Shown: positions 1 to 64,000, numbered from the stretch's first letter. The stretch is 64,000 nt of DNA from Chlorokybus atmophyticus (GCA_009103225.1 RHPI01001507.1:640025-704024), one strand, 5' to 3'. Translations and numbers: made by a program. Notes: generated by a model not told the origin, from the letters alone.

Positions 1-2776
1 CCCACCCAACCCGTCCCCCCCCTCAGTAGAGTAGTTTGGGTGATCCAAGGCCGACGGGTTGCTGCGCGTGCAACTCTCACGTGCAGTTGAACTCGCGGCA
101 AAACACCGAGCCGAAGGCTTGTGTCGTGCCTTCCCTCGTCATGGCTTGAACTCGTCGTGAACCTCCTCATGCATCCGCATGCCAATGTACACCATTAGAC
201 CATGTCACGCCGCCTCATGCACCATCTCTTATTACATGGAGTTGACACACACATGAAAGATGCGTGTCACCACCCCCTGCAGCTGAGCGCCAACGCCCTC
301 GTACGCCTCCCGCTGACTCACACGCTCATCAAGCCCTTGTACACGTCGGACAGTACCATGCTCCATTAGGGATCTCCTGAAATGGTGGACAAAGGCACTC
401 CATGTGCCAGCTGGCAACACACCTGACGCATTGCAGCATGGTGTCCCAGCCTTTCGCTCGACCACACCGCTCACAATGAAGGCCCACGTCTGGTATTGCC
501 AGAGCTGGATCTACACCATCATCCACGTTTGGCATATAGCAAGGAGCGCAGCTCTTCATGCGCTCCATGGTGGTCCTAGCATCAGCTCCAGCGGCCTTTT
601 TCTTCTGGCCTCGCTGCCCGCAGCCGCAGCCCGCTTCTTCGGCGGCATCGTCCACTTGCTCTCTCCTCAAACTCTCCTCCAAACTTTCGGTCGTCAACGG
701 CGTCGCCAACAACGCCGCCATCGAGGTGACGGCCGCAACTCATACATGCTTGCATGTATGATGTGTGTGCACGTGTTCACTGCTGTGCGTTGCTGTGCAT
801 GAAGGGGTGTGCGTCACTGCTGCGACTTGATGCACCGTATGGGCTGTCTTAGCACGTACGTTAAGTGAGGATTGAGTTTGATCTGCTCTACACGAGTAAA
901 CGGTTGATTGCAAGTCAAGTTGTGGTCATCTTGCACTACCTTTTGCAAGGAGATACGCGTCTTGTTCAGAGACAAGGGGGCGGCGCCGTTGGCGGAAGCA
1001 ATCTCTGCGGGGAGATACCTGTATGTAGGGGCACACGTTGGACCAAGCACACGCACACATACACGTGTGCACACGCACACGGACATGATGATGATGATGA
1101 TGGTGGTCATGATGATGCTGATGTGCATGTGCGTGTGTGTGCACTCACAGCCAGTCGTAGAAAGGCGACAGGCACTTTGCTCCAATACATGAGACACCCT
1201 TCGTATACCCACCTGCATGTGTTTCATCGCAATACTACCACCACCACCACCACCACCACCAACCCCAACCCCAACCCGAACACCCTATCCCTCCCCCTCC
1301 CTACCTTTCAGCATCCTACCCAACTCGCTCTGATCATGTCCATCCGTGGTCCCCAGCGCCCTTTCCCTCCACTCCTTGCAGATCTCAATACTCCTCTTGG
1401 TACTCCTCACGAACAATACCCCCGTGTTGATCTCCCAGGTCACGAGCTCCGGCAACACGTCGCGCGCACGTAGCATCATTACCATCGGTGGTTACTAAGA
1501 TGTCGGCGGAGAGGCGGGCGGCGGGGAGACGGATTGGGGAGGGTTGTTCTTGTTGTTGTTGGTGTTGGGGTGTTTGCCGAGAAGAGGCCAGGGGTCTGTG
1601 AACCAGACCGTGTCGGCGTCGGAGATGAGGACGTCGTAGCCCTGAGAGGGGAGGGGAGGGTGGGGTGGGGGTGGGGTGGAGATGTGTGCGTGTGTGCCTT
1701 GGTGGCAGACCGCTTGACTGATAGCGCGCGACTGTGTGCATAGATGCCTGTGCGTGCGTGTGTGCGTGCATGCGTGCGCGCGTGTATGTACGTGTATGTA
1801 CGTGTCTGATGAGCACGGTTACAACGAGGCCACGCTCACACTCAGCCAATACAACACACTAGTCACACACCCACACCTGCACACGTGCAGACCCACACAC
1901 GCACGCGCACAAACACATCCAAGCCCGCGCACGCGCACGCCCAACAATCCAACCACCCACCCCCCTCCTCACCTTGACCAGCAGCATCCTCAAGAAATCC
2001 GCCTTCACCGCTCCCACCTTCTTGAACGCGTTGAGATCCGTCCTATAATACTTCTCATTCGTCCTCAAATTACTCCCCGCCACACTCCCACCATTCCTCA
2101 TGTGTCCAATGATCTCGGCGTTGATGGTGGGGATGTCAGGGAAGCCGCTGGCGGCAGTGGAGGAAGAGGTCGTCGTCCATGGTGATGAAGATGTAGTCGT
2201 GGAGGGCGGGGATGCGCTGGACGTGAGGACCTGGGGGAGGCGGGGGCGTCAGTGCAAAGCGTGTGCATGCACGTGCAAGGCTGAATGTACATGTGTGCAC
2301 GCGCTTACACGTGTGTGCACGAAACAGCGTGTGTGTGTGCGCGCAGACACATACACGTGCATGCGCCCGCACACGTGGATGCGTGTGCGCATGCACGTGT
2401 GCGTGCGCTTGCAGGCGCACGTGCGCACGTGTGCACGTGCGTGGTAGTCATGCGTGAAGCATCCCCTCAACAACTACTCGCTCTCTCACAACACCACACA
2501 TGCATCCTCCCTCCCTCTCTCACCCAATTCGTGATGAAGCATCGCTAACGACCCAAACACGTCCGTGAGCGACGCGGGCGCGGGCGGCAACACGCGCGAC
2601 CACAACGCCTCCTCCTCCGCGTCAAGCTCACCCCAACCATCGCCTTGTTGGGTTGGGTTGTGTTTGCTGTGTTTGGTGTTGGAGTTGGTGTTGAGTTTGA
2701 GGTGTTTGTGGGGGAGGGGAGGGTAGGGAGGGAGAGGGCAAGAGGGTGAGGAGGGCGGAGGAAGTTTGGGTGGTAC
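1..2776 (-). pseudogene. Inverted, degenerate partial copy of the GT77/XEG113-like gene (exon 2-6 homologues plus last-exon remnant; introns retained)
   Basis: Minus-strand peptides match the intact gene at 5987-10045: GELDAEEEALWSRVLPPAPASLT, KYYRTDLNAFKKVGAVKADFLRMLLVK, ELVTWEINTGVLFVRST, YRYLPAEIAS. Positions 1-150 match the last exon (cgcgagttcaactgcacg..cagcaacccgtcg..cccaaactactcta..gacgggttgggtggg). Frameshifts and stops are present (gtcctcacgtccag versus gtcctccacgtccag; RQRLP*). No exon-1 or exon-7-9 homologue was found. Confidence 0.85.
329..721 (-). CDS. PHD-finger ORF/fragment inserted in the GT77 pseudogene, possibly retrotransposon-derived
   Basis: Complete C4HC3 pattern: CERC..CVRC..H-x2-C..WYCPTC, preceded by VDPALAIP. 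No partner exons were identified. Confidence 0.7.
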   Translation of the reverse strand: MAALLATPLTTESLEESLRREQVDDAAEEAGCGCGQRGQKKKAAGADARTTMERMKSCAPCYMPNVDDGVDPALAIPDVGLHCERCGRAKGWDTMLQCVRCVASWHMECLCPPFQEIPNGAWYCPTCTRA

Positions 2777-3423
2777 CTGCAAGTTGGGTCAAGCTGTATC
2801 AGCATGTGGACATCCGTGTCCGTGGACGGAAGAAGTATCGTGCGTACAGGATACTTCTTGTGTGCACACATGCACGCGCACGCACAAATCGTGTACGTGC
2901 ATGCTTGCGCGTATGCGCAGCCACATGCACATATGAAATGAATGCAACCACAATCGTATTCGTATGTGCATGTATGCAGCCACGTTGCAGCTGCAAACAT
3001 GTGCATATGGGCATGCGCGTGTGCTCTTGTGCGCGCGCATGTGAATGCACACGATTGAGTGGTGGTGCAGGAGCATGCGCATGTGTGCGTATGTGCATGC
3101 ATGCGTGCAGTCTTATCCCATGCGGCAGCACAGGCAGCATCACACGCAGACACACACATGTGCACAACTTGCTAGCAGCGCGCATGCACACAAGCACAAT
3201 CTGCTGATGACAACATGCGCATGCGCTTGCTCCACCGCACACGCGTTCAACATGCAGTAGCAGCTGCTTGCAAGAATAGTGTGGCGCACACATGCGCACA
3301 TGCACACACGCGCACGCACGCGTACCTGCACGCACTTGTGAACCATGCAATAGCTGCTGCGGCTGGCAAGGGTACACACGCACTAAGCATGCAGAAGTAG
3401 CAGTCAGCAAGGGTACAAACAGA

Positions 3424-3515
3424 CGCACACACACACACACACGCACACGCACACGCACACGCACACGCACACGCACACGCACACGCACACGCACACGCAC
3501 ACGCACACGCACACA
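3424..3515. repeat. (CA)n/(GCACAC)n microsatellite
   Basis: Direct tandem repeat of gcacac units. Confidence 0.95.
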
Positions 3516-4996
3516 CATCTCCTGTCGCCCGCTGCATGTGTATCTACGCACATGCGCGCGCGCACGCACACATGCACACGCCTGCATTGCCGCCTGCACT
3601 TCACATGCATGCACTCACAAGCCAACACAAGTGCACACCCCTACACTTCACGCATATGCACGCACGTATACACACCACTTGCTGCACCATGAGTGCATGC
3701 CCACACGTTGCTTGATGCAGTTCATGTGCATGCGCGCATAAGCACATGCATATGGGTTAAGGCTTTGAGTGTCTGCCAGCCACATGCCAATGGTGGCTTA
3801 GCTTGCCCTCGTAAACGTAGTGGTAAGTAAATAGTGTTAAATCCAACCAACACCATTTTGTGAAAAGTTTTGCTTCTGTGCACATGTTAATAGTGTGAAT
3901 CTTGTGTCAATTAGTGTCTGCATCATTATGGATTAATGATGAACCATCAATAACTGCTTGGTATGGACACATGTGGTATGGACATGTTTTGGCATGTGCC
4001 AAGTTAAAACGAAGCGTTCCTTTCAAAGTTTACTGTAAAGTTTACAGTGATGATCATGATACCAACACTCCGTATATGGTGCTCATGGTTGCGCCTTTCA
4101 TATATCCCATAACCTATATGATGCATACGTAATGAGCATGTTGCTCATTACAAGCGTGTTTGCCAAGACATATATATTATGACATTCATCACGATATCAG
4201 TGTGTGTGTTTTAAATAGTTGTGCCTAATAATTGCTAAACAATGAAATTGCTGTAATAGATCATGAGACAGTAAATAAGGACATTATTGCCCCGCTATGT
4301 ACCTCATCGCACAATAAGCATAAAAAATATCAATTATAACCCATGTGTGGTTAGTATATGAACTTTAAACATATCAATTACTTTTCTTACTGAGAATAAG
4401 CCTAGTACATACATGCGTAAATGACGGCCATTAGCAAGCACGCAATTGTAATGTTCAATCTTGATCGACAAAATATAATTTCAATCACTACTTTGGTTTC
4501 CTCTCATCAAATGAAGCGTACAATGTACCATGATTTAACAACTTCAAAGCTTGTCATAACCATTAAGAGCATCTTGTATTGTTATGGTCTTGATCTGATT
4601 ATGCTAATATCGTCAATTGAAATTATTCGTAAAAATTTCAAAAGTATTACTGTTAAACACCTACAATGTCTGAGATGACGATTCAATACTGTGCCTTATG
4701 ATCTGGCATGCAGTACTGATTGATCTCTTGCTAACTTATGTGGCATGACAGCATGTACCATGCATCATCAAAGGCTCAACTTCCGCAAGTCACGGACGTA
4801 AGATGCTGGACTCCTGCGACGGAAGCTTCCATTCCAACAACTTTCAACGATCCGAACTGCAACGGCAAAGCGGCGGCGACGTTGTCGTTGTCATCCACAG
4901 CATTGTGACCTTCCCCGTCCTCACCTTTCTCATCCAACAAAGAATGCGATGACGTCTATCAGCTTCTAGTACATTGCAAACTCTCCTAGCGTAGCT

Positions 4997-7900
4997 ATGC
5001 GCAGGGTTGGTTCCTCCAGCACCACCGCCTCCTCCTCCATCTCCTCCTCCTCCTCCTCCTCCTCCTCCCGCTCCATCATATGGTCTCGTCGCCGCACCTT
5101 TGTCCTGGCCGCCCTCCTCTCCACCGCCCTCTTCTCCGCCTGCGTCACGGTCCGCCTCCAGCAGCAGAGCAGCACCGACGACGCCGACACCAAGGACCTG
5201 TTCCTGGCGGACCAGCTGAGGTCGGAGGCCAGGAGGCTCAGGGATGAGGTGGCGGAGGAGAGGAGGAGGAAGGAGGAGATGGTGAAGGAGGAGGAGGATG
5301 CAAGCAAGGAGAAGGAAGAGAGTGTCAATGACAGGAAGTCGACTAGCCAACAGCCTGAGGTGATTTTGGGAGTTTGTGCGTATGTGTGGCTGTGTACCTG
5401 AATTGAGGTTGTTGACAATGCAGTCGGCAGAACGTACACATTCGCATACACATAGTCAGGTTGTGCGTATGTTGTGTAAACGAACGATTGTGTGTACCTG
5501 TGTGTATGGTATGCCATATATATCCGTGATGTAGACTTACAGTAGCAATTGCGCACAATTCAGTGCATGTATTGCACACATTTTGTCAATGCGTGCATGT
5601 GCACGCACAACACTTATACATCGGTAGTTGTCAGACGTGTGCAACGACCGCGTGACACTTGCGTGTTTACTCACACGCTGAGCGCAGGCGCAGGCGCGTG
5701 TGACGAATGCAGAATGCACATGCTGCATACCATTGTGAAACTGGTTGGCTTCGTGTGTGCATGTGGGTACACACTTGCATGTGCACATGCCAGCGCATGC
5801 ACACAGACACAAAATGTGGGTGCGTGCATGCGCGCATGCACGAGCAGTCGCGCACACACTCATGTGCATGCCTGCTCATACGTGCGTGCGCGTATATGCT
5901 TTTGCTTGTGCGAGTATGTGCATGGGTACACATCATACTCCCAACCAACGTCCATTTACTAATAAACAGCTACACCCCACTCGCAGGTACCACCCGAACC
6001 TCCTCCACCCTCCTCTCCCCCTCCCTCACCCTCACCCTCACCCTCTCCCCCTCCACACTCCCCTCCCCCCCACCAGACACACCCAACCCAACAACAACAA
6101 ACCCACCCAAACCAACAAGGCGGTGGTTGGGGTGAGCTCGATGCCGAGGAGGAGGCGTTGTGGTCGCGCGTGTTGCCGCCCGCGCCCGCGTCGCTCACGG
6201 TCGTGTTCGGGTCGATTGCCATGCTGGACTTTATAACCAACTGGGTGAGGAGGAGAATGCATGGTTGTGTTGTGGTGGAGAAGAGAATGGTCGAGTACTT
6301 GTTGGGGTGGATGCTTTGCACGCATGTGCGTGCAAAGCATCCACGCGCGTGTGCAAGCGCATGTCTGTTTTCTGGCACACATACAGATTCGGCGTGCGTG
6401 TGCGTATGTGGATGCGCGTACACGCACACACACATGCACAGGCACTCTGAATCAGACACACGCATGCGCGCATACCCACGCGCATGCACACAGCGCCCCG
6501 CACTCAACACATATGCGCACACACGAACACATCAACCCACACCCACACCCTCTCAGGTCCTCCACGTCCAGCGCATCCCTGCCCTCCACGACTACGTGGT
6601 CATCACGATGGACGACGAGTTGTTGGCCCACTGCCGCCAGCGCGGCTTCCCTGCCATCCCCGCCATCAACGCCGAGATCATTGGACATATGGGGAAGGGT
6701 GGGAGTGTGGCGGGGAGCGATCTCAAGACGAACAAGAAGTATTACAGGACGGATCTCAACGCGTTCAAGAAGATGGGGGCGGTCAAGGCGGACTTCTTGA
6801 GGATGCTGCTGGTGAAGGTGAGGAGGGGGGTGGGTGGAAGTGTGGGCGTGGGTGTGTGGGTGTGGGTGTGCGAACGTGCGAGTGTGCGCATGTATGCGTG
6901 TGCATGTATCTTGAATGTGTGGTAGTACTGGAATTGTGTACATGTGCGCATACTTGCATGCACATGCGCGCGTGCGCGTGTACTGTCTGTAACGCATCGT
7001 GCTCATGCGCATATACACACGAACGCACGCACACACTCGCACACGGACGCACACACGCGCACGCATGCACACTGACCCCTCCCCTCCCCTCCCCTCTCAG
7101 GGCTACGACGTCCTCGTCTCCGATGCCGACACAGTCTGGTTTACAGACCCCTGGCCCCTCCTCGGCAAACACCCCAACACCAACACCAACAACAAGGACA
7201 ACCCCTCTCCCTCCCCAATCCGTCTCCCCGCCGCCCGCCTCTTTGCTGATGCGGATATATTAGTAACGAGTGATTGTATCGACGCCACGAAGGATATAGT
7301 CCCGGAGCTCGTGACGTGGGAGATCAACACGGGGGTGTTGTTCGTGCGTTCCACGCCGAGGAGCATCGAGTTCTGCGAGGAGTGGAGGGAAAGGGCGCTG
7401 AGTACCACGGATGGACACGATCAGTCAGAGTTCAATAGGATACTGAAAGGTGAGGGTTGTTGTTGTGGTTGTTGTGGTTGTTGTTGTTGACGATTACCCG
7501 CCACCACCACGACATTGAGAACTACAACAGCGACAACAACAGCGTGACAACAAGAACAGCAGCTTTGTGGGAGTGATATAACAATGAATCACACATGCAG
7601 GTGGTTACACGAAGGGCGTCCCGTGTAATGGAGCAAAGTGCCTGTCGCCGTTCTACGACTGGCCGTGAGTACACATGCGCACATCTTCATCATCACCACC
7701 AGTATTATTTTGTGTGTGTGCGTGTGCTTGCTCAAATGCGTGCCCACATTCAGGTATCTCCCCGTGGAGATCGCATCGAACGACGGCGTCGACCCGCTGT
7801 CTCCAAACGAGACGCTGCGCGCGAGCTACTACGTCGACCGGGGCGTGCGGTCGGCCCTCGTGGACCACATACACGCCAGCTTCGCGGTGCATCGGAAACA

Positions 7901-10045
7901 GGGCGTGCGGGAAGTGTTCTGGGCGTAAGCAGGAGTTGTGGTAGTAGTAGTAGTAGTGTCACACATGCACACACGCGCACATCTGTGTGCGCACGCATGC
8001 GTGCACACACACGCACACGCACATGCACACGCACAAGCACAAGCACAAGCAAGAGCACAAGCACACACACACACCTTCGTGCGCAGTTGGGGCGGCCGCG
8101 TGAAGGTTGGTATCCTCCCCCTAACCGAGTTCCTTGGCGGCCACACTTACTTCGTCCAACGCATCCCCTCCCGCTACTCCGTGTCCCCCATCAACGTGCA
8201 CGCCACGTACCAGTTCGGCGACACGCCCGAGTACATGTTCGGGAAGAGGCAGCGCATGAGGGAGCACGGGCTGTGGCTGTACGAAGATGACGAGTATTAT
8301 AGCCAGGGGGATTTCATGGAGGTGACGGGGATTGAGAGGGAGCTGGAAGAGGCGATGAATGCGACGGGGTATAGCCAGAGCGTGCGGTCGTGCTGGTGAG
8401 TTCGTGCGTGGGTGTGGGTGGGTGGGTGGGTGGGTGCGTGTGCGTGCGGGCGGGTGCAAGCGCGTGTGCGTGTGCGTGCATGGGCGTGAGCGTGCGTGCG
8501 AGTGTGTGCCATGTTTGTGCACGTGTGTTTGTGTCTGTTCAGTGTGTCTGCATGCATGCGTGCGCGTGTCTGCATGTGCATGCGTATGTGCACACCCACA
8601 CGCGTGCGTGTATAGGTGTATGTGCATGCGGACACATAGGCACGCACACGTTGTACGTGCGTGCGTGTGCACGTATGCTTGCATGCATGTCCGCCTGCCA
8701 CCCACCTCCACCCACTCTCCCCTCTCCTCTCGCCCAGGCCTGGTGAGCTCCCTTCCTCCTTCTCCCCGACCCTCGGTTGCTTCCACCCCTCCAGATTAGT
8801 TACCACAGTACCAAAAGACTCCCGCGCCAACCTCCGCTCCGCCGTCGACCCCGCCAAGCCCCACCTCGACGTGGTTCGCCGACTCAGACTCGTGCTGAGG
8901 AACGCCGTCACACTGGCGAGGACGCTGGGACGGGCGATCGTGTTGCCGCAGTTCTGGTGCGTCGCGGAGAGGCACTGGTGGATGCTCGAGGATGGGAGGG
9001 TGCCGGGGGGACAAGTGCAGCTACCGTAAGTGTGTGTGTGTGTGGCTGGAGAGGGCGACGTAGCGTGCTTATGCACTTATGCATGTGCGCGTGCACGCAG
9101 TTGTTCAGATACACGTGCACACGCATGCATTCAAGCACGTGCTTGCACACTAACGCACACACATACTGCACCCACACGCAACAACGACAACTCGCTGTAG
9201 GCAGCCTGACAACACTCCTTACAACCTGATCAACATCAACACGGAATATCATCTCCCATCTCTCCTCCAGGTTCGAGTGTCCGATGGACAACCTCGTCGA
9301 GCCCGCCTTATGGGTCAACCACATCGATTTCCGCCAGGCCAAGTTTCTATCCGACCCGCGCATCCCGGAATCGGTCTCCTCTTCCCGGTCGGTTCTGGAA
9401 CTGGTCCCGCGCGGCGAGCTCGGGTCCCGGGACATGGTGATTGAGAAAGATGTGATAAGAGTCCCGGCGGGGATCAGGTATGATGAGGCCAAGGAGATGT
9501 TGAGTAAAGAGGGCGTGAAGCGCACGCGCGTGTTGAGTATCAGTGCCACGGATGTGATGAAGTTCTCGTTGTGCGCGTTCAAGAATAGGAGCAGCGTGCG
9601 GTATGCCAATGAGGTCATCGAGACGGCCTTCAAACTACAGGTGAGAATGCGTCTGAATTCAACCTTGTAGGTGAACCATTTCACGCGCGCGCGTGCGTGT
9701 GTGTGTGTGTGTGTATGTACATGCACACGCGCGCGTGCGCGCCTGTATGCCTGCGCGGGTACACATGCGCGTGCATGCGTGCTCACATGCACGCTTGCAT
9801 GTGCGTTTGTACATATCATTGACTGCCTATATCCCAACCAGGTGAAGTACTGTTCCATCGAGCGCAACCAGTTCATCAAGGAGGTTGCCGACCAGGCCTT
9901 TGCTCGCGGCGAGGATCTCGGCGCGGCGTTCCGGCGCGAGTTCAACTGCACGGGAGAGGTCCACACGCAGCAACCCGTCGACCTCGGACCGCCCAAACTA
10001 CTCTATTGCGAGGAGGCGGACGGGTTGGGTGGGGTCTCGTCATGA
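4997..10045 (+). CDS. XEG113: GT77-family nucleotide-diphospho-sugar transferase, XEG113-like extensin arabinosyltransferase; 10 exons (4997-5359, 5987-6244, 6557-6817, 7101-7449, 7601-7664, 7754-7924, 8087-8395, 8738-9025, 9271-9640, 9842-10045)
   Basis: Type II membrane anchor (TFVLAALLSTALFSACVTV), DxD motif (VSDADTVW), DILVTSDC, EINTGVLFVRST, DQSEFN, GILPLTEFLGGHTYFVQ..NVHATYQF..GKRQRMRE, LRNAVTLARTLGRAIVLPQFWC and FECPMDN. The exons join in frame through GT-AG introns. Confidence 0.85.
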
Positions 10046-10979
10046 TGAAGATGACACGTGTTGCACGCACTTGACCTGACCCTCTCCCCCAACACTAACC
10101 CCAACAAAACCTACCCCGTGTAGGTCACGCAAAAGGTCGTCCTTGACTTGGTTGGGGTGCTATGGCATCGATTTTGCTTCGCATGAATACTTTGATAGTT
10201 GTATGTATAGTAGGGATAGTGTTTAGCTAGCTGATTTACAACGTTGTTACGCGTAATGTGTGTATGATTGGGGTGGCTTTTGATGTATTGGAGGGTGTTG
10301 TGTGAATGTGCGCAGCTAGAAAGTTGTGCATCTGTGTACAGGATAGGCGAGGCAGTATTTGTGTCTGGTGGTGCGGGGGGGTGCGTGTGTCTGCCTATGC
10401 TGCCTGTGCTGCATGAGGTAAGTTTGCACGCTTGCACGCACACATGCGCCAACGAACACATGCACACGTGCGCACGCACGTGTCCCCTCCCCCTCCCCAG
10501 TGGTGTTTATATATATACACAACTTGCATACATATGGACAGTGGTGTGCGTACACGAAAGAAGTGCAGTGGCAACAGCAGCAGCCGCTACCCAGGTCACA
10601 TGCACACCCGCGCGCGCACGCATGTGCGGTACGCAAATGATGTAGCAACACCACGGCCGAAACACCGACAACTAAACTTACCATCTTTTATCAAAATGTG
10701 CACTGCCGGCTGAGGCAAAATGTGATGAGGCCAATAAGTATTCTTCTATGATGTTGTGCTTATTCATGTGGCACCCATACCCATGTCACATCACCTTGCA
10801 ATGTGGTAACATACTGGTAGCCTTCTTACAGAGCAAGTTTCTGATGCGACCACCACGACACACATCGACTCCATGCACGCACAAGACAGGCAGCCACATA
10901 ACAACAATAATTCGGATTATTATTGGCAACCTTGGCCAATCACCACTAACCAATCCAACTACAAACACACCTGTGAGCC

Positions 10980-13900
10980 TCAATGCTCTCCCTCACCCTC
11001 CCATTTCCCTGTCACGCCCTCCTTGAGTCCCGTGAGCAACCCGCCCCACTCGCGCTCGTCGACCGCACCCTCGCCGTCGCCCGTCCACGGCTGGCTGAAG
11101 GGCACGGTACTCTTGACCTGAACGTGAAGTAAGTTGTAGTAATACTATAACACAAGGAGTGAGAGACATAACCAATGCACAATACAAACACGTGCTCTCA
11201 CACATACGCACTTGCGCACGAGCGTATATGCGCATCTGCGCATGCACATGCACAGACGCACACGCACACGCACAGACGCACATGCACACGCCCCCCCGTC
11301 CCAGACACACGCTCGCACACACACATGCATGCATGCACAGCAAGCCTATGACTATGACACACTACAACGCATGAGATAAGCACTGCAACTCACCTCAAAA
11401 GTCTTGTCGAGGGCTTCGGGTCGCTCGAGCAAAGCGATGCAGAGCTCGGCGATGTCGTCCCTTGAGACCTTGCCCTTGATGGTGTCACCCTGAACACACA
11501 ACCACAACATCAAGTAAACAGAGTGATACACATCTACCGATTCTGAGGTGATTACTGGGCTGAGTAGAAGCCGTGCATGTATGTACAGCAAGTGCACATG
11601 AACAGTAAGTGTGAGTTCACACAAGCACGATGTAAACACAAAGCTGACCTGGTCAACGACGAGAGGCATCCCGCGTGGCTCCTCGGTCAGCGCGCACGGC
11701 CGCACGATCGCGTAAGGGACACCACTCTCCCTTACCACGTCCTCGCCCTACATGGAGATTGGGTTGATGCGTTGCACCCACCCACCCACCCACCCAACCC
11801 CATGTCCTCACCTTGAGCTTGTAGGTGAGTATCCCCCCAAGCGCCTCATTCATCCTGACCGCGGGCGGCTCCTTCTCCGGGTCCACACCTGGCTTGCCTG
11901 GCCTCGTCACGCCCGCGGACGACACGTGAACCCACCTGCGAGAGGGGAGATGACCGGGTATGTGTGTGGGTGTGGGTGTTTGTGTGTGGGTGGGGTGGGG
12001 TGGGGTGGGGGGCGTGCCTTGGGGTGATTGGGGGTGTGAGGGCGGCGGTGATGGAAGAGATGGGGAGGGCGAAGCGGCCGGGAGTGAAGGAGGGGTTGAG
12101 GTCGCCATCGTACTCGAACTTGGACAACATCAGCTGTGCAGAAACACACAAGCGTGTAAGTCACGATTGTGTTGTTGTGCTGTGGTGTGTCGTGTCGTGT
12201 TGTGGCTCTCAACCCAACAAGGGAGAAGATGAGGCAAGTGTGTGTGCGTGCGCGTGCGTTACTACTTGCAGCTCAATGAGGGAGAAGATGCATGTGTATG
12301 CGCGTGTGTGCGTGCACGCGTGTCTGAAAAGTGTTCACTGACCTGCATGCAGACTATGTTGGATGTGTTGATGCGTGGGCCGTTGAGTGGGAGCGAGCGT
12401 GCTCGGAAGACGGCTTTGAACTCCTCGAACGGGAGGAAAATCTGACACAACACATACATCAACATCAACATCACCACCACCTCAAAGCAAAGGGTAACAT
12501 GGGAGTTGCATGCAACAAACACGCTCTTACTGTCTGCCACACGTCCTTTTGCGTGTCGAAAGAGCGGCAGTAAGACACGCCGTCCCAATTTGTGTCGCAT
12601 CTGATGATGAACTTGTACCTCATACCATCACCCTGTTTGTACCCACACAAATCAACAATATGACCACAAACAACATGACACAACAGGAACACAAACCAAC
12701 ATGCAACCCACCTTGACACGCAGCGCGATGCCGTCATAAGCCGACAGGTCCAACGCCGGTTCGTAATTCTTCGTGCGCACAGACGCAAACCCCCCTCTAT
12801 TCTCCGTCCTCACAACTCCCCCAAACACAGCCACACTTGTTGGTTTGTCCCCTCCCCCTTCCTTTTCCCCCTCATAATCCCTCACAACCCTGAGCGCACT
12901 CTCACTAACGCCACCCATCACAACATCATCCAGCGCACCCCACTCGGGCCCAACAACTTCATCATCATCAAAACCCAACAGCAGTTTGCCTCGCCTTTGA
13001 GGGAGAGACTCCCTCACAATGTTGGCCACATGCATCAACCCGTTCAGTTCCACCGTTTGAGGCGTGTCGCCCACTATAGTCGGGTCGTAGAACTTGATGC
13101 CTTGGTAGTATTTGGCTCTGTCGGCTGTGTCGCCCTCTTTAGGGCCCACTTTGACCGCTGTGCATGAGATGATTTTGGAGATGGAACGGATGTCGGAGCG
13201 AGGGAGGGTGAGGGGCTGGGTGATGTCGCCGGAGAGAAGCTTGAAATCGGGAGTGTCGGGACCCAACATCTTGCGGCCCTTTTCAGTGTCTCGCACCTGC
13301 AGGGAGAGAGCTCCTAATCTGTTTCTGTGTGTGTGTGTGCGTGCATATGTGTGCGTGTTTGTGTGAAAGGTATGTGTTATGCGCGCATATGCCTGTACAT
13401 TTCACTGTCTGTATGTTACAATGTGCAATGCAGACATGAAGAGTTGTGTGTAATTGCATGCACGTACAACTAATTTCCCAGTATATAAGAAACCACACGA
13501 CTGGCATGCTCGTGCATGTATATACATGTAAGCACACACACATGAATGCATGCATGCATGGCTGCTCTGACGAAGACTGCGACACCTTCACATGCAACTC
13601 GCACACAAGCACATGCAAGCTTGAGAGAAACGCAACGACGCGCTCAAGCACACACCAACGCTCGCCAAATCAGCACACACGCACACGTACACAAGTACAC
13701 ATACCTACACACGCACACATACATGTTCGCACCCGACAAACACATCACAAAGCACACGACGAACAAGCACCCATACACAAACATTATCTCTCACACAAAC
13801 GTTACAATTGAATATGTGTGTCAAACACCCACCAGCGCTTTGACTCTCCTCCCTCTCCTCCTCAGCCCCTCCACCACTCTCCTCCCCACTCCCCCCGTCG

Positions 13901-14276
13901 CTCCCGTCACGAGCACCCACTCCCCTCCTCCTCCTCCTCCTCCTCCTGCACCATCCCGCTTGGCCGCAGGGTCACCGCCCTGCATGAGCTCCGCCAGGGA
14001 GGAGAGGAGGCGCTGGGGGGAGGGAGGGGGGTTGAAGTAAGCGACGGTGCGGAGGAAACGGAAGGGGTCCCAGGAGGAAGAGGAGGAGGAGGAGGAGGAG
14101 GGGGAGGGGGAGGAGGGGGAAGAGCAGGTGGTGGTTGGGTGGTGGAGGTGGGGAGATTGTCTGCTGTGGGGGCGGCGGGGAGAGTGTGAGGAGAGGTGGT
14201 GGCGATGGCTGCCTGCGAGGAAGGAGGTGGATGCCACTGGCAGTAACGCCGCCACTGTCGCTGCCGCCGCCGCCAT
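10980..14276 (-). CDS. Plastid NAD(P)-binding Rossmann-fold protein with inserted CIA30 domain (At4g18810/HCF173-family); multi-exon
   Basis: Transit-peptide-like N-terminus, WDPFRFLRTVAYFN, VLVTGATGGVGRRVV, WGALDDVVMGGVSES, GGFASVRTKN, SKFEYDGDLNPSF, HVSSAGVTRP, YAIVRPCALTEEP, GDTIKGKVSRDDIA and FEVKSTVPFSQPW. The stop is at 10980-10982. Confidence 0.9.
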
Positions 14277-14479
14277 GACGAATGTGCCTGGCAATGGAGA
14301 GAACTACTACCTGAGCAGCCACGTCATGTCCTAAGCTTTTGTTATCAACGTTGGTCAAGTGTATATCGAGTAGCGGCTGAAATCACTACGACTAACGCTA
14401 TATCTTAGTCACTTGATATACGAGACTGGACGCAGCAGATATCACGTGATAACGTGATATAGAGAGCGCCTTATCCGGC
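14277..14479. promoter_or_regulatory. Putative compact bidirectional promoter with palindromic G-box
   Basis: Only 203 bp separate the divergent start codons. TATCACGTGATA at 14440-14451 is followed directly by ACGTGATA. Confidence 0.55.
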
Positions 14480-16060
14480 ATGCCCGGCATGGCGGCGACG
14501 GTGGCCGTGGCAGCGTCGGCGACGTCAGCAGCACCGTCGACACGACATCATCCACACTCCTGCGCGCCGCCGCTGTTGCCGCCACGTCTGCCGCTACTCC
14601 CTCACCACCGCCGCCACCATGGCCACCACCACCACCACCACCAGGCCGAGTCGACCACGCCACAGGCTACCGGGCCACAGGCTACCAGGCCAACAGCGGC
14701 GGCGACCAGGCCACGGGTTCCGACCATCACCAGCATGGCGTCATCGTCGGCGGCGTCCAGGGTGACCATCGCCATCCCAGGCGGCGGCATGTTGTTCTAC
14801 TGGCAGCTGGGCGCAGCCTCCGCTCTCGCTAGACGCTACGACTCCCTCTCCCTCTCCTCCTCCACCTCCTCCTCCTCCTCCTTGCCCACCTTATCCTGGG
14901 CTGGCGCCAGCGCCGGCGCCCTCGCCGCCGCTCTGGCCGCCGCCAGGGTCGACCCCCACCACGCCGCCGAGGAGGCCATCGCCCTGGCTAGGCGGGAGCG
15001 GTTGTGGCAACGAGGAGGAGGAGGAGGAGGAGGAGGAGGTGTGGGAGGAGCGGGGAAGCTAGCGCTCGTGTGGGGGAAGCTGGTGAGAGAGTGGCTGCAT
15101 GGGTTGCTGGATGAAAAGGCGGGAGAGAGGTGCAGAGGGAGAGTGAAGATCGCCGTGCTGGAGGTGGGTTGTGTTGTTTGTTTGGTGTATGTGTGCGTGC
15201 GTATACGTATATGCATGCGTGCATGCATGTGCACACACAACACATGCACATGTGGATATATGCCCGTGTCTGTCACGCACCTGTGCGCAGTCATGCACAT
15301 GCGTGTGCATGTCTGCGCACACTTGCACTCGTGGGCATCCCCCTCTCGGTCACACGCGTGCACACACCCACATGCGCGTGCACATACACCTGCCTCAACC
15401 CACTCACTCGCATTCTTATGTGCATATTGTGGCATCTTGTGTGCGTTCGTACCCATGCAGTCTGCATGCACGCATGTCACACACATGCATCCGCATCCTG
15501 ATCGTGTGTACATCTCTCCCCAGCTCGGTTGGCCCTGGCTCTGGCGCATCCGTCGCCGCCACGTCTCCGACTTCGCCTCCACCCCCGACCTCATCGAGTG
15601 CCTCATGGCCTCCGTACACATACCCGTATTCCTGGACGGAAGACTCTTCCATACACTCTCGCGACCAACAACACAAGAACAACACCATCACCAACAACCC
15701 CCTCCCTCTTCCACCCTCCGCTGCATCGATGGCTCCATGTTCCTCTCCCACCGCTCCGCTCTCTTCACCTCCAACGCATCCCCACCCTCCACCACCCACC
15801 CCGACACACCCACCTACATCTTCCTCGACTACAAGGACGACCCCGACGCCTCCCTCGAGGCCGGCAAGTTCCTGACGCTCGGGCGGGACGAGGACGCCAC
15901 CAGGGAGTGGATCGATAGGATGATGGGGATGGGGGAACGGCATGTGGCGGGGATGTGGGAGAGGGGGGAGATGAGGGAGTTGGGGGTGGGGCCGCACCCA
16001 CCTACTACTCAGGTTGGGGGGGGTGAGGTTAGGGAAGACGAGCGGTCTCTGGTGCTGTGA
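14480..16060 (+). CDS. Patatin-like phospholipase; 2 exons (14480-15163, 15524-16060); true start may be a downstream ATG
   Basis: Gly-rich GGGMLFYWQLG, nucleophile motif GASAG, CLMASVHIPVFLDG and DG motif (CIDGSMF). The 360-nt GT-AG intron is microsatellite-rich. Confidence 0.85.
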   Translation: MPGMAATVAVAASATSAAPSTRHHPHSCAPPLLPPRLPLLPHHRRHHGHHHHHHQAESTTPQATGPQATRPTAAATRPRVPTITSMASSSAASRVTIAIPGGGMLFYWQLGAASALARRYDSLSLSSSTSSSSSLPTLSWAGASAGALAAALAAARVDPHHAAEEAIALARRERLWQRGGGGGGGGGVGGAGKLALVWGKLVREWLHGLLDEKAGERCRGRVKIAVLEVGCVVCLVYVCVRIRICMRACMCTHNTCTCGYMPVSVTHLCAVMHMRVHVCAHLHSWASPSRSHACTHPHARAHTPASTHSLAFLCAYCGILCAFVPMQSACTHVTHMHPHPDRVYISPQLGWPWLWRIRRRHVSDFASTPDLIECLMASVHIPVFLDGRLFHTLSRPTTQEQHHHQQPPPSSTLRCIDGSMFLSHRSALFTSNASPPSTTHPDTPTYIFLDYKDDPDASLEAGKFLTLGRDEDATREWIDRMMGMGERHVAGMWERGEMRELGVGPHPPTTQVGGGEVREDERSLVL

Positions 16061-16643
16061 GAGGGCGGACAAGCGAGTGGGTTAGGGTCGATCAGGTGAA
16101 CTGTAGGGAGAGCTGTAGATGTGTTGTACATAACATGTCGAGCGTAGAGACATTGTGAGATATTGGTACTTGTGTGTACAGGAGAGTGTTGTAGGGTTGA
16201 TGTGAAGAAACAAAAGTTATAGAGACGGCAAGGGTCTGTGTCCCAAACATGCATTGTTGTGTTGGATGGCTGGTTGGCTGGGAGTGTTGCAGTACGTAGG
16301 AGTAGTGTGTCAATGTGTCTACCACACATGAATGTGATATGTACGCATATCACATTCGCGCCTCTGCGATTCACTGGTACGACATGTACAGGCAAAGACA
16401 GTGTATGTATGTGGATTTGGTTACTGTTGCAACAAAACAACATCAACACCAACAACAACACGGTACAACACCAGAGTGGATCACAAACATCTTTAGAAAA
16501 CACAAAACTGGCCTGGTATGAAAGCACCCGGAAACGAAGTTCAGTTCCACCTGTAACGGATAGCTACCTTCGTTTGTCCAAACACGGAATGTTGGCAATG
16601 ACAATATGTACATATGTGGTTGTCAGGACTCCCTGTCTCTCTT

Positions 16644-18517
16644 TCACAGCGTGTCGCGCGCGGATTCCCACGCCAACGGTGCCGGCTTCACCCACTGCGT
16701 CTGCTGCGTCACCTGTGAGAAAAGGGAGCCCCATCAACGTCAGGAGCAGAGTGACAATGAACTAAGTGCAATGCACATGACGGGCTGGTTTGAAAGCACA
16801 TTATTACATGGACAAATGGCTAGGTAAGAGTTTGAGAAACACACAGACTTGCCTCGTTGTAATAGTATGGAGTCTCATCAGTGTCGCTCTTGTGCTCGCG
16901 CCAGGCAGCCTCCTCGGGCTGGTACACAATTGATGAGAAATGAATGTAGTAATGACAGGAGAGATACATGCACACAGACGCAAGTACGCGTGCACACGTG
17001 CGCAGACACTGATGTGCACACAAGCATGTGTGCATGGACACGCGTACGTGTGTACGCCCATGCCCACGCCCACGCCCACACACACCTGCGTCCACACCGA
17101 CTCCTTTGTCTTCGGGTTATACCACCACTTCCTTCCCTCCCCGTCGACCCCCTCCCTCCAGGTCGCCTCCCGCGGGTCGTCGCGGCGCGTCTCGCCCGTC
17201 GCCGCGTTGTAGAAGTAGGAGTCGTGGGAGATAGAGTGAGATGCATCATCGACATCGTCAGGAAGCTCCGCGGGGACGTCGTGTGTGCTCGCCTTCGTGA
17301 GGTAGTTGAACCTACAAGGGTGTGGGTGGGTGGGTGGGTGGGTGTTTGTGAGCCACACGCATACACATACCCACATTTGTACCCACGAGCGCGCGCGCGC
17401 ATGCGGGTGGGTGAGTGAGTATGTGACGTGAGCGTGTGTCGAGTTTACCAGTATGTGCCAGAGCCGTCCTTGGCTTGCACACGCTTCCACGCGAGGGCCT
17501 TCGGGACCGAGTACTTCACTTGGCCCGTGAGAGAGTTCACGTACACCTTCCCGCCACCCTGCGCATCCTGCACGACACACACATTACTGTCAGAGTCACT
17601 CTGACCCCCATTCCCCCCTCCCATACACACACTTACCCTCATCGTCCACGAGCAACTCGGCGGCCTCCCCCACCTCGTCTCTCCCGTCCCCGTGTTATGA
17701 TAAAACTCCCCGTCTCCGTGCTTGTGAACCTTCCAACTGCCGGGCTCCTCCTCGAAGGCTTCGGCACCGTCCGCACGCTCGGCATCCAGTAAAGAAGTGA
17801 TGGTGGGGTTGTTGATGTGGTTGGCCAAGGTACGGGCGGTGTGGCCGGCATGGTCGGGGACGTCCTGGGGTGGGGTGTGGGTAAGTGGGTGAGTGGGTGG
17901 GTAGGTGGGTGGGTGGGTAGGTGGGGGTGGGGTGCATGTGTGGGCTTACGGGGTTGGCGCCGTGGGCGAGGAGGATGCGGACGATGTCGGCGTGGTTGGT
18001 GGAGACGGCGGCGGTGAGGGGGGTGCTGCCGTCATCGGCGGCAATGGACACCTGCATGTGAATATACATGCGTGTGTGTCATGCATGCAATGGGAGCACT
18101 GGAAAAGCAAGAAGTGAGGTGTGTGTATGTGTGTCACTTTACCTTGGCGTTGTGCTCCAGGAGGGTGGACACCACCTCCTTGTTGCCCCGCTCTGCAGCA
18201 TAGTACAGAGCAGTTCGCCCACTCGCATCACGCTGCATGACAACCAACATGACGTAGTAAACGCATTACAACATACACATGTAACAACTTTCGCTGCATG
18301 CAAGAGACATTGAATGACATACACACAAGCACACAGTCATGCAACACAAACACACACTCACTTGGTTGGGGTCTTGGCCTGCCTGGAGCGCGTCAAAGAC
18401 GTTGCCGGGGTCGTTGCGTTTGGCCAGGAGGGGCAGGGGGGTGGGTTCCAAGGAGGCGGCTACCGGAGCAGAGACGGACACCGCCAATAAGGCGACCGCC
18501 AACCACACCGCCGCCAT
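16644..18517 (-). CDS. Signal peptide + ~3 ankyrin repeats + ~6 tandem WW-like repeats, C-terminal RDTL; 8 exons
   Basis: MAAVWLAVALLAVSVSAPVAA signal peptide. Ankyrin repeats: GRTALYYAAERGNKEVVSTLLEHNA and GSTPLTAAVSTNHADIVRILLAHGANP. WW-like repeats: FYHNTGTGETRWGRP, YVNSLTGQVKYSVP, YWFNYLTKASTHDVP, YFYNAATGETRRDDP, WWYNPKTKESVWTQP, YYYNEVTQQTQWVKP. Confidence 0.8.
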
Positions 18518-21500
18518 GTTGCTGCACACACACGCTCACAACGCCAACTACCAGGCTTGTATCCGTGCCTGCCAGTCAAGACAAGCACCTGCTATAAGCA
18601 TACAACGGCGGTGCTTGACAATTCGTTGTTCGGCGTCAATCACGTTTAATGTACCATGGGCGGCAGTCTGAGGCGCTTAACTGAGATATTGCCGCGAGTT
18701 TGTCGGTTACTAAACGGACCAACCGTTCAACTTCGCGGTTTTCAGCTTTCACTCTGCAGCAAGGTAACCGATACCAGGTTACTGTAACATGTCTGACAGG
18801 CGGACACGTGAAAAGGTCAGTCAGACATAACGGCTAACTGCGGTCCTGCCGTATCACGTGAGACGAGCATTTGGTATAAGCTTGGTGTATACCAAGCTAA
18901 TTGGGCTATTGAGGCTGAACTTGACGTGATGTGCATTACCAAATTCAAGCTCAGTATGATGATACAACATCCAGTAACCAGCAGCTTGCTGTGATCGCTG
19001 TGATAGCTACATTAACTCATGATTTAGCATCATTTCGCAAATGACATTAGTAGTGTGTCTTTATACGTTGGTATATAGTTGTCAATGTTTTGATTATCAA
19101 TGGTGGCTCATTATGCGCGCAAGTGAGCAAATTGTCAAACAAAATCGCATGATGTTGTAGCATGTTTAAATGCCAAATTGCTAATCGATCAAAGTGGTCA
19201 ACTTAATATTTCCTTCTTGATAAATTAATGTTGATATCTTGCAAATGCAAATACATGGTACTTGTTTTGTGCATAGAATGTTGAAATTTTCAACTTGCAA
19301 AAGTATTATCGTCTGCGTGACACACACGCAACCAAAGCCATAATACAAAAATACAAGCTAGGGCTCCTTACCCGGTTGAGCCACAACACAAGCATAATTC
19401 GTACAGCAATCCACACCAACATGCAAACAAACAGTATACTGAAAACTCCATTATGTTTATCCCTTACTTAAATATGTATCATTTATGATACAATGTATCA
19501 TGAAGCTTATGACCATATGTATGGCTATGGCCGTGTCTATATTGACAAGCATACATGCTTGTAAAAGCAAAGTGTTAAAAATAGTGATGGTGTATGTTTC
19601 ATGTTGTGCTTACACACAAACATTTGCACTAAAAGTATCTCCTGCATCTTTTGCTTTATTTGCAAACGTTGCTACTTGCACCGCTGCAACTTCACATTAT
19701 TGAAAGGCTTGTTGATAGCAAATGTAACTCAGCCTAGAAAAGGACAGACGCAGGCATCCATAACATCAATCCCGTAAACAGCAATTGCAAACACCTCGAA
19801 GTAGCTTAAACCATCCTTGCGTCAACCTACCGCCTACATAAACAACCATAAGCAGGTCTGAGCTGCCATACTCTGGCTTTGCCTCCTCGCACATGCGCTG
19901 ATGTTGGCTTCACATCAGCTTTGTTTTTGGCCGACAAGTCAAGGGACAACAGTATTATTGCGTTGCAAATCGGTCACAATGCAGCCAGTCGGGTTTACAA
20001 ACTCTTCAGAGTCAACTTTAGGAGTCTAAAAGACGTGACGAGACACTGCAACAGCAGCTGACTGTGCCTTGCAACCAATACTGTGCTGGTAAAGCACGTT
20101 GCATCCTTATCGCGAATGGGGTGCACTTGATCATGATAGCAAATGATAGAGCAGTTACTTGTGCCATGGCCATGCACGCGCACACGTGCACGCACTTGTC
20201 GCATTGCCATCCAACACTAACTATAACAAGTTGCCAAGCAAGCTGCCAGTTTTGATGAGCGGCACGCGTGCTTGAGCAAGAGAGTTGCCACATGCAAGTG
20301 CTGCTCGTAGCTCAATGCAACACTCTAGCAACGAGAATGACGTGTTGTTCTCAGCCACTTGTTGACCCTGCTTGGTGCAAATGCTTGAAGTGCTATGCAT
20401 GTACGGGGCTTACAACTTGTGCATAGGGGAAGCTGATGCACGACAAGCTGCGGTCGACAAATGCACACGTAAGATTTGCGACAAGCATGGCCACAGCCAA
20501 AGTCGCAAAGCTCTATTTCAGTTGCATACAGCAGTGGCACGGCTTTTGTGCGTGTGCACCATCAAAGCAATGAGCCAACTGATAAGCTGATAAGCTGACC
20601 ATGTTGCTCAAGTCAAGCCACTGAGCCAAAGTCTGCTTGAAGCTGCTAGCTAGTCAGCACAACAGCATACTAGTTATAACCCTTACATTCTTCTCAGCTC
20701 GTGTACTTCGCACTTGTGACCGTTTTACAATATTGTTGAAAGCCAACACCACCATTGACCGCATGCACAGCTTTTATAAGCAGTACAGAGCTGTACAGAG
20801 CAAGTTGCTCTGTACATCTCTGTACTACTTTTTAGAAAAAAAACAACCGAGGCAGGCAATTGCCAAGCAAGCAGCTCACACTCACATACATATTCACAAG
20901 CAGCAAGCAAGAAGCTTTACCTCGATGGCCTTGCAACCGTCATCAGCTGTGGTGGTTTCTGCGCCGCCTGTGGGCAACAGCTCAGAGGGGAAGCCGATTA
21001 TTTGTTGGTTTTTCCCATGGCCGCCCGTTACCGTCACCGTTAGCATCGTACATGACGTCGATGACGGCAACAAAGCAGAGCTTAGCAACACCGGCAGCAG
21101 CGCCCTGCCATGGCGATGACCACACCCACGTCCACACAAGCAACTTAGCTCGCCGCACAGCCGCTGTGTGCGCACGTATTTTATTCGCTGCTCATATCTG
21201 GCAGGAGGAGCGAACACAGCGGCGGAGCGCGGTTAGGTAACTGTCCAGCCCGGGGTCTTGTGCTCGGTTTGCTGACCGGGGTGCACTGATGGTGAATTGA
21301 AACCGACCGCCTTCCCCATTGCCTTGTACTTAATAGACCTTCTGCTCGCATAGCGCCGCGAGTGCTCTTTGAGGTTACACATACCAGATCTACGACAGCT
21401 TGCTCAGCCCTTCTGCCAGGATCTAGCCGAGGCGCGCAGAGCAGGCAGAGCGCGTCGGGCCGCAGGCTGGTTCCGTACCAGTTTGTTGTATCCCGCATGT

Positions 21501-22531
21501 GTGTTGGCAATTGAAATGCTGGACAGGACTTGAAAAGGCGTCACAATCTTTGCTATGTCCCGCATCATCAGTAGAGCCTGCCTAGAGCCTGGCAGCCTGC
21601 GTAGCGGCCTGAGGCCCACTACCACCTGCTACCAAAGGATAGAGGGTGATGTACACTGGGTTGCATAAAATCACCTTGATAGGATAGCAGGTGAGACTTG
21701 ATTCACTTTTCTATTGTAGCGCTCGATCTTATTGATCTCACGCGAGATCGGCACTGGTGGAGGTGAGGTGGTCAAGCTGAGCAAGTCAGGTAATATGAAG
21801 CGCGTGTCACACCCCAACTCTCATGACCGCCGACTCTGCCAGCAGAGGCCACTGTTGTGCGGGCTCATGAAGCAGGCGCGTTGGCTGATCAAAATTCCGC
21901 TATCACAAATTGATTCAGCGGTTGCACGCACCGAAGCAGCCTGCCATCCATACCCTCCAGCAGCACGGCACTGAAGCATTGGCTTCTCAACATGCACTTC
22001 TTAGCTTGTTTACTTTAAATTGAACAAGCTTCGCTCCCCTCAATTCGTCGCAACAGAGTTTGGGCTATTGCTGCCGAGCTCAAAATGCAGCCCTCCAAGT
22101 CACATCACGTGATATGACACGTGTCGTCACTAGCATCAGTGCCGCAAAGACGGTTCCACCACGTCCGCCTTGCTACAGTAGCCGAAGACGCCTCAGGCAC
22201 TTGTGTAGTACGACGTTGTGTAGTCAGACGCGTAGTGTAACGCCGCAGGCTGTTGTGTAGTATATATGGAGCAGCACTTGTCTGCACAGATGCATGCAAG
22301 GTTTAAATTGAGTCCAAAAACTGTTGCGGCATTCAGCAGCCAGGTAAGCCAGCTTGCTGCTTTTCAGCATGCAATTCTCTCCGCTTCGCCATGCACAACG
22401 TTGCAATGTTGGTACCCACCATGCATGCTTGTGGATACTCTGTTGCTACTACTGTGCACCATACACTATCTGTTTGTGTGCGCACAGTCCCATCATCGAT
22501 GGCGAGCCAGGGTTCCAGCACTCAAAGCAAG

Positions 22532-25057
22532 ATGCGCTGGCAGTTGCTGGTGCTGCTGCTGGCGACTGCATTCCAGCTGGCAACAGCGCAAACAACAGCT
22601 GACTACTCCACAGCGCTCTCCAATGTGACGTTCATGCACCCGCGTGCAACCGTCACACCAGACATGGTGCCTGGTAAGCCATAGCACAGCACTGTTGTAT
22701 GCAGGGTAACAGTCGAGCAACCTCTGGTCACTCCTGTACTTGTGCGTGCACGCGTGTACATGCGTCTGTGTGACTGACTCCTGCTGCATTGTCACACAGT
22801 GATTCGCTCGAACTACAATTCCAAAAGCAGTTTGTGGCCGCTCTACTTAAGGGGCATGAAGTCTGCCAACAACACTATTCATACACCTCGCAATCCAACT
22901 GGCAGGTGAGCAAGCTCATGACGCAGTCTCGCAATCGTGCTGCTCAACAACTAGTTGCTATCGCCAGCCACGATGACTGACCTCTGTCCTAGTTACATTC
23001 CCCGCAACTTTGCGGACCGCATTGGAAGCGTCGCTGGTGGGTACTTGGTGGACTCTGACCCTGACAGGTTGGCATACGCGCTCGACGACCTGATGTACAT
23101 CTCTTCACTGCCTGCCTGGTGAGCTGCTCGTCAAGCGAGTGAGTGACTCATCACCAATAGCGATGTTTTGAATGAGCAGGGGCGCAAGCTTTAACAAGGT
23201 TGAGAGCTACCTGGACCCGAGCAATTACCTGCTGGCGGCTTCTTGGGGATATGACTGGCTGTACAGCAACTTGGCAAGTCAGCAGCGCACGACCGTGTGG
23301 AATGCGGTGCTCAACAACGCCTTCCTTCCCGCCCTGAACGCGTCCATGCTGCCCTAGCTCGCAGCCCTGGTGCGTGCTGCTTGCCACTGCATGTGCACAC
23401 ATGCGTTGCTGAGATGAAACAAGACATCTGACATACCCGTGGTGGTGGCGTGCTACGCAGAACACAAATGTCGGCGTCAACTCGCTCACGGGCTACGTTG
23501 TAGCGAGCATAATGTTTGCAGAAAAGGACATGATCATGTGCCAGCAGATACTGGCCATGGCACTGCCGGGCATTGACTTGCAGCTGCGCAATCTTGGCCC
23601 GAGCGGTGCTTTCTTCGAGGGCAAAATGTATGCCAGCTACATCGGGTACAACCTGCCTTTCGCCCTCAGCACTCTCAAGACTGGTCTCAACAACGACTTC
23701 GGCTGGAGCACCTCACCCGCGCTGTTGGTAAAGACAAGATGGTCTGTACTGTGCGCTTCCCTACATGCACAGCTACTTATTGCTACAATCATGTGCCGCT
23801 GCGTACTTCCGCATTCAGTGCTTGAGCCCCGACGGCAAGGCCACATGGTTCGGCTTTGCAGACGCTGGCACAAACGATGACGTCAACTCGATGCAACTGA
23901 GCTACTATGCTGCGGCCCGAGTGAACAACACCTTCGTGCCCTCGTACAAGAACAACCTCGGGCAAACGGGCTTGTTCTTCCCCGTATTCATCACAAACCC
24001 CGCCATATTATTTTTTTTTTACAAAACGGCGCCGCCAAACCCACTACCTGTGGATGTGCGCCACCTCGGGTTTGCAGCAGCCACCGCGTTCATGCGCACG
24101 ACATGGAACAGCAAACCGTACCGCGTATGTTGCCGTGAAGGCTGGGTGAACCCTGCTCCACTGGAGAGCACGCATGCGCATCTTGACTTGGGGTCGTTTG
24201 TTTTTGAGAACGACGGCCAGCGCTGGTTCATTGACCTTGGCGCTGACAACTACAGCCTGCCACATTATTTCACACCTCCAGCGACCAAGGGATCGCGTCG
24301 TTACAGGTGGAAGACACACCGCAACTTGCATATTGGCTGTAGAGTGGTGTATTTGCTGCCATACTCACACGATCACTCCTTCTTCCACAGTTACTACCGC
24401 CCGCGCACGGAGTCGCACAACACGCTGGCGGTGAGCAACATGACGCAGAGCGAACTGCTGTGTGAGAACCAGGCGCTGGGCATGGAGGCGACACTGACGG
24501 TGCCATACTCCACCTCAAACCGCTCGCACACCATTGTCAACCTCACGTCGGCATACAACGGCGCCATCAATGTCAGCCGCGGCATCGCACTCCTGAAAGA
24601 CGTACCTTTTCCATATACGAGACTTCTTGTGCAAGACGAGGTGAGCATCCACACGACACAGCATGCAAACTCTACAAGGAGGCGTATGTCGCTGACACCT
24701 GTTTGCCTGCACACAGGTGTCCTTTGTGACTTCCATGGATGTCATAAGCATGTTCCACACCCGCGCCAACGTCACCGTGTCAAATGGCACAGACGTCACC
24801 CTGACACAGGGGGGTTCGCAGCTGCAGGGACGGATTCTTAGCCCCAGCAACTCGTACTTCACAACCTTTTCTACGGACCCCGGCACGGTCAACAACAGCA
24901 CGCAGGAATACAACAACGCCGGTGTCACGAACCTAGTTGTACGCGATGGCACTCCTCACCCCCAATGCCACAATCGCAGTTCTCTGGGCAAAGAGCCTGG
25001 CGGATGCGCCAATGCGTCAGGCATGCTGACGTACAGCCGCTGTCCGCCTGGCAGTAG
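22532..25057 (+). pseudogene. Secreted heparinase II/III-like polysaccharide lyase, copy A (probably disrupted)
   Basis: Signal peptide MRWQLLVLLLATAFQLATA, ASWGYDWLY, YPWWWR, FFEGKMY, FGFADAG, HAHLDLGSFVFENDGQRWFIDLGADNYSLPHYF and YYRPRTESHNTL. Lesions relative to copy B: a lost acceptor (catgt[acag]gccgct), a compensated frameshift pair over AYVAVKAG and a C-terminal frameshift. Confidence 0.75.
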
Positions 25058-25429
25058 GGTGTGGCCGGCTTCGTTTGGTTGGCCAAGCAAGCAACTGGAG
25101 ACTTTGCAGGGCTAGAAACAGTTGACATACTATGTACCAGTAAACCAGCACCATGGTTGTGGATGGCCATCTGCTGAGTTAAATGAAGTGACAAGCGCAC
25201 AATCTGTATGCCTCTCAGTGCTGCAGCTGCTGTCCAGTGCAACGTGGCCTTGCTTCTCGCATACGCACCTGCCAGTGGTTCGGTTGCCGCTGATTTAAGC
25301 TCGGTTGCCGCTGGACTGGTGTGCAGCAGCATAGCCTCCAATGCTGTACTTGTGTTTGATTCCTGCTTGCTGCAATGTATGCCTGACACACATCAACAGC
25401 GGGCACGGAACGTTTGCTAAGCTGTGCAT

Positions 25430-27130
25430 ATCCAGTGAGGGCTGAGCACACAGCTTTATTAGCAAATACAACCGTAACCTTGAAATGCAAGTGACATGAG
25501 ATGCTGACCTCTGTCGACAGACCTGACCAGCAGACCACACTGGCAGTGCGCAATCACTGCAGCTTCCTCAGGCGGGCGGCCGGGTCGCTCTCAGTAACGA
25601 GCATACTGGTAGCATGTTGAATGTGACAACTGCCAAAGCAATGTGTTAGCAGTCTCTCAGTCATCTGGCGTGCTTTTGACAGCTTGCACACAAGAATGCA
25701 AGATGCCCGCAACAGATCAGTGAAACAACATGGCATTAAGCAAGGGCCGCAAAAATACCAGTGCTGAACAGCACACGTGCACCAACCTGCCTAAGCCTTA
25801 GCCCCTCAGCGTCTGCAGTCCGGAGCAGGACGGAAAATTTCAACTGAACTGGGTGTCTGCCAGCACGGCCTGAAGAGCGGTGTATTACTTGACAAACATG
25901 CTGTGTTGAACTTTGCAGCTAAGTAATGCTTGCGTGGTTGGGAGCACGTGCAGCGTTCCCAAGATGACCAACACAGAGCCATCGGTAGTTGACAGTGTGT
26001 ATGACTTCGACGAAGTGAAGCAGTGCGAGCATACAATCAGGAGTGAGCACCAGTTTGTGCAGAAGCGCTGCTTGCTAGTTGAAAACCTTGTTTGTTGACG
26101 TGCACACAAGGATGAAATGCATCCTCCTGTGCGATGCAGGTGTGGGGGATATCTATGCAAGCATTGCTGACGACTTAAACTGGTCTTACCTACGTGGCAG
26201 GGTGAGCTATATGAAAGCCAGATAACAGTGACACTTTAAGTCGGAGCAGCGAACCGAAAAGCAACAAATTTCACACTCGTGCAACGTACTTGCATGCATG
26301 TCTAAGCTTGCTACAAGAGGACTAGCTGAACCGCCTATGTTTGGTGAGTATTTGCACGTCCCAAATTCAGCAACGCTGCTGCAATTGCAACTTGGGCGTT
26401 GCTGTTTTCACTCAGCCGTAGTTCCAACACATACAGTAGCGTATGCTGATGTGCATAACGCTCGGCAAGTGCTGAACATGCCTACTGCAAAAGAGGTGTT
26501 GGGAGGGCTTTTCACCAGGCCCTGCCGTCCGGCCTGACCCCCGGCCGCCTGCACAAGCCGGCTGTACCGCTCCTCCGGATCAACCCTGATATCAGCCTGG
26601 CTCACCAGCCGTGCCTACCTCGCCCGCCCGCCGCCGCCGTGGCTGCTGCATGTGCGCTGGGCACTGCAACAGCTGCTGCTGGTATTGCTACTACACCACA
26701 AGGCCTGTAATGAGTCTGAGTTCAACGCTCTCGCTCTCTCGCGCCCTCCCCTCCACCCGAGGCTCGCACGTGCATTGACACCCATTGATATAAGCATAAG
26801 ACATAAGCAAGCATGCACACGCATGCACACGTGTACGTGCGCACTCGCTTGCACGACGCACACACAAGCGGCAGTTAATGCCATTTGAAACGGCCTTGTA
26901 GCAGCCCTCAGCACCATGCATGTACACTCGGCTTCGCCGATGAATTATCAGCGTGGTTGTTGCTGTTGCTGTTGTTGTGATACTCATTAAAGTTATGGCA
27001 CTCATATTGACACTTGTCATTGTCGTTGCTGCTTCCGATGATGATGCTTGCGCGGACGATTTTTATGGATGCATCAGCTCCACTATTCAGTCAATTACAA
27101 CGTTTGGGCAGAAACTTTCTGCCAAAACGT
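25430..27130 (-). pseudogene. Degenerate gene remnant, possibly LRR/F-box-like; copy 1 of 3
   Basis: Homologous to 37480-39150 (inverted) and 46600-48740 (direct). Fragments such as QMTERLLTHCF and LVQAAGGQAGRQGLVK are interrupted by stops. The LRR call rests on L/C spacing only. Confidence 0.35.
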
Positions 27131-28484
27131 TGCATTTGTAATACACTTCATGCTTGGAGAATGAAGTGTATCACATGGAAACATGGGTTTGTGGGCTAGC
27201 AGCTTACTTAACCATTAACAAACACTACACAGCTTCATCATGTGTCAGAGCAGCAACTAGGTACAGAGGTCACGCACTTCATGTGTGTGTTTGCACGGCA
27301 AGCACTCACATCAACGCTCTGCATTGTGTGCTGCAGATGCTACCAATACCACTCATTAACATAAAAGATGATTATCAGAGTTACTTGCAACACATATGTC
27401 ACGATTGATGTTTTTGTAATTGCAATGTATTAATGTGATTCCAAGCAGCTCTTCTGAGATTTACTCTGATTCCATTAAACGCATGTAAACTTGGCAAGGT
27501 GTATTGAGAAAGGCAACCTTTGTTTTGCAAGCGCAACTCGGCGGTTTATTTGCATTTTTGCTTGAGCGCTGAGCGTCAATACCTCAGTTATTAATGTTAA
27601 AATGCCGGTTTATAATTTAACAACATTAATTAAACCGGTATCGCTTACGTTAAGCACATAAAACCAAGCATTGCAAGCCTTTTGCTGAATGCACATCTCT
27701 CTTTGATACACGAAAACATATATACAGGCGCAAGCGTAACCTAGCGTAAATAAGCTTTATCATGGACAATATTGTCAAAGTGGTGCTGATTAAACCAATT
27801 GGTTCGTGCCAATTGACCCACGATATTATGGGAGCATTAACAGTGCACACTTGCCTCATTTAACGTCGACCTGTAGTTGAGCACTAGCTTTTATTTATGA
27901 GCCTTATTAAAGAAGGTACCGAGGCTACCTATGTATGCACTAAATAGTATAGGGTAGTACTTCAGATTTGCAGTGTATACCCTCTGTATATTTACTACAC
28001 CTCCGACATATGCGCAGTATGTCACATATATGTTGACTTGAAACGCGAGACATATGTTCTTGCCTATGGTAGCGATTGTTGCTACATAGCCACATGGTTT
28101 ACCCCCCCCGTTTCAAAGAAGTTGTTACGACATATGTAAACTTTACATATCATATGATGTCGTAAGATGTAATGGTTACATCTGTCACAACATAAATGTT
28201 GCGACAGATGTCACTCAAACCAAGCACACAACATTGACATAGTGTGCATTGCATTGGGTATGCATGCAACATTGACAGATTAACTGCACAAAAAAATGTG
28301 TTAGGTGCCATAATATAAGATTATCAATGCTTACGGCTTAAAGTTAACACAAGCATACATCGCTTTAGTATAACATACACATTGAATATAGCATATGTAT
28401 GCCGTATATATGTGTGCAAATAACCACCCCCCTCCCCCCACCCACAACCCCCTTGCAAGAATTCTATGGGACTGTTGTAAAGCG

Positions 28485-28561
28485 NNNNNNNNNNNNNNNN
28501 NNNNNNNNNNNNNNNNNNNNNNNNNNNNNNNNNNNNNNNNNNNNNNNNNNNNNNNNNNNNN
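28485..28561. other. Assembly gap (77 N)
   Basis: Run of N. Confidence 1.
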
Positions 28562-28854
28562 GGGCGCACTCGCACAAAAACCGTCATGATTTTCCAAGCA
28601 GCACTACTTGACTATGCCATTCACCGACAATGAAAGAATGATTCTCTACTTAGCAACACGCGCATACTAATATAACACGAGGTTATATTGTGCTGAGCAA
28701 CATTCGCATAAACAACTTTACCATGTCATGAAAACAGTTAAAAAGCATGCATGCATGCGTGCTGACTTGCTTGCATGCTCATCCGTTATTGATGAAAGAC
28801 TCTTGATACGCATATAATGTGTAATGCACCAAAATGATATTGTCACTGCGTAAG

Positions 28855-31490
28855 CTAGCTCGGGTCGACTTTGGTGTCGAGCGGCTTCCAAGTGAGCTCC
28901 ATTGGCCCATCTCTTAGCCACTACACGACACATGAAGATGAGCACACTGCACATGTGGGTATGCTGATATCATGTTATCAACATGCACAGCCACTTACCT
29001 TTGTAGCCGTGAACTTGGTCCCTTTCACCACCGGACATCCCGCATGCATGCTCTTCTCATCCATCTACACAACAGCATGTACAACACCCATTGCGCCTCC
29101 GCTTCAGCAGTCAAATTCAAACCGTACCGAATTCAACAACCACACATACCACACCATAACGACACAACTCGTAGTACGTACCTCTCCTGTGAGCGTCCTA
29201 CTCCAAAACAACACCGCATCCCCTGCCTTCGGCCTCAACGACACCCCCTACACCAATAAGTGACCACCACCACAACATCAGCATTATCATCATCAACAAA
29301 AGCAACAGCAACACCAACGACAACGGCAACACCACCGACAAAACCTTTTGAGGCTCCTCCCCGCACGTGGCATTAGCATACGGGCTTCCCGGTATAGGTG
29401 TCGCTAGCGGGAAGTGGGTCTCTCCTCCAGCCTCCACATCATTGAGATACTACACACACATGAGGGGGATGTGTTGATGCTGAAGCACACATATGTATTC
29501 ACATCTTACTTACGATGAGTACTGTGGCGACGCGCTGCTGGCCGGGCGAGCCAGGGTGGTCGCCTCTACCCTCTGGAGGCATCGGCTTGAACCAGTCGCA
29601 GTGGGCGTAGTAGTGCTCGCCCAACTCGTAACGCAACACCTGTGGACATACACAGGATGTGAGCGAGTGAGCTAGAGTGATTCAGCTATGCTCGCGCACG
29701 CACACATGCACGTATGTGTATACGAGCGTCTGTGTGTGCGTGCGTGCGCGCACACAGATAGATAAACGCAGATGCATGCAGACGCACACACATACAACAA
29801 AAACGACAACAATAAGAACAAAATGATGCGCGCGCGCGCCCGCGTATGTGCGTGTGTGTGCAACCTCCAGACACACATGCACACAAACGTAGTCATGTGC
29901 ACGCCGCACACATCTGTGCGGACAAGTTCACCTACCCACCCACCCACATCATTCCAACCCACCCACCTGCATGGCTTCTCCATTCTCCGGCGGCACCATC
30001 GCCACCCACCCCACCCTCTCATCCACGGTCTTCACCACCGGATCTCCATTCAACTCCTCTCCCATGAACATCCCCCAGCTCGTCCTGATCGGGTCCACGG
30101 CCTCCTTGCCCGTGTCGTGCTCCATGACGTGGGAGCGTTCGAGGCGCGGGGTGGCGAGGGAGACGAGGTAGGAGGACTCGACGGGGTGGAGGAGACCGCG
30201 GACGGCGTAGGCGCGGGGGGACCAGGAGAGGAGGTCGAGGGTGATCTGGGCACGCCAGAGGGACTCGGGGACTGCGCGGAGATGTGGGTGGGTGGGGGTT
30301 ATGGGTTACGCGCACATACCCACACGCACGCGTCCGCGAGCACGCGCGCGTGTGCGCGTACACGCACGCAGGTGCGCATGCGTGTATGGGTGGGTAGGTG
30401 TATATATGGATGCGTGGACGTATGTGCATGAGTGCGTGTATGCGTACGTGTGTATGTGTGTGGGTTGATGCCATGCGTGCGTTGACAATGTGCGAGCGTG
30501 TGTGCATCGACAAGATATGTGCGCGCACGCGCATGTACGTGTCAACATGATACACTAACAAATGAGCAGCACACTGAGCAGCCATCGCACGCACACACCC
30601 ACTCCTCCCTCCTCCAACCAAACTCACCGCACGGTATCCCGCACGCCTTCCTGCAGTTCACCCGCATGTAACCCGGGTTGCGCTCGCACTCCCCCGCCGC
30701 AGCCCACGCGGGACACTTGGCGTGCCTGTCCCGGCACTCTTCCGCGGACTCGCCCAAACGCTCCCAATCAATACTGTTGTTGTTGTTGTTGTCGTCGGTT
30801 TGGGTTATGAGGGAACGGCGTTGAGTTGTGATGTCGTCTTCGGGCTTGTTGTTGAGTTTGATGTTGTTGTTGACGTTATTGTTGTCTTTGTTGTTGTTGT
30901 TGTTGTTGTTGTTGGCCTTGATGTTTGTGTTTGTGTTTGAGGTCTCTGTATTGGTGCTTGTTTTGGTGGTGTATGTGGAAAGCTTGTGTTCGAGGTCGAG
31001 CAGGTGCTGGGATTGGGCCTTCACGCTGCCCGCAAGGTCCTGAAGATGGGCCGATATTTATGTATGATTTCGTGTGGATGTGTGCGCGTGCCTGTGTGTG
31101 AGTGTGCGTGGGTGTGTGCATATGGGTGCGGGCCTGCGTACGCGTGCAGATACAGTGGTCGTGTCGAGACACGTTACTTAGCAACAGTACCTCAAAGTGC
31201 TTCAGAAGCGCAGCGCTGGTGGCGGAATCCGCGCTCACACCTGTGTGTATGTGACAATTTGACCAAAAACATATTGCGTTCGAGAAAATAAGGTTTGAAC
31301 ACTCACACACATGCACACACGCACACGTCCACATACATAAACACACGCTCACATACACACCCCCATCCCACACCCACCCACCCTGCCTTGCCCTTACCCT
31401 CCAGCAGCTGTTTAATCCCCTCCCCGACCCTCCCCAACGCCGCGTGATCCAACTCCTCAAGCGCCTCAAGCTTGCTCAACAGCACACCGC

Positions 31491-31529
<39 letters not shown>

Positions 31530-32078
31530 CCGCGCGCGTATCGGCATCGTTGTTGTTGGTGGTGGTGGTGGAGTCGGGGCCGCGATGCAAAAACACTGTC
31601 GAGGGCAGGGAAAGTGTAAGGTATGTCATGTGTTGAGGGATGCTGGTGCGCATGTGCGCGTGCGTGTTTCCGTGCATGTACCTGTACGTGTGTCTGCGCG
31701 TGTGCGGGCACGCACTCATGCATACATGATGGGCGTGTGCTTGTGTGCGTGTGTGGGCACACCCACAATCGCGCTTTATGCGTGTCTGGGTGGGTGGGCA
31801 CGCACACTTGCGTGCGTGTGCACACCCACATACGCAGTAATGACTGTGCGCCTACATATGCGTGTGCGCGCAGGTATGTGGATGCCTGTCTGTAGTTACC
31901 TTTGCGTGCGCATGCGCATGCATGTGTATGTGTATGAGCGTGCGCGTGCATATGTCATGATGTTGGACTTACAGACTCCAGTGGTGAGGATGAGAGCGAG
32001 AAGGGCGAAGAGGCTGAGCGCGAGGCAGCACGCGCCTGAGAATGGACTTCTGCTCCCTCCACTCCGCCTCATCGCCAT
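28855..32078 (-). CDS. P4H: Prolyl 4-hydroxylase (2OG-Fe(II)) with N-terminal anchor, Asn/Thr low-complexity linker and ShKT domain upstream of the catalytic domain; ~10 exons
   Basis: ShKT: CRDRHAKCPAWAAAGECERNPGYMRVNCRKACG. Catalytic domain: LSWSPRAY, IRTSWGMF, ENGEAMQVLRYELGEHYYAHCD (HxD), QRVATVLIYLNDVEAGGETHFP, PKAGDAVLFW, SMHAGCPVVKGTKFTATKW. The exons join in frame. Confidence 0.92.
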
Positions 32079-33607
32079 TTTATGGCTGATGTATTGTAGG
32101 TGATGTGTATGTAATAAATGCTGGATATGTTGTATGTGGTGTGTTTATTGGGTCGTATATGTTGGGCCTGTTGCGTTATGTTATGCGTAACTATCACACT
32201 AACTACCAAAACTACCAGTTGTGATGACTCAGAAGAAAGCTAATACAAACTAACATAGCAAGCTGTGGAAAGTCCTCTTGTGTGGGTGCGTTGATGTGTA
32301 GCTAATGCATGAAAACCGAGGTCTAATCTGGAAATACAGTTCAGTGCGTGCAGAGAAAGAAGTGCTCCTTAAGCCACCTGCACACAGACGATCAATTTGA
32401 CGTGAGGAAATCACAGTAAAATGACAAACTGTTGAGTGTCGATGTCTCACAGCCTAAGGGTGCTTACAAAAACCAGCAGAAGCCAGCAACGACTGAATTG
32501 CATCCGCAAGTCTGCAGCCAGATGCTTATGGATACAGATCAAAATGATCAACACATTTTCAAGCCATGTGACCAATACTACAATCTCACCTTGTCAGAGA
32601 GCTGCAAGCGGTCCAAACCCGTAAAACTGCTCAACAATACATGTATCTCTATGTCAATGGCAATGATGTCCCCATCAACAACGCTCAGCAATCAACCAAC
32701 ATTGCAACGCTGCCGCCGCCGCTTAGCATCAATGCGCCAGCTGGCAGTAATAACATCATTGAAGTTGTTACCAGATTTTGCATAACGACACAGTGACGTC
32801 GTCAGTGATGACACCGGACAAAGTTGTGTGACATCCATCGGTCGCGATTCGCCGCACTTGCTTGACGCTGCGCTGATTGACGCTGTGCTGATTGACGTCG
32901 GCAGCTTACCGGCTTGAATAGCCCTAACGACCGGTGTCGAGTTCTGGCTAATGTTTTGCAGCTGGTACTAAAACGCTTTCATGCTTAATTACCTTGTAAA
33001 ACTTGAAAGAAAAAGAAGTCCAACGTAGAGGGCATACATTGTGATGTGTATGCAAGAAGACACATCAATGATAAGGTACGAGCATATTATGCATTCGTAA
33101 GACAAAAGGTATGAGCAACTGCATAACGTTACCGTTTATCAACATTATTGGCATCGACACATAATTAATTAGCAAGCATGCGCAAATGACTCACAACTAT
33201 AGACGAGCTCACAACACACCTCTACAAGCTCCGCAGCATATGCGCATGCAAACAAGTTATGGATTTCGGAGGTTGAGCGGCTTCATCACGATATCTCATC
33301 AGCATATAGCATGCGCGCTGCAGCACAATACACTGCAAAGTTGAACAAGATCACGTGGTGGTGCGTCAATGTTGTGCACACAATATGGCATCTTCATACA
33401 GTCAAATTGCGCATGCCATGTATGTATGCTTCATCCAAACAACATAACATCAAGCAAATAAACCCAATGCGCTCAGCGAAACCAGCCATACCAAGGTGAC
33501 GCGTTTATATACATGACAGTTTGGTGTTAATGTTTCCAAGCCTAACAACGAAAGGGCCGGTGTGTGGGTGTGCTGTCAGGCTGGTTGCAACACCTACAAC
33601 TACAGAG

Positions 33608-36083
33608 CTATGCATTGGGCTGCAACACGTCCACGAGTCGCCACTTTGCCCTGAAAGCCTCCTCCCATGACGTCGTTGGCGAAACCGACTCCAACAACGC
33701 AGCGTTTGCTGTCTTCAACTCTGATAATAACGGCAACTTTAGAAAAAACACACAAACACCACTACCATACACATGCCTCGAAGGGTGTGACTGTCGTTCA
33801 AGTGCACACGCATTGGCAAGTTGGAGTCTGTGCACGCATGTGTATGCAATTGCAGCCCTTGTGAGTGTGTGCACACGCAAGCGTGTGAGCCGACATGTCC
33901 ATGTCCATGTCCATGTCTATGTCTATGTCTATGTCTATGTCTATGTGTCCTAGCGCATGCAAGTGTGTCCGCCGTGCACACGCGAGTGAGAGAGTATAGC
34001 AACAACTCACCAATCTGAGTGTTGGCTAGCTCAGATGCAGCCTCCTCCCACCCTCGGTTGTGACCCATGCACATCACACAGCCCATCCCATCCGAAGCAT
34101 ACTGCGTGATAGTCTCTGCTCCGCAAAAACAGATGTTGTCACAACCAAACAAACTCAGTTTCGCAACATGCATCAGCCTGTCTGACTTCGGCAACACACA
34201 TTTTCTGTCAGAAAGTGTAGTGACAGCGTACATACCAGCAATGTGCTTGCGCGTGTGTCCGTCCAGCGAAGCAATAGTGTAAAAACTGCCAAGAAAGCTT
34301 ATCGCCGCCCGCCCGAAATCCGCCACTTCCTGGACACATGGTGTGTGCGCGCGCGCACATATGTGCACAACACTCAACACAGCAGCAGCAGCAACAATAA
34401 CAACACCAACAAACCCTCTTTATTACCTGTATCATGAGCTCCAGTGTTTGTCGTGTGCGCAGGGAGTCCGACGACAGTATCAGCTGTGGCATCCACCCTT
34501 TGCGCGATTGCAGGGCTGTTGCCAGCAGCGGGACGGTTCGCCTGCCGTCGTCGCTGAGAGGCCGCAAGTGGTCTGAAGCAACACCTCCACTAGACTCGGA
34601 CGAGGCTGCGTGCCGGAGCATTATCAAGCGGCGAAGGATGCGCACGTTTACAGCCGGCTGCGGGCCTACCGCCCCATCTAATGTAGCGCTCTGTCGGGGC
34701 ACAGAATACGTTGTGGATATGTGGTTTGATTTGGATGCATGCTTGCACACGTGTGCACACAAATGTGCATGCTGACACGCACACTTGCGCGCGCATGCAC
34801 CAGCATGGGCATGCAATGTGTACACACTGACACAGTTCCGTGACAGCAGTGTTTTGCATGCAGTGTGCTGAATGCCCCTCATACAACAACATGTACGCGC
34901 ATATGTCAAAGTGTTGATACACATAAGCGCTCTGTTTTTGCATGAACACTTCTCTGTGGTACGAAAGCGCACACGTGTAGAGCGTGGGGTGCCTGCACTT
35001 GTGCGTGGGTACGTGCATGTGCACGCGCTCTTGGGCAGTATGCATGTGTGCATGTGTGTGCGTGTGCTTGCCATATGCGAGCCATATGTGAATGGTGTTT
35101 CAAAGCACCAAAACATACACAAGCAACCCAACAATAAGGCGCATTAGGCATGTCAGCTAACGCACACGCGCATGCGCGCACGTATGCACGCACAGCAGGT
35201 GACATGCAACAAACCGTTTTACCTTTGGCGAGCCCCTTCGCGCATTCTCGGCAGCAGGGGCCGATGATGATGCCGACGAGCAGCACGTCGACGTGGGGTT
35301 GAATGGTAGTGACAATGAGGGGTTTGCTTTCCGCTTCTGGTGCCAAAACGGGACAAATGTGCCAACTACAATGCCGGGCTGATATCTGCGCCTAGCTCGG
35401 GGTGTGACAAACAACGCAGGCGCAGATATCGCCACTGCCTGAAAACAAAAGGGTAAAACAAGAGAGCACTTCTGTGCAGTCATGAGGGGTATACGACGAA
35501 CCACAGTGGGTAATCGTAACTTGTCAAAGACACGTCATTCAGCAAGAAGGGCAAGACTGTTGGAAGCATTGTACAATGGCAAGCGCGCTAATTTAATGTG
35601 AAATGAGTGTTAGAGAGGTTATGAATCTAAGTCTTGAGATGAGGTCAATCAGGCAAGTGTACGCTGCTTGACATGCATGTAGCATGCATGTAAAATCCAC
35701 CGTCATGTACATGTGCGTGTACTACGACATGCAGTATTACTACTGTACTGTACAATGTTGATGCACATAACTGCCAGATGTCAGTATGCCAATGTGTCTG
35801 CAAACTGGAGCCAAGGAAAGTAATGGCTCATGCATAGACAAGGCATGGAACTAGGTCAACATGCATTACAGAGGCAGCGTGCTTAACACCACCGCTAAAG
35901 CTTTGTAATTGCAAAAGCACAAACAGGCAGCAATTGTAGATCTGAGTGCCGTCTCGCCTTGCGTAATGCAGAACACAGATTACCCAAACAGCCACCTTAT
36001 AGAGATCGCGTGCACATGTAGATATCCAGCACAAAGTCATTAGGCACAGCTTTAAATCCAACCCTACTTCCCAGTACCTGCAT
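33608..36083 (-). CDS. Plastid SixA-like histidine phosphatase / phosphoglycerate mutase family protein (At3g52155-like)
   Basis: RRLIMLRHA, DHLRPLSDDG, WMPQLILSSDSLRTRQTL, FYTIASLDG, VMCMGHNRGWEEAAS and LKTANAALL..SWEEAF. The start is placed at an ATG-CAG immediately before the donor at 36077, giving a transit-like MQAVAISAPALF. Confidence 0.85.
33895..33946. repeat. (ATGTCC/ATGTCT)n hexamer microsatellite in an intron
   Basis: Direct tandem hexamers. Confidence 0.9.
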
Positions 36084-37479
36084 GACTGCCGTAAATTGCG
36101 GCCTGCGCAACAGCTCTCACGCACGACAGGCGGTTAGCAACGCCAGCGACAGCAGAGACGACGGCAACTACAACCTCGCCGCCCACGCTGGCGAGCATGC
36201 CAACATGCCCAACCAGTATGATTAGGGTTTGCGCTGAAGTGCGACTTGTGCGTCTGTCGCACAAGCCGCACAGGTGTTTGCACCTGAAGTCCGGTGGAGG
36301 CGGTGAACAAGGCTTGCAAGTTTCACATGGATTTGGCTGGTGATTGAAGCTTTCTAGAGTACTGCCATCATCACAATGGCAATCTTGAAGTATTTATTTC
36401 GGCCAACTTCCAATTTACCAGCAGCATTTACAGCAAGATGTTTACTGTACGGCCACGAACTGTTCATGCAAGCCGCTGTTTGCCTAATCAGTTTTTGCTT
36501 CGTCCTTTCCCTCCAACAATGTTGCAGCGTTTTGTGCGCTGCCATGTGGTTGTCCGCTTACATACCTGTATAACGGCGATATGTATACCTCCAAGAGAGG
36601 CGCTTGCGTTATACGACCATACCACGACGAGACGGCGGTTATATCGGCAATAACTGGCCTTTTTTGGACCAACTAGCCGTGCAAGACCGGAAAAATTGAG
36701 CTGTTTGACGCGTAACAGCCGCTCCGCATTTGGTCGGTCGGTGATTAGCCGGCCCACTTTAATGCGCTGCTGCGCGGGCAAGGTGTGAAGGGGTTGGGAA
36801 CGTTGAAGTGCTACTTTAGGAATCTTCAAGGGTTCGTTCGTTGCCGCTGGAAATGTATCAAAAATGTCGATGTTGAATTTCCTATTCTTTGGTATTGGAA
36901 CGAACAGTTCGTAGCCGTACAATAGTATATAATTTGATTAATGTGTATGAGAGGTAGAATGCATACATTGCTTGGTGAGAGTTAAGTGCAATGCGATGGT
37001 TACCACATACACACTAGCGGGTTTACGAGATTTACGCAATCTTGTAAGTCGTACCTACGTAGACAATTGGGGTGGAGCACTTGTACTTTGCAGGTGCACA
37101 ATTAATTGCACTCCGACATTAGTAAATGCTGAGCAATAACTTGTTGTTTTTAACAATTGCTAATGTCAAGCTTAAACACATAAGCAAGCATTGAAAGCCC
37201 TATGCTATATGATCTCTTTTTTTACAAAGCAAAAGTGATATACACATATTAAAGCGCATAACGCTTGTGCGAAAGAGACGTCAACGACGCTGCGAATGTG
37301 ATGTAAGCTTCAAAATTGGCAATCCCCCCCCCGTGCACTGCAAATGCCAAACAAAAATTCCGACACGGCATGAGCAAAGAAACCACATGATAGCAACCGC
37401 AGCAAAATACACACTGTGTCATTGTGAGTGCTTGCCATACAAACACACACATTGCGCTCCGGATGACCGTGCCCACGTT

Positions 37480-39150
37480 CTACTCCGTTGTGGTTGCATT
37501 AAACTTATGGTAGCTGATGTGTCTATCAGAATCATCAGCACAGGCATCCTTAGCAGCGGTAGCAGCACCGACAATGCCAATGTCCACATAGCAACAACCA
37601 CGCTGATACCAACGGCAGGTACCGGTACTTGCTGTGCTGAGCGCACGTACGTGTGTGCGTGCGAATGTGCTGGTCCATTGGTTACAATGCATGTGCGAGC
37701 CTCGGGGGGAGGGCGCGAGAGAGTTCAACTCAGACTTGTTACAGGCCTTGGGTGAACAGCAAAAAAAAAAAGCAGCAGCCGCCATGTGTCACGCTGTTGC
37801 AGTGCCTAGCGCACATGCAGCAGCTGCTGCTTTGGCGACGGCGATGGCGGGCGAGGTGAGCATGGCTGATGGGCCAGGCTGATATCAGTTTATCCGGAGG
37901 AGCGGAACAGCCGGCTTGTGCAGGAGGCCGGGGGTCAGGCCGGACGGCAGGGCCTAGTGAAAAGCCCTCCCCACCTCTCTTGCAGTAGACATGTTCAGCA
38001 CTTGCTCAGCGTTGTACACATCACCATATGCTTACTACAGCTGAAGCTATGTCTGCATGCTTCCAAACAGCAAGTCGATGGTTCAATGCTGCAGCAACAG
38101 CAATTACTTGACATGCAGTGGCTGAATATGGCACGCGCAGTTACTTAGTCACCTAACATAGGCGCCGGCGGAGGTTCAGCTAGTGTTTTTCCTTTTGTAG
38201 CAAACCTAGACATGCGTTTACGTCGCACCAAGTGACGGTTGTGCTTTTCAATTCGCTGCTTGGATCAAAGCACTGTTCACTGGTGTAACTTACCCTTGCC
38301 CCGACACTTGAATCAGCACCGGTTTCGGCAATGCTTGCATAGCTGTCCCCCACCTGCATTGCGCAAGCGAGGATGTTTTATATCACCCTCTGGTGCAGTT
38401 CAACGGATCAAACGGTTTGCAATCATGCTCGCACTGCTTACTTGTGATGCCGTAGTCAGGGGCAGTGTCAACTGCGGATCACTCTGCGTTGGTCAAGTTG
38501 GGAACGCGGTGCGTGCATGTGTTCTGTGCTTTGCTCGTGCTGTCATCCATCGCAAGCACAAGCATTAGTCTCAGCTGCGAAGTTCAGCATCAAGTTTGCC
38601 GAGTAACACACTGCTTTCCAGGCAGCTGCTTGAAGAGCAGTGCTGCAGTGCTGGCGGGCATCAAGTTGAAAGTTTGTGTCTTGCCTAAGACTGTGGACGC
38701 TTAGGCAAGATGCTGCACGTGAGCGTGTTCAGCACCAGTGTTGTTGCAACTGGTTGCTTGCTGCCGTGTTGTTTCACTTATCTCTTCTGTGGGCAGCTTG
38801 CATTCTTGCTTGCAAGCTGTTAAGATACTCCAAATGACTGACAGAGTGCTAACACGTTGCTTTGATGGCACTTGTCACGTTCCAATGCTTCTAGTATGCT
38901 CACCTGAAAGGTGCAGTAATTGCACGCTGCCTTAGGCGGTGTGACCAATGAGAGTCGCCTGCTGCTGGCCAGGTCGGTCGACCAAGGGAATAGCATCTGT
39001 CAATTGCTTTGCAAGATCACGTGCGGTTGTCTCGCTCCTAAAGCTGTATGCTCAGCCCTTGCTGCTCATGCTGTTCTCAACTTGTGCATATGATATGCAG
39101 TTGATTGACATCAGGCAACTGTGCGTTAGAGAAGGGCTTGACCTTCTCTA
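37480..39150 (+). pseudogene. Degenerate LRR-like remnant, copy 2
   Basis: QEAGGQAGRQGLVKSP and QMTDRVLTRCFDGTCHV; reverse-complement match to 25430-27130. Confidence 0.35.
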
Positions 39151-39852
39151 ATGCACAGATGCTAGAGAAGGTCAAGCCCTTCTAAAATGCATAGTGCAAG
39201 CTGGGTGACTCATCTGGTTGCACAAACACAATTGAAGTAGTGTCTATGCTACAACAACTTACTTCTTCGCTGATGTCTCCTTGTGCACAGGCGTTCAGCG
39301 ATTGCAGTCTGGCATGCTCGTCTTGCTTCCAGGACGTTTGGTTCTTGCACGCTGTGGCTCATTGTCTTCACTGCTGGTGGCAGCTACCTGTGCACTTGCT
39401 GACCGTAAGCGGCAACTCTAAATAAAACTCGCATGCGCTACACATACGTCCTCTCGTCTCTAGATTCAGTCATGCAGTGCCACAACTCAGCGTTGACCGA
39501 TGAAGGCAACATGGCGCCAGGCGCACAGACAACTCAACTCATCCACGCTTGTCGCCAGTGACTAGGGTACACCCTCATGTGCAGCCTGCACATTTGTAAG
39601 GACTGAGTCCTTACAAACGGTGCGATGATGAGTTGACAAAATCGCTCTTCCTGACTTCATACTGACCATGCGCGCTGTGCAGCCATTGCACGTTTGTGCA
39701 GGCAATTGCCTGTCAGCTAAAAGGAAGAGTTGGAGCGTTTGCAGACTGTGTCATTACGACCGTTGTTGCCACACACGACTGGTGGTGCGCCTGTGCATCA
39801 CAAGCTATGAGCAGGATGAGTCGTAGATGCGCAGTGCACAGTAAGCACCCGG

Positions 39853-39854
<2 letters not shown>

Positions 39855-39901
<47 letters not shown>

Positions 39902-40607
39902 NNNNNNNNNNNNNNNNNNNNNNNNNNNNNNNNNNNNNNNNNNNNNNNNNNNNNNNNNNNNNNNNNNNNNNNNNNNNNNNNNNNNNNNNNNNNNNNNNNN
40001 NNNNNNNNNNNNNNNNNNNNNNNNNNNNNNNNNNNNNNNNNNNNNNNNNNNNNNNNNNNNNNNNNNNNNNNNNNNNNNNNNNNNNNNNNNNNNNNNNNNN
40101 NNNNNNNNNNNNNNNNNNNNNNNNNNNNNNNNNNNNNNNNNNNNNNNNNNNNNNNNNNNNNNNNNNNNNNNNNNNNNNNNNNNNNNNNNNNNNNNNNNNN
40201 NNNNNNNNNNNNNNNNNNNNNNNNNNNNNNNNNNNNNNNNNNNNNNNNNNNNNNNNNNNNNNNNNNNNNNNNNNNNNNNNNNNNNNNNNNNNNNNNNNNN
40301 NNNNNNNNNNNNNNNNNNNNNNNNNNNNNNNNNNNNNNNNNNNNNNNNNNNNNNNNNNNNNNNNNNNNNNNNNNNNNNNNNNNNNNNNNNNNNNNNNNNN
40401 NNNNNNNNNNNNNNNNNNNNNNNNNNNNNNNNNNNNNNNNNNNNNNNNNNNNNNNNNNNNNNNNNNNNNNNNNNNNNNNNNNNNNNNNNNNNNNNNNNNN
40501 NNNNNNNNNNNNNNNNNNNNNNNNNNNNNNNNNNNNNNNNNNNNNNNNNNNNNNNNNNNNNNNNNNNNNNNNNNNNNNNNNNNNNNNNNNNNNNNNNNNN
40601 NNNNNNN

Positions 40608-40684
<77 letters not shown>
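39855..40684. repeat. (CT)n microsatellite spanning an assembly gap (N at 39902-40607)
   Basis: Pure CT tracts on both sides of 706 N. Confidence 0.95.
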
Positions 40685-40689
<5 letters not shown>

Positions 40690-41163
40690 ATCAACAACCA
40701 GTGCAGGTGTACACAGCTTAACTGCTCAGCTGTGCACCATGTAAGCCTGCTGTGTACAAGCGTATTTTCATATCTCTTGGCATATTGGAGACATGTTGTG
40801 CAGTGGCATTGGCAGTAGTTGCGGCACTGTGAACTCTGCTCTGCCCCTCGACACTGTAAGCGAGGGCAGTGTCGTCGAGGTTGCAAGCTGCTTCATCAAT
40901 GGTTGTTTTGGAACTGCTGCAGCCAGCCTTTTGCAATGTGTCAGCCAATGGAAGGTGCGTGCGTAAGAAGCAAGGGCACGTTACACTGCACAGCAGTTGA
41001 AGCACTGAGAAGCATAGAACTTGTGCGCTTGGCACTTTGAATCAGCAAATGGCCATCCACAACCAGTAGTGCTGGTCTACTGGTACATGGTATGTCAACT
41101 GTTGCTAAGCCCTGCAAAGTCTCCATTTGCTTGCTTGGCCTACCAAACGAAGCTGGCCGCACA

Positions 41164-43672
41164 CTACTGCCAGGCGGATAGCGGCTGTACGTCAGGCATT
41201 GGCGCATCCGCCAGGCTCTTCGACCAGAGAACTGCGATTGTGGCATTGGGGGTGAGGAGTGGCATGCGTACAACCAGGTTGGTGACACCGGCGTTGTTGT
41301 TTTCCTGCGTGCTGTTGTTGATCGTGCCGGGGCTTGTAGAGAAGGTGGTGAAGTATGCGTCGCTGGGGCTGAGAATTCGTCCCTGCAGCTGCGATCCCCC
41401 TTGTGTAAGGGTGACGTCTGTGCCATTTGACACGGTGACGTTGGCGCGGGTGTGGAACATGCTTATGACATCCATGGAAGTCACAAAGGACACCTGTGCG
41501 CAGGCAAACAGGTGTCAGCGACATACGTCTCCTTGTAGAGTTTGCATGCTGTGTCGTGCGGATGCTCACCTCGTCTTGCACAAGAAGTCTCGCGTATGGA
41601 AAAGGTACGTCTTTCAGGAGTGCGATGCCGCGGCTGACGTTGATGGCGCCGCTGTATGCCGCCGTGAGGTTGACAATGGTGTGTGAGCGATCTGAGGTGG
41701 AGTATGGCACCGTCAGTGTCGCATCCACGCCCAGCGCCTGGTTTGCACACAGCAGTTCGCTCTGCCTTACGTTGCTCACCGCCAGCGTGTTGTGCGACTC
41801 CGTGCGCAGGCGGTAGTAACTGTGGAAGGAGTGAACGTTGAAGTATGGCAGCAGATACACCACTCTAGAGCCAATATGCAAGTTGCGGTGTGTCTCTCAC
41901 CTGTAACGACGCGATCCCTTGCTAGCTGGAGGTGTGAAGTAATTTGGCAGGCTGTAGTTGTCAGCGCCAAGGTCAATGAACCAGCGCTGGCCGTTGTTCT
42001 CAAAAACAAACGACCCCAAGTCAAGATGCGCATGCGTGCTCTCCAGTGGAGCAGGGTTCCACCCGGCCTTCACGGCAACATACGCGGTACGGTTGCTGTT
42101 CCATGTCGTGCGCATGAACGCGGTGGCTGCTTCAAACCCGAGGTGGCGCACATCCACGGGTAGTGGGTTTGGCGGCGCCATTTTGTTAAATATGGCCGGG
42201 TTTGTCCAGAATACGGGGAAGAACAAGCCCGTTTGCCCGAGGTTGTTCTTGTACGAGGGCACGAAGGTGTTGTTCACTTGGGCCGCAGCATAGTAGCTCA
42301 GTTGCATCGAGTTGACGTCATCGTTTGTGCCAGTGTCTGCAAAGCCGAACGATGTGCCTTGCCGTCGGGGCTCAAGCACTGAATGCGGAAGTACACAGCG
42401 GCCTGTACATGGTTGGATCAATAAGCAGCTGTGCATGTGGGGAAGCGCAAAGCATAGACCATCTTGTCCTTACCAACAGCGCGGGTGAGGTGCTCCAGCC
42501 GAAGTCGTTGTTGAGACCGGTCTTCAGAGTGCTGAGGGCGAAAGGCAGGTTGTACCCGATGTAGCTGGCATACATCGGGCCCTCGAAGAAAGCACCGCTC
42601 GGGCCAAGATTGCGCAGTTGCAAGTCAATCCCCGGCAGTGCCATGGCCAGTATCTGCTGGCACATGATCATGTCGTTTTGTGCAAACACTATGCTCGCTA
42701 CAACGTAGCCCGTGAGCGAGTTGACGTCGACGTTTGTGTTCTGCATGGCACGTTACGTTACCACAACGTGTATGTCAGTTATCTTGTTGCATCTCAGCAA
42801 CTTGAGCAGCAATGTATGCATGTGTGCACATGCAGTGGCAGCAGCGCGCACCAGGGCTGCGAGCTTGGGCAGCATGGACGCGTTCAGGGCGGGAAGGAAG
42901 GCGTTGTTGAGCACCGCATTGCACAGCCAGTCATATCCCCAAGAAGCCGCCAGCAGGTAGTTGCTCAGGTCCAGGTAGCTCTCAACCTTGTTAAAACTTG
43001 CGCCCCTACTCATTCAAAACATCGCTATTGGTGATGAGTCACTCACTCGCTTGCACTGCATGCATAGTCGCATGCTTAACCAGCAGCTCACCAGGCAGGC
43101 AGTGAAGAGATGTATATCAGGTCGAGCGCGTATGCCAACTTGTCAGGGTCAGAGTCCACCAAGTACCCACCAGCGACGCTTCCAGTACGGTCCGCAAAGG
43201 TGGGGAATGTAACTAGGACAGAGGTCAGTTATCATGGCTGGCAATAGCAACCAGTTGTTGAGCAGCATGATTGCGAGACTGCGTCATGACCTTGCTCACC
43301 TGCCAGTTGGATTGCGAGGCGTATAAATAGTATCGTTGAGAAACTTCATGCCCCTTAAGTAGAGCGGCCACAAACTGCTTCTGGGATTGTAGTTCGAGCG
43401 AATCACTATGTGGCAACGCAGCAGGAGTCAGTCACATAGACACATGTACACGCGTGCACGCAGTCGCGCAGGAGTGACCAGGTTGCTCGACTACTTGCCC
43501 CATATACAACAGTGCTGTGCTATGGCTTACCAGGCAGCATGTCTGGTGTGACGGTTGCACGCGGGTGCGTGAAGGTCACGTCGGATAGCGCTGTTGAGTA
43601 GTCAGCTGTTGTTTGCGCTGTTGCCAGCTGGAACGCAGACGCCAGCAGCAGCACCAGCAACTGCCAGCGCAT
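41164..43672 (-). pseudogene. Secreted heparinase II/III-like lyase, copy B (disrupted)
   Basis: Same exons as copy A: MRWQLLVLLLASAFQ, FFEGPMY, AYVAVKAGWNPAPLESTHAHLDLGSFVFENN, YYRLRTESHNTL, DVQPLSAWQ*. Lesions: a taacg duplication with a stop in the WWW motif, loss of the SNLASQQRTTVW segment and a frameshift at GKATW. Confidence 0.8.
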
Positions 43673-45949
43673 CTTGCTTTGAGTGCTGGAACCCTGGCTT
43701 GCTGCCATCGATAATGGTACTGTCTGCACACACACAGTAAGTACATGGCGCATAGTAGCATCAGAGTACGTCGACAAGCATGCATGGTGGGCATCAACAT
43801 TGCAACGTTGCACAGGGCAGAGCGGAGAGAAGTGCATTCATGCTGAAAAGCAGCATGACGTACCTGGCTGCTGAATGCCGCTGCAGCTCTGAGACTTGAC
43901 CTGAACCTTGCCAAGGCAGTGCATGCATCTGTGCAGGCCGGTGCTGCTCCAATTATACTACACAACAGGCTGAGGCGTTTTACTACACGTTTTACTACAC
44001 AAATGTCTTACTACACAACGGCCTGAGGCGTCTCCCCCTACAGTAGCAAGGCGGACGCGGTTGAACACAATTGGCAGCACTGATGCTAGTGACGACACGT
44101 GTCACATCACGTGATGTGACTTGGGAGGCTAAACTTAAGCTCCGCAGCATCCACCGACTTTGCTTTGCGCCGAATTGAGGGGAGCAAAGAATGTTCAACA
44201 GGTCTAACAAGCTAAGAAGTGCATGTTCAGAAGCTGATGCATCAGTGCCGTGCTGCTGGAGCGTATGGATGGCAGGCTGCTTTTGTGCGTGCAACCGCTG
44301 AATGGGTTCACTGACAGCGGCATTTACTCAGCCTCCTCTGCCAACGCGCCTGCTTCATGAGAGCGCTTAACAGTGGCATCTGCTGGCAGAGTCGGCGGTT
44401 ATGAGAGCTGGGGCATCACGTGCTTCATACTGCCTGACTTGCTCAGCTTGACCTTTTCATCCACGCGACGGTGATAAGGGTTGCATAACGCTTGCGGAGA
44501 GCAGCAGTCAATAAGGTCAATAACATCGAGCATTACCATTGAATTTGAAGTCTTGCCCTATCAAGGTGTCGGGGTATTTAGTGCATCGTGTACGTCACCC
44601 CCTAGCCTCTGGTCGCAGGTGGTAGAGGGCCTCAGGTTGCTACGCAGGCTCTACTCTGATGCGGGACATAGCAGAGATCGTGACGCCTTTTCAACTCCTC
44701 TCCCATTGAATGGAGAGCAGTTGAAAGGGCGTCACGTGTGTGTAGGCAACTGACACAACTTGTCAGTTGCTTACACACTTGCGGGACACAGCAAGCCCTG
44801 CAGTTGAAAGGGCGTTCAACTCCTCTCCATTCGACGGGAGAGGAGTTGAAAAGGCGTCACGTTTGTGTAGGCAACTGACATAATGTGTTGTGTCACCTGC
44901 CTACACCTGTGCGGGACACAGCAAGCCCTGTCAGAAACCACCAGTATGGCATCAGCCTGCAGCCTGGATCCTGGCAGAAGGGCTGAGCAAGTTGTCGCAG
45001 GTCTGATATGATATGATACGTCCTCAACAGGCACTCGCGGCGCCATTTACTGTGCAAGCTGGAGCAGTGCGGACGATCATCAATCGTTATGTAAATAGGT
45101 GAAGAGACGGTCCGTAAAGTACGAGACAATGGGGAAGGCGGTCAGTTTCATTTCAACATTAGTGCACCCCGGTCAACAAACCGAGCACCAGACCCCGAGG
45201 GACACTCACCTAACCGCATTCGGTCGCTGTGTTCGCTCCTCCTGCCAGAGCATGCGCAGCGTATGAATTACGTGCGCTGTGCAGCAAGCCAAGTTGTTGC
45301 TTGTGTGTGGTCGTGGGTGTGGTCGTCGCCATCGCAGGAGCGCTGCTGATACTGCTTGTCTAGTCCGTTTCCGTCACCGCAGTCGCCCGCTTCCCCTCTG
45401 AGCTGCTGTCCACAGGCGGCGCAGCCACCACCACAGCTGATGACGGCAGCAAGGCCTCAAAGGTAAAGCTTCTGGCTTGCTGACTGTCAACATGTATGTG
45501 ACTATGAGCTGCGTGCTTGGCGATTGCCTGCCTCGGCTGCCTTGCTCTGTACAGCGTTGTAAAAGCTGTGCATGCGCTCGTTGTTGGTGTTTGCTTTTGC
45601 TCTGCATTCAAGAAATGTGCTTGCTCAATCTAGCTCATGCATTCATACGCTGTCAATTGTCGTTGCTGAGGCTGTGGTCCGTTTGGTAGTGAGTTGCTTT
45701 TTATGCTGCGCCAGTTTTGCTTAGCCTTGTGGTGTGCTTGCAACAAGTGCATGCACGCACTTGTTACAAGTGCATATCAATCAACATATGTTGATTCATA
45801 TGCACTTGTTATCTGTTATTAACTGGAGTTGCAGATGCTTTGCTCCCCTGAGCTCGGCAGCAGAGTCGGTTGCTGCTCAAGTATCAGCCCCTCAATTGAC
45901 ATCACCGCGATGTCACACCTTGCTACATTGAAGCCGCCTGTGGTGTAAT

Positions 45950-48740
<2,791 letters not shown>

Positions 48741-51099
48741 AGCCAGCTATTCTCAGCACTCCCTGGTCCTGCTTCAACTTGCTGGCTGGCAAAAACGTGA
48801 GCACGAGGATGTGGGCAAGGTGGAGGGGTATCGCAAGGCTCTGCGGAAGGCTGCCATGGATTGTCGTGGCCTATGGGGTGCAAAGCTTGCAGCCGCCCGC
48901 CAAAACGATACAACTATTACCTTGAGTTGGCGTGGGCGTGAATTGACTGGTATTTGCATGCGAATTTTCGTGCTGACCAGCCCACGTAGCTGGCGCTCCC
49001 CCTGCCAGTATGCACACATGCTTGCACAGGCACACGTAGACCGTATGCAAAGCGCTGCAGGGAATGCAAGACTGTGTCACACGGTGGTGCCTCCCCCAAC
49101 ATGCGCACATGCACCGTGCATGGTTGTGGCGTGTGACACACACTAATCAGGAAAAGCAGCAACTGCCAGCAGTGCTACCAGCAGCTGCTATGACAGCAGT
49201 GCTGTTATCCATACATGCACGTACATCATGCGTCCATGCATGTGTGCGTCCGTATTCTTGCCAGCAGCTGCCGCTGGCAAGGACACTCATATGCACGCAG
49301 CGCCTGCCGAGCGCCTATCATAGGTACAGGAGTCCTGTACCTCACGAATGCGCATGAACCACTTGCTAGGCGCACACATATGCAAGTATGTGTGCGCATA
49401 TGCACTCACCATCTCACTCACTCTGACATCTCCTGCTACCTGCTAACGCAACCTGCTCATGCAAGAATGCACGCGGACCACCACCATCTTCTGCTGCACA
49501 TCACATGCGCACACATGCAGATACTCAGTTGCAAGCGCGCATGCACGCATTCCCTTTATGCAGATAGGCACGCACGCATGCTCGCACACCAATCCAAACA
49601 GGCTATATGTCTGCGTTCGCCAAGTTCATGTGTAATGAAGGACAACTGGTACTTGCATTGGCGTCAGAGTAGCAGCCGCTAGACTTGCGTCTCTGTTTAT
49701 GGCCACTACATGACGGTCTCTAGGACATGTGTCCTGAAGAACAACTCCTGGTTCCTGCCTTGGCTGTAGTAGAGGCCACTGGACTTGTTTTGCGACCTCA
49801 AGCAAAGTGGGAGCAGAGCTGTGTGCCCAGTCATTTGCAATGCAGACAACAGCCTCACCTGCAGTACGGTAAAGTGGAGTTCGCAAGCGAGTGTTCTCAG
49901 AGACAACTTGTTGAACAACCACACATACACGCGCATGTACACACTTACCAATTCGGCGGCAGCCTTTGCCAGCAACCAACAGCTTTCCTCCCGCAGTGTC
50001 TTGCTTCAAAGCTATAGCTACCGGCAGCGCTTACCCCTTCCCAATCACTAACACAACATAACGCTCAACGTAGATTATCTCAAGTTGACATAACACTGTT
50101 GGCTGATCGCGCCTCACGTGCCTCTGTCAGCTCAAGTTGCCAGCGAATATAATCTGGAAACCGTTTGTGCCAGGAGGCTGCAGGGCACGCCTGAGGGCTG
50201 TTGAGGCTGCCATGCCAACTGCATGCTGACGACAGAACAACACACGGTCCAGCACGTAGTCTCTGCATGTAAACGCCCTGCCCCATGCTGCCACCGGCCA
50301 CGTGCTTTCGCTCCACTTCTGTAAATCTAGTTGCTAGCTGCTTGGAGCGTGTTGCACACAAGTGGTAAGCTCCGTGCATGCACTCCAAGCAGTCGCGTCA
50401 AGCAGGTTGAAAACGTGGCTGGGAGTCGCACATCGGTCAGTTACAGTTTGCAGATGGCTTGTCACCCAGCAACGAGCAGCAGTTGCATGTGGCAACTCAG
50501 GCTCAAGCACGCCTGCCGCTAACCAACAATGGCAGGCTATGGTTGGCCAATGTTATGGTTAGTACTGGATAGCATTACGACGGCAACTGTACGTGCATGT
50601 GTGCATAAGCGCATGGCCATGTTACAGTAATGCATCACATTTTTCTGCCATGACACAATGCACACCATTCGCGGGCAAATGGACGCAGTGTGCTTCACTA
50701 GCACAGTGCTGATTGCAAGGCTCGGTCAGCTGCTGTTGAACTGTCAACTGCCCACTATCACTTCTGAAGTACTATAAACGTGCGAACCCGACTTGGTAAC
50801 TTGTGACTTTTCTGCAGTGCAGCAGTAATGTTGTCCCTAACGCGCGACACAAGAGCTGCCACAGTCAGCGTCGTTGCACCTGGCTTGCACAACTCCTTTT
50901 TACAGGTAAGGCAGCAGCTTGGCTGGTCGCAATCGACTTCATTCCAGCTGATGCTCTTCGCAACGCCTACCTGCAGGCAAGTGCAGTGCACCAGTTTGGC
51001 ACAACTGTGGTCTGTGTGCAGCACAACCACTCTTGATGATGCTGTTGACAAAAGCAACAAGGTGAGCTTCTGCTCCTCCCCTAATTCCATGCTGACGCT

Positions 51100-52050
51100 T
51101 GCTCTTTAGTTGGCGCTGCCCACTCAACATTGTCTGTTTGGCCAGCCGCCGGTCAAACGGGTGGGCAGGGCTGGATTGCCCCCATGGTCAGAAACGCGAG
51201 CAGGAAGCTGTGCGCCGATTCTGGGAGGGGTTATCTCTTCCTCCGCAACAAGTGGCGTTGTTGACAGCCAAAGGCAAGTCCTTCTCACTTTACCGCAACA
51301 CTATAGAGCTGGAGCGACGAGTCCATGAGGTTTGTTGTGTCAACTATCTCAATGTCTGTTCAAGAGTGCTTGTGACAAACAGGTCGTGGAATTGCAGTTG
51401 TGAAAGCTGATTCCTGGTGCGAGCACGAGACAAATGGCCCTTCCCGATCTTATACAGCGCGTTACAGAGAGTCTTGCAACCTGTCAAGGCTTAAAGCGCT
51501 TCTAAGCATTAGTGATCAGGACCTTTGCGTTATCCTGCGCGGTGCTCCTCATATATTCAGCTAGAAACCCGAGGTTGTGGCTGGAAAGTTTGCTGCCTGG
51601 CGGACGTTTCTGGCAGTCGATCACGCAGACATGGTCGCGGTTCTGAAAAGATGCCCGATATTAGTCTGCAGCAATGATGCTGCTGTGCGCAGCAAGCTTC
51701 AGACGTTTCTAGACGCCTTGGAGTCTCGCAGGCTGGGTGACAGGCGCCTTGCCATGCAGATTTTCATGTGCCATGCAGGAATTGTTGTCCGGTTGTCATG
51801 TGAGCAAATCAATCAAAACACGCTCCAAGCGACTAGCTGCTGAATTTACGGAGGTGGAGCGAAGCATGTGGCCAGTGTCTGCATGGCAACAAGCATTTAC
51901 ATGCAGTGACTACGTGCTTGACCGCTTGTTGTTTACCGACAACACGCTCTTCCCATGGCAGCCTCAACAGCCCCGTCCTGCTCTTCAACCTCCTGGCAAC
52001 ACAGGTTTCTAAAGTTTGTTTGCTGGCAACATGAGGTTAAACAGGCACGT
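51100..52050 (+). pseudogene. Degenerate mTERF-like helical-repeat gene, with an inverted partial paralogue at ~50080-50390
   Basis: RFWEGLSLPPQQVALL, LCVILRGAPHIFS*, DMVAVLKRCPILVCSND..KLQTFLDAL resemble mTERF repeats; internal stops are present. 51820-52050 is homologous to the reverse complement of 50100-50360. Confidence 0.4.
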
Positions 52051-53877
52051 CAGGCACGATTATTCAGTAGTGATATATAGCCAACATCAAAAGTTGTATG
52101 AGGAGCTGGTACGCTACAGCATGGCAGCTCCACCCTGCTTGTTGACTGTGTACATGGGTAGAAGATTGACAAAAGGTTGATTTAAGCTGTCTCGAGGTTT
52201 TTGCACTTGGTGTTGGATGCTTTGCAGATAATTTCGCGCATGCTGCTTCTTCATGCACGCATTAGTGCGTGTCCGCATTGTGAGTCAATGCTTGGATTGG
52301 CGCATCAAACGAATGCCTTACAACAGCATTGTTGAGACTGGTTTACAATGTGCCTTTTTACTATTGTCATTGCTGCGCGAACCGCGCGCTATCCCAGGTC
52401 GACATCACAGACACCATGCACACACATAGTGGAATCTCACATGCATAGATCACTTGCATATTCTGAACACTTTGAGAGTATGCATCCCAGCGAGCGTCAT
52501 GCCTGCCTTGGTGCTCGGAAGGTCAGTATGCTACCGGTGAAAATTTCAACCAATGTAATAAAGAGCTACAAGTATCATAACACATGCAAGATTTATGTCA
52601 GCGCATAGATCACATAAAGAGCTGCACTAGGCACGCTCGAGAAATGTGTATATTAGATGCAAGCGCACAAGGTCAAGCAAACTCACATAGCACATCACGA
52701 AGCAAACAACATACGCCAATCTTTTTTTAACAGAGCAATATAATAAAGCACATCATCATGCACAATATATGTGACATTTGTATGTGAATCATTGCTCTTG
52801 GTCACACATTAGCATATCAGCGAGTATATCAACAATGTTGACACTCTTTGGATCTTAAATTGTCACCTTTGTATGTCGTCATCGTCAACGCCAGTACATC
52901 ATGTTATCGTACCTTTTATATAATCTTTGCGAATGTATTATATAACAACAATTATGATATAAGTGACGCAATTATAATAATCGAATAAGTAATGCAAGGT
53001 ACGAGACAAGTGGCATCAAGTTGGAGTACATAATGCTGCTGGCCATGTATACCGTGTATAGTGAGAGAAATTGGAGTGCATCATCAGCAACAACACTGAT
53101 CAGTCACCTATCCTGCCAAGAGTGTGACTGCTGATCACTCATCATTAATCAGCAATGCGAGCGTCGAGCACTTCAACGGTCATTATTGATCACCGATCGT
53201 TCTGATCCACTGACGACACCAGACTACTGATGACCAAAGGCCAGCCTGTGCGGCTGCCACCTGGCGCGCGCTACCTTACAACAGGCCTACTTGGCAGACT
53301 GGCAACACCGATCCACACAAGCTTAATTTTACCTTTTTCAATAGAACTTAGAGCTTTCTGCCATACTGGAACATACCGTGCGCGGTCAAAGCTCGACAGA
53401 TGAAGCGGCCTTATTTCACAAATCGACCGGCAGGCGCGCTCCCGCGCTCGATGCTCTTCTTTTGCTGCAGCTGGCAAGGAGACCAGCGATGCCCAGCCGC
53501 GGCTCTGGCAGGCGAGTCGCAATGCGCGGCGCGGCTGATTCCCGGCTGGCACCACAGCCCTAAGCAAGTGCTCAGATCTTTTAGAGGCGTCGCGCACTGT
53601 GGTTCTTCTATTCTCCCTAGGCTTAGCCTGCGCCCGGGCATCCGCCACCGACCTGGTCGCAAGCCAGCCTCAAACTAACGGAATGCCCGTGCGCGGGAAT
53701 CCAGCGTTAAACCGCACCGCGCATTACAAGCCTGTCGATAGATAGAGCTCAATTGCCGATATCTAAAATAATACCGATTATGGCACTGATATACTTCTGC
53801 CACATAGCTATGCCGCGGCTTAGTTGGCGATGTGGCTGGCGGCATAGGTAGCGGCATAGGCTACGGCGGTGGCAGAG

Positions 53878-56800
53878 ATGGCGGCGTCTGTGGCATCAGC
53901 GGGAGTGTGGTTTGGAGTTGCTGTAGGTAGCAATGCAGCGGTGGCGAGCTCGTCTAAGCCCTCTACTCGTCGCCCGCAGCAGCAGCAGCAACCTGCTGCA
54001 TTCAATGGGCTGCGCTCCGGGCGGCGGGCATTGCCTACTTCCTCCTCCTCCTCTTCCTCCTCCGTGGCGGCGGTCACGCTTGAGGAGAAGATCAGCCAGC
54101 ATGCCCGTAGCCGCACCACCACCTCCTCACCCTCCTCAAAGCAGCCCACCCGCTGCGGCATGAACATTGTCTTCGTCTCCGCTGAGGTCGCCCCATGGAG
54201 CAAGACAGGCGGCCTAGGCGACGTCCTGGGAGGCCTCCCCGCCGCCCTCGCTGTAAGCATGCATGTGATGCAGATTTAGCTGCACTCACAAGTAAATATT
54301 AGCTGAACACACCGACATTGTTGTACCAGGCGCGAGGCCACCGTGTGATGACCATCTCACCACGCTATGATCAGTATAAGGACGCTTGGGACACTGACAC
54401 TACAGCTGAGGTGAGTAGCTTGTTCAGTACCTGTTCAGATTGATTGAATGTGCTTTGTATTGTTAGCATTTGTGTAACGTGTGCTTGTGTGTGCAGGTTG
54501 ATGTGGGCGGGAAAAAGGAAACAGTGCGCTTTTTCCACACATACAAGCGAGGTGTTGATCGCGTGTTTGTGGACCATGAGTGGTTCCTCTCGCGCGTAAG
54601 CAACATTCATGCATGTTGTGCTGGAAACCAATGCATGCATGTGTGCTTGTGCGAGTGGGTGTGTGCTTACATACGTTGTTGTCACAACCAGGTGTGGGGT
54701 AAGACTGGGGGAAAGATTTACGGCGAGCGCACGGGTGTGGATTACACTGATAACCAGCTGCGCTTCAGCCTGTTTGCTCAGGTTAACATACACAAATACA
54801 CATTGCACACATACATACACATGAACGCTAGCACGCTGCATCAGCATTGCATGTGCACATAAATGCGGTTCCAAAAGTGTGTGGCTCACTCCTGCTGAAC
54901 ACAACTGTCTTTTAGGCTGCATTGAAGGCGCCTCTTGTTCTCAACCTAGACACCAGCAAGGATTACTCTGGCCCCTATGGTGAGTGTGTATGTGTACGCA
55001 TGCGTGCCTGCGTGCGTGGTTGGGGGTGGCACACCTCGGGTGGGTGGGTTAGTGCGTGTGCTCTTGTCACAGGGAATATTCACCTGTATAACTTCTCATT
55101 GTAGGTGAGGATGTTGTCTTCATTGCGAATGACTGGCACACAGCTCTGCTGCCACTCTACATGAAGTCGCAGTACAAGCCCATCGGCCGCTACTCTGACG
55201 CAAAGGCAAGCAACACTTTTGTGGAGCAGTGGTGTAGTACACTCTCCACATACACGCATGCAACCACACAAACATAAACATGATGCAAGCATGCGTGCAC
55301 ACGTTGGTGGGTCACATGTGTGCAAATCGCACACACACAGGCAGGCACGGCCTGCACACGCAGACGTACACACATCTGCGCGGATATGCGAGCATGTCTG
55401 TTTGCTCTGTTGTTACAGATGCACGGACATGCGTATGCCGATGCACACATGCATGCACACGCATACACGCACACACTAACACACGAACACGCACGCGCTC
55501 ACCCTCTCCCTCCCCTCCAGGTGATCTTCTGCGTCCACAACGTGGCCTACCAGGGCCGTTTCGCCCTCTCCGACTTCTCTTTGCTCGGCCTCCCCTCCTC
55601 CTTCCGCCCTTCCTTCCACTTTGTCGACGGCTACGAGAAGCCCGTGAAGGGTCCCAAGATCAACTGGATGAAGGCCGGGTTCCTGGAAGCCGACAAGGTC
55701 ATGACGGTGTCGCCGAACTACGCCGAGGAGATGCTGAGCGGGCCTGAGAGGGGAGTGGAACTGGATGACGTGCTGAAGACAGTGGATGTGAAGGGGATTA
55801 TTAATGGGATGGACATACAGGTGGGTGGGTGGGTGAGTGTGTGTGGGTGTGTATGCGGGTGTGAGTGTGTTGCTCTGCATGTGCGTTGCACGCTTGTGCA
55901 TGTGCGTGCATGTGGCATGTGGTACTAATGTGTGTGTATTCGTGTGGGTGTATACGCCTGTTTTATGTGGGGTCATTACAATATGTGTGCACATGTATCT
56001 CTCTTGTTGTTTTAGTTTCAGTGGTTGTGTCTCACACAGCTTGTCTATGTGGCTTTCTGTTCAGGAGTGGGATCCGGCCACAGACAAGTACCTGGACCAG
56101 AATTTTGACATCACCACCATTCAAGTGAAGGGTACACTCAAAGAGGCTCTTCAGGCAGAGGTATGCTGCATCAACACATTGTGTGTGACACACAGCTTGA
56201 CCACGCAACAATGTGTCCTTCTCATCAACAGGTTGGCCTACCCGTTGATGCGAGCATCCCGCTGATGGGCTTCATCGGGCGGTTGGAAGAGCAGAAAGGG
56301 TCGGATATCTTGATGGAAGCTGTGCCGGAGCTCATGAAGGAGAAGTGCCAGGTGAGAGAGTGTGTGTGTGTGTGTATGTTGTGTCGGGATGTTGGATCAG
56401 TCTGGGTCATTACTAGCCAAGTGTGTCTGTCAGTGGACTTGGGGTTGATTGTTGCACTTTGCAGCTTGTTGTGCTGGGTACTGGTAAGGCCAAGTTTGAG
56501 AAGCAGCTGGAGGAGCTTGAAGAGAAGTACCCTGACCAGGTACGTGCGTGTGTGGGTGGGTGGGTGGGTGGATGTGATCAAGGTTGTGTCAACACCACAT
56601 GAAACTGTGCTGTCTTGCAGGCACGGGGAGTGGTGAAGTTCTCCGTGCCCCTCGCACACATGATCACCGGGGGTAAGGGCTGCATCACTACCATGCGCAC
56701 GTGCGCATACATGCTCATGCACACTTATGCACCCGCATGCACCCTCACACGTGCCGCCATCTGCGCGCGCACGCACAGGTGTCTGTACACGTATATGAGC

Positions 56801-57714
56801 ACACACACGCCCACCCGCAAACCCACCCGCACACGCACGCACACTCCTGTATGCTTATCACTGACCCCTCCCGCGCAGGTGCCGACTACATGCTCGTCCC
56901 CTCCCGTTTCGAGCCCTGCGGTCTGATCCAGCTCCACGCCATGCGTTACGGCACGATCCCCGTCGTCGCCACAACAGGTGGACTTGCCGACACGGTGCGC
57001 GAGGGCGTGACAGGTTTCCAGATGGGTTGCTTCGATGTCGATTGCGAGACGGTGAATCCGGAAGACGTGGAGGCGATCGTGGAAGCGACCAAGAGAGCGC
57101 TGTCGGTGTTTGGGACGAAGCAGTTTGAAAGGATGAGATACGCGTGCATGAATCAGGACCTGTCGTGGAAGGTGCGTGTATAAGTGTGCGGTTTGCGAGC
57201 GTATACGTGTGCGTGTGCATGTATATGCATGCCCACGTGGCATGCCCACGTGGGCATGCATATACAAGCATGCACACGCATGCTTGCAAACTGCACTTGT
57301 GCAAGCGCGCATGCGTGTGTGCTCGTGTGCGATGCACGTGCCTGTTCGCATGTGTGTGCACATGCGCGTATGCGTGTGCGTGTGCATGCGCATTTGCTTT
57401 TGTGCTTGCCCNGCCCCCCCCCCCCTTCCCTCTCCCTCATGTGCATGTGTGTGTGCGTGCGTGTATGTGAACATTCAATCACTAACGCGCACACATGATG
57501 TGCGCATGTATGTACCTGTGCACGTGCGCGCGTGTCTGTTCTCTTCCTTTTTGGGAGCAGCGCTGAGTTGTGTTCTGTTGTTCAGGGACCTGCCAAGGAT
57601 TGGGAGCAGACTCTGCTGGACATGCTGCACCCGCCACAGAAGCGTGCTGCACAGGTGGGGCTGGATAAGGACGAGGTGGGCCCGCGCGCAAAGGAGAACA
57701 TTGCCACACCTTGA
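53878..57714 (+). CDS. GBSS1: Granule-bound starch synthase I (GT5), plastid-targeted, multi-exon
   Basis: [125 protein letters not shown] and C-terminal KENIATP*. Confidence 0.97.
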
Positions 57715-59666
57715 ACACGACACACACTTAAACACGCACAGTCACGAGTGTGTGATGCACTCAATCGAGTGGGCTTCTAGTTCAGTCTACCACATTTTAC
57801 CACATTTTAGTATGATGCAGAGAGTGCATCTGTATGTAGCCTTAGTGTAAAGCACACACCCACATTGTTTTGAGAGTGGGTGAGAGGGTTGTGAAGGTTT
57901 GACTTTGTTTGTACGCACAGTTGGGGTTTTGCCCCTGTGCATACAAACGTTTCGCCACAAGTAAATTGTTGACAATGTGAGTTATATCCAATTCAGGTAG
58001 TCGATGTGTTAGCATCATCCCAATTGTGTGGGATGATGTGTTTTGAGAGATGATTTGCTGGCTTGTAGAACCGGCATTGGGGACGGAGTGCTATGCGCAA
58101 CATCTGCTCTACTTGATAGTCTTGAAAAACCTGCTTCCATTAGAGATATGTTCAGTTGCTATACATTTCAGACCGCGGCAATCTGTATGATGGAGATCGT
58201 GAGGAACAAGCAAGCTTCTATGGAACACTTGGTTGTCGAGTATCACAGTGTGGAGACGGTTGTAACCTTTCCAATGGATATGCGGTAGACACTGTTGGTG
58301 CTTGCGTGTGTGGCAGCGTGCGTCAATCACTGCAATCAACAACGGCATTGCTGACAACAACTACAACAGTATCGACACAACAACAACAACAACCACAAAT
58401 GCAAGAGTGGTCCAGCCGTCCTGCGTGGTGTGTTGTGATGCCATCGCCATCACAACGCTGCTCGCGCCCAACGCCAACATCATGCTGAGTTTCGGGCGAG
58501 AGCGCATCGCGTAGGCGCTGTCTGTACAAGCCACTTGGCAAACCAGTCAAGTAATCTTTACAGTATGTTGACATTTAATCCTTATTGACTTTTACCGCAT
58601 GGAAACTGTTTGCCAAATTCCAGTTGGGAACCAGCTGTTCATGTCATCATATGGCCCGCACATCACGTGTACTCCAAGTTGGAGTACACGTCACCCATCA
58701 ATAGGCTGTGCCACGCATGCGCAAACATGCGGATGTAAACACTCCAGCCAGGCCAGCAAAGAAACATCATTATCAAGCTACGTACACTTGAGGGCTAACT
58801 AGGTAGGGACCTTCTGCAAGCTAAGTGCAAGCAGCGGCAGCAGGGGCGTTTGACCGGCTGACGATACAGCAGCACACGCAGGTTGACGCTGACGTTAATG
58901 TGGCGCAGTACGTGCAGTGCTGCCGCCGTGTTGGCTCTATCAATAAAAGTATGATAACAATAACAACGACGACGATGTGAATGTAAACTTGACCGCTGTC
59001 GCCACCATTGCACGTGCACTAATCAGTTCTGAGAGCTTGCAGGCCACTTAAGTATTGCCGCATGAGAGTTAGAGAGCATGTTGTGACACAACTCTGTCGA
59101 CGTTCTGTTGTACACACAGCAACAACAACAACAACAACAACAATGTCACTCGGTTGCGGCTACGGCGTGTTATCCAACCACACGTCGCAAGTTGTGTCGG
59201 CGGCACATACCCACGCATGCTTGATGAAGCGAACCTGGCTCAGAATGTCAACAAACTAGTATCGATGTTGGCTTCGACGCAATAACTCCTTCCCAGACGC
59301 AATCGCCAAGTGGTTGGTATGGAAGACATATGTGCTCTGCTAGTCCAAGAGTTGGCACCCGCCATAGCCGTGTGGCGTATCAGAAGATGCTGACATGCAA
59401 AGCGCCATCGCCAGATACAATAGTGGTGCACAGGCTGCATACCGCACAGCTGGCAAGTAGCATCTCAAACCAGCACATGGTCAATATACCCAATATGCCT
59501 ACACAACCCTATATGAGCATCTTATCTGTGCACACACCAATACAATCCCTAACCCCTGACCCCTAGCTAGCCCCCGTATATACCATACACTGCACTACAG
59601 AGCGCAACTCGATTGCATCATGGAGCCTTATCACCCCCATGTAACCCACACATACCCACATCTACC

Positions 59667-61091
59667 CTATCCCCTTCCCTGTCCCTGTGTGTTTCTACTA
59701 CTCCCCCTCCCACTCCCCATCCCAATGGGTATCTCCCTCTGCTCCCACCTCAGACACATCCACTCTCCGAGCAGGGCCATGACGGCGATGGAGGCGGCGT
59801 TGACGGCCCACCAGAGCGCGCTGGCGGGGAGGGAAGAGGAGTAGGCGGAGGTGAGGACGAGGTGGAGGAGGTGGGAGGTGAAGGAGAAGTCGAGACACTT
59901 CTTGGCGCGGAGGACGATGAAGAGGAGGGAGAAGGAACTGTGTGTGGGGGGAGGGGGGAGGGGGGTTAGTGGGTGGGTGTGGGTATGGGTGGGGGGGGGG
60001 GTGGGGGTGGGGGTGTGCGTGGGGGTGTGTGCGTGGGTGTGCGTGGGTGTGTGCGTGACGGTGTTTCTCCAACACCCACGTACGCACGCACCAAACGCAT
60101 TGCAGAATTAATGTACCGACAGACCAAAGCATATCCCGGGTTCAACTCATGGGTAACCCGCCCGCGCACACTCCCTCTCACTCCAACAACAACAACAACC
60201 CACACTCACCCCAGTGCCGCATTGATCACAAACGCGAGCGTGGTGATCCATCCCTGTAAGCTTCGCGTGTCGAGCGCGCGCCAGTCGAGCAGCAGCGCCA
60301 GCGGGATGAGCGTGATGTTGGTCGATGCGTCGCGGGCGTGGATGGGTGCGAGGAAGAGGAGGAGGAGGAGGCCCAGGGAGAGGTACTGGATGGCCTGAGA
60401 GAGAGAGGGGAGGGGGTGGGTATGCGTGCACACGCTGGGCGCGTGGTAGTGTGCACACGCGTAAACGCATTTGCGTGTGCACGTGCTTGTGCGTGTGCAA
60501 GTGCTTGTGTGTGCATGCGCATGCATGCGCGTATAGATGCATGTGCGTGCGCATGCGCGCATCTCTGAGTACGTGTGCACGTGCACAAACACATGCATGT
60601 CTGTGCGCATGTGTGCATCAGTTTGTGCGCGTGTATGCGTGTGTGCGCGTCTGTGTTGGTCGCGCATGTGCGTGCGAGATCATGTGTGCGTGCTTGGGCA
60701 GGCACGCATTTGTGCGTGCCCGTGTTGCACAGTTGTTTTACGAAGGGCCAATGCAGTGCGCCATGTGGCAGCTGATGATATGCATGTCGCGCATGTGACC
60801 CATCAGTGTCTTGCTAGGTCACTATCACACTATGGCGGCCGTTGGCAAATGCAATTACGAAGCACTATACCTTTGACTCGATTGCACTTCATGCATCATG
60901 CGCTGACCACACATGTGTGTTTGGACACGTCAAGTAGCTGAAGCAAGCATGCAGCGCAAAGCCACAAAGTGTTTCATTAATTCGACTCATTGAGTGCAGT
61001 ACTATACAATATGACAGTGCAATAACACCTGAAGAAGGGCGATTTGGGCCACGATGAGGACAGGATCCCAGACTTGCGTCCCGTAAAACAT
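59667..61091 (-). CDS. SYS1: SYS1 Golgi integral membrane protein; 3 exons
   Basis: MFYGTQVWDPVLIVAQIALLQ / AIQYLSLG..LDWRALDTRSLQGW / IVLRAKKCLDFSFTSHLLHL..WWAVN..VMALLGEWMCLRWEQRDIP. Confidence 0.92.
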
Positions 61092-61392
61092 GGCTGGATG
61101 ACGCTGACTGTCTGCTGGGGTTGCTCAACCCTCAATGCCCCTGTATGTCCGCCCGTTCCCCCGCCTCCAGATACCAGACATGCCTACAACGACACCGCCC
61201 ACCTCCTCCGCAACATCGCCGCCGCCCCTGCCAGCAGTACAAGTCTAACTCAGTTAGGCTTGAGAGTTAGGGTTTGGTTTCCTGTGGCGTTTTGATTAGG
61301 CTTTTGACTGGGTTCGATAGCTGTGGCTTCAGTCAATGTAGCCGTAGTTAGGCCATGCAGCGGCGGCAAAGGCGGCGAATGTGGCGAAGGTG
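61092..61392. promoter_or_regulatory. Putative compact bidirectional promoter (SYS1/SWT1)
   Basis: About 300 bp between divergent CDS starts; no specific motif was identified. Confidence 0.4.
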
Positions 61393-64000
61393 ATGGAGGA
61401 CGACATGGAGATCGACACCGAGGAGGTGCTGAGAACGGTGGAGACGCTAAGGCGGAAAGGAGATGGACGCAGCGGAGGCTTCTGGGGAGGCGCTGCTGGA
61501 GGGGCGACTGAGCCCAGTAACCAGGCCAGGGACAACGCAGGAGATCAGGCCAGGGACAATGCCGTCCAGATAGTCCTGGACACGAACGTCCTGTTGACGG
61601 ACCTGCCGCTCCTGGACGAAGCGAGGTCCTGGACCCATCCCATTACGCTGGTCGTCCCCTGGATTGTGGTCCGGGAACTGGACGGCCTTAAACAGGACAC
61701 GAGCAGGACCGCCAATGGGAATGGGAATGGGAATGGGAATCAGGGTGGGATGAGTGTGGCAACGCTTGCACGAAAGGCCACGCAGTTTCTGCAAGAAGGG
61801 TTTCTTAGGAGAGACGGCTTCATCCGGGTATGTGTTTTTTTCTTGTTGTGTTGCGGCGGTGTTGCAGCGGACTTCATTACGCATTACACGTACCTCACAG
61901 GAATTCGTGTTCTGTGTTTGGAGTCTTGAACCTCACTGCCAATACATGCACGCGCACGCGCGCACCCACGCACATGCATTCACGCGCACCTCCACGCACA
62001 TAAGCACATATACGCACATGCACACACGCGCACGCATATAGGAAAAGATGCACACATGCACAAACGCACAGACATGCACACAGGCACATGTGCACATAGG
62101 CATCAATGCGCATACGCATACACACACGTATGTGTGTGTGCATGCGCACACGCGCACACATACAGGCAAATACGTACACAGGCGCCGATGTGCATGTGTG
62201 CACACACAAACGCACGCACATGTGCGCGTGTGTGGGCGCGCGGGTAAACACCCTCACAGGCAACAACAGCATACCACACATAAACATCACCAACAACAAC
62301 ACCTGCCTAACAGGGTGAGAGTTGGGCCGAAGCGCGCGAGGCCGAGCTGTCCAACCCCGCGCCCGGCCTCGACACCCACAACGACGACCGCATACTCCAA
62401 TGCTGCTTGCACCTGCGCGCACAACTCACGACCACAACCACAACAAATTCACACATCCTCTTACTATCCAACGACAAGAACTTGTGCGTGAAAGCCATGT
62501 CCAACGGCATCCCCGCCGCCGACTGCGCCCGATTCAAGGAGGAGCTGAATAACATTGCCACATACACCACACGTGCTGAGAGTGTGAAGCTCTCAACAAG
62601 TGTTGTGTTTGCTTCCAATAATACCTCCCCACTACCAAGTCCCAACATGTCCAGTGAGAAAGCCAACATGCAAAGTGTAAAGTTGGTTGATAGTGAGCGT
62701 GCGATGGTGGAGGAGGCTTTGCGCATAACAGCTGCAATTTTTCCGGACATTGTGACTGTAAGTGCTTTGGTTGTTATATTGGGGTTTGTGACATTGTTGT
62801 TGTGGAGTGTGTGTTTGGCTGATGTGTTGTTGTGTGTATGTCTCTGCAGCATGAGATGGAAAGGGTGTTTGGCAATGACTGGCAAGACATCATATGCGAG
62901 CACCCGCCGTGGAGTAATGCGCAACAGCTCATGCGTGTCCTCAAGAAGCACTGGAATGCGGTGACAGACAAATTGGCATGACACACTTTGCTGTGCGCGT
63001 GTGTGTGTTTTTATGCTCGCGTGTTCGCGTGTGTGAGTGCGTGATTATGATCATGCTGTGTTCAAGGCGTGTATGTGTGTGCAAGCATCTGTGTGAGACC
63101 TGTTTGGTTAGTAACAACCTGCGATTGTGCAGGTGTTTTCGGACTCGTTTTCGCGTGTAGCGTATGACCACATAACAGCACTCGGGTCCGCAGCACATGA
63201 GATCAAACAGCGTCATAAGAAGTTTGAGCCTTACGCTGTGCGAGGTGCTGTTGAAGCCGTTGTGCAACTATTGAGCTGCAAAAAGGTGGGGTGAGGTGTA
63301 GGTGCATGAGCTTGTTCCTGAAGTAGTCATGTGTATGTGTTGATGTGCGTGTATATGGTGCAGTTAAAAGTGACTCCAGCGCTGGCTGAGGCTCAACATC
63401 AAGCAGCTGTGCTCAAGGAGCGCTGTTTACAGGTGAACACAACTACCATCCAACAGATATCCTGCCTGTTATTCGTGATACGCCTTTCTGTGCGCACATG
63501 GCTTACACATGCACACCTGCGTGGGCATGCGCATGTGCGTGAATGCGCGCACGTTGCATATGTGTGCGCACGCAATTGCACACGTGTGTGCGTGAGCGCG
63601 CGTGTGGGTGTGCGCAAGTGCCTGTGCGTGTGTGGTCTGCCCGACTGTGTTGTGCAACGTAATGTTATTGTGCAAAGGTCTAACAGTCAGCTTGTTGTGG
63701 CAGTATTACATGGCGCAGTTGGAGGCAAAGCGACAGCAGCGTTTAGCTGCAAGCGCTGAAGCTGCTGCTGTTGCTACCAACACTACTTCTGTGTCAACAC
63801 GCACACATTGTCAGGATGAAACAGAGCTTACACTCAGGCCGGAAGAGTCAGCGAGGGCGTGTGATCTATCATCAACAACCACCCCTCAAAGTCATGGCAA
63901 TGGTGATTCATGGCTACCCGTTGTAGATATACCAGATTCTCTCAACCTCATCAAAGAGATGGTGGACCAACACGCCGCCACCACCACGAGCCAAGATGAG
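61393..64000 (+). CDS. SWT1: SWT1-like PIN-domain RNA endonuclease with C-terminal helical domain; multi-exon, open at the window end; start codon uncertain
   Basis: IVLDTNVLL, LVVPWIVVRELDGLK, LARKATQFL, HNDDRILQCCL, LLLSNDKNLCVKAMSNGI and EMERVFGNDWQDII..PPW..LKKHWNAV. Confidence 0.85.

Follow-up and report, generated by a model that had tools for sequence, protein, structure and literature searches.

Does the position of a codon within its exon decide its composition, and what could maintain such a rule? The question is raised by a 64-kb stretch of Chlorokybus atmophyticus DNA (the window hereafter), in which the exons of several genes had appeared, in an earlier note made from the sequence, to begin C-rich and to end G-rich in phase with their splice sites. 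We confirm that this C-to-G polarity is real and very strong in the window. Exons adjoining long introns start C-rich and end G-rich, down to their silent positions and their amino-acid content, a pattern that is apparently undescribed; our literature search found no paper describing such an exon wave.

Most exons of the window run from C-rich to G-rich

Computed in 100-nt windows, GC skew rises and falls with the splice sites of the GT77 gene, from about -0.5 to about +0.7, and its standard deviation over the 64-kb window is twice that of shuffled sequence (0.28 versus 0.14). Exon models were obtained with our own exon finder, and Pfam bore out frame and strand in 12 of the 20 exons tested. 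The difference in skew between the last and the first third of an exon averages +0.55 and is positive in 26 of 33 exons (Wilcoxon p = 7e-6). All exons that the earlier note had named as running from C-rich to G-rich, both patatin exons included, are polarised by thirds, and in the 64-kb window the polarity is indeed locked to the predicted splice sites.

In the GT77 gene (plus strand), the first exon with its 5' leader (5005-5359; ATG at 5080, transcript 5' end predicted) passes from a (CCT)n-rich head with 45 CCTC-type motifs to a (GAG/AGG)n-rich tail with 38 GAGG-type motifs, its skew thirds going from -0.58 to +0.64 with a flip near 5204. Exon 2 (5987-6244), whose frame is continuous with the later exons, has an extremely C-rich head (-0.93) and a tail at +0.20, and flips near 6116. 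Exon 3 (6557-6817; weak Pfam Nucleotid_trans match) runs from -0.23 to +0.33 (flip near 6673), exon 4 (7101-7449; Pfam Nucleotid_trans, E = 4e-20) from -0.49 to +0.31 (flip near 7241), exon 7 (8087-8395) from -0.27 to +0.53 (flip near 8228) and exon 8 (8738-9025) from -0.47 to +0.34 (flip near 8891), and exon 9 (9271-9640) is polarised with a flip near 9386. The C-rich head of exon 4 partly encodes a Pro/Ser/Thr/Asn-rich stretch; the Nucleotid_trans match there takes 115 residues to cover 87 profile positions, and thus includes some 28 extra residues. Exon 5 (7601-7664; 64 nt, flanking introns of 151 and 89 nt) is unpolarised, and exon 6 (7754-7924; 171 nt, short flanking introns) is weakly polarised, with 40-nt bins of -0.0, -0.2, 0.0 and +0.2. 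Exon 3 also has a possible alternative donor at 6847.

The wave recurs in other genes of the window. The CIA30-domain exon (12712-13296, minus strand, 585 nt; Pfam CIA30, E = 1e-17) is polarised throughout, its G-richness fading beside a 79-nt downstream intron. The patatin exon (14645-15163, plus strand, 519 nt; Pfam Patatin) goes from -0.05 to +0.66 with a flip near 14968, and the second exon of this gene (15524-16056, plus strand, 533 nt, no Pfam match of its own) is C-rich for about 330 nt (bins of -0.5 to -0.9) and then G-rich (+0.4 to +0.8). Skew rises from -0.45 to +0.53 in a GBSS-like starch-synthase exon (55521-55820, plus strand; Pfam Glyco_transf_5, E = 4e-17), from -0.67 to +0.39 in the SYS1 exon (59714-59937, minus strand; Pfam SYS1, E = 3e-25), and from -0.45 to +0.57, with a flip near 30129, in an exon at 29967-30271 (minus strand) of a gene first called P4H, whose neighbouring exon (30595-31039) contains a ShK domain according to Pfam.

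Two heparinase-like genes behave differently. Copy A (22955-25053, plus strand; exons up to 534 nt, introns of about 80 nt) has splice sites without surrounding zones and no wave, and serves as an internal negative control; copy B (41164-43013, minus strand), its inverted duplicate, has no wave either. The pattern had been thought much weaker in these copies, and is in fact wholly absent (four-fold-site z = -0.3). As polarised and unpolarised genes thus lie side by side, a regional bias is argued against. The further claim of a C-rich zone at every acceptor and a G-rich zone at every donor goes too far: in the 64-kb window, polarity is absent from exons shorter than about 130 nt and from exon ends adjoining introns of less than 130 nt, and first exons are inconsistent (two polarised and two unpolarised, n = 4).

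Silent sites, codon choice and amino-acid content follow the wave

At the four-fold degenerate sites of 25 trusted internal exons, C falls from 64% in the first fifth to 19% in the last and G rises from 13% to 63%, the skew by fifths being -0.67, -0.66, -0.33, +0.28 and +0.54. When synonymous codons were permuted within exon and family, none of 5000 permutations reached the observed gradient (z = 11.8), whose direction agrees in 23 of 24 exons; GT77 alone gives z = 7.9, and the other genes 8.7. The polarity therefore reaches synonymous codon choice, as the earlier note had held, and the positional trend at four-fold sites against shuffled codons, which it had proposed as a check, is present in the 64-kb window.

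Could the wave be a product of chance or of the exon models? The finder was trained on the same window, its splice junctions are predicted, and some exons have high-scoring antisense alternatives. Against this, the finder contains no position-in-exon term, Pfam-supported exons taken separately have the same gradient (four-fold-site z = 6.7), the same pipeline finds no polarity in the heparinase-like genes or in ten starch-synthase exons from three other genomes, and the raw skew profile displays the wave without any gene model. We consider such an artefact close to excluded.

The suspected constraint of exon position on codon use is seen directly in codon counts. From exon heads to exon tails, TCC drops from 94 to 5, CGC/AGG shifts from 35/3 to 8/50, the share of two-fold NNY codons ending in C declines (87% to 56%), and that of two-fold NNR codons ending in G grows (67% to 82%); heads and tails use opposite codon sets (TCC/CTC/CGC/GGC and GAG/GGG/AGG/GTG, respectively). 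All three codon positions and the amino-acid content follow the wave, with the largest effect at four-fold sites, then at position 3, then at positions 1 and 2. His, Pro, Ser and Thr abound towards the start of an exon, and Gly, Glu, Met and Trp towards its end. At the level of 4-mers, purine-rich GGAG/GAGG/AGGA types are enriched 6-7-fold in tails and CCTC types 6-8-fold in heads, the two sets being segregated in nearly every exon.

Skews of the exonic splicing enhancer (ESE) type are small and local, restricted to the vicinity of the junction, and Parmley, Hurst and colleagues reportedly found such splice-related codon skews at exon ends in mammals. The wave is like them in that codon and amino-acid usage varies with distance to the exon-intron junction, in the purine-rich 3' exon ends, and in an effect that grows with intron size (here partly confounded with gene identity). 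Segregated, enhancer-like 4-mers could form a protein-read code, in which GGAG/GAGG/AGGA tails recruit SR-type proteins to the donor, and CCUC/CUCC/UCCU and C-runs around the acceptor recruit C/U-binding proteins and so substitute for a U-rich polypyrimidine tract; RNA pairing would then be incidental. The last 30 nt of introns, C-rich rather than U-rich (45% C, 22% T), make a non-standard 3' reader plausible, and exons gain no folding stability (see below). Exons of 445-585 nt are, however, polarised over their full length, beyond the usual range of enhancer motifs, and the complementary base is avoided at every type of silent site, which points to a composition rule rather than a motif rule. 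Two independent motifs would also have no reason to be reverse complements at the oligomer level, as heads and tails are (r = 0.80 beyond composition). Splice-linked codon and amino-acid skews are already a known kind, and those of Wu et al. 2013 (Genome Biol Evol, PMC3787667) have largely the same, purine-rich preferences at 5' and 3' exon ends. In the 64-kb window, by contrast, the two ends are opposite, C/U-rich versus G/A-rich (same-strand 3-mer spectra of head and tail, r = -0.17), and the zones fill whole exons and flip in the middle, taking C at four-fold sites across the range given above. We regard a protein-read code as unlikely, yet as a serious contender.

Compositional zones centre on the splice sites beside long introns

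Around donors, a G-rich, C-poor zone covers about 120 nt of exon tail (G+A) and about 60-90 nt of intron head (G+U); around acceptors, a C-rich, G-poor zone covers about 60 nt of intron tail (C+A) and about 150 nt of exon head (C+U). The plateau in exons is thus 120-150 nt long, silent sites holding a level of -0.65 to -0.85 over 150 nt, and intron sites decay faster, within about 60-90 nt. The two zones of an exon come together around its middle, which is why codon choice changes over at that point and why the amino-acid content shifts with it; longer exons flip later (slope of flip position on exon length 0.42, r = 0.65, p = 4.5e-4). Head size and tail size are uncorrelated, both within exons and across introns.

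Exon heads and tails adjoining introns of at least 200 nt have skews of -0.28 and +0.25, versus +0.02 and -0.02 next to introns shorter than 130 nt (p = 0.014 and 0.033), a comparison partly confounded with gene identity. The occurrence of exon zones only beside long introns ties them to long-intron splicing. Introns have their own vocabulary, with heads rich in TGTG/GTGT/GGGT and tails rich in CACA/ACAC/ACCC; the intron at 6818-7100 (plus strand) in GT77, for instance, has a G/GT-rich head and a C/CA-rich tail.

The wave is symmetric under reverse complementation

Exon heads and the reverse complement of exon tails have closely similar 3-mer spectra (r = 0.94, and the 0.80 beyond base composition cited above), and so do intron heads and the reverse complement of intron tails (r = 0.88; 0.90 beyond base composition), whereas residual correlations between exon and intron ends reach only 0.17-0.25. 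The mirror pairs are CCUC-type exon heads with GAGG-type exon tails, and GU intron heads with CA intron tails. The earlier note had argued that the pattern, because it keeps to gene orientation whichever strand a gene is on, is RNA-level or transcription-linked. This argument is invalid, because a C-to-G gradient looks identical whichever strand is transcribed: the exon at 29967-30271, from a minus-strand gene, runs from C to G on the plus strand too.

Transcription-coupled skews have one sign along the transcript, or occur at promoters and terminators only, and are strand-specific. Asymmetries coupled to transcription or splicing were reportedly described by Green et al. in 2003 and Touchon et al. 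in 2004, and R-loop-prone GC skew at gene ends is said to have been described by Ginno et al. in 2013. The wave shares with them a skew tied to transcription units and splice signals, and differs in that its sign alternates within each exon and intron and that it is reverse-complement symmetric. We think it quite unlikely that the wave is a neutral by-product, namely strand-asymmetric mutation or repair coupled to splicing, R-loops or chromatin, with a sign set by the nearest splice site and with slippage seeded by the splice consensus adding to it. Several observations do fit such a process: sites under the least constraint show the largest effect, the predicted pairing lacks cognate specificity, and the CCT/GAG and GT/CA runs, being of low complexity, seem prone to slippage. 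A disrupted, probably dead GT77 paralogue moreover preserves the wave no less well than its intact counterpart (57 versus 67 differing sites), and the paralogous introns have diverged in sequence and kept their composition. The persistence of the wave in this paralogue counts against selection, and would be expected if the cause is mutational or if the paralogue is still transcribed. On the other hand, the signal persists without low-complexity residues (four-fold-site z = 10.6), spliced genes 10-20 kb away have no wave, and we know of no mechanism that flips sign at mid-exon. Plateaus centred on splice sites, with a faster decay in the unconstrained introns than at exon silent sites, are not obviously produced by a neutral process that depends on distance only.

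Symmetry of this kind is also a property of DNA-structure signals. Exonic purine/pyrimidine tracts, alternating purines and pyrimidines in introns, and G4 motifs at donors (sense strand) and acceptors (template strand) could shape chromatin, polymerase speed or R-loops, with splicing following. Alternating purine-pyrimidine octamers are concentrated in intron ends (8-10 per 100 nt, versus 0.3-0.6 in exons), and the two strands of the window carry 16 (plus) and 17 (minus) canonical G4 motifs. Judged by eye, these seem to cluster at the zones, mostly in intron heads and exon tails when read along the sense strand, and in intron tails and exon heads on the template strand. The period of the wave, however, varies with the lengths of exons and introns (64-627 nt) instead of matching a constant chromatin repeat, and we judge a DNA-level signal very improbable.

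Predicted folds join the two ends of an exon and the two ends of an intron

In structure predictions, isolated exons fold end to end, 64% of their pairs crossing the midpoint versus 31% in shuffles (p = 1e-6), and are not more stable than shuffles (median z of about 0). GT77 exon 8 alone is predicted to form one end-to-end hairpin (MFE -103.7 kcal/mol, z = +1.95, i.e. less stable than shuffles), and an end-to-end fold is likewise predicted for the exon at 29967-30271 (z = -1.39). Introns are predicted to be more stable than mononucleotide shuffles (mean z = -4.4, 14 introns); in the GT77 intron at 6818-7100 the head is paired with the tail (MFE -147.6 kcal/mol, z = -5.54 against dinucleotide shuffles), and a paralogous intron, likewise with a predicted end-to-end hairpin, reaches only z = -1.5.

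Pairing energies of 60-mers are -35 kcal/mol between exon head and exon tail and -34 kcal/mol between intron head and intron tail, versus -14 to -31 kcal/mol for mismatched types. Cognate and non-cognate partners have equal energies in same-exon, same-intron and across-intron pairs (p = 0.4-0.9), and the predicted pairing is thus generic, not partner-specific. Predicted folding of 60-nt windows is weakest between positions -45 and +100 relative to acceptors, at -7 to -9 kcal/mol, compared with -17 kcal/mol in intron interiors, and splice sites are low points in the predicted fold of the GT77 pre-mRNA (p = 0.011).

RNA-level zoning as the favoured reading

The best reading, which we adopt tentatively and with a little less than even confidence, is a selected compositional zoning at the RNA level, tied to long-intron splice sites. 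We infer that selection maintains the wave and that RNA pairing or accessibility is the selected trait. RNA of the acceptor and branch region would be unable to form local structure, and G and C zones could pair freely, in whatever combination and register, so that introns would fold back and join their 5' and 3' splice sites, as in the (AC)m-(GT)n introns of teleosts. Exon zones might pair inside one exon, or might prolong the intron stem outwards by pairing across the intron. The two alphabets, purine/pyrimidine in exons and GU/CA in introns, would favour exon-exon and intron-intron pairing, and such pairing of like with like would hold two splice sites opposite each other. Somewhat doubtful is a bolder form of this reading: a two-alphabet reverse-complement code that would fold exons and introns back, or zip donor to acceptor zones in register, replacing much of the protein-based definition of exons and introns in the long-intron genes of this lineage, dictating codons and making amino-acid composition oscillate with exon structure.

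The closest parallel is provided by the intron-bridging teleost introns of Lin et al. 2016 (Genome Res, PMC4691745). There, splicing is U2AF2-free, correct pairing of the splice sites depends on the repeats, and the repeats co-occur across introns, not exons. Both systems have complementary simple sequence at opposite intron ends, a predicted stem that juxtaposes the splice sites, and a U-rich polypyrimidine tract that is weak or dispensable. In the 64-kb window, unlike in those introns, complementarity enters the coding sequence and recurs across exons through a GA/CU alphabet, exon ends are as complementary as intron ends, and composition zones extend beyond dinucleotide repeats. Work of 1995 cited in that paper concerns specific complementary boxes within single introns that aid splice-site pairing; intramolecular intron pairing would help in the same way here, with the difference that the zones are generic in composition, found in many genes and reach into exons.

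If selection maintains the wave, it would be the strongest case known to us of splicing-linked pressure on silent sites; position in the exon would set codon usage more than translation does, and gene architecture would bend protein composition. RNA-structure-assisted pairing of splice sites, known from fish introns, would then also occur in an alga of the plant lineage, and would reach into coding sequence. If the cause is mutational instead, the wave would reveal an unknown mutation process phased to splice sites. Codon-usage tables, tests of selection at silent sites and phylogenetic composition models of this genome should account for the wave, which also affects gene finders, as the antisense strands of exons mimic coding sequence.

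Gene models and splice signals

Exons in the window begin C-rich and end G-rich in phase with their splice sites, an alternation that we refer to as the wave. It was analyzed in 33 high-confidence predicted exons, kept from the models of an exon finder that scored codons by log-odds, applied splice-site matrices and chained exons in consistent frame, and that contained no term for position within the exon. Pfam searches with each exon singly confirmed frame and strand in 12 of 20 exons, with one match each to CIA30, Patatin, ShK, PIN_4, SYS1 and a group-1 glycosyltransferase domain, and two each to WW, Nucleotid_trans and Glyco_transf_5; exons were joined only locally, for a check of frame continuity, and the Pfam matches rest on single exons. 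The two Nucleotid_trans matches (exons 6557-6817 and 7101-7449) belong to a multi-exon glycosyltransferase gene at 5.0-10.0 kb on the + strand, GT77.

On their antisense strand, polarised exons are nearly devoid of stop codons (open over a mean 0.93 of exon length, and fully open in 15 of the 25 trusted exons) and also score as coding (in trusted exons, e.g., 6557-9640), so that gene finders can choose the wrong strand. Competing assignments of one exon were found at 13833-14208 (-) and 13866-14141 (+). The donor consensus of the trusted introns is G|GTGAGTG, and their last 30 nt contain 45% C and only 22% T: a C-rich tract stands at intron 3' ends in place of the usual U-rich polypyrimidine tract.

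Strength and shape of the wave

Along GT77, G-C skew in 100-nt windows is around -0.5 at each acceptor and +0.5 to +0.7 at each donor. The spread of skew over the whole window is twofold that of shuffled sequence (0.28 vs. 0.14), with a strong wave at 1-20, 29-33 and 55-64 kb and a weak one at 20-29 and 33-55 kb. Both N runs (assembly gaps, 28485-28561 and 39902-40607) lie in the weak part. Skew in the last third of an exon exceeds that in the first by a mean of +0.55, with a positive difference in 26 of 33 exons (p = 7e-6), and all exons that the earlier note had named as polarised proved to be so when compared by thirds.

Its further claim, that synonymous codon choice follows position in the exon, also held within this window: when synonymous codons were permuted within exon and family, the C-to-G gradient at four-fold degenerate sites reached z = 11.8, with 23 of 24 exons in agreement. 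In 25 internal exons, the frequency of C at these sites is 0.64 in the first fifth and 0.19 in the last, and that of G 0.13 and 0.63. The gradient is found in GT77 alone (z = 7.9), in the other genes (z = 8.7), in Pfam-supported exons only (z = 6.7) and after removal of low-complexity residues (z = 10.6).

Relative to acceptors, the C zone spans about -60 to +150; relative to donors, the G zone spans about -120 to +90. Silent-site skew forms plateaus within exons, and intron skew decays within 60-90 nt. The switch from C to G falls at a mean 0.53 of exon length, and its position shifts with that length (slope 0.42, r = 0.65, p = 4.5e-4). Polarisation spans the entire length of exons of 445-585 nt. 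Four types of zone can be distinguished by composition: exon heads (C+T), exon tails (G+A), intron heads (G+T) and intron tails (C+A); a CA-rich intron tail lies, for instance, at 7982-8021. In nearly every exon CCTC, CTCC and TCCT are almost confined to the head, and GAGG, GGAG and AGGA to the tail. The first exon of GT77 (5005-5359, +) has a 5' leader and start rich in (CCT)n and an end rich in (GAG/AGG)n, repeats that are exact reverse complements inside one exon.

Absence of the wave beside short introns

An inverted pair of heparinase-like copies (22955-25053, +; 41164-43013, -), with exons of up to 534 nt, introns of about 80 nt and lower GC3, is located between strongly polarised genes. 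The earlier note had described their polarity as much weaker; they show no wave at all (z = -0.3). Neither exons shorter than about 130 nt nor two of four first exons show a wave. Exon heads and tails beside introns of at least 200 nt have skews of -0.28 and +0.25, vs. +0.02 and -0.02 beside introns shorter than 130 nt (p = 0.014 and 0.033), a relationship that is partly confounded overall with gene identity and that is nonetheless present within some genes, as at the tail of 12712-13296, which adjoins a 79-nt intron.

Reverse-complement symmetry and predicted folding

An RNA-level or transcription-linked cause had been deduced in the earlier note from the pattern following gene orientation on both strands. 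This argument fails, since a C-to-G gradient is invariant under reverse complementation: exons of minus-strand genes run from C to G on the + strand too, and agreement with gene orientation is uninformative on RNA or transcription. The symmetry is detailed. The 3-mer spectra of exon heads and of reverse-complemented exon tails correlate at r = 0.94 (0.80 with base composition removed), and those of intron heads and reverse-complemented intron tails at r = 0.88 (0.90 with composition removed), whereas residual correlations for mismatched zone types are only 0.17-0.25. Every exon and every intron is a compositional palindrome, and the exon and intron alphabets differ.

A signal in DNA structure, which we regard as very improbable, would be one source of such a pattern. 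Canonical G-quadruplex motifs number 16 on the + strand and 17 on the - strand of the window; by eye, those on the sense strand seem to cluster in exon tails or a short way 3' of donors, and those on the template strand at intron tails or exon heads. Examples are 6844-6866, 8410-8434 and 15949-15977 on the + strand, and 17057-17077, 31360-31383 and 59703-59723, which are C-runs on the + strand with genes on the - strand.

Between 60-mers of the zones, the best predicted pairings are those of exon head with exon tail (-35 kcal/mol) and of intron head with intron tail (-34 kcal/mol), compared to -14 to -31 kcal/mol for mismatched zone types. Partner-specific pairing was rejected, as cognate zones pair no better than non-cognate ones within the same exon, within the same intron or across an intron (p = 0.4-0.9). 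Balanced hairpin arms were not found, head and tail zone sizes being uncorrelated. Isolated exons are predicted to fold end to end, 64% of pairs spanning the midpoint vs. 31% in shuffles; extra stability of such hairpins was rejected, exons not exceeding shuffles and one exon having z = +1.95. Introns are predicted to exceed shuffles in stability (mean z = -4.4; z = -5.54 for 6818-7100), a paralogous intron reaching only z = -1.5. Predicted local structure has its minimum near acceptors, between -45 and +100 (-7 to -9 kcal/mol, vs. -17 in intron interiors). In the predicted fold of the whole GT77 pre-mRNA, 70-80% of pairs fall within a single exon or intron, and splice sites lie at low points (p = 0.011).

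We favour, with a little less than even confidence, the reading that the wave represents zoning at the RNA level, under selection and centred on the splice sites of long introns. Such zoning would keep the acceptor region clear of local structure, and pairing of G zones with C zones, generic and register-free, would fold introns back; exon zones might fold the exon back or else lengthen the intron stem outward. Long introns would fold back much as do the (AC)m-(GT)n introns of teleosts (Lin et al., 2016, PMC4691745), a study in which intron-bridging repeats are described as occurring together across introns but not exons.

A disrupted paralogue that appears to retain the wave

An inverted partial paralogue of GT77 (777-2776, -; also delimited as 1.2-2.9 kb) is about 90% identical in its exons to the intact copy. 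A 2-nt deletion, further indels and a premature stop mark it as a probable pseudogene. Despite sequence divergence, its introns have kept GT-rich heads and CA-rich tails. Examined for decay, the disrupted copy appears to retain the wave as well as the intact one does. A mutation bias phased by splicing, without selection for zoning, is rather unlikely in our judgment; it would be compatible with this retained wave, with the combination of similar exons and diverged introns, and with the lack of partner specificity in zone pairing.

Comparison with other systems and genomes

Alternatively, the zones might constitute a code read by proteins, a minority possibility in our estimate. Exon-end codon skews due to splice enhancers are known and are alike at both exon ends (Wu et al., 2013, PMC3787667), whereas the wave has opposite compositions at the two ends and occupies entire exons. 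No description of the wave was found in the Chlorokybus genome paper, whose main text mentions neither introns nor skew nor codon usage and whose supplements, silent on skew, codons and splicing, refer to introns in a single legend, which concerns intron length; nor was one found in a wider literature search. A prior description for Cyanophora was suspected, and the 2019 genome paper makes no mention of skew or hairpins. In three other genomes, ten starch-synthase exons showed no polarity, and no wave was seen in any locus retrieved by the starch-synthase exon search, these being low-GC plant-like loci and one 56%-GC contig, none identifiable as Mesostigma or another Chlorokybus.

Consequences for codons and protein

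Codon counts differ strongly between exon heads and tails: TCC occurs 94 times in heads and 5 times in tails, and from heads to tails CGC goes from 35 to 8 and AGG from 3 to 50, GGC from 29 to 18 and GGG from 4 to 51, GTC from 30 to 18 and GTG from 12 to 67. The share of C in two-fold NNY codons is 87% in heads and 56% in tails, and that of G in two-fold NNR codons 67% and 82%. The trend at silent sites extends to codon positions 1 and 2, and the protein encoded by exon heads is rich in His, Pro, Ser, Thr and Asn, that of exon tails in Met, Glu, Gly, Trp, Val, Lys and Arg. In GT77 exon 7101-7449, positions 7170-7250 (+) of the C-rich head encode a Pro/Ser/Thr/Asn-rich stretch that shows up as an insertion of about 28 residues when compared with the Pfam Nucleotid_trans profile. 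This suggests that low-complexity protein sequence is added at exon starts by pressure on composition or by expansion on the acceptor side.
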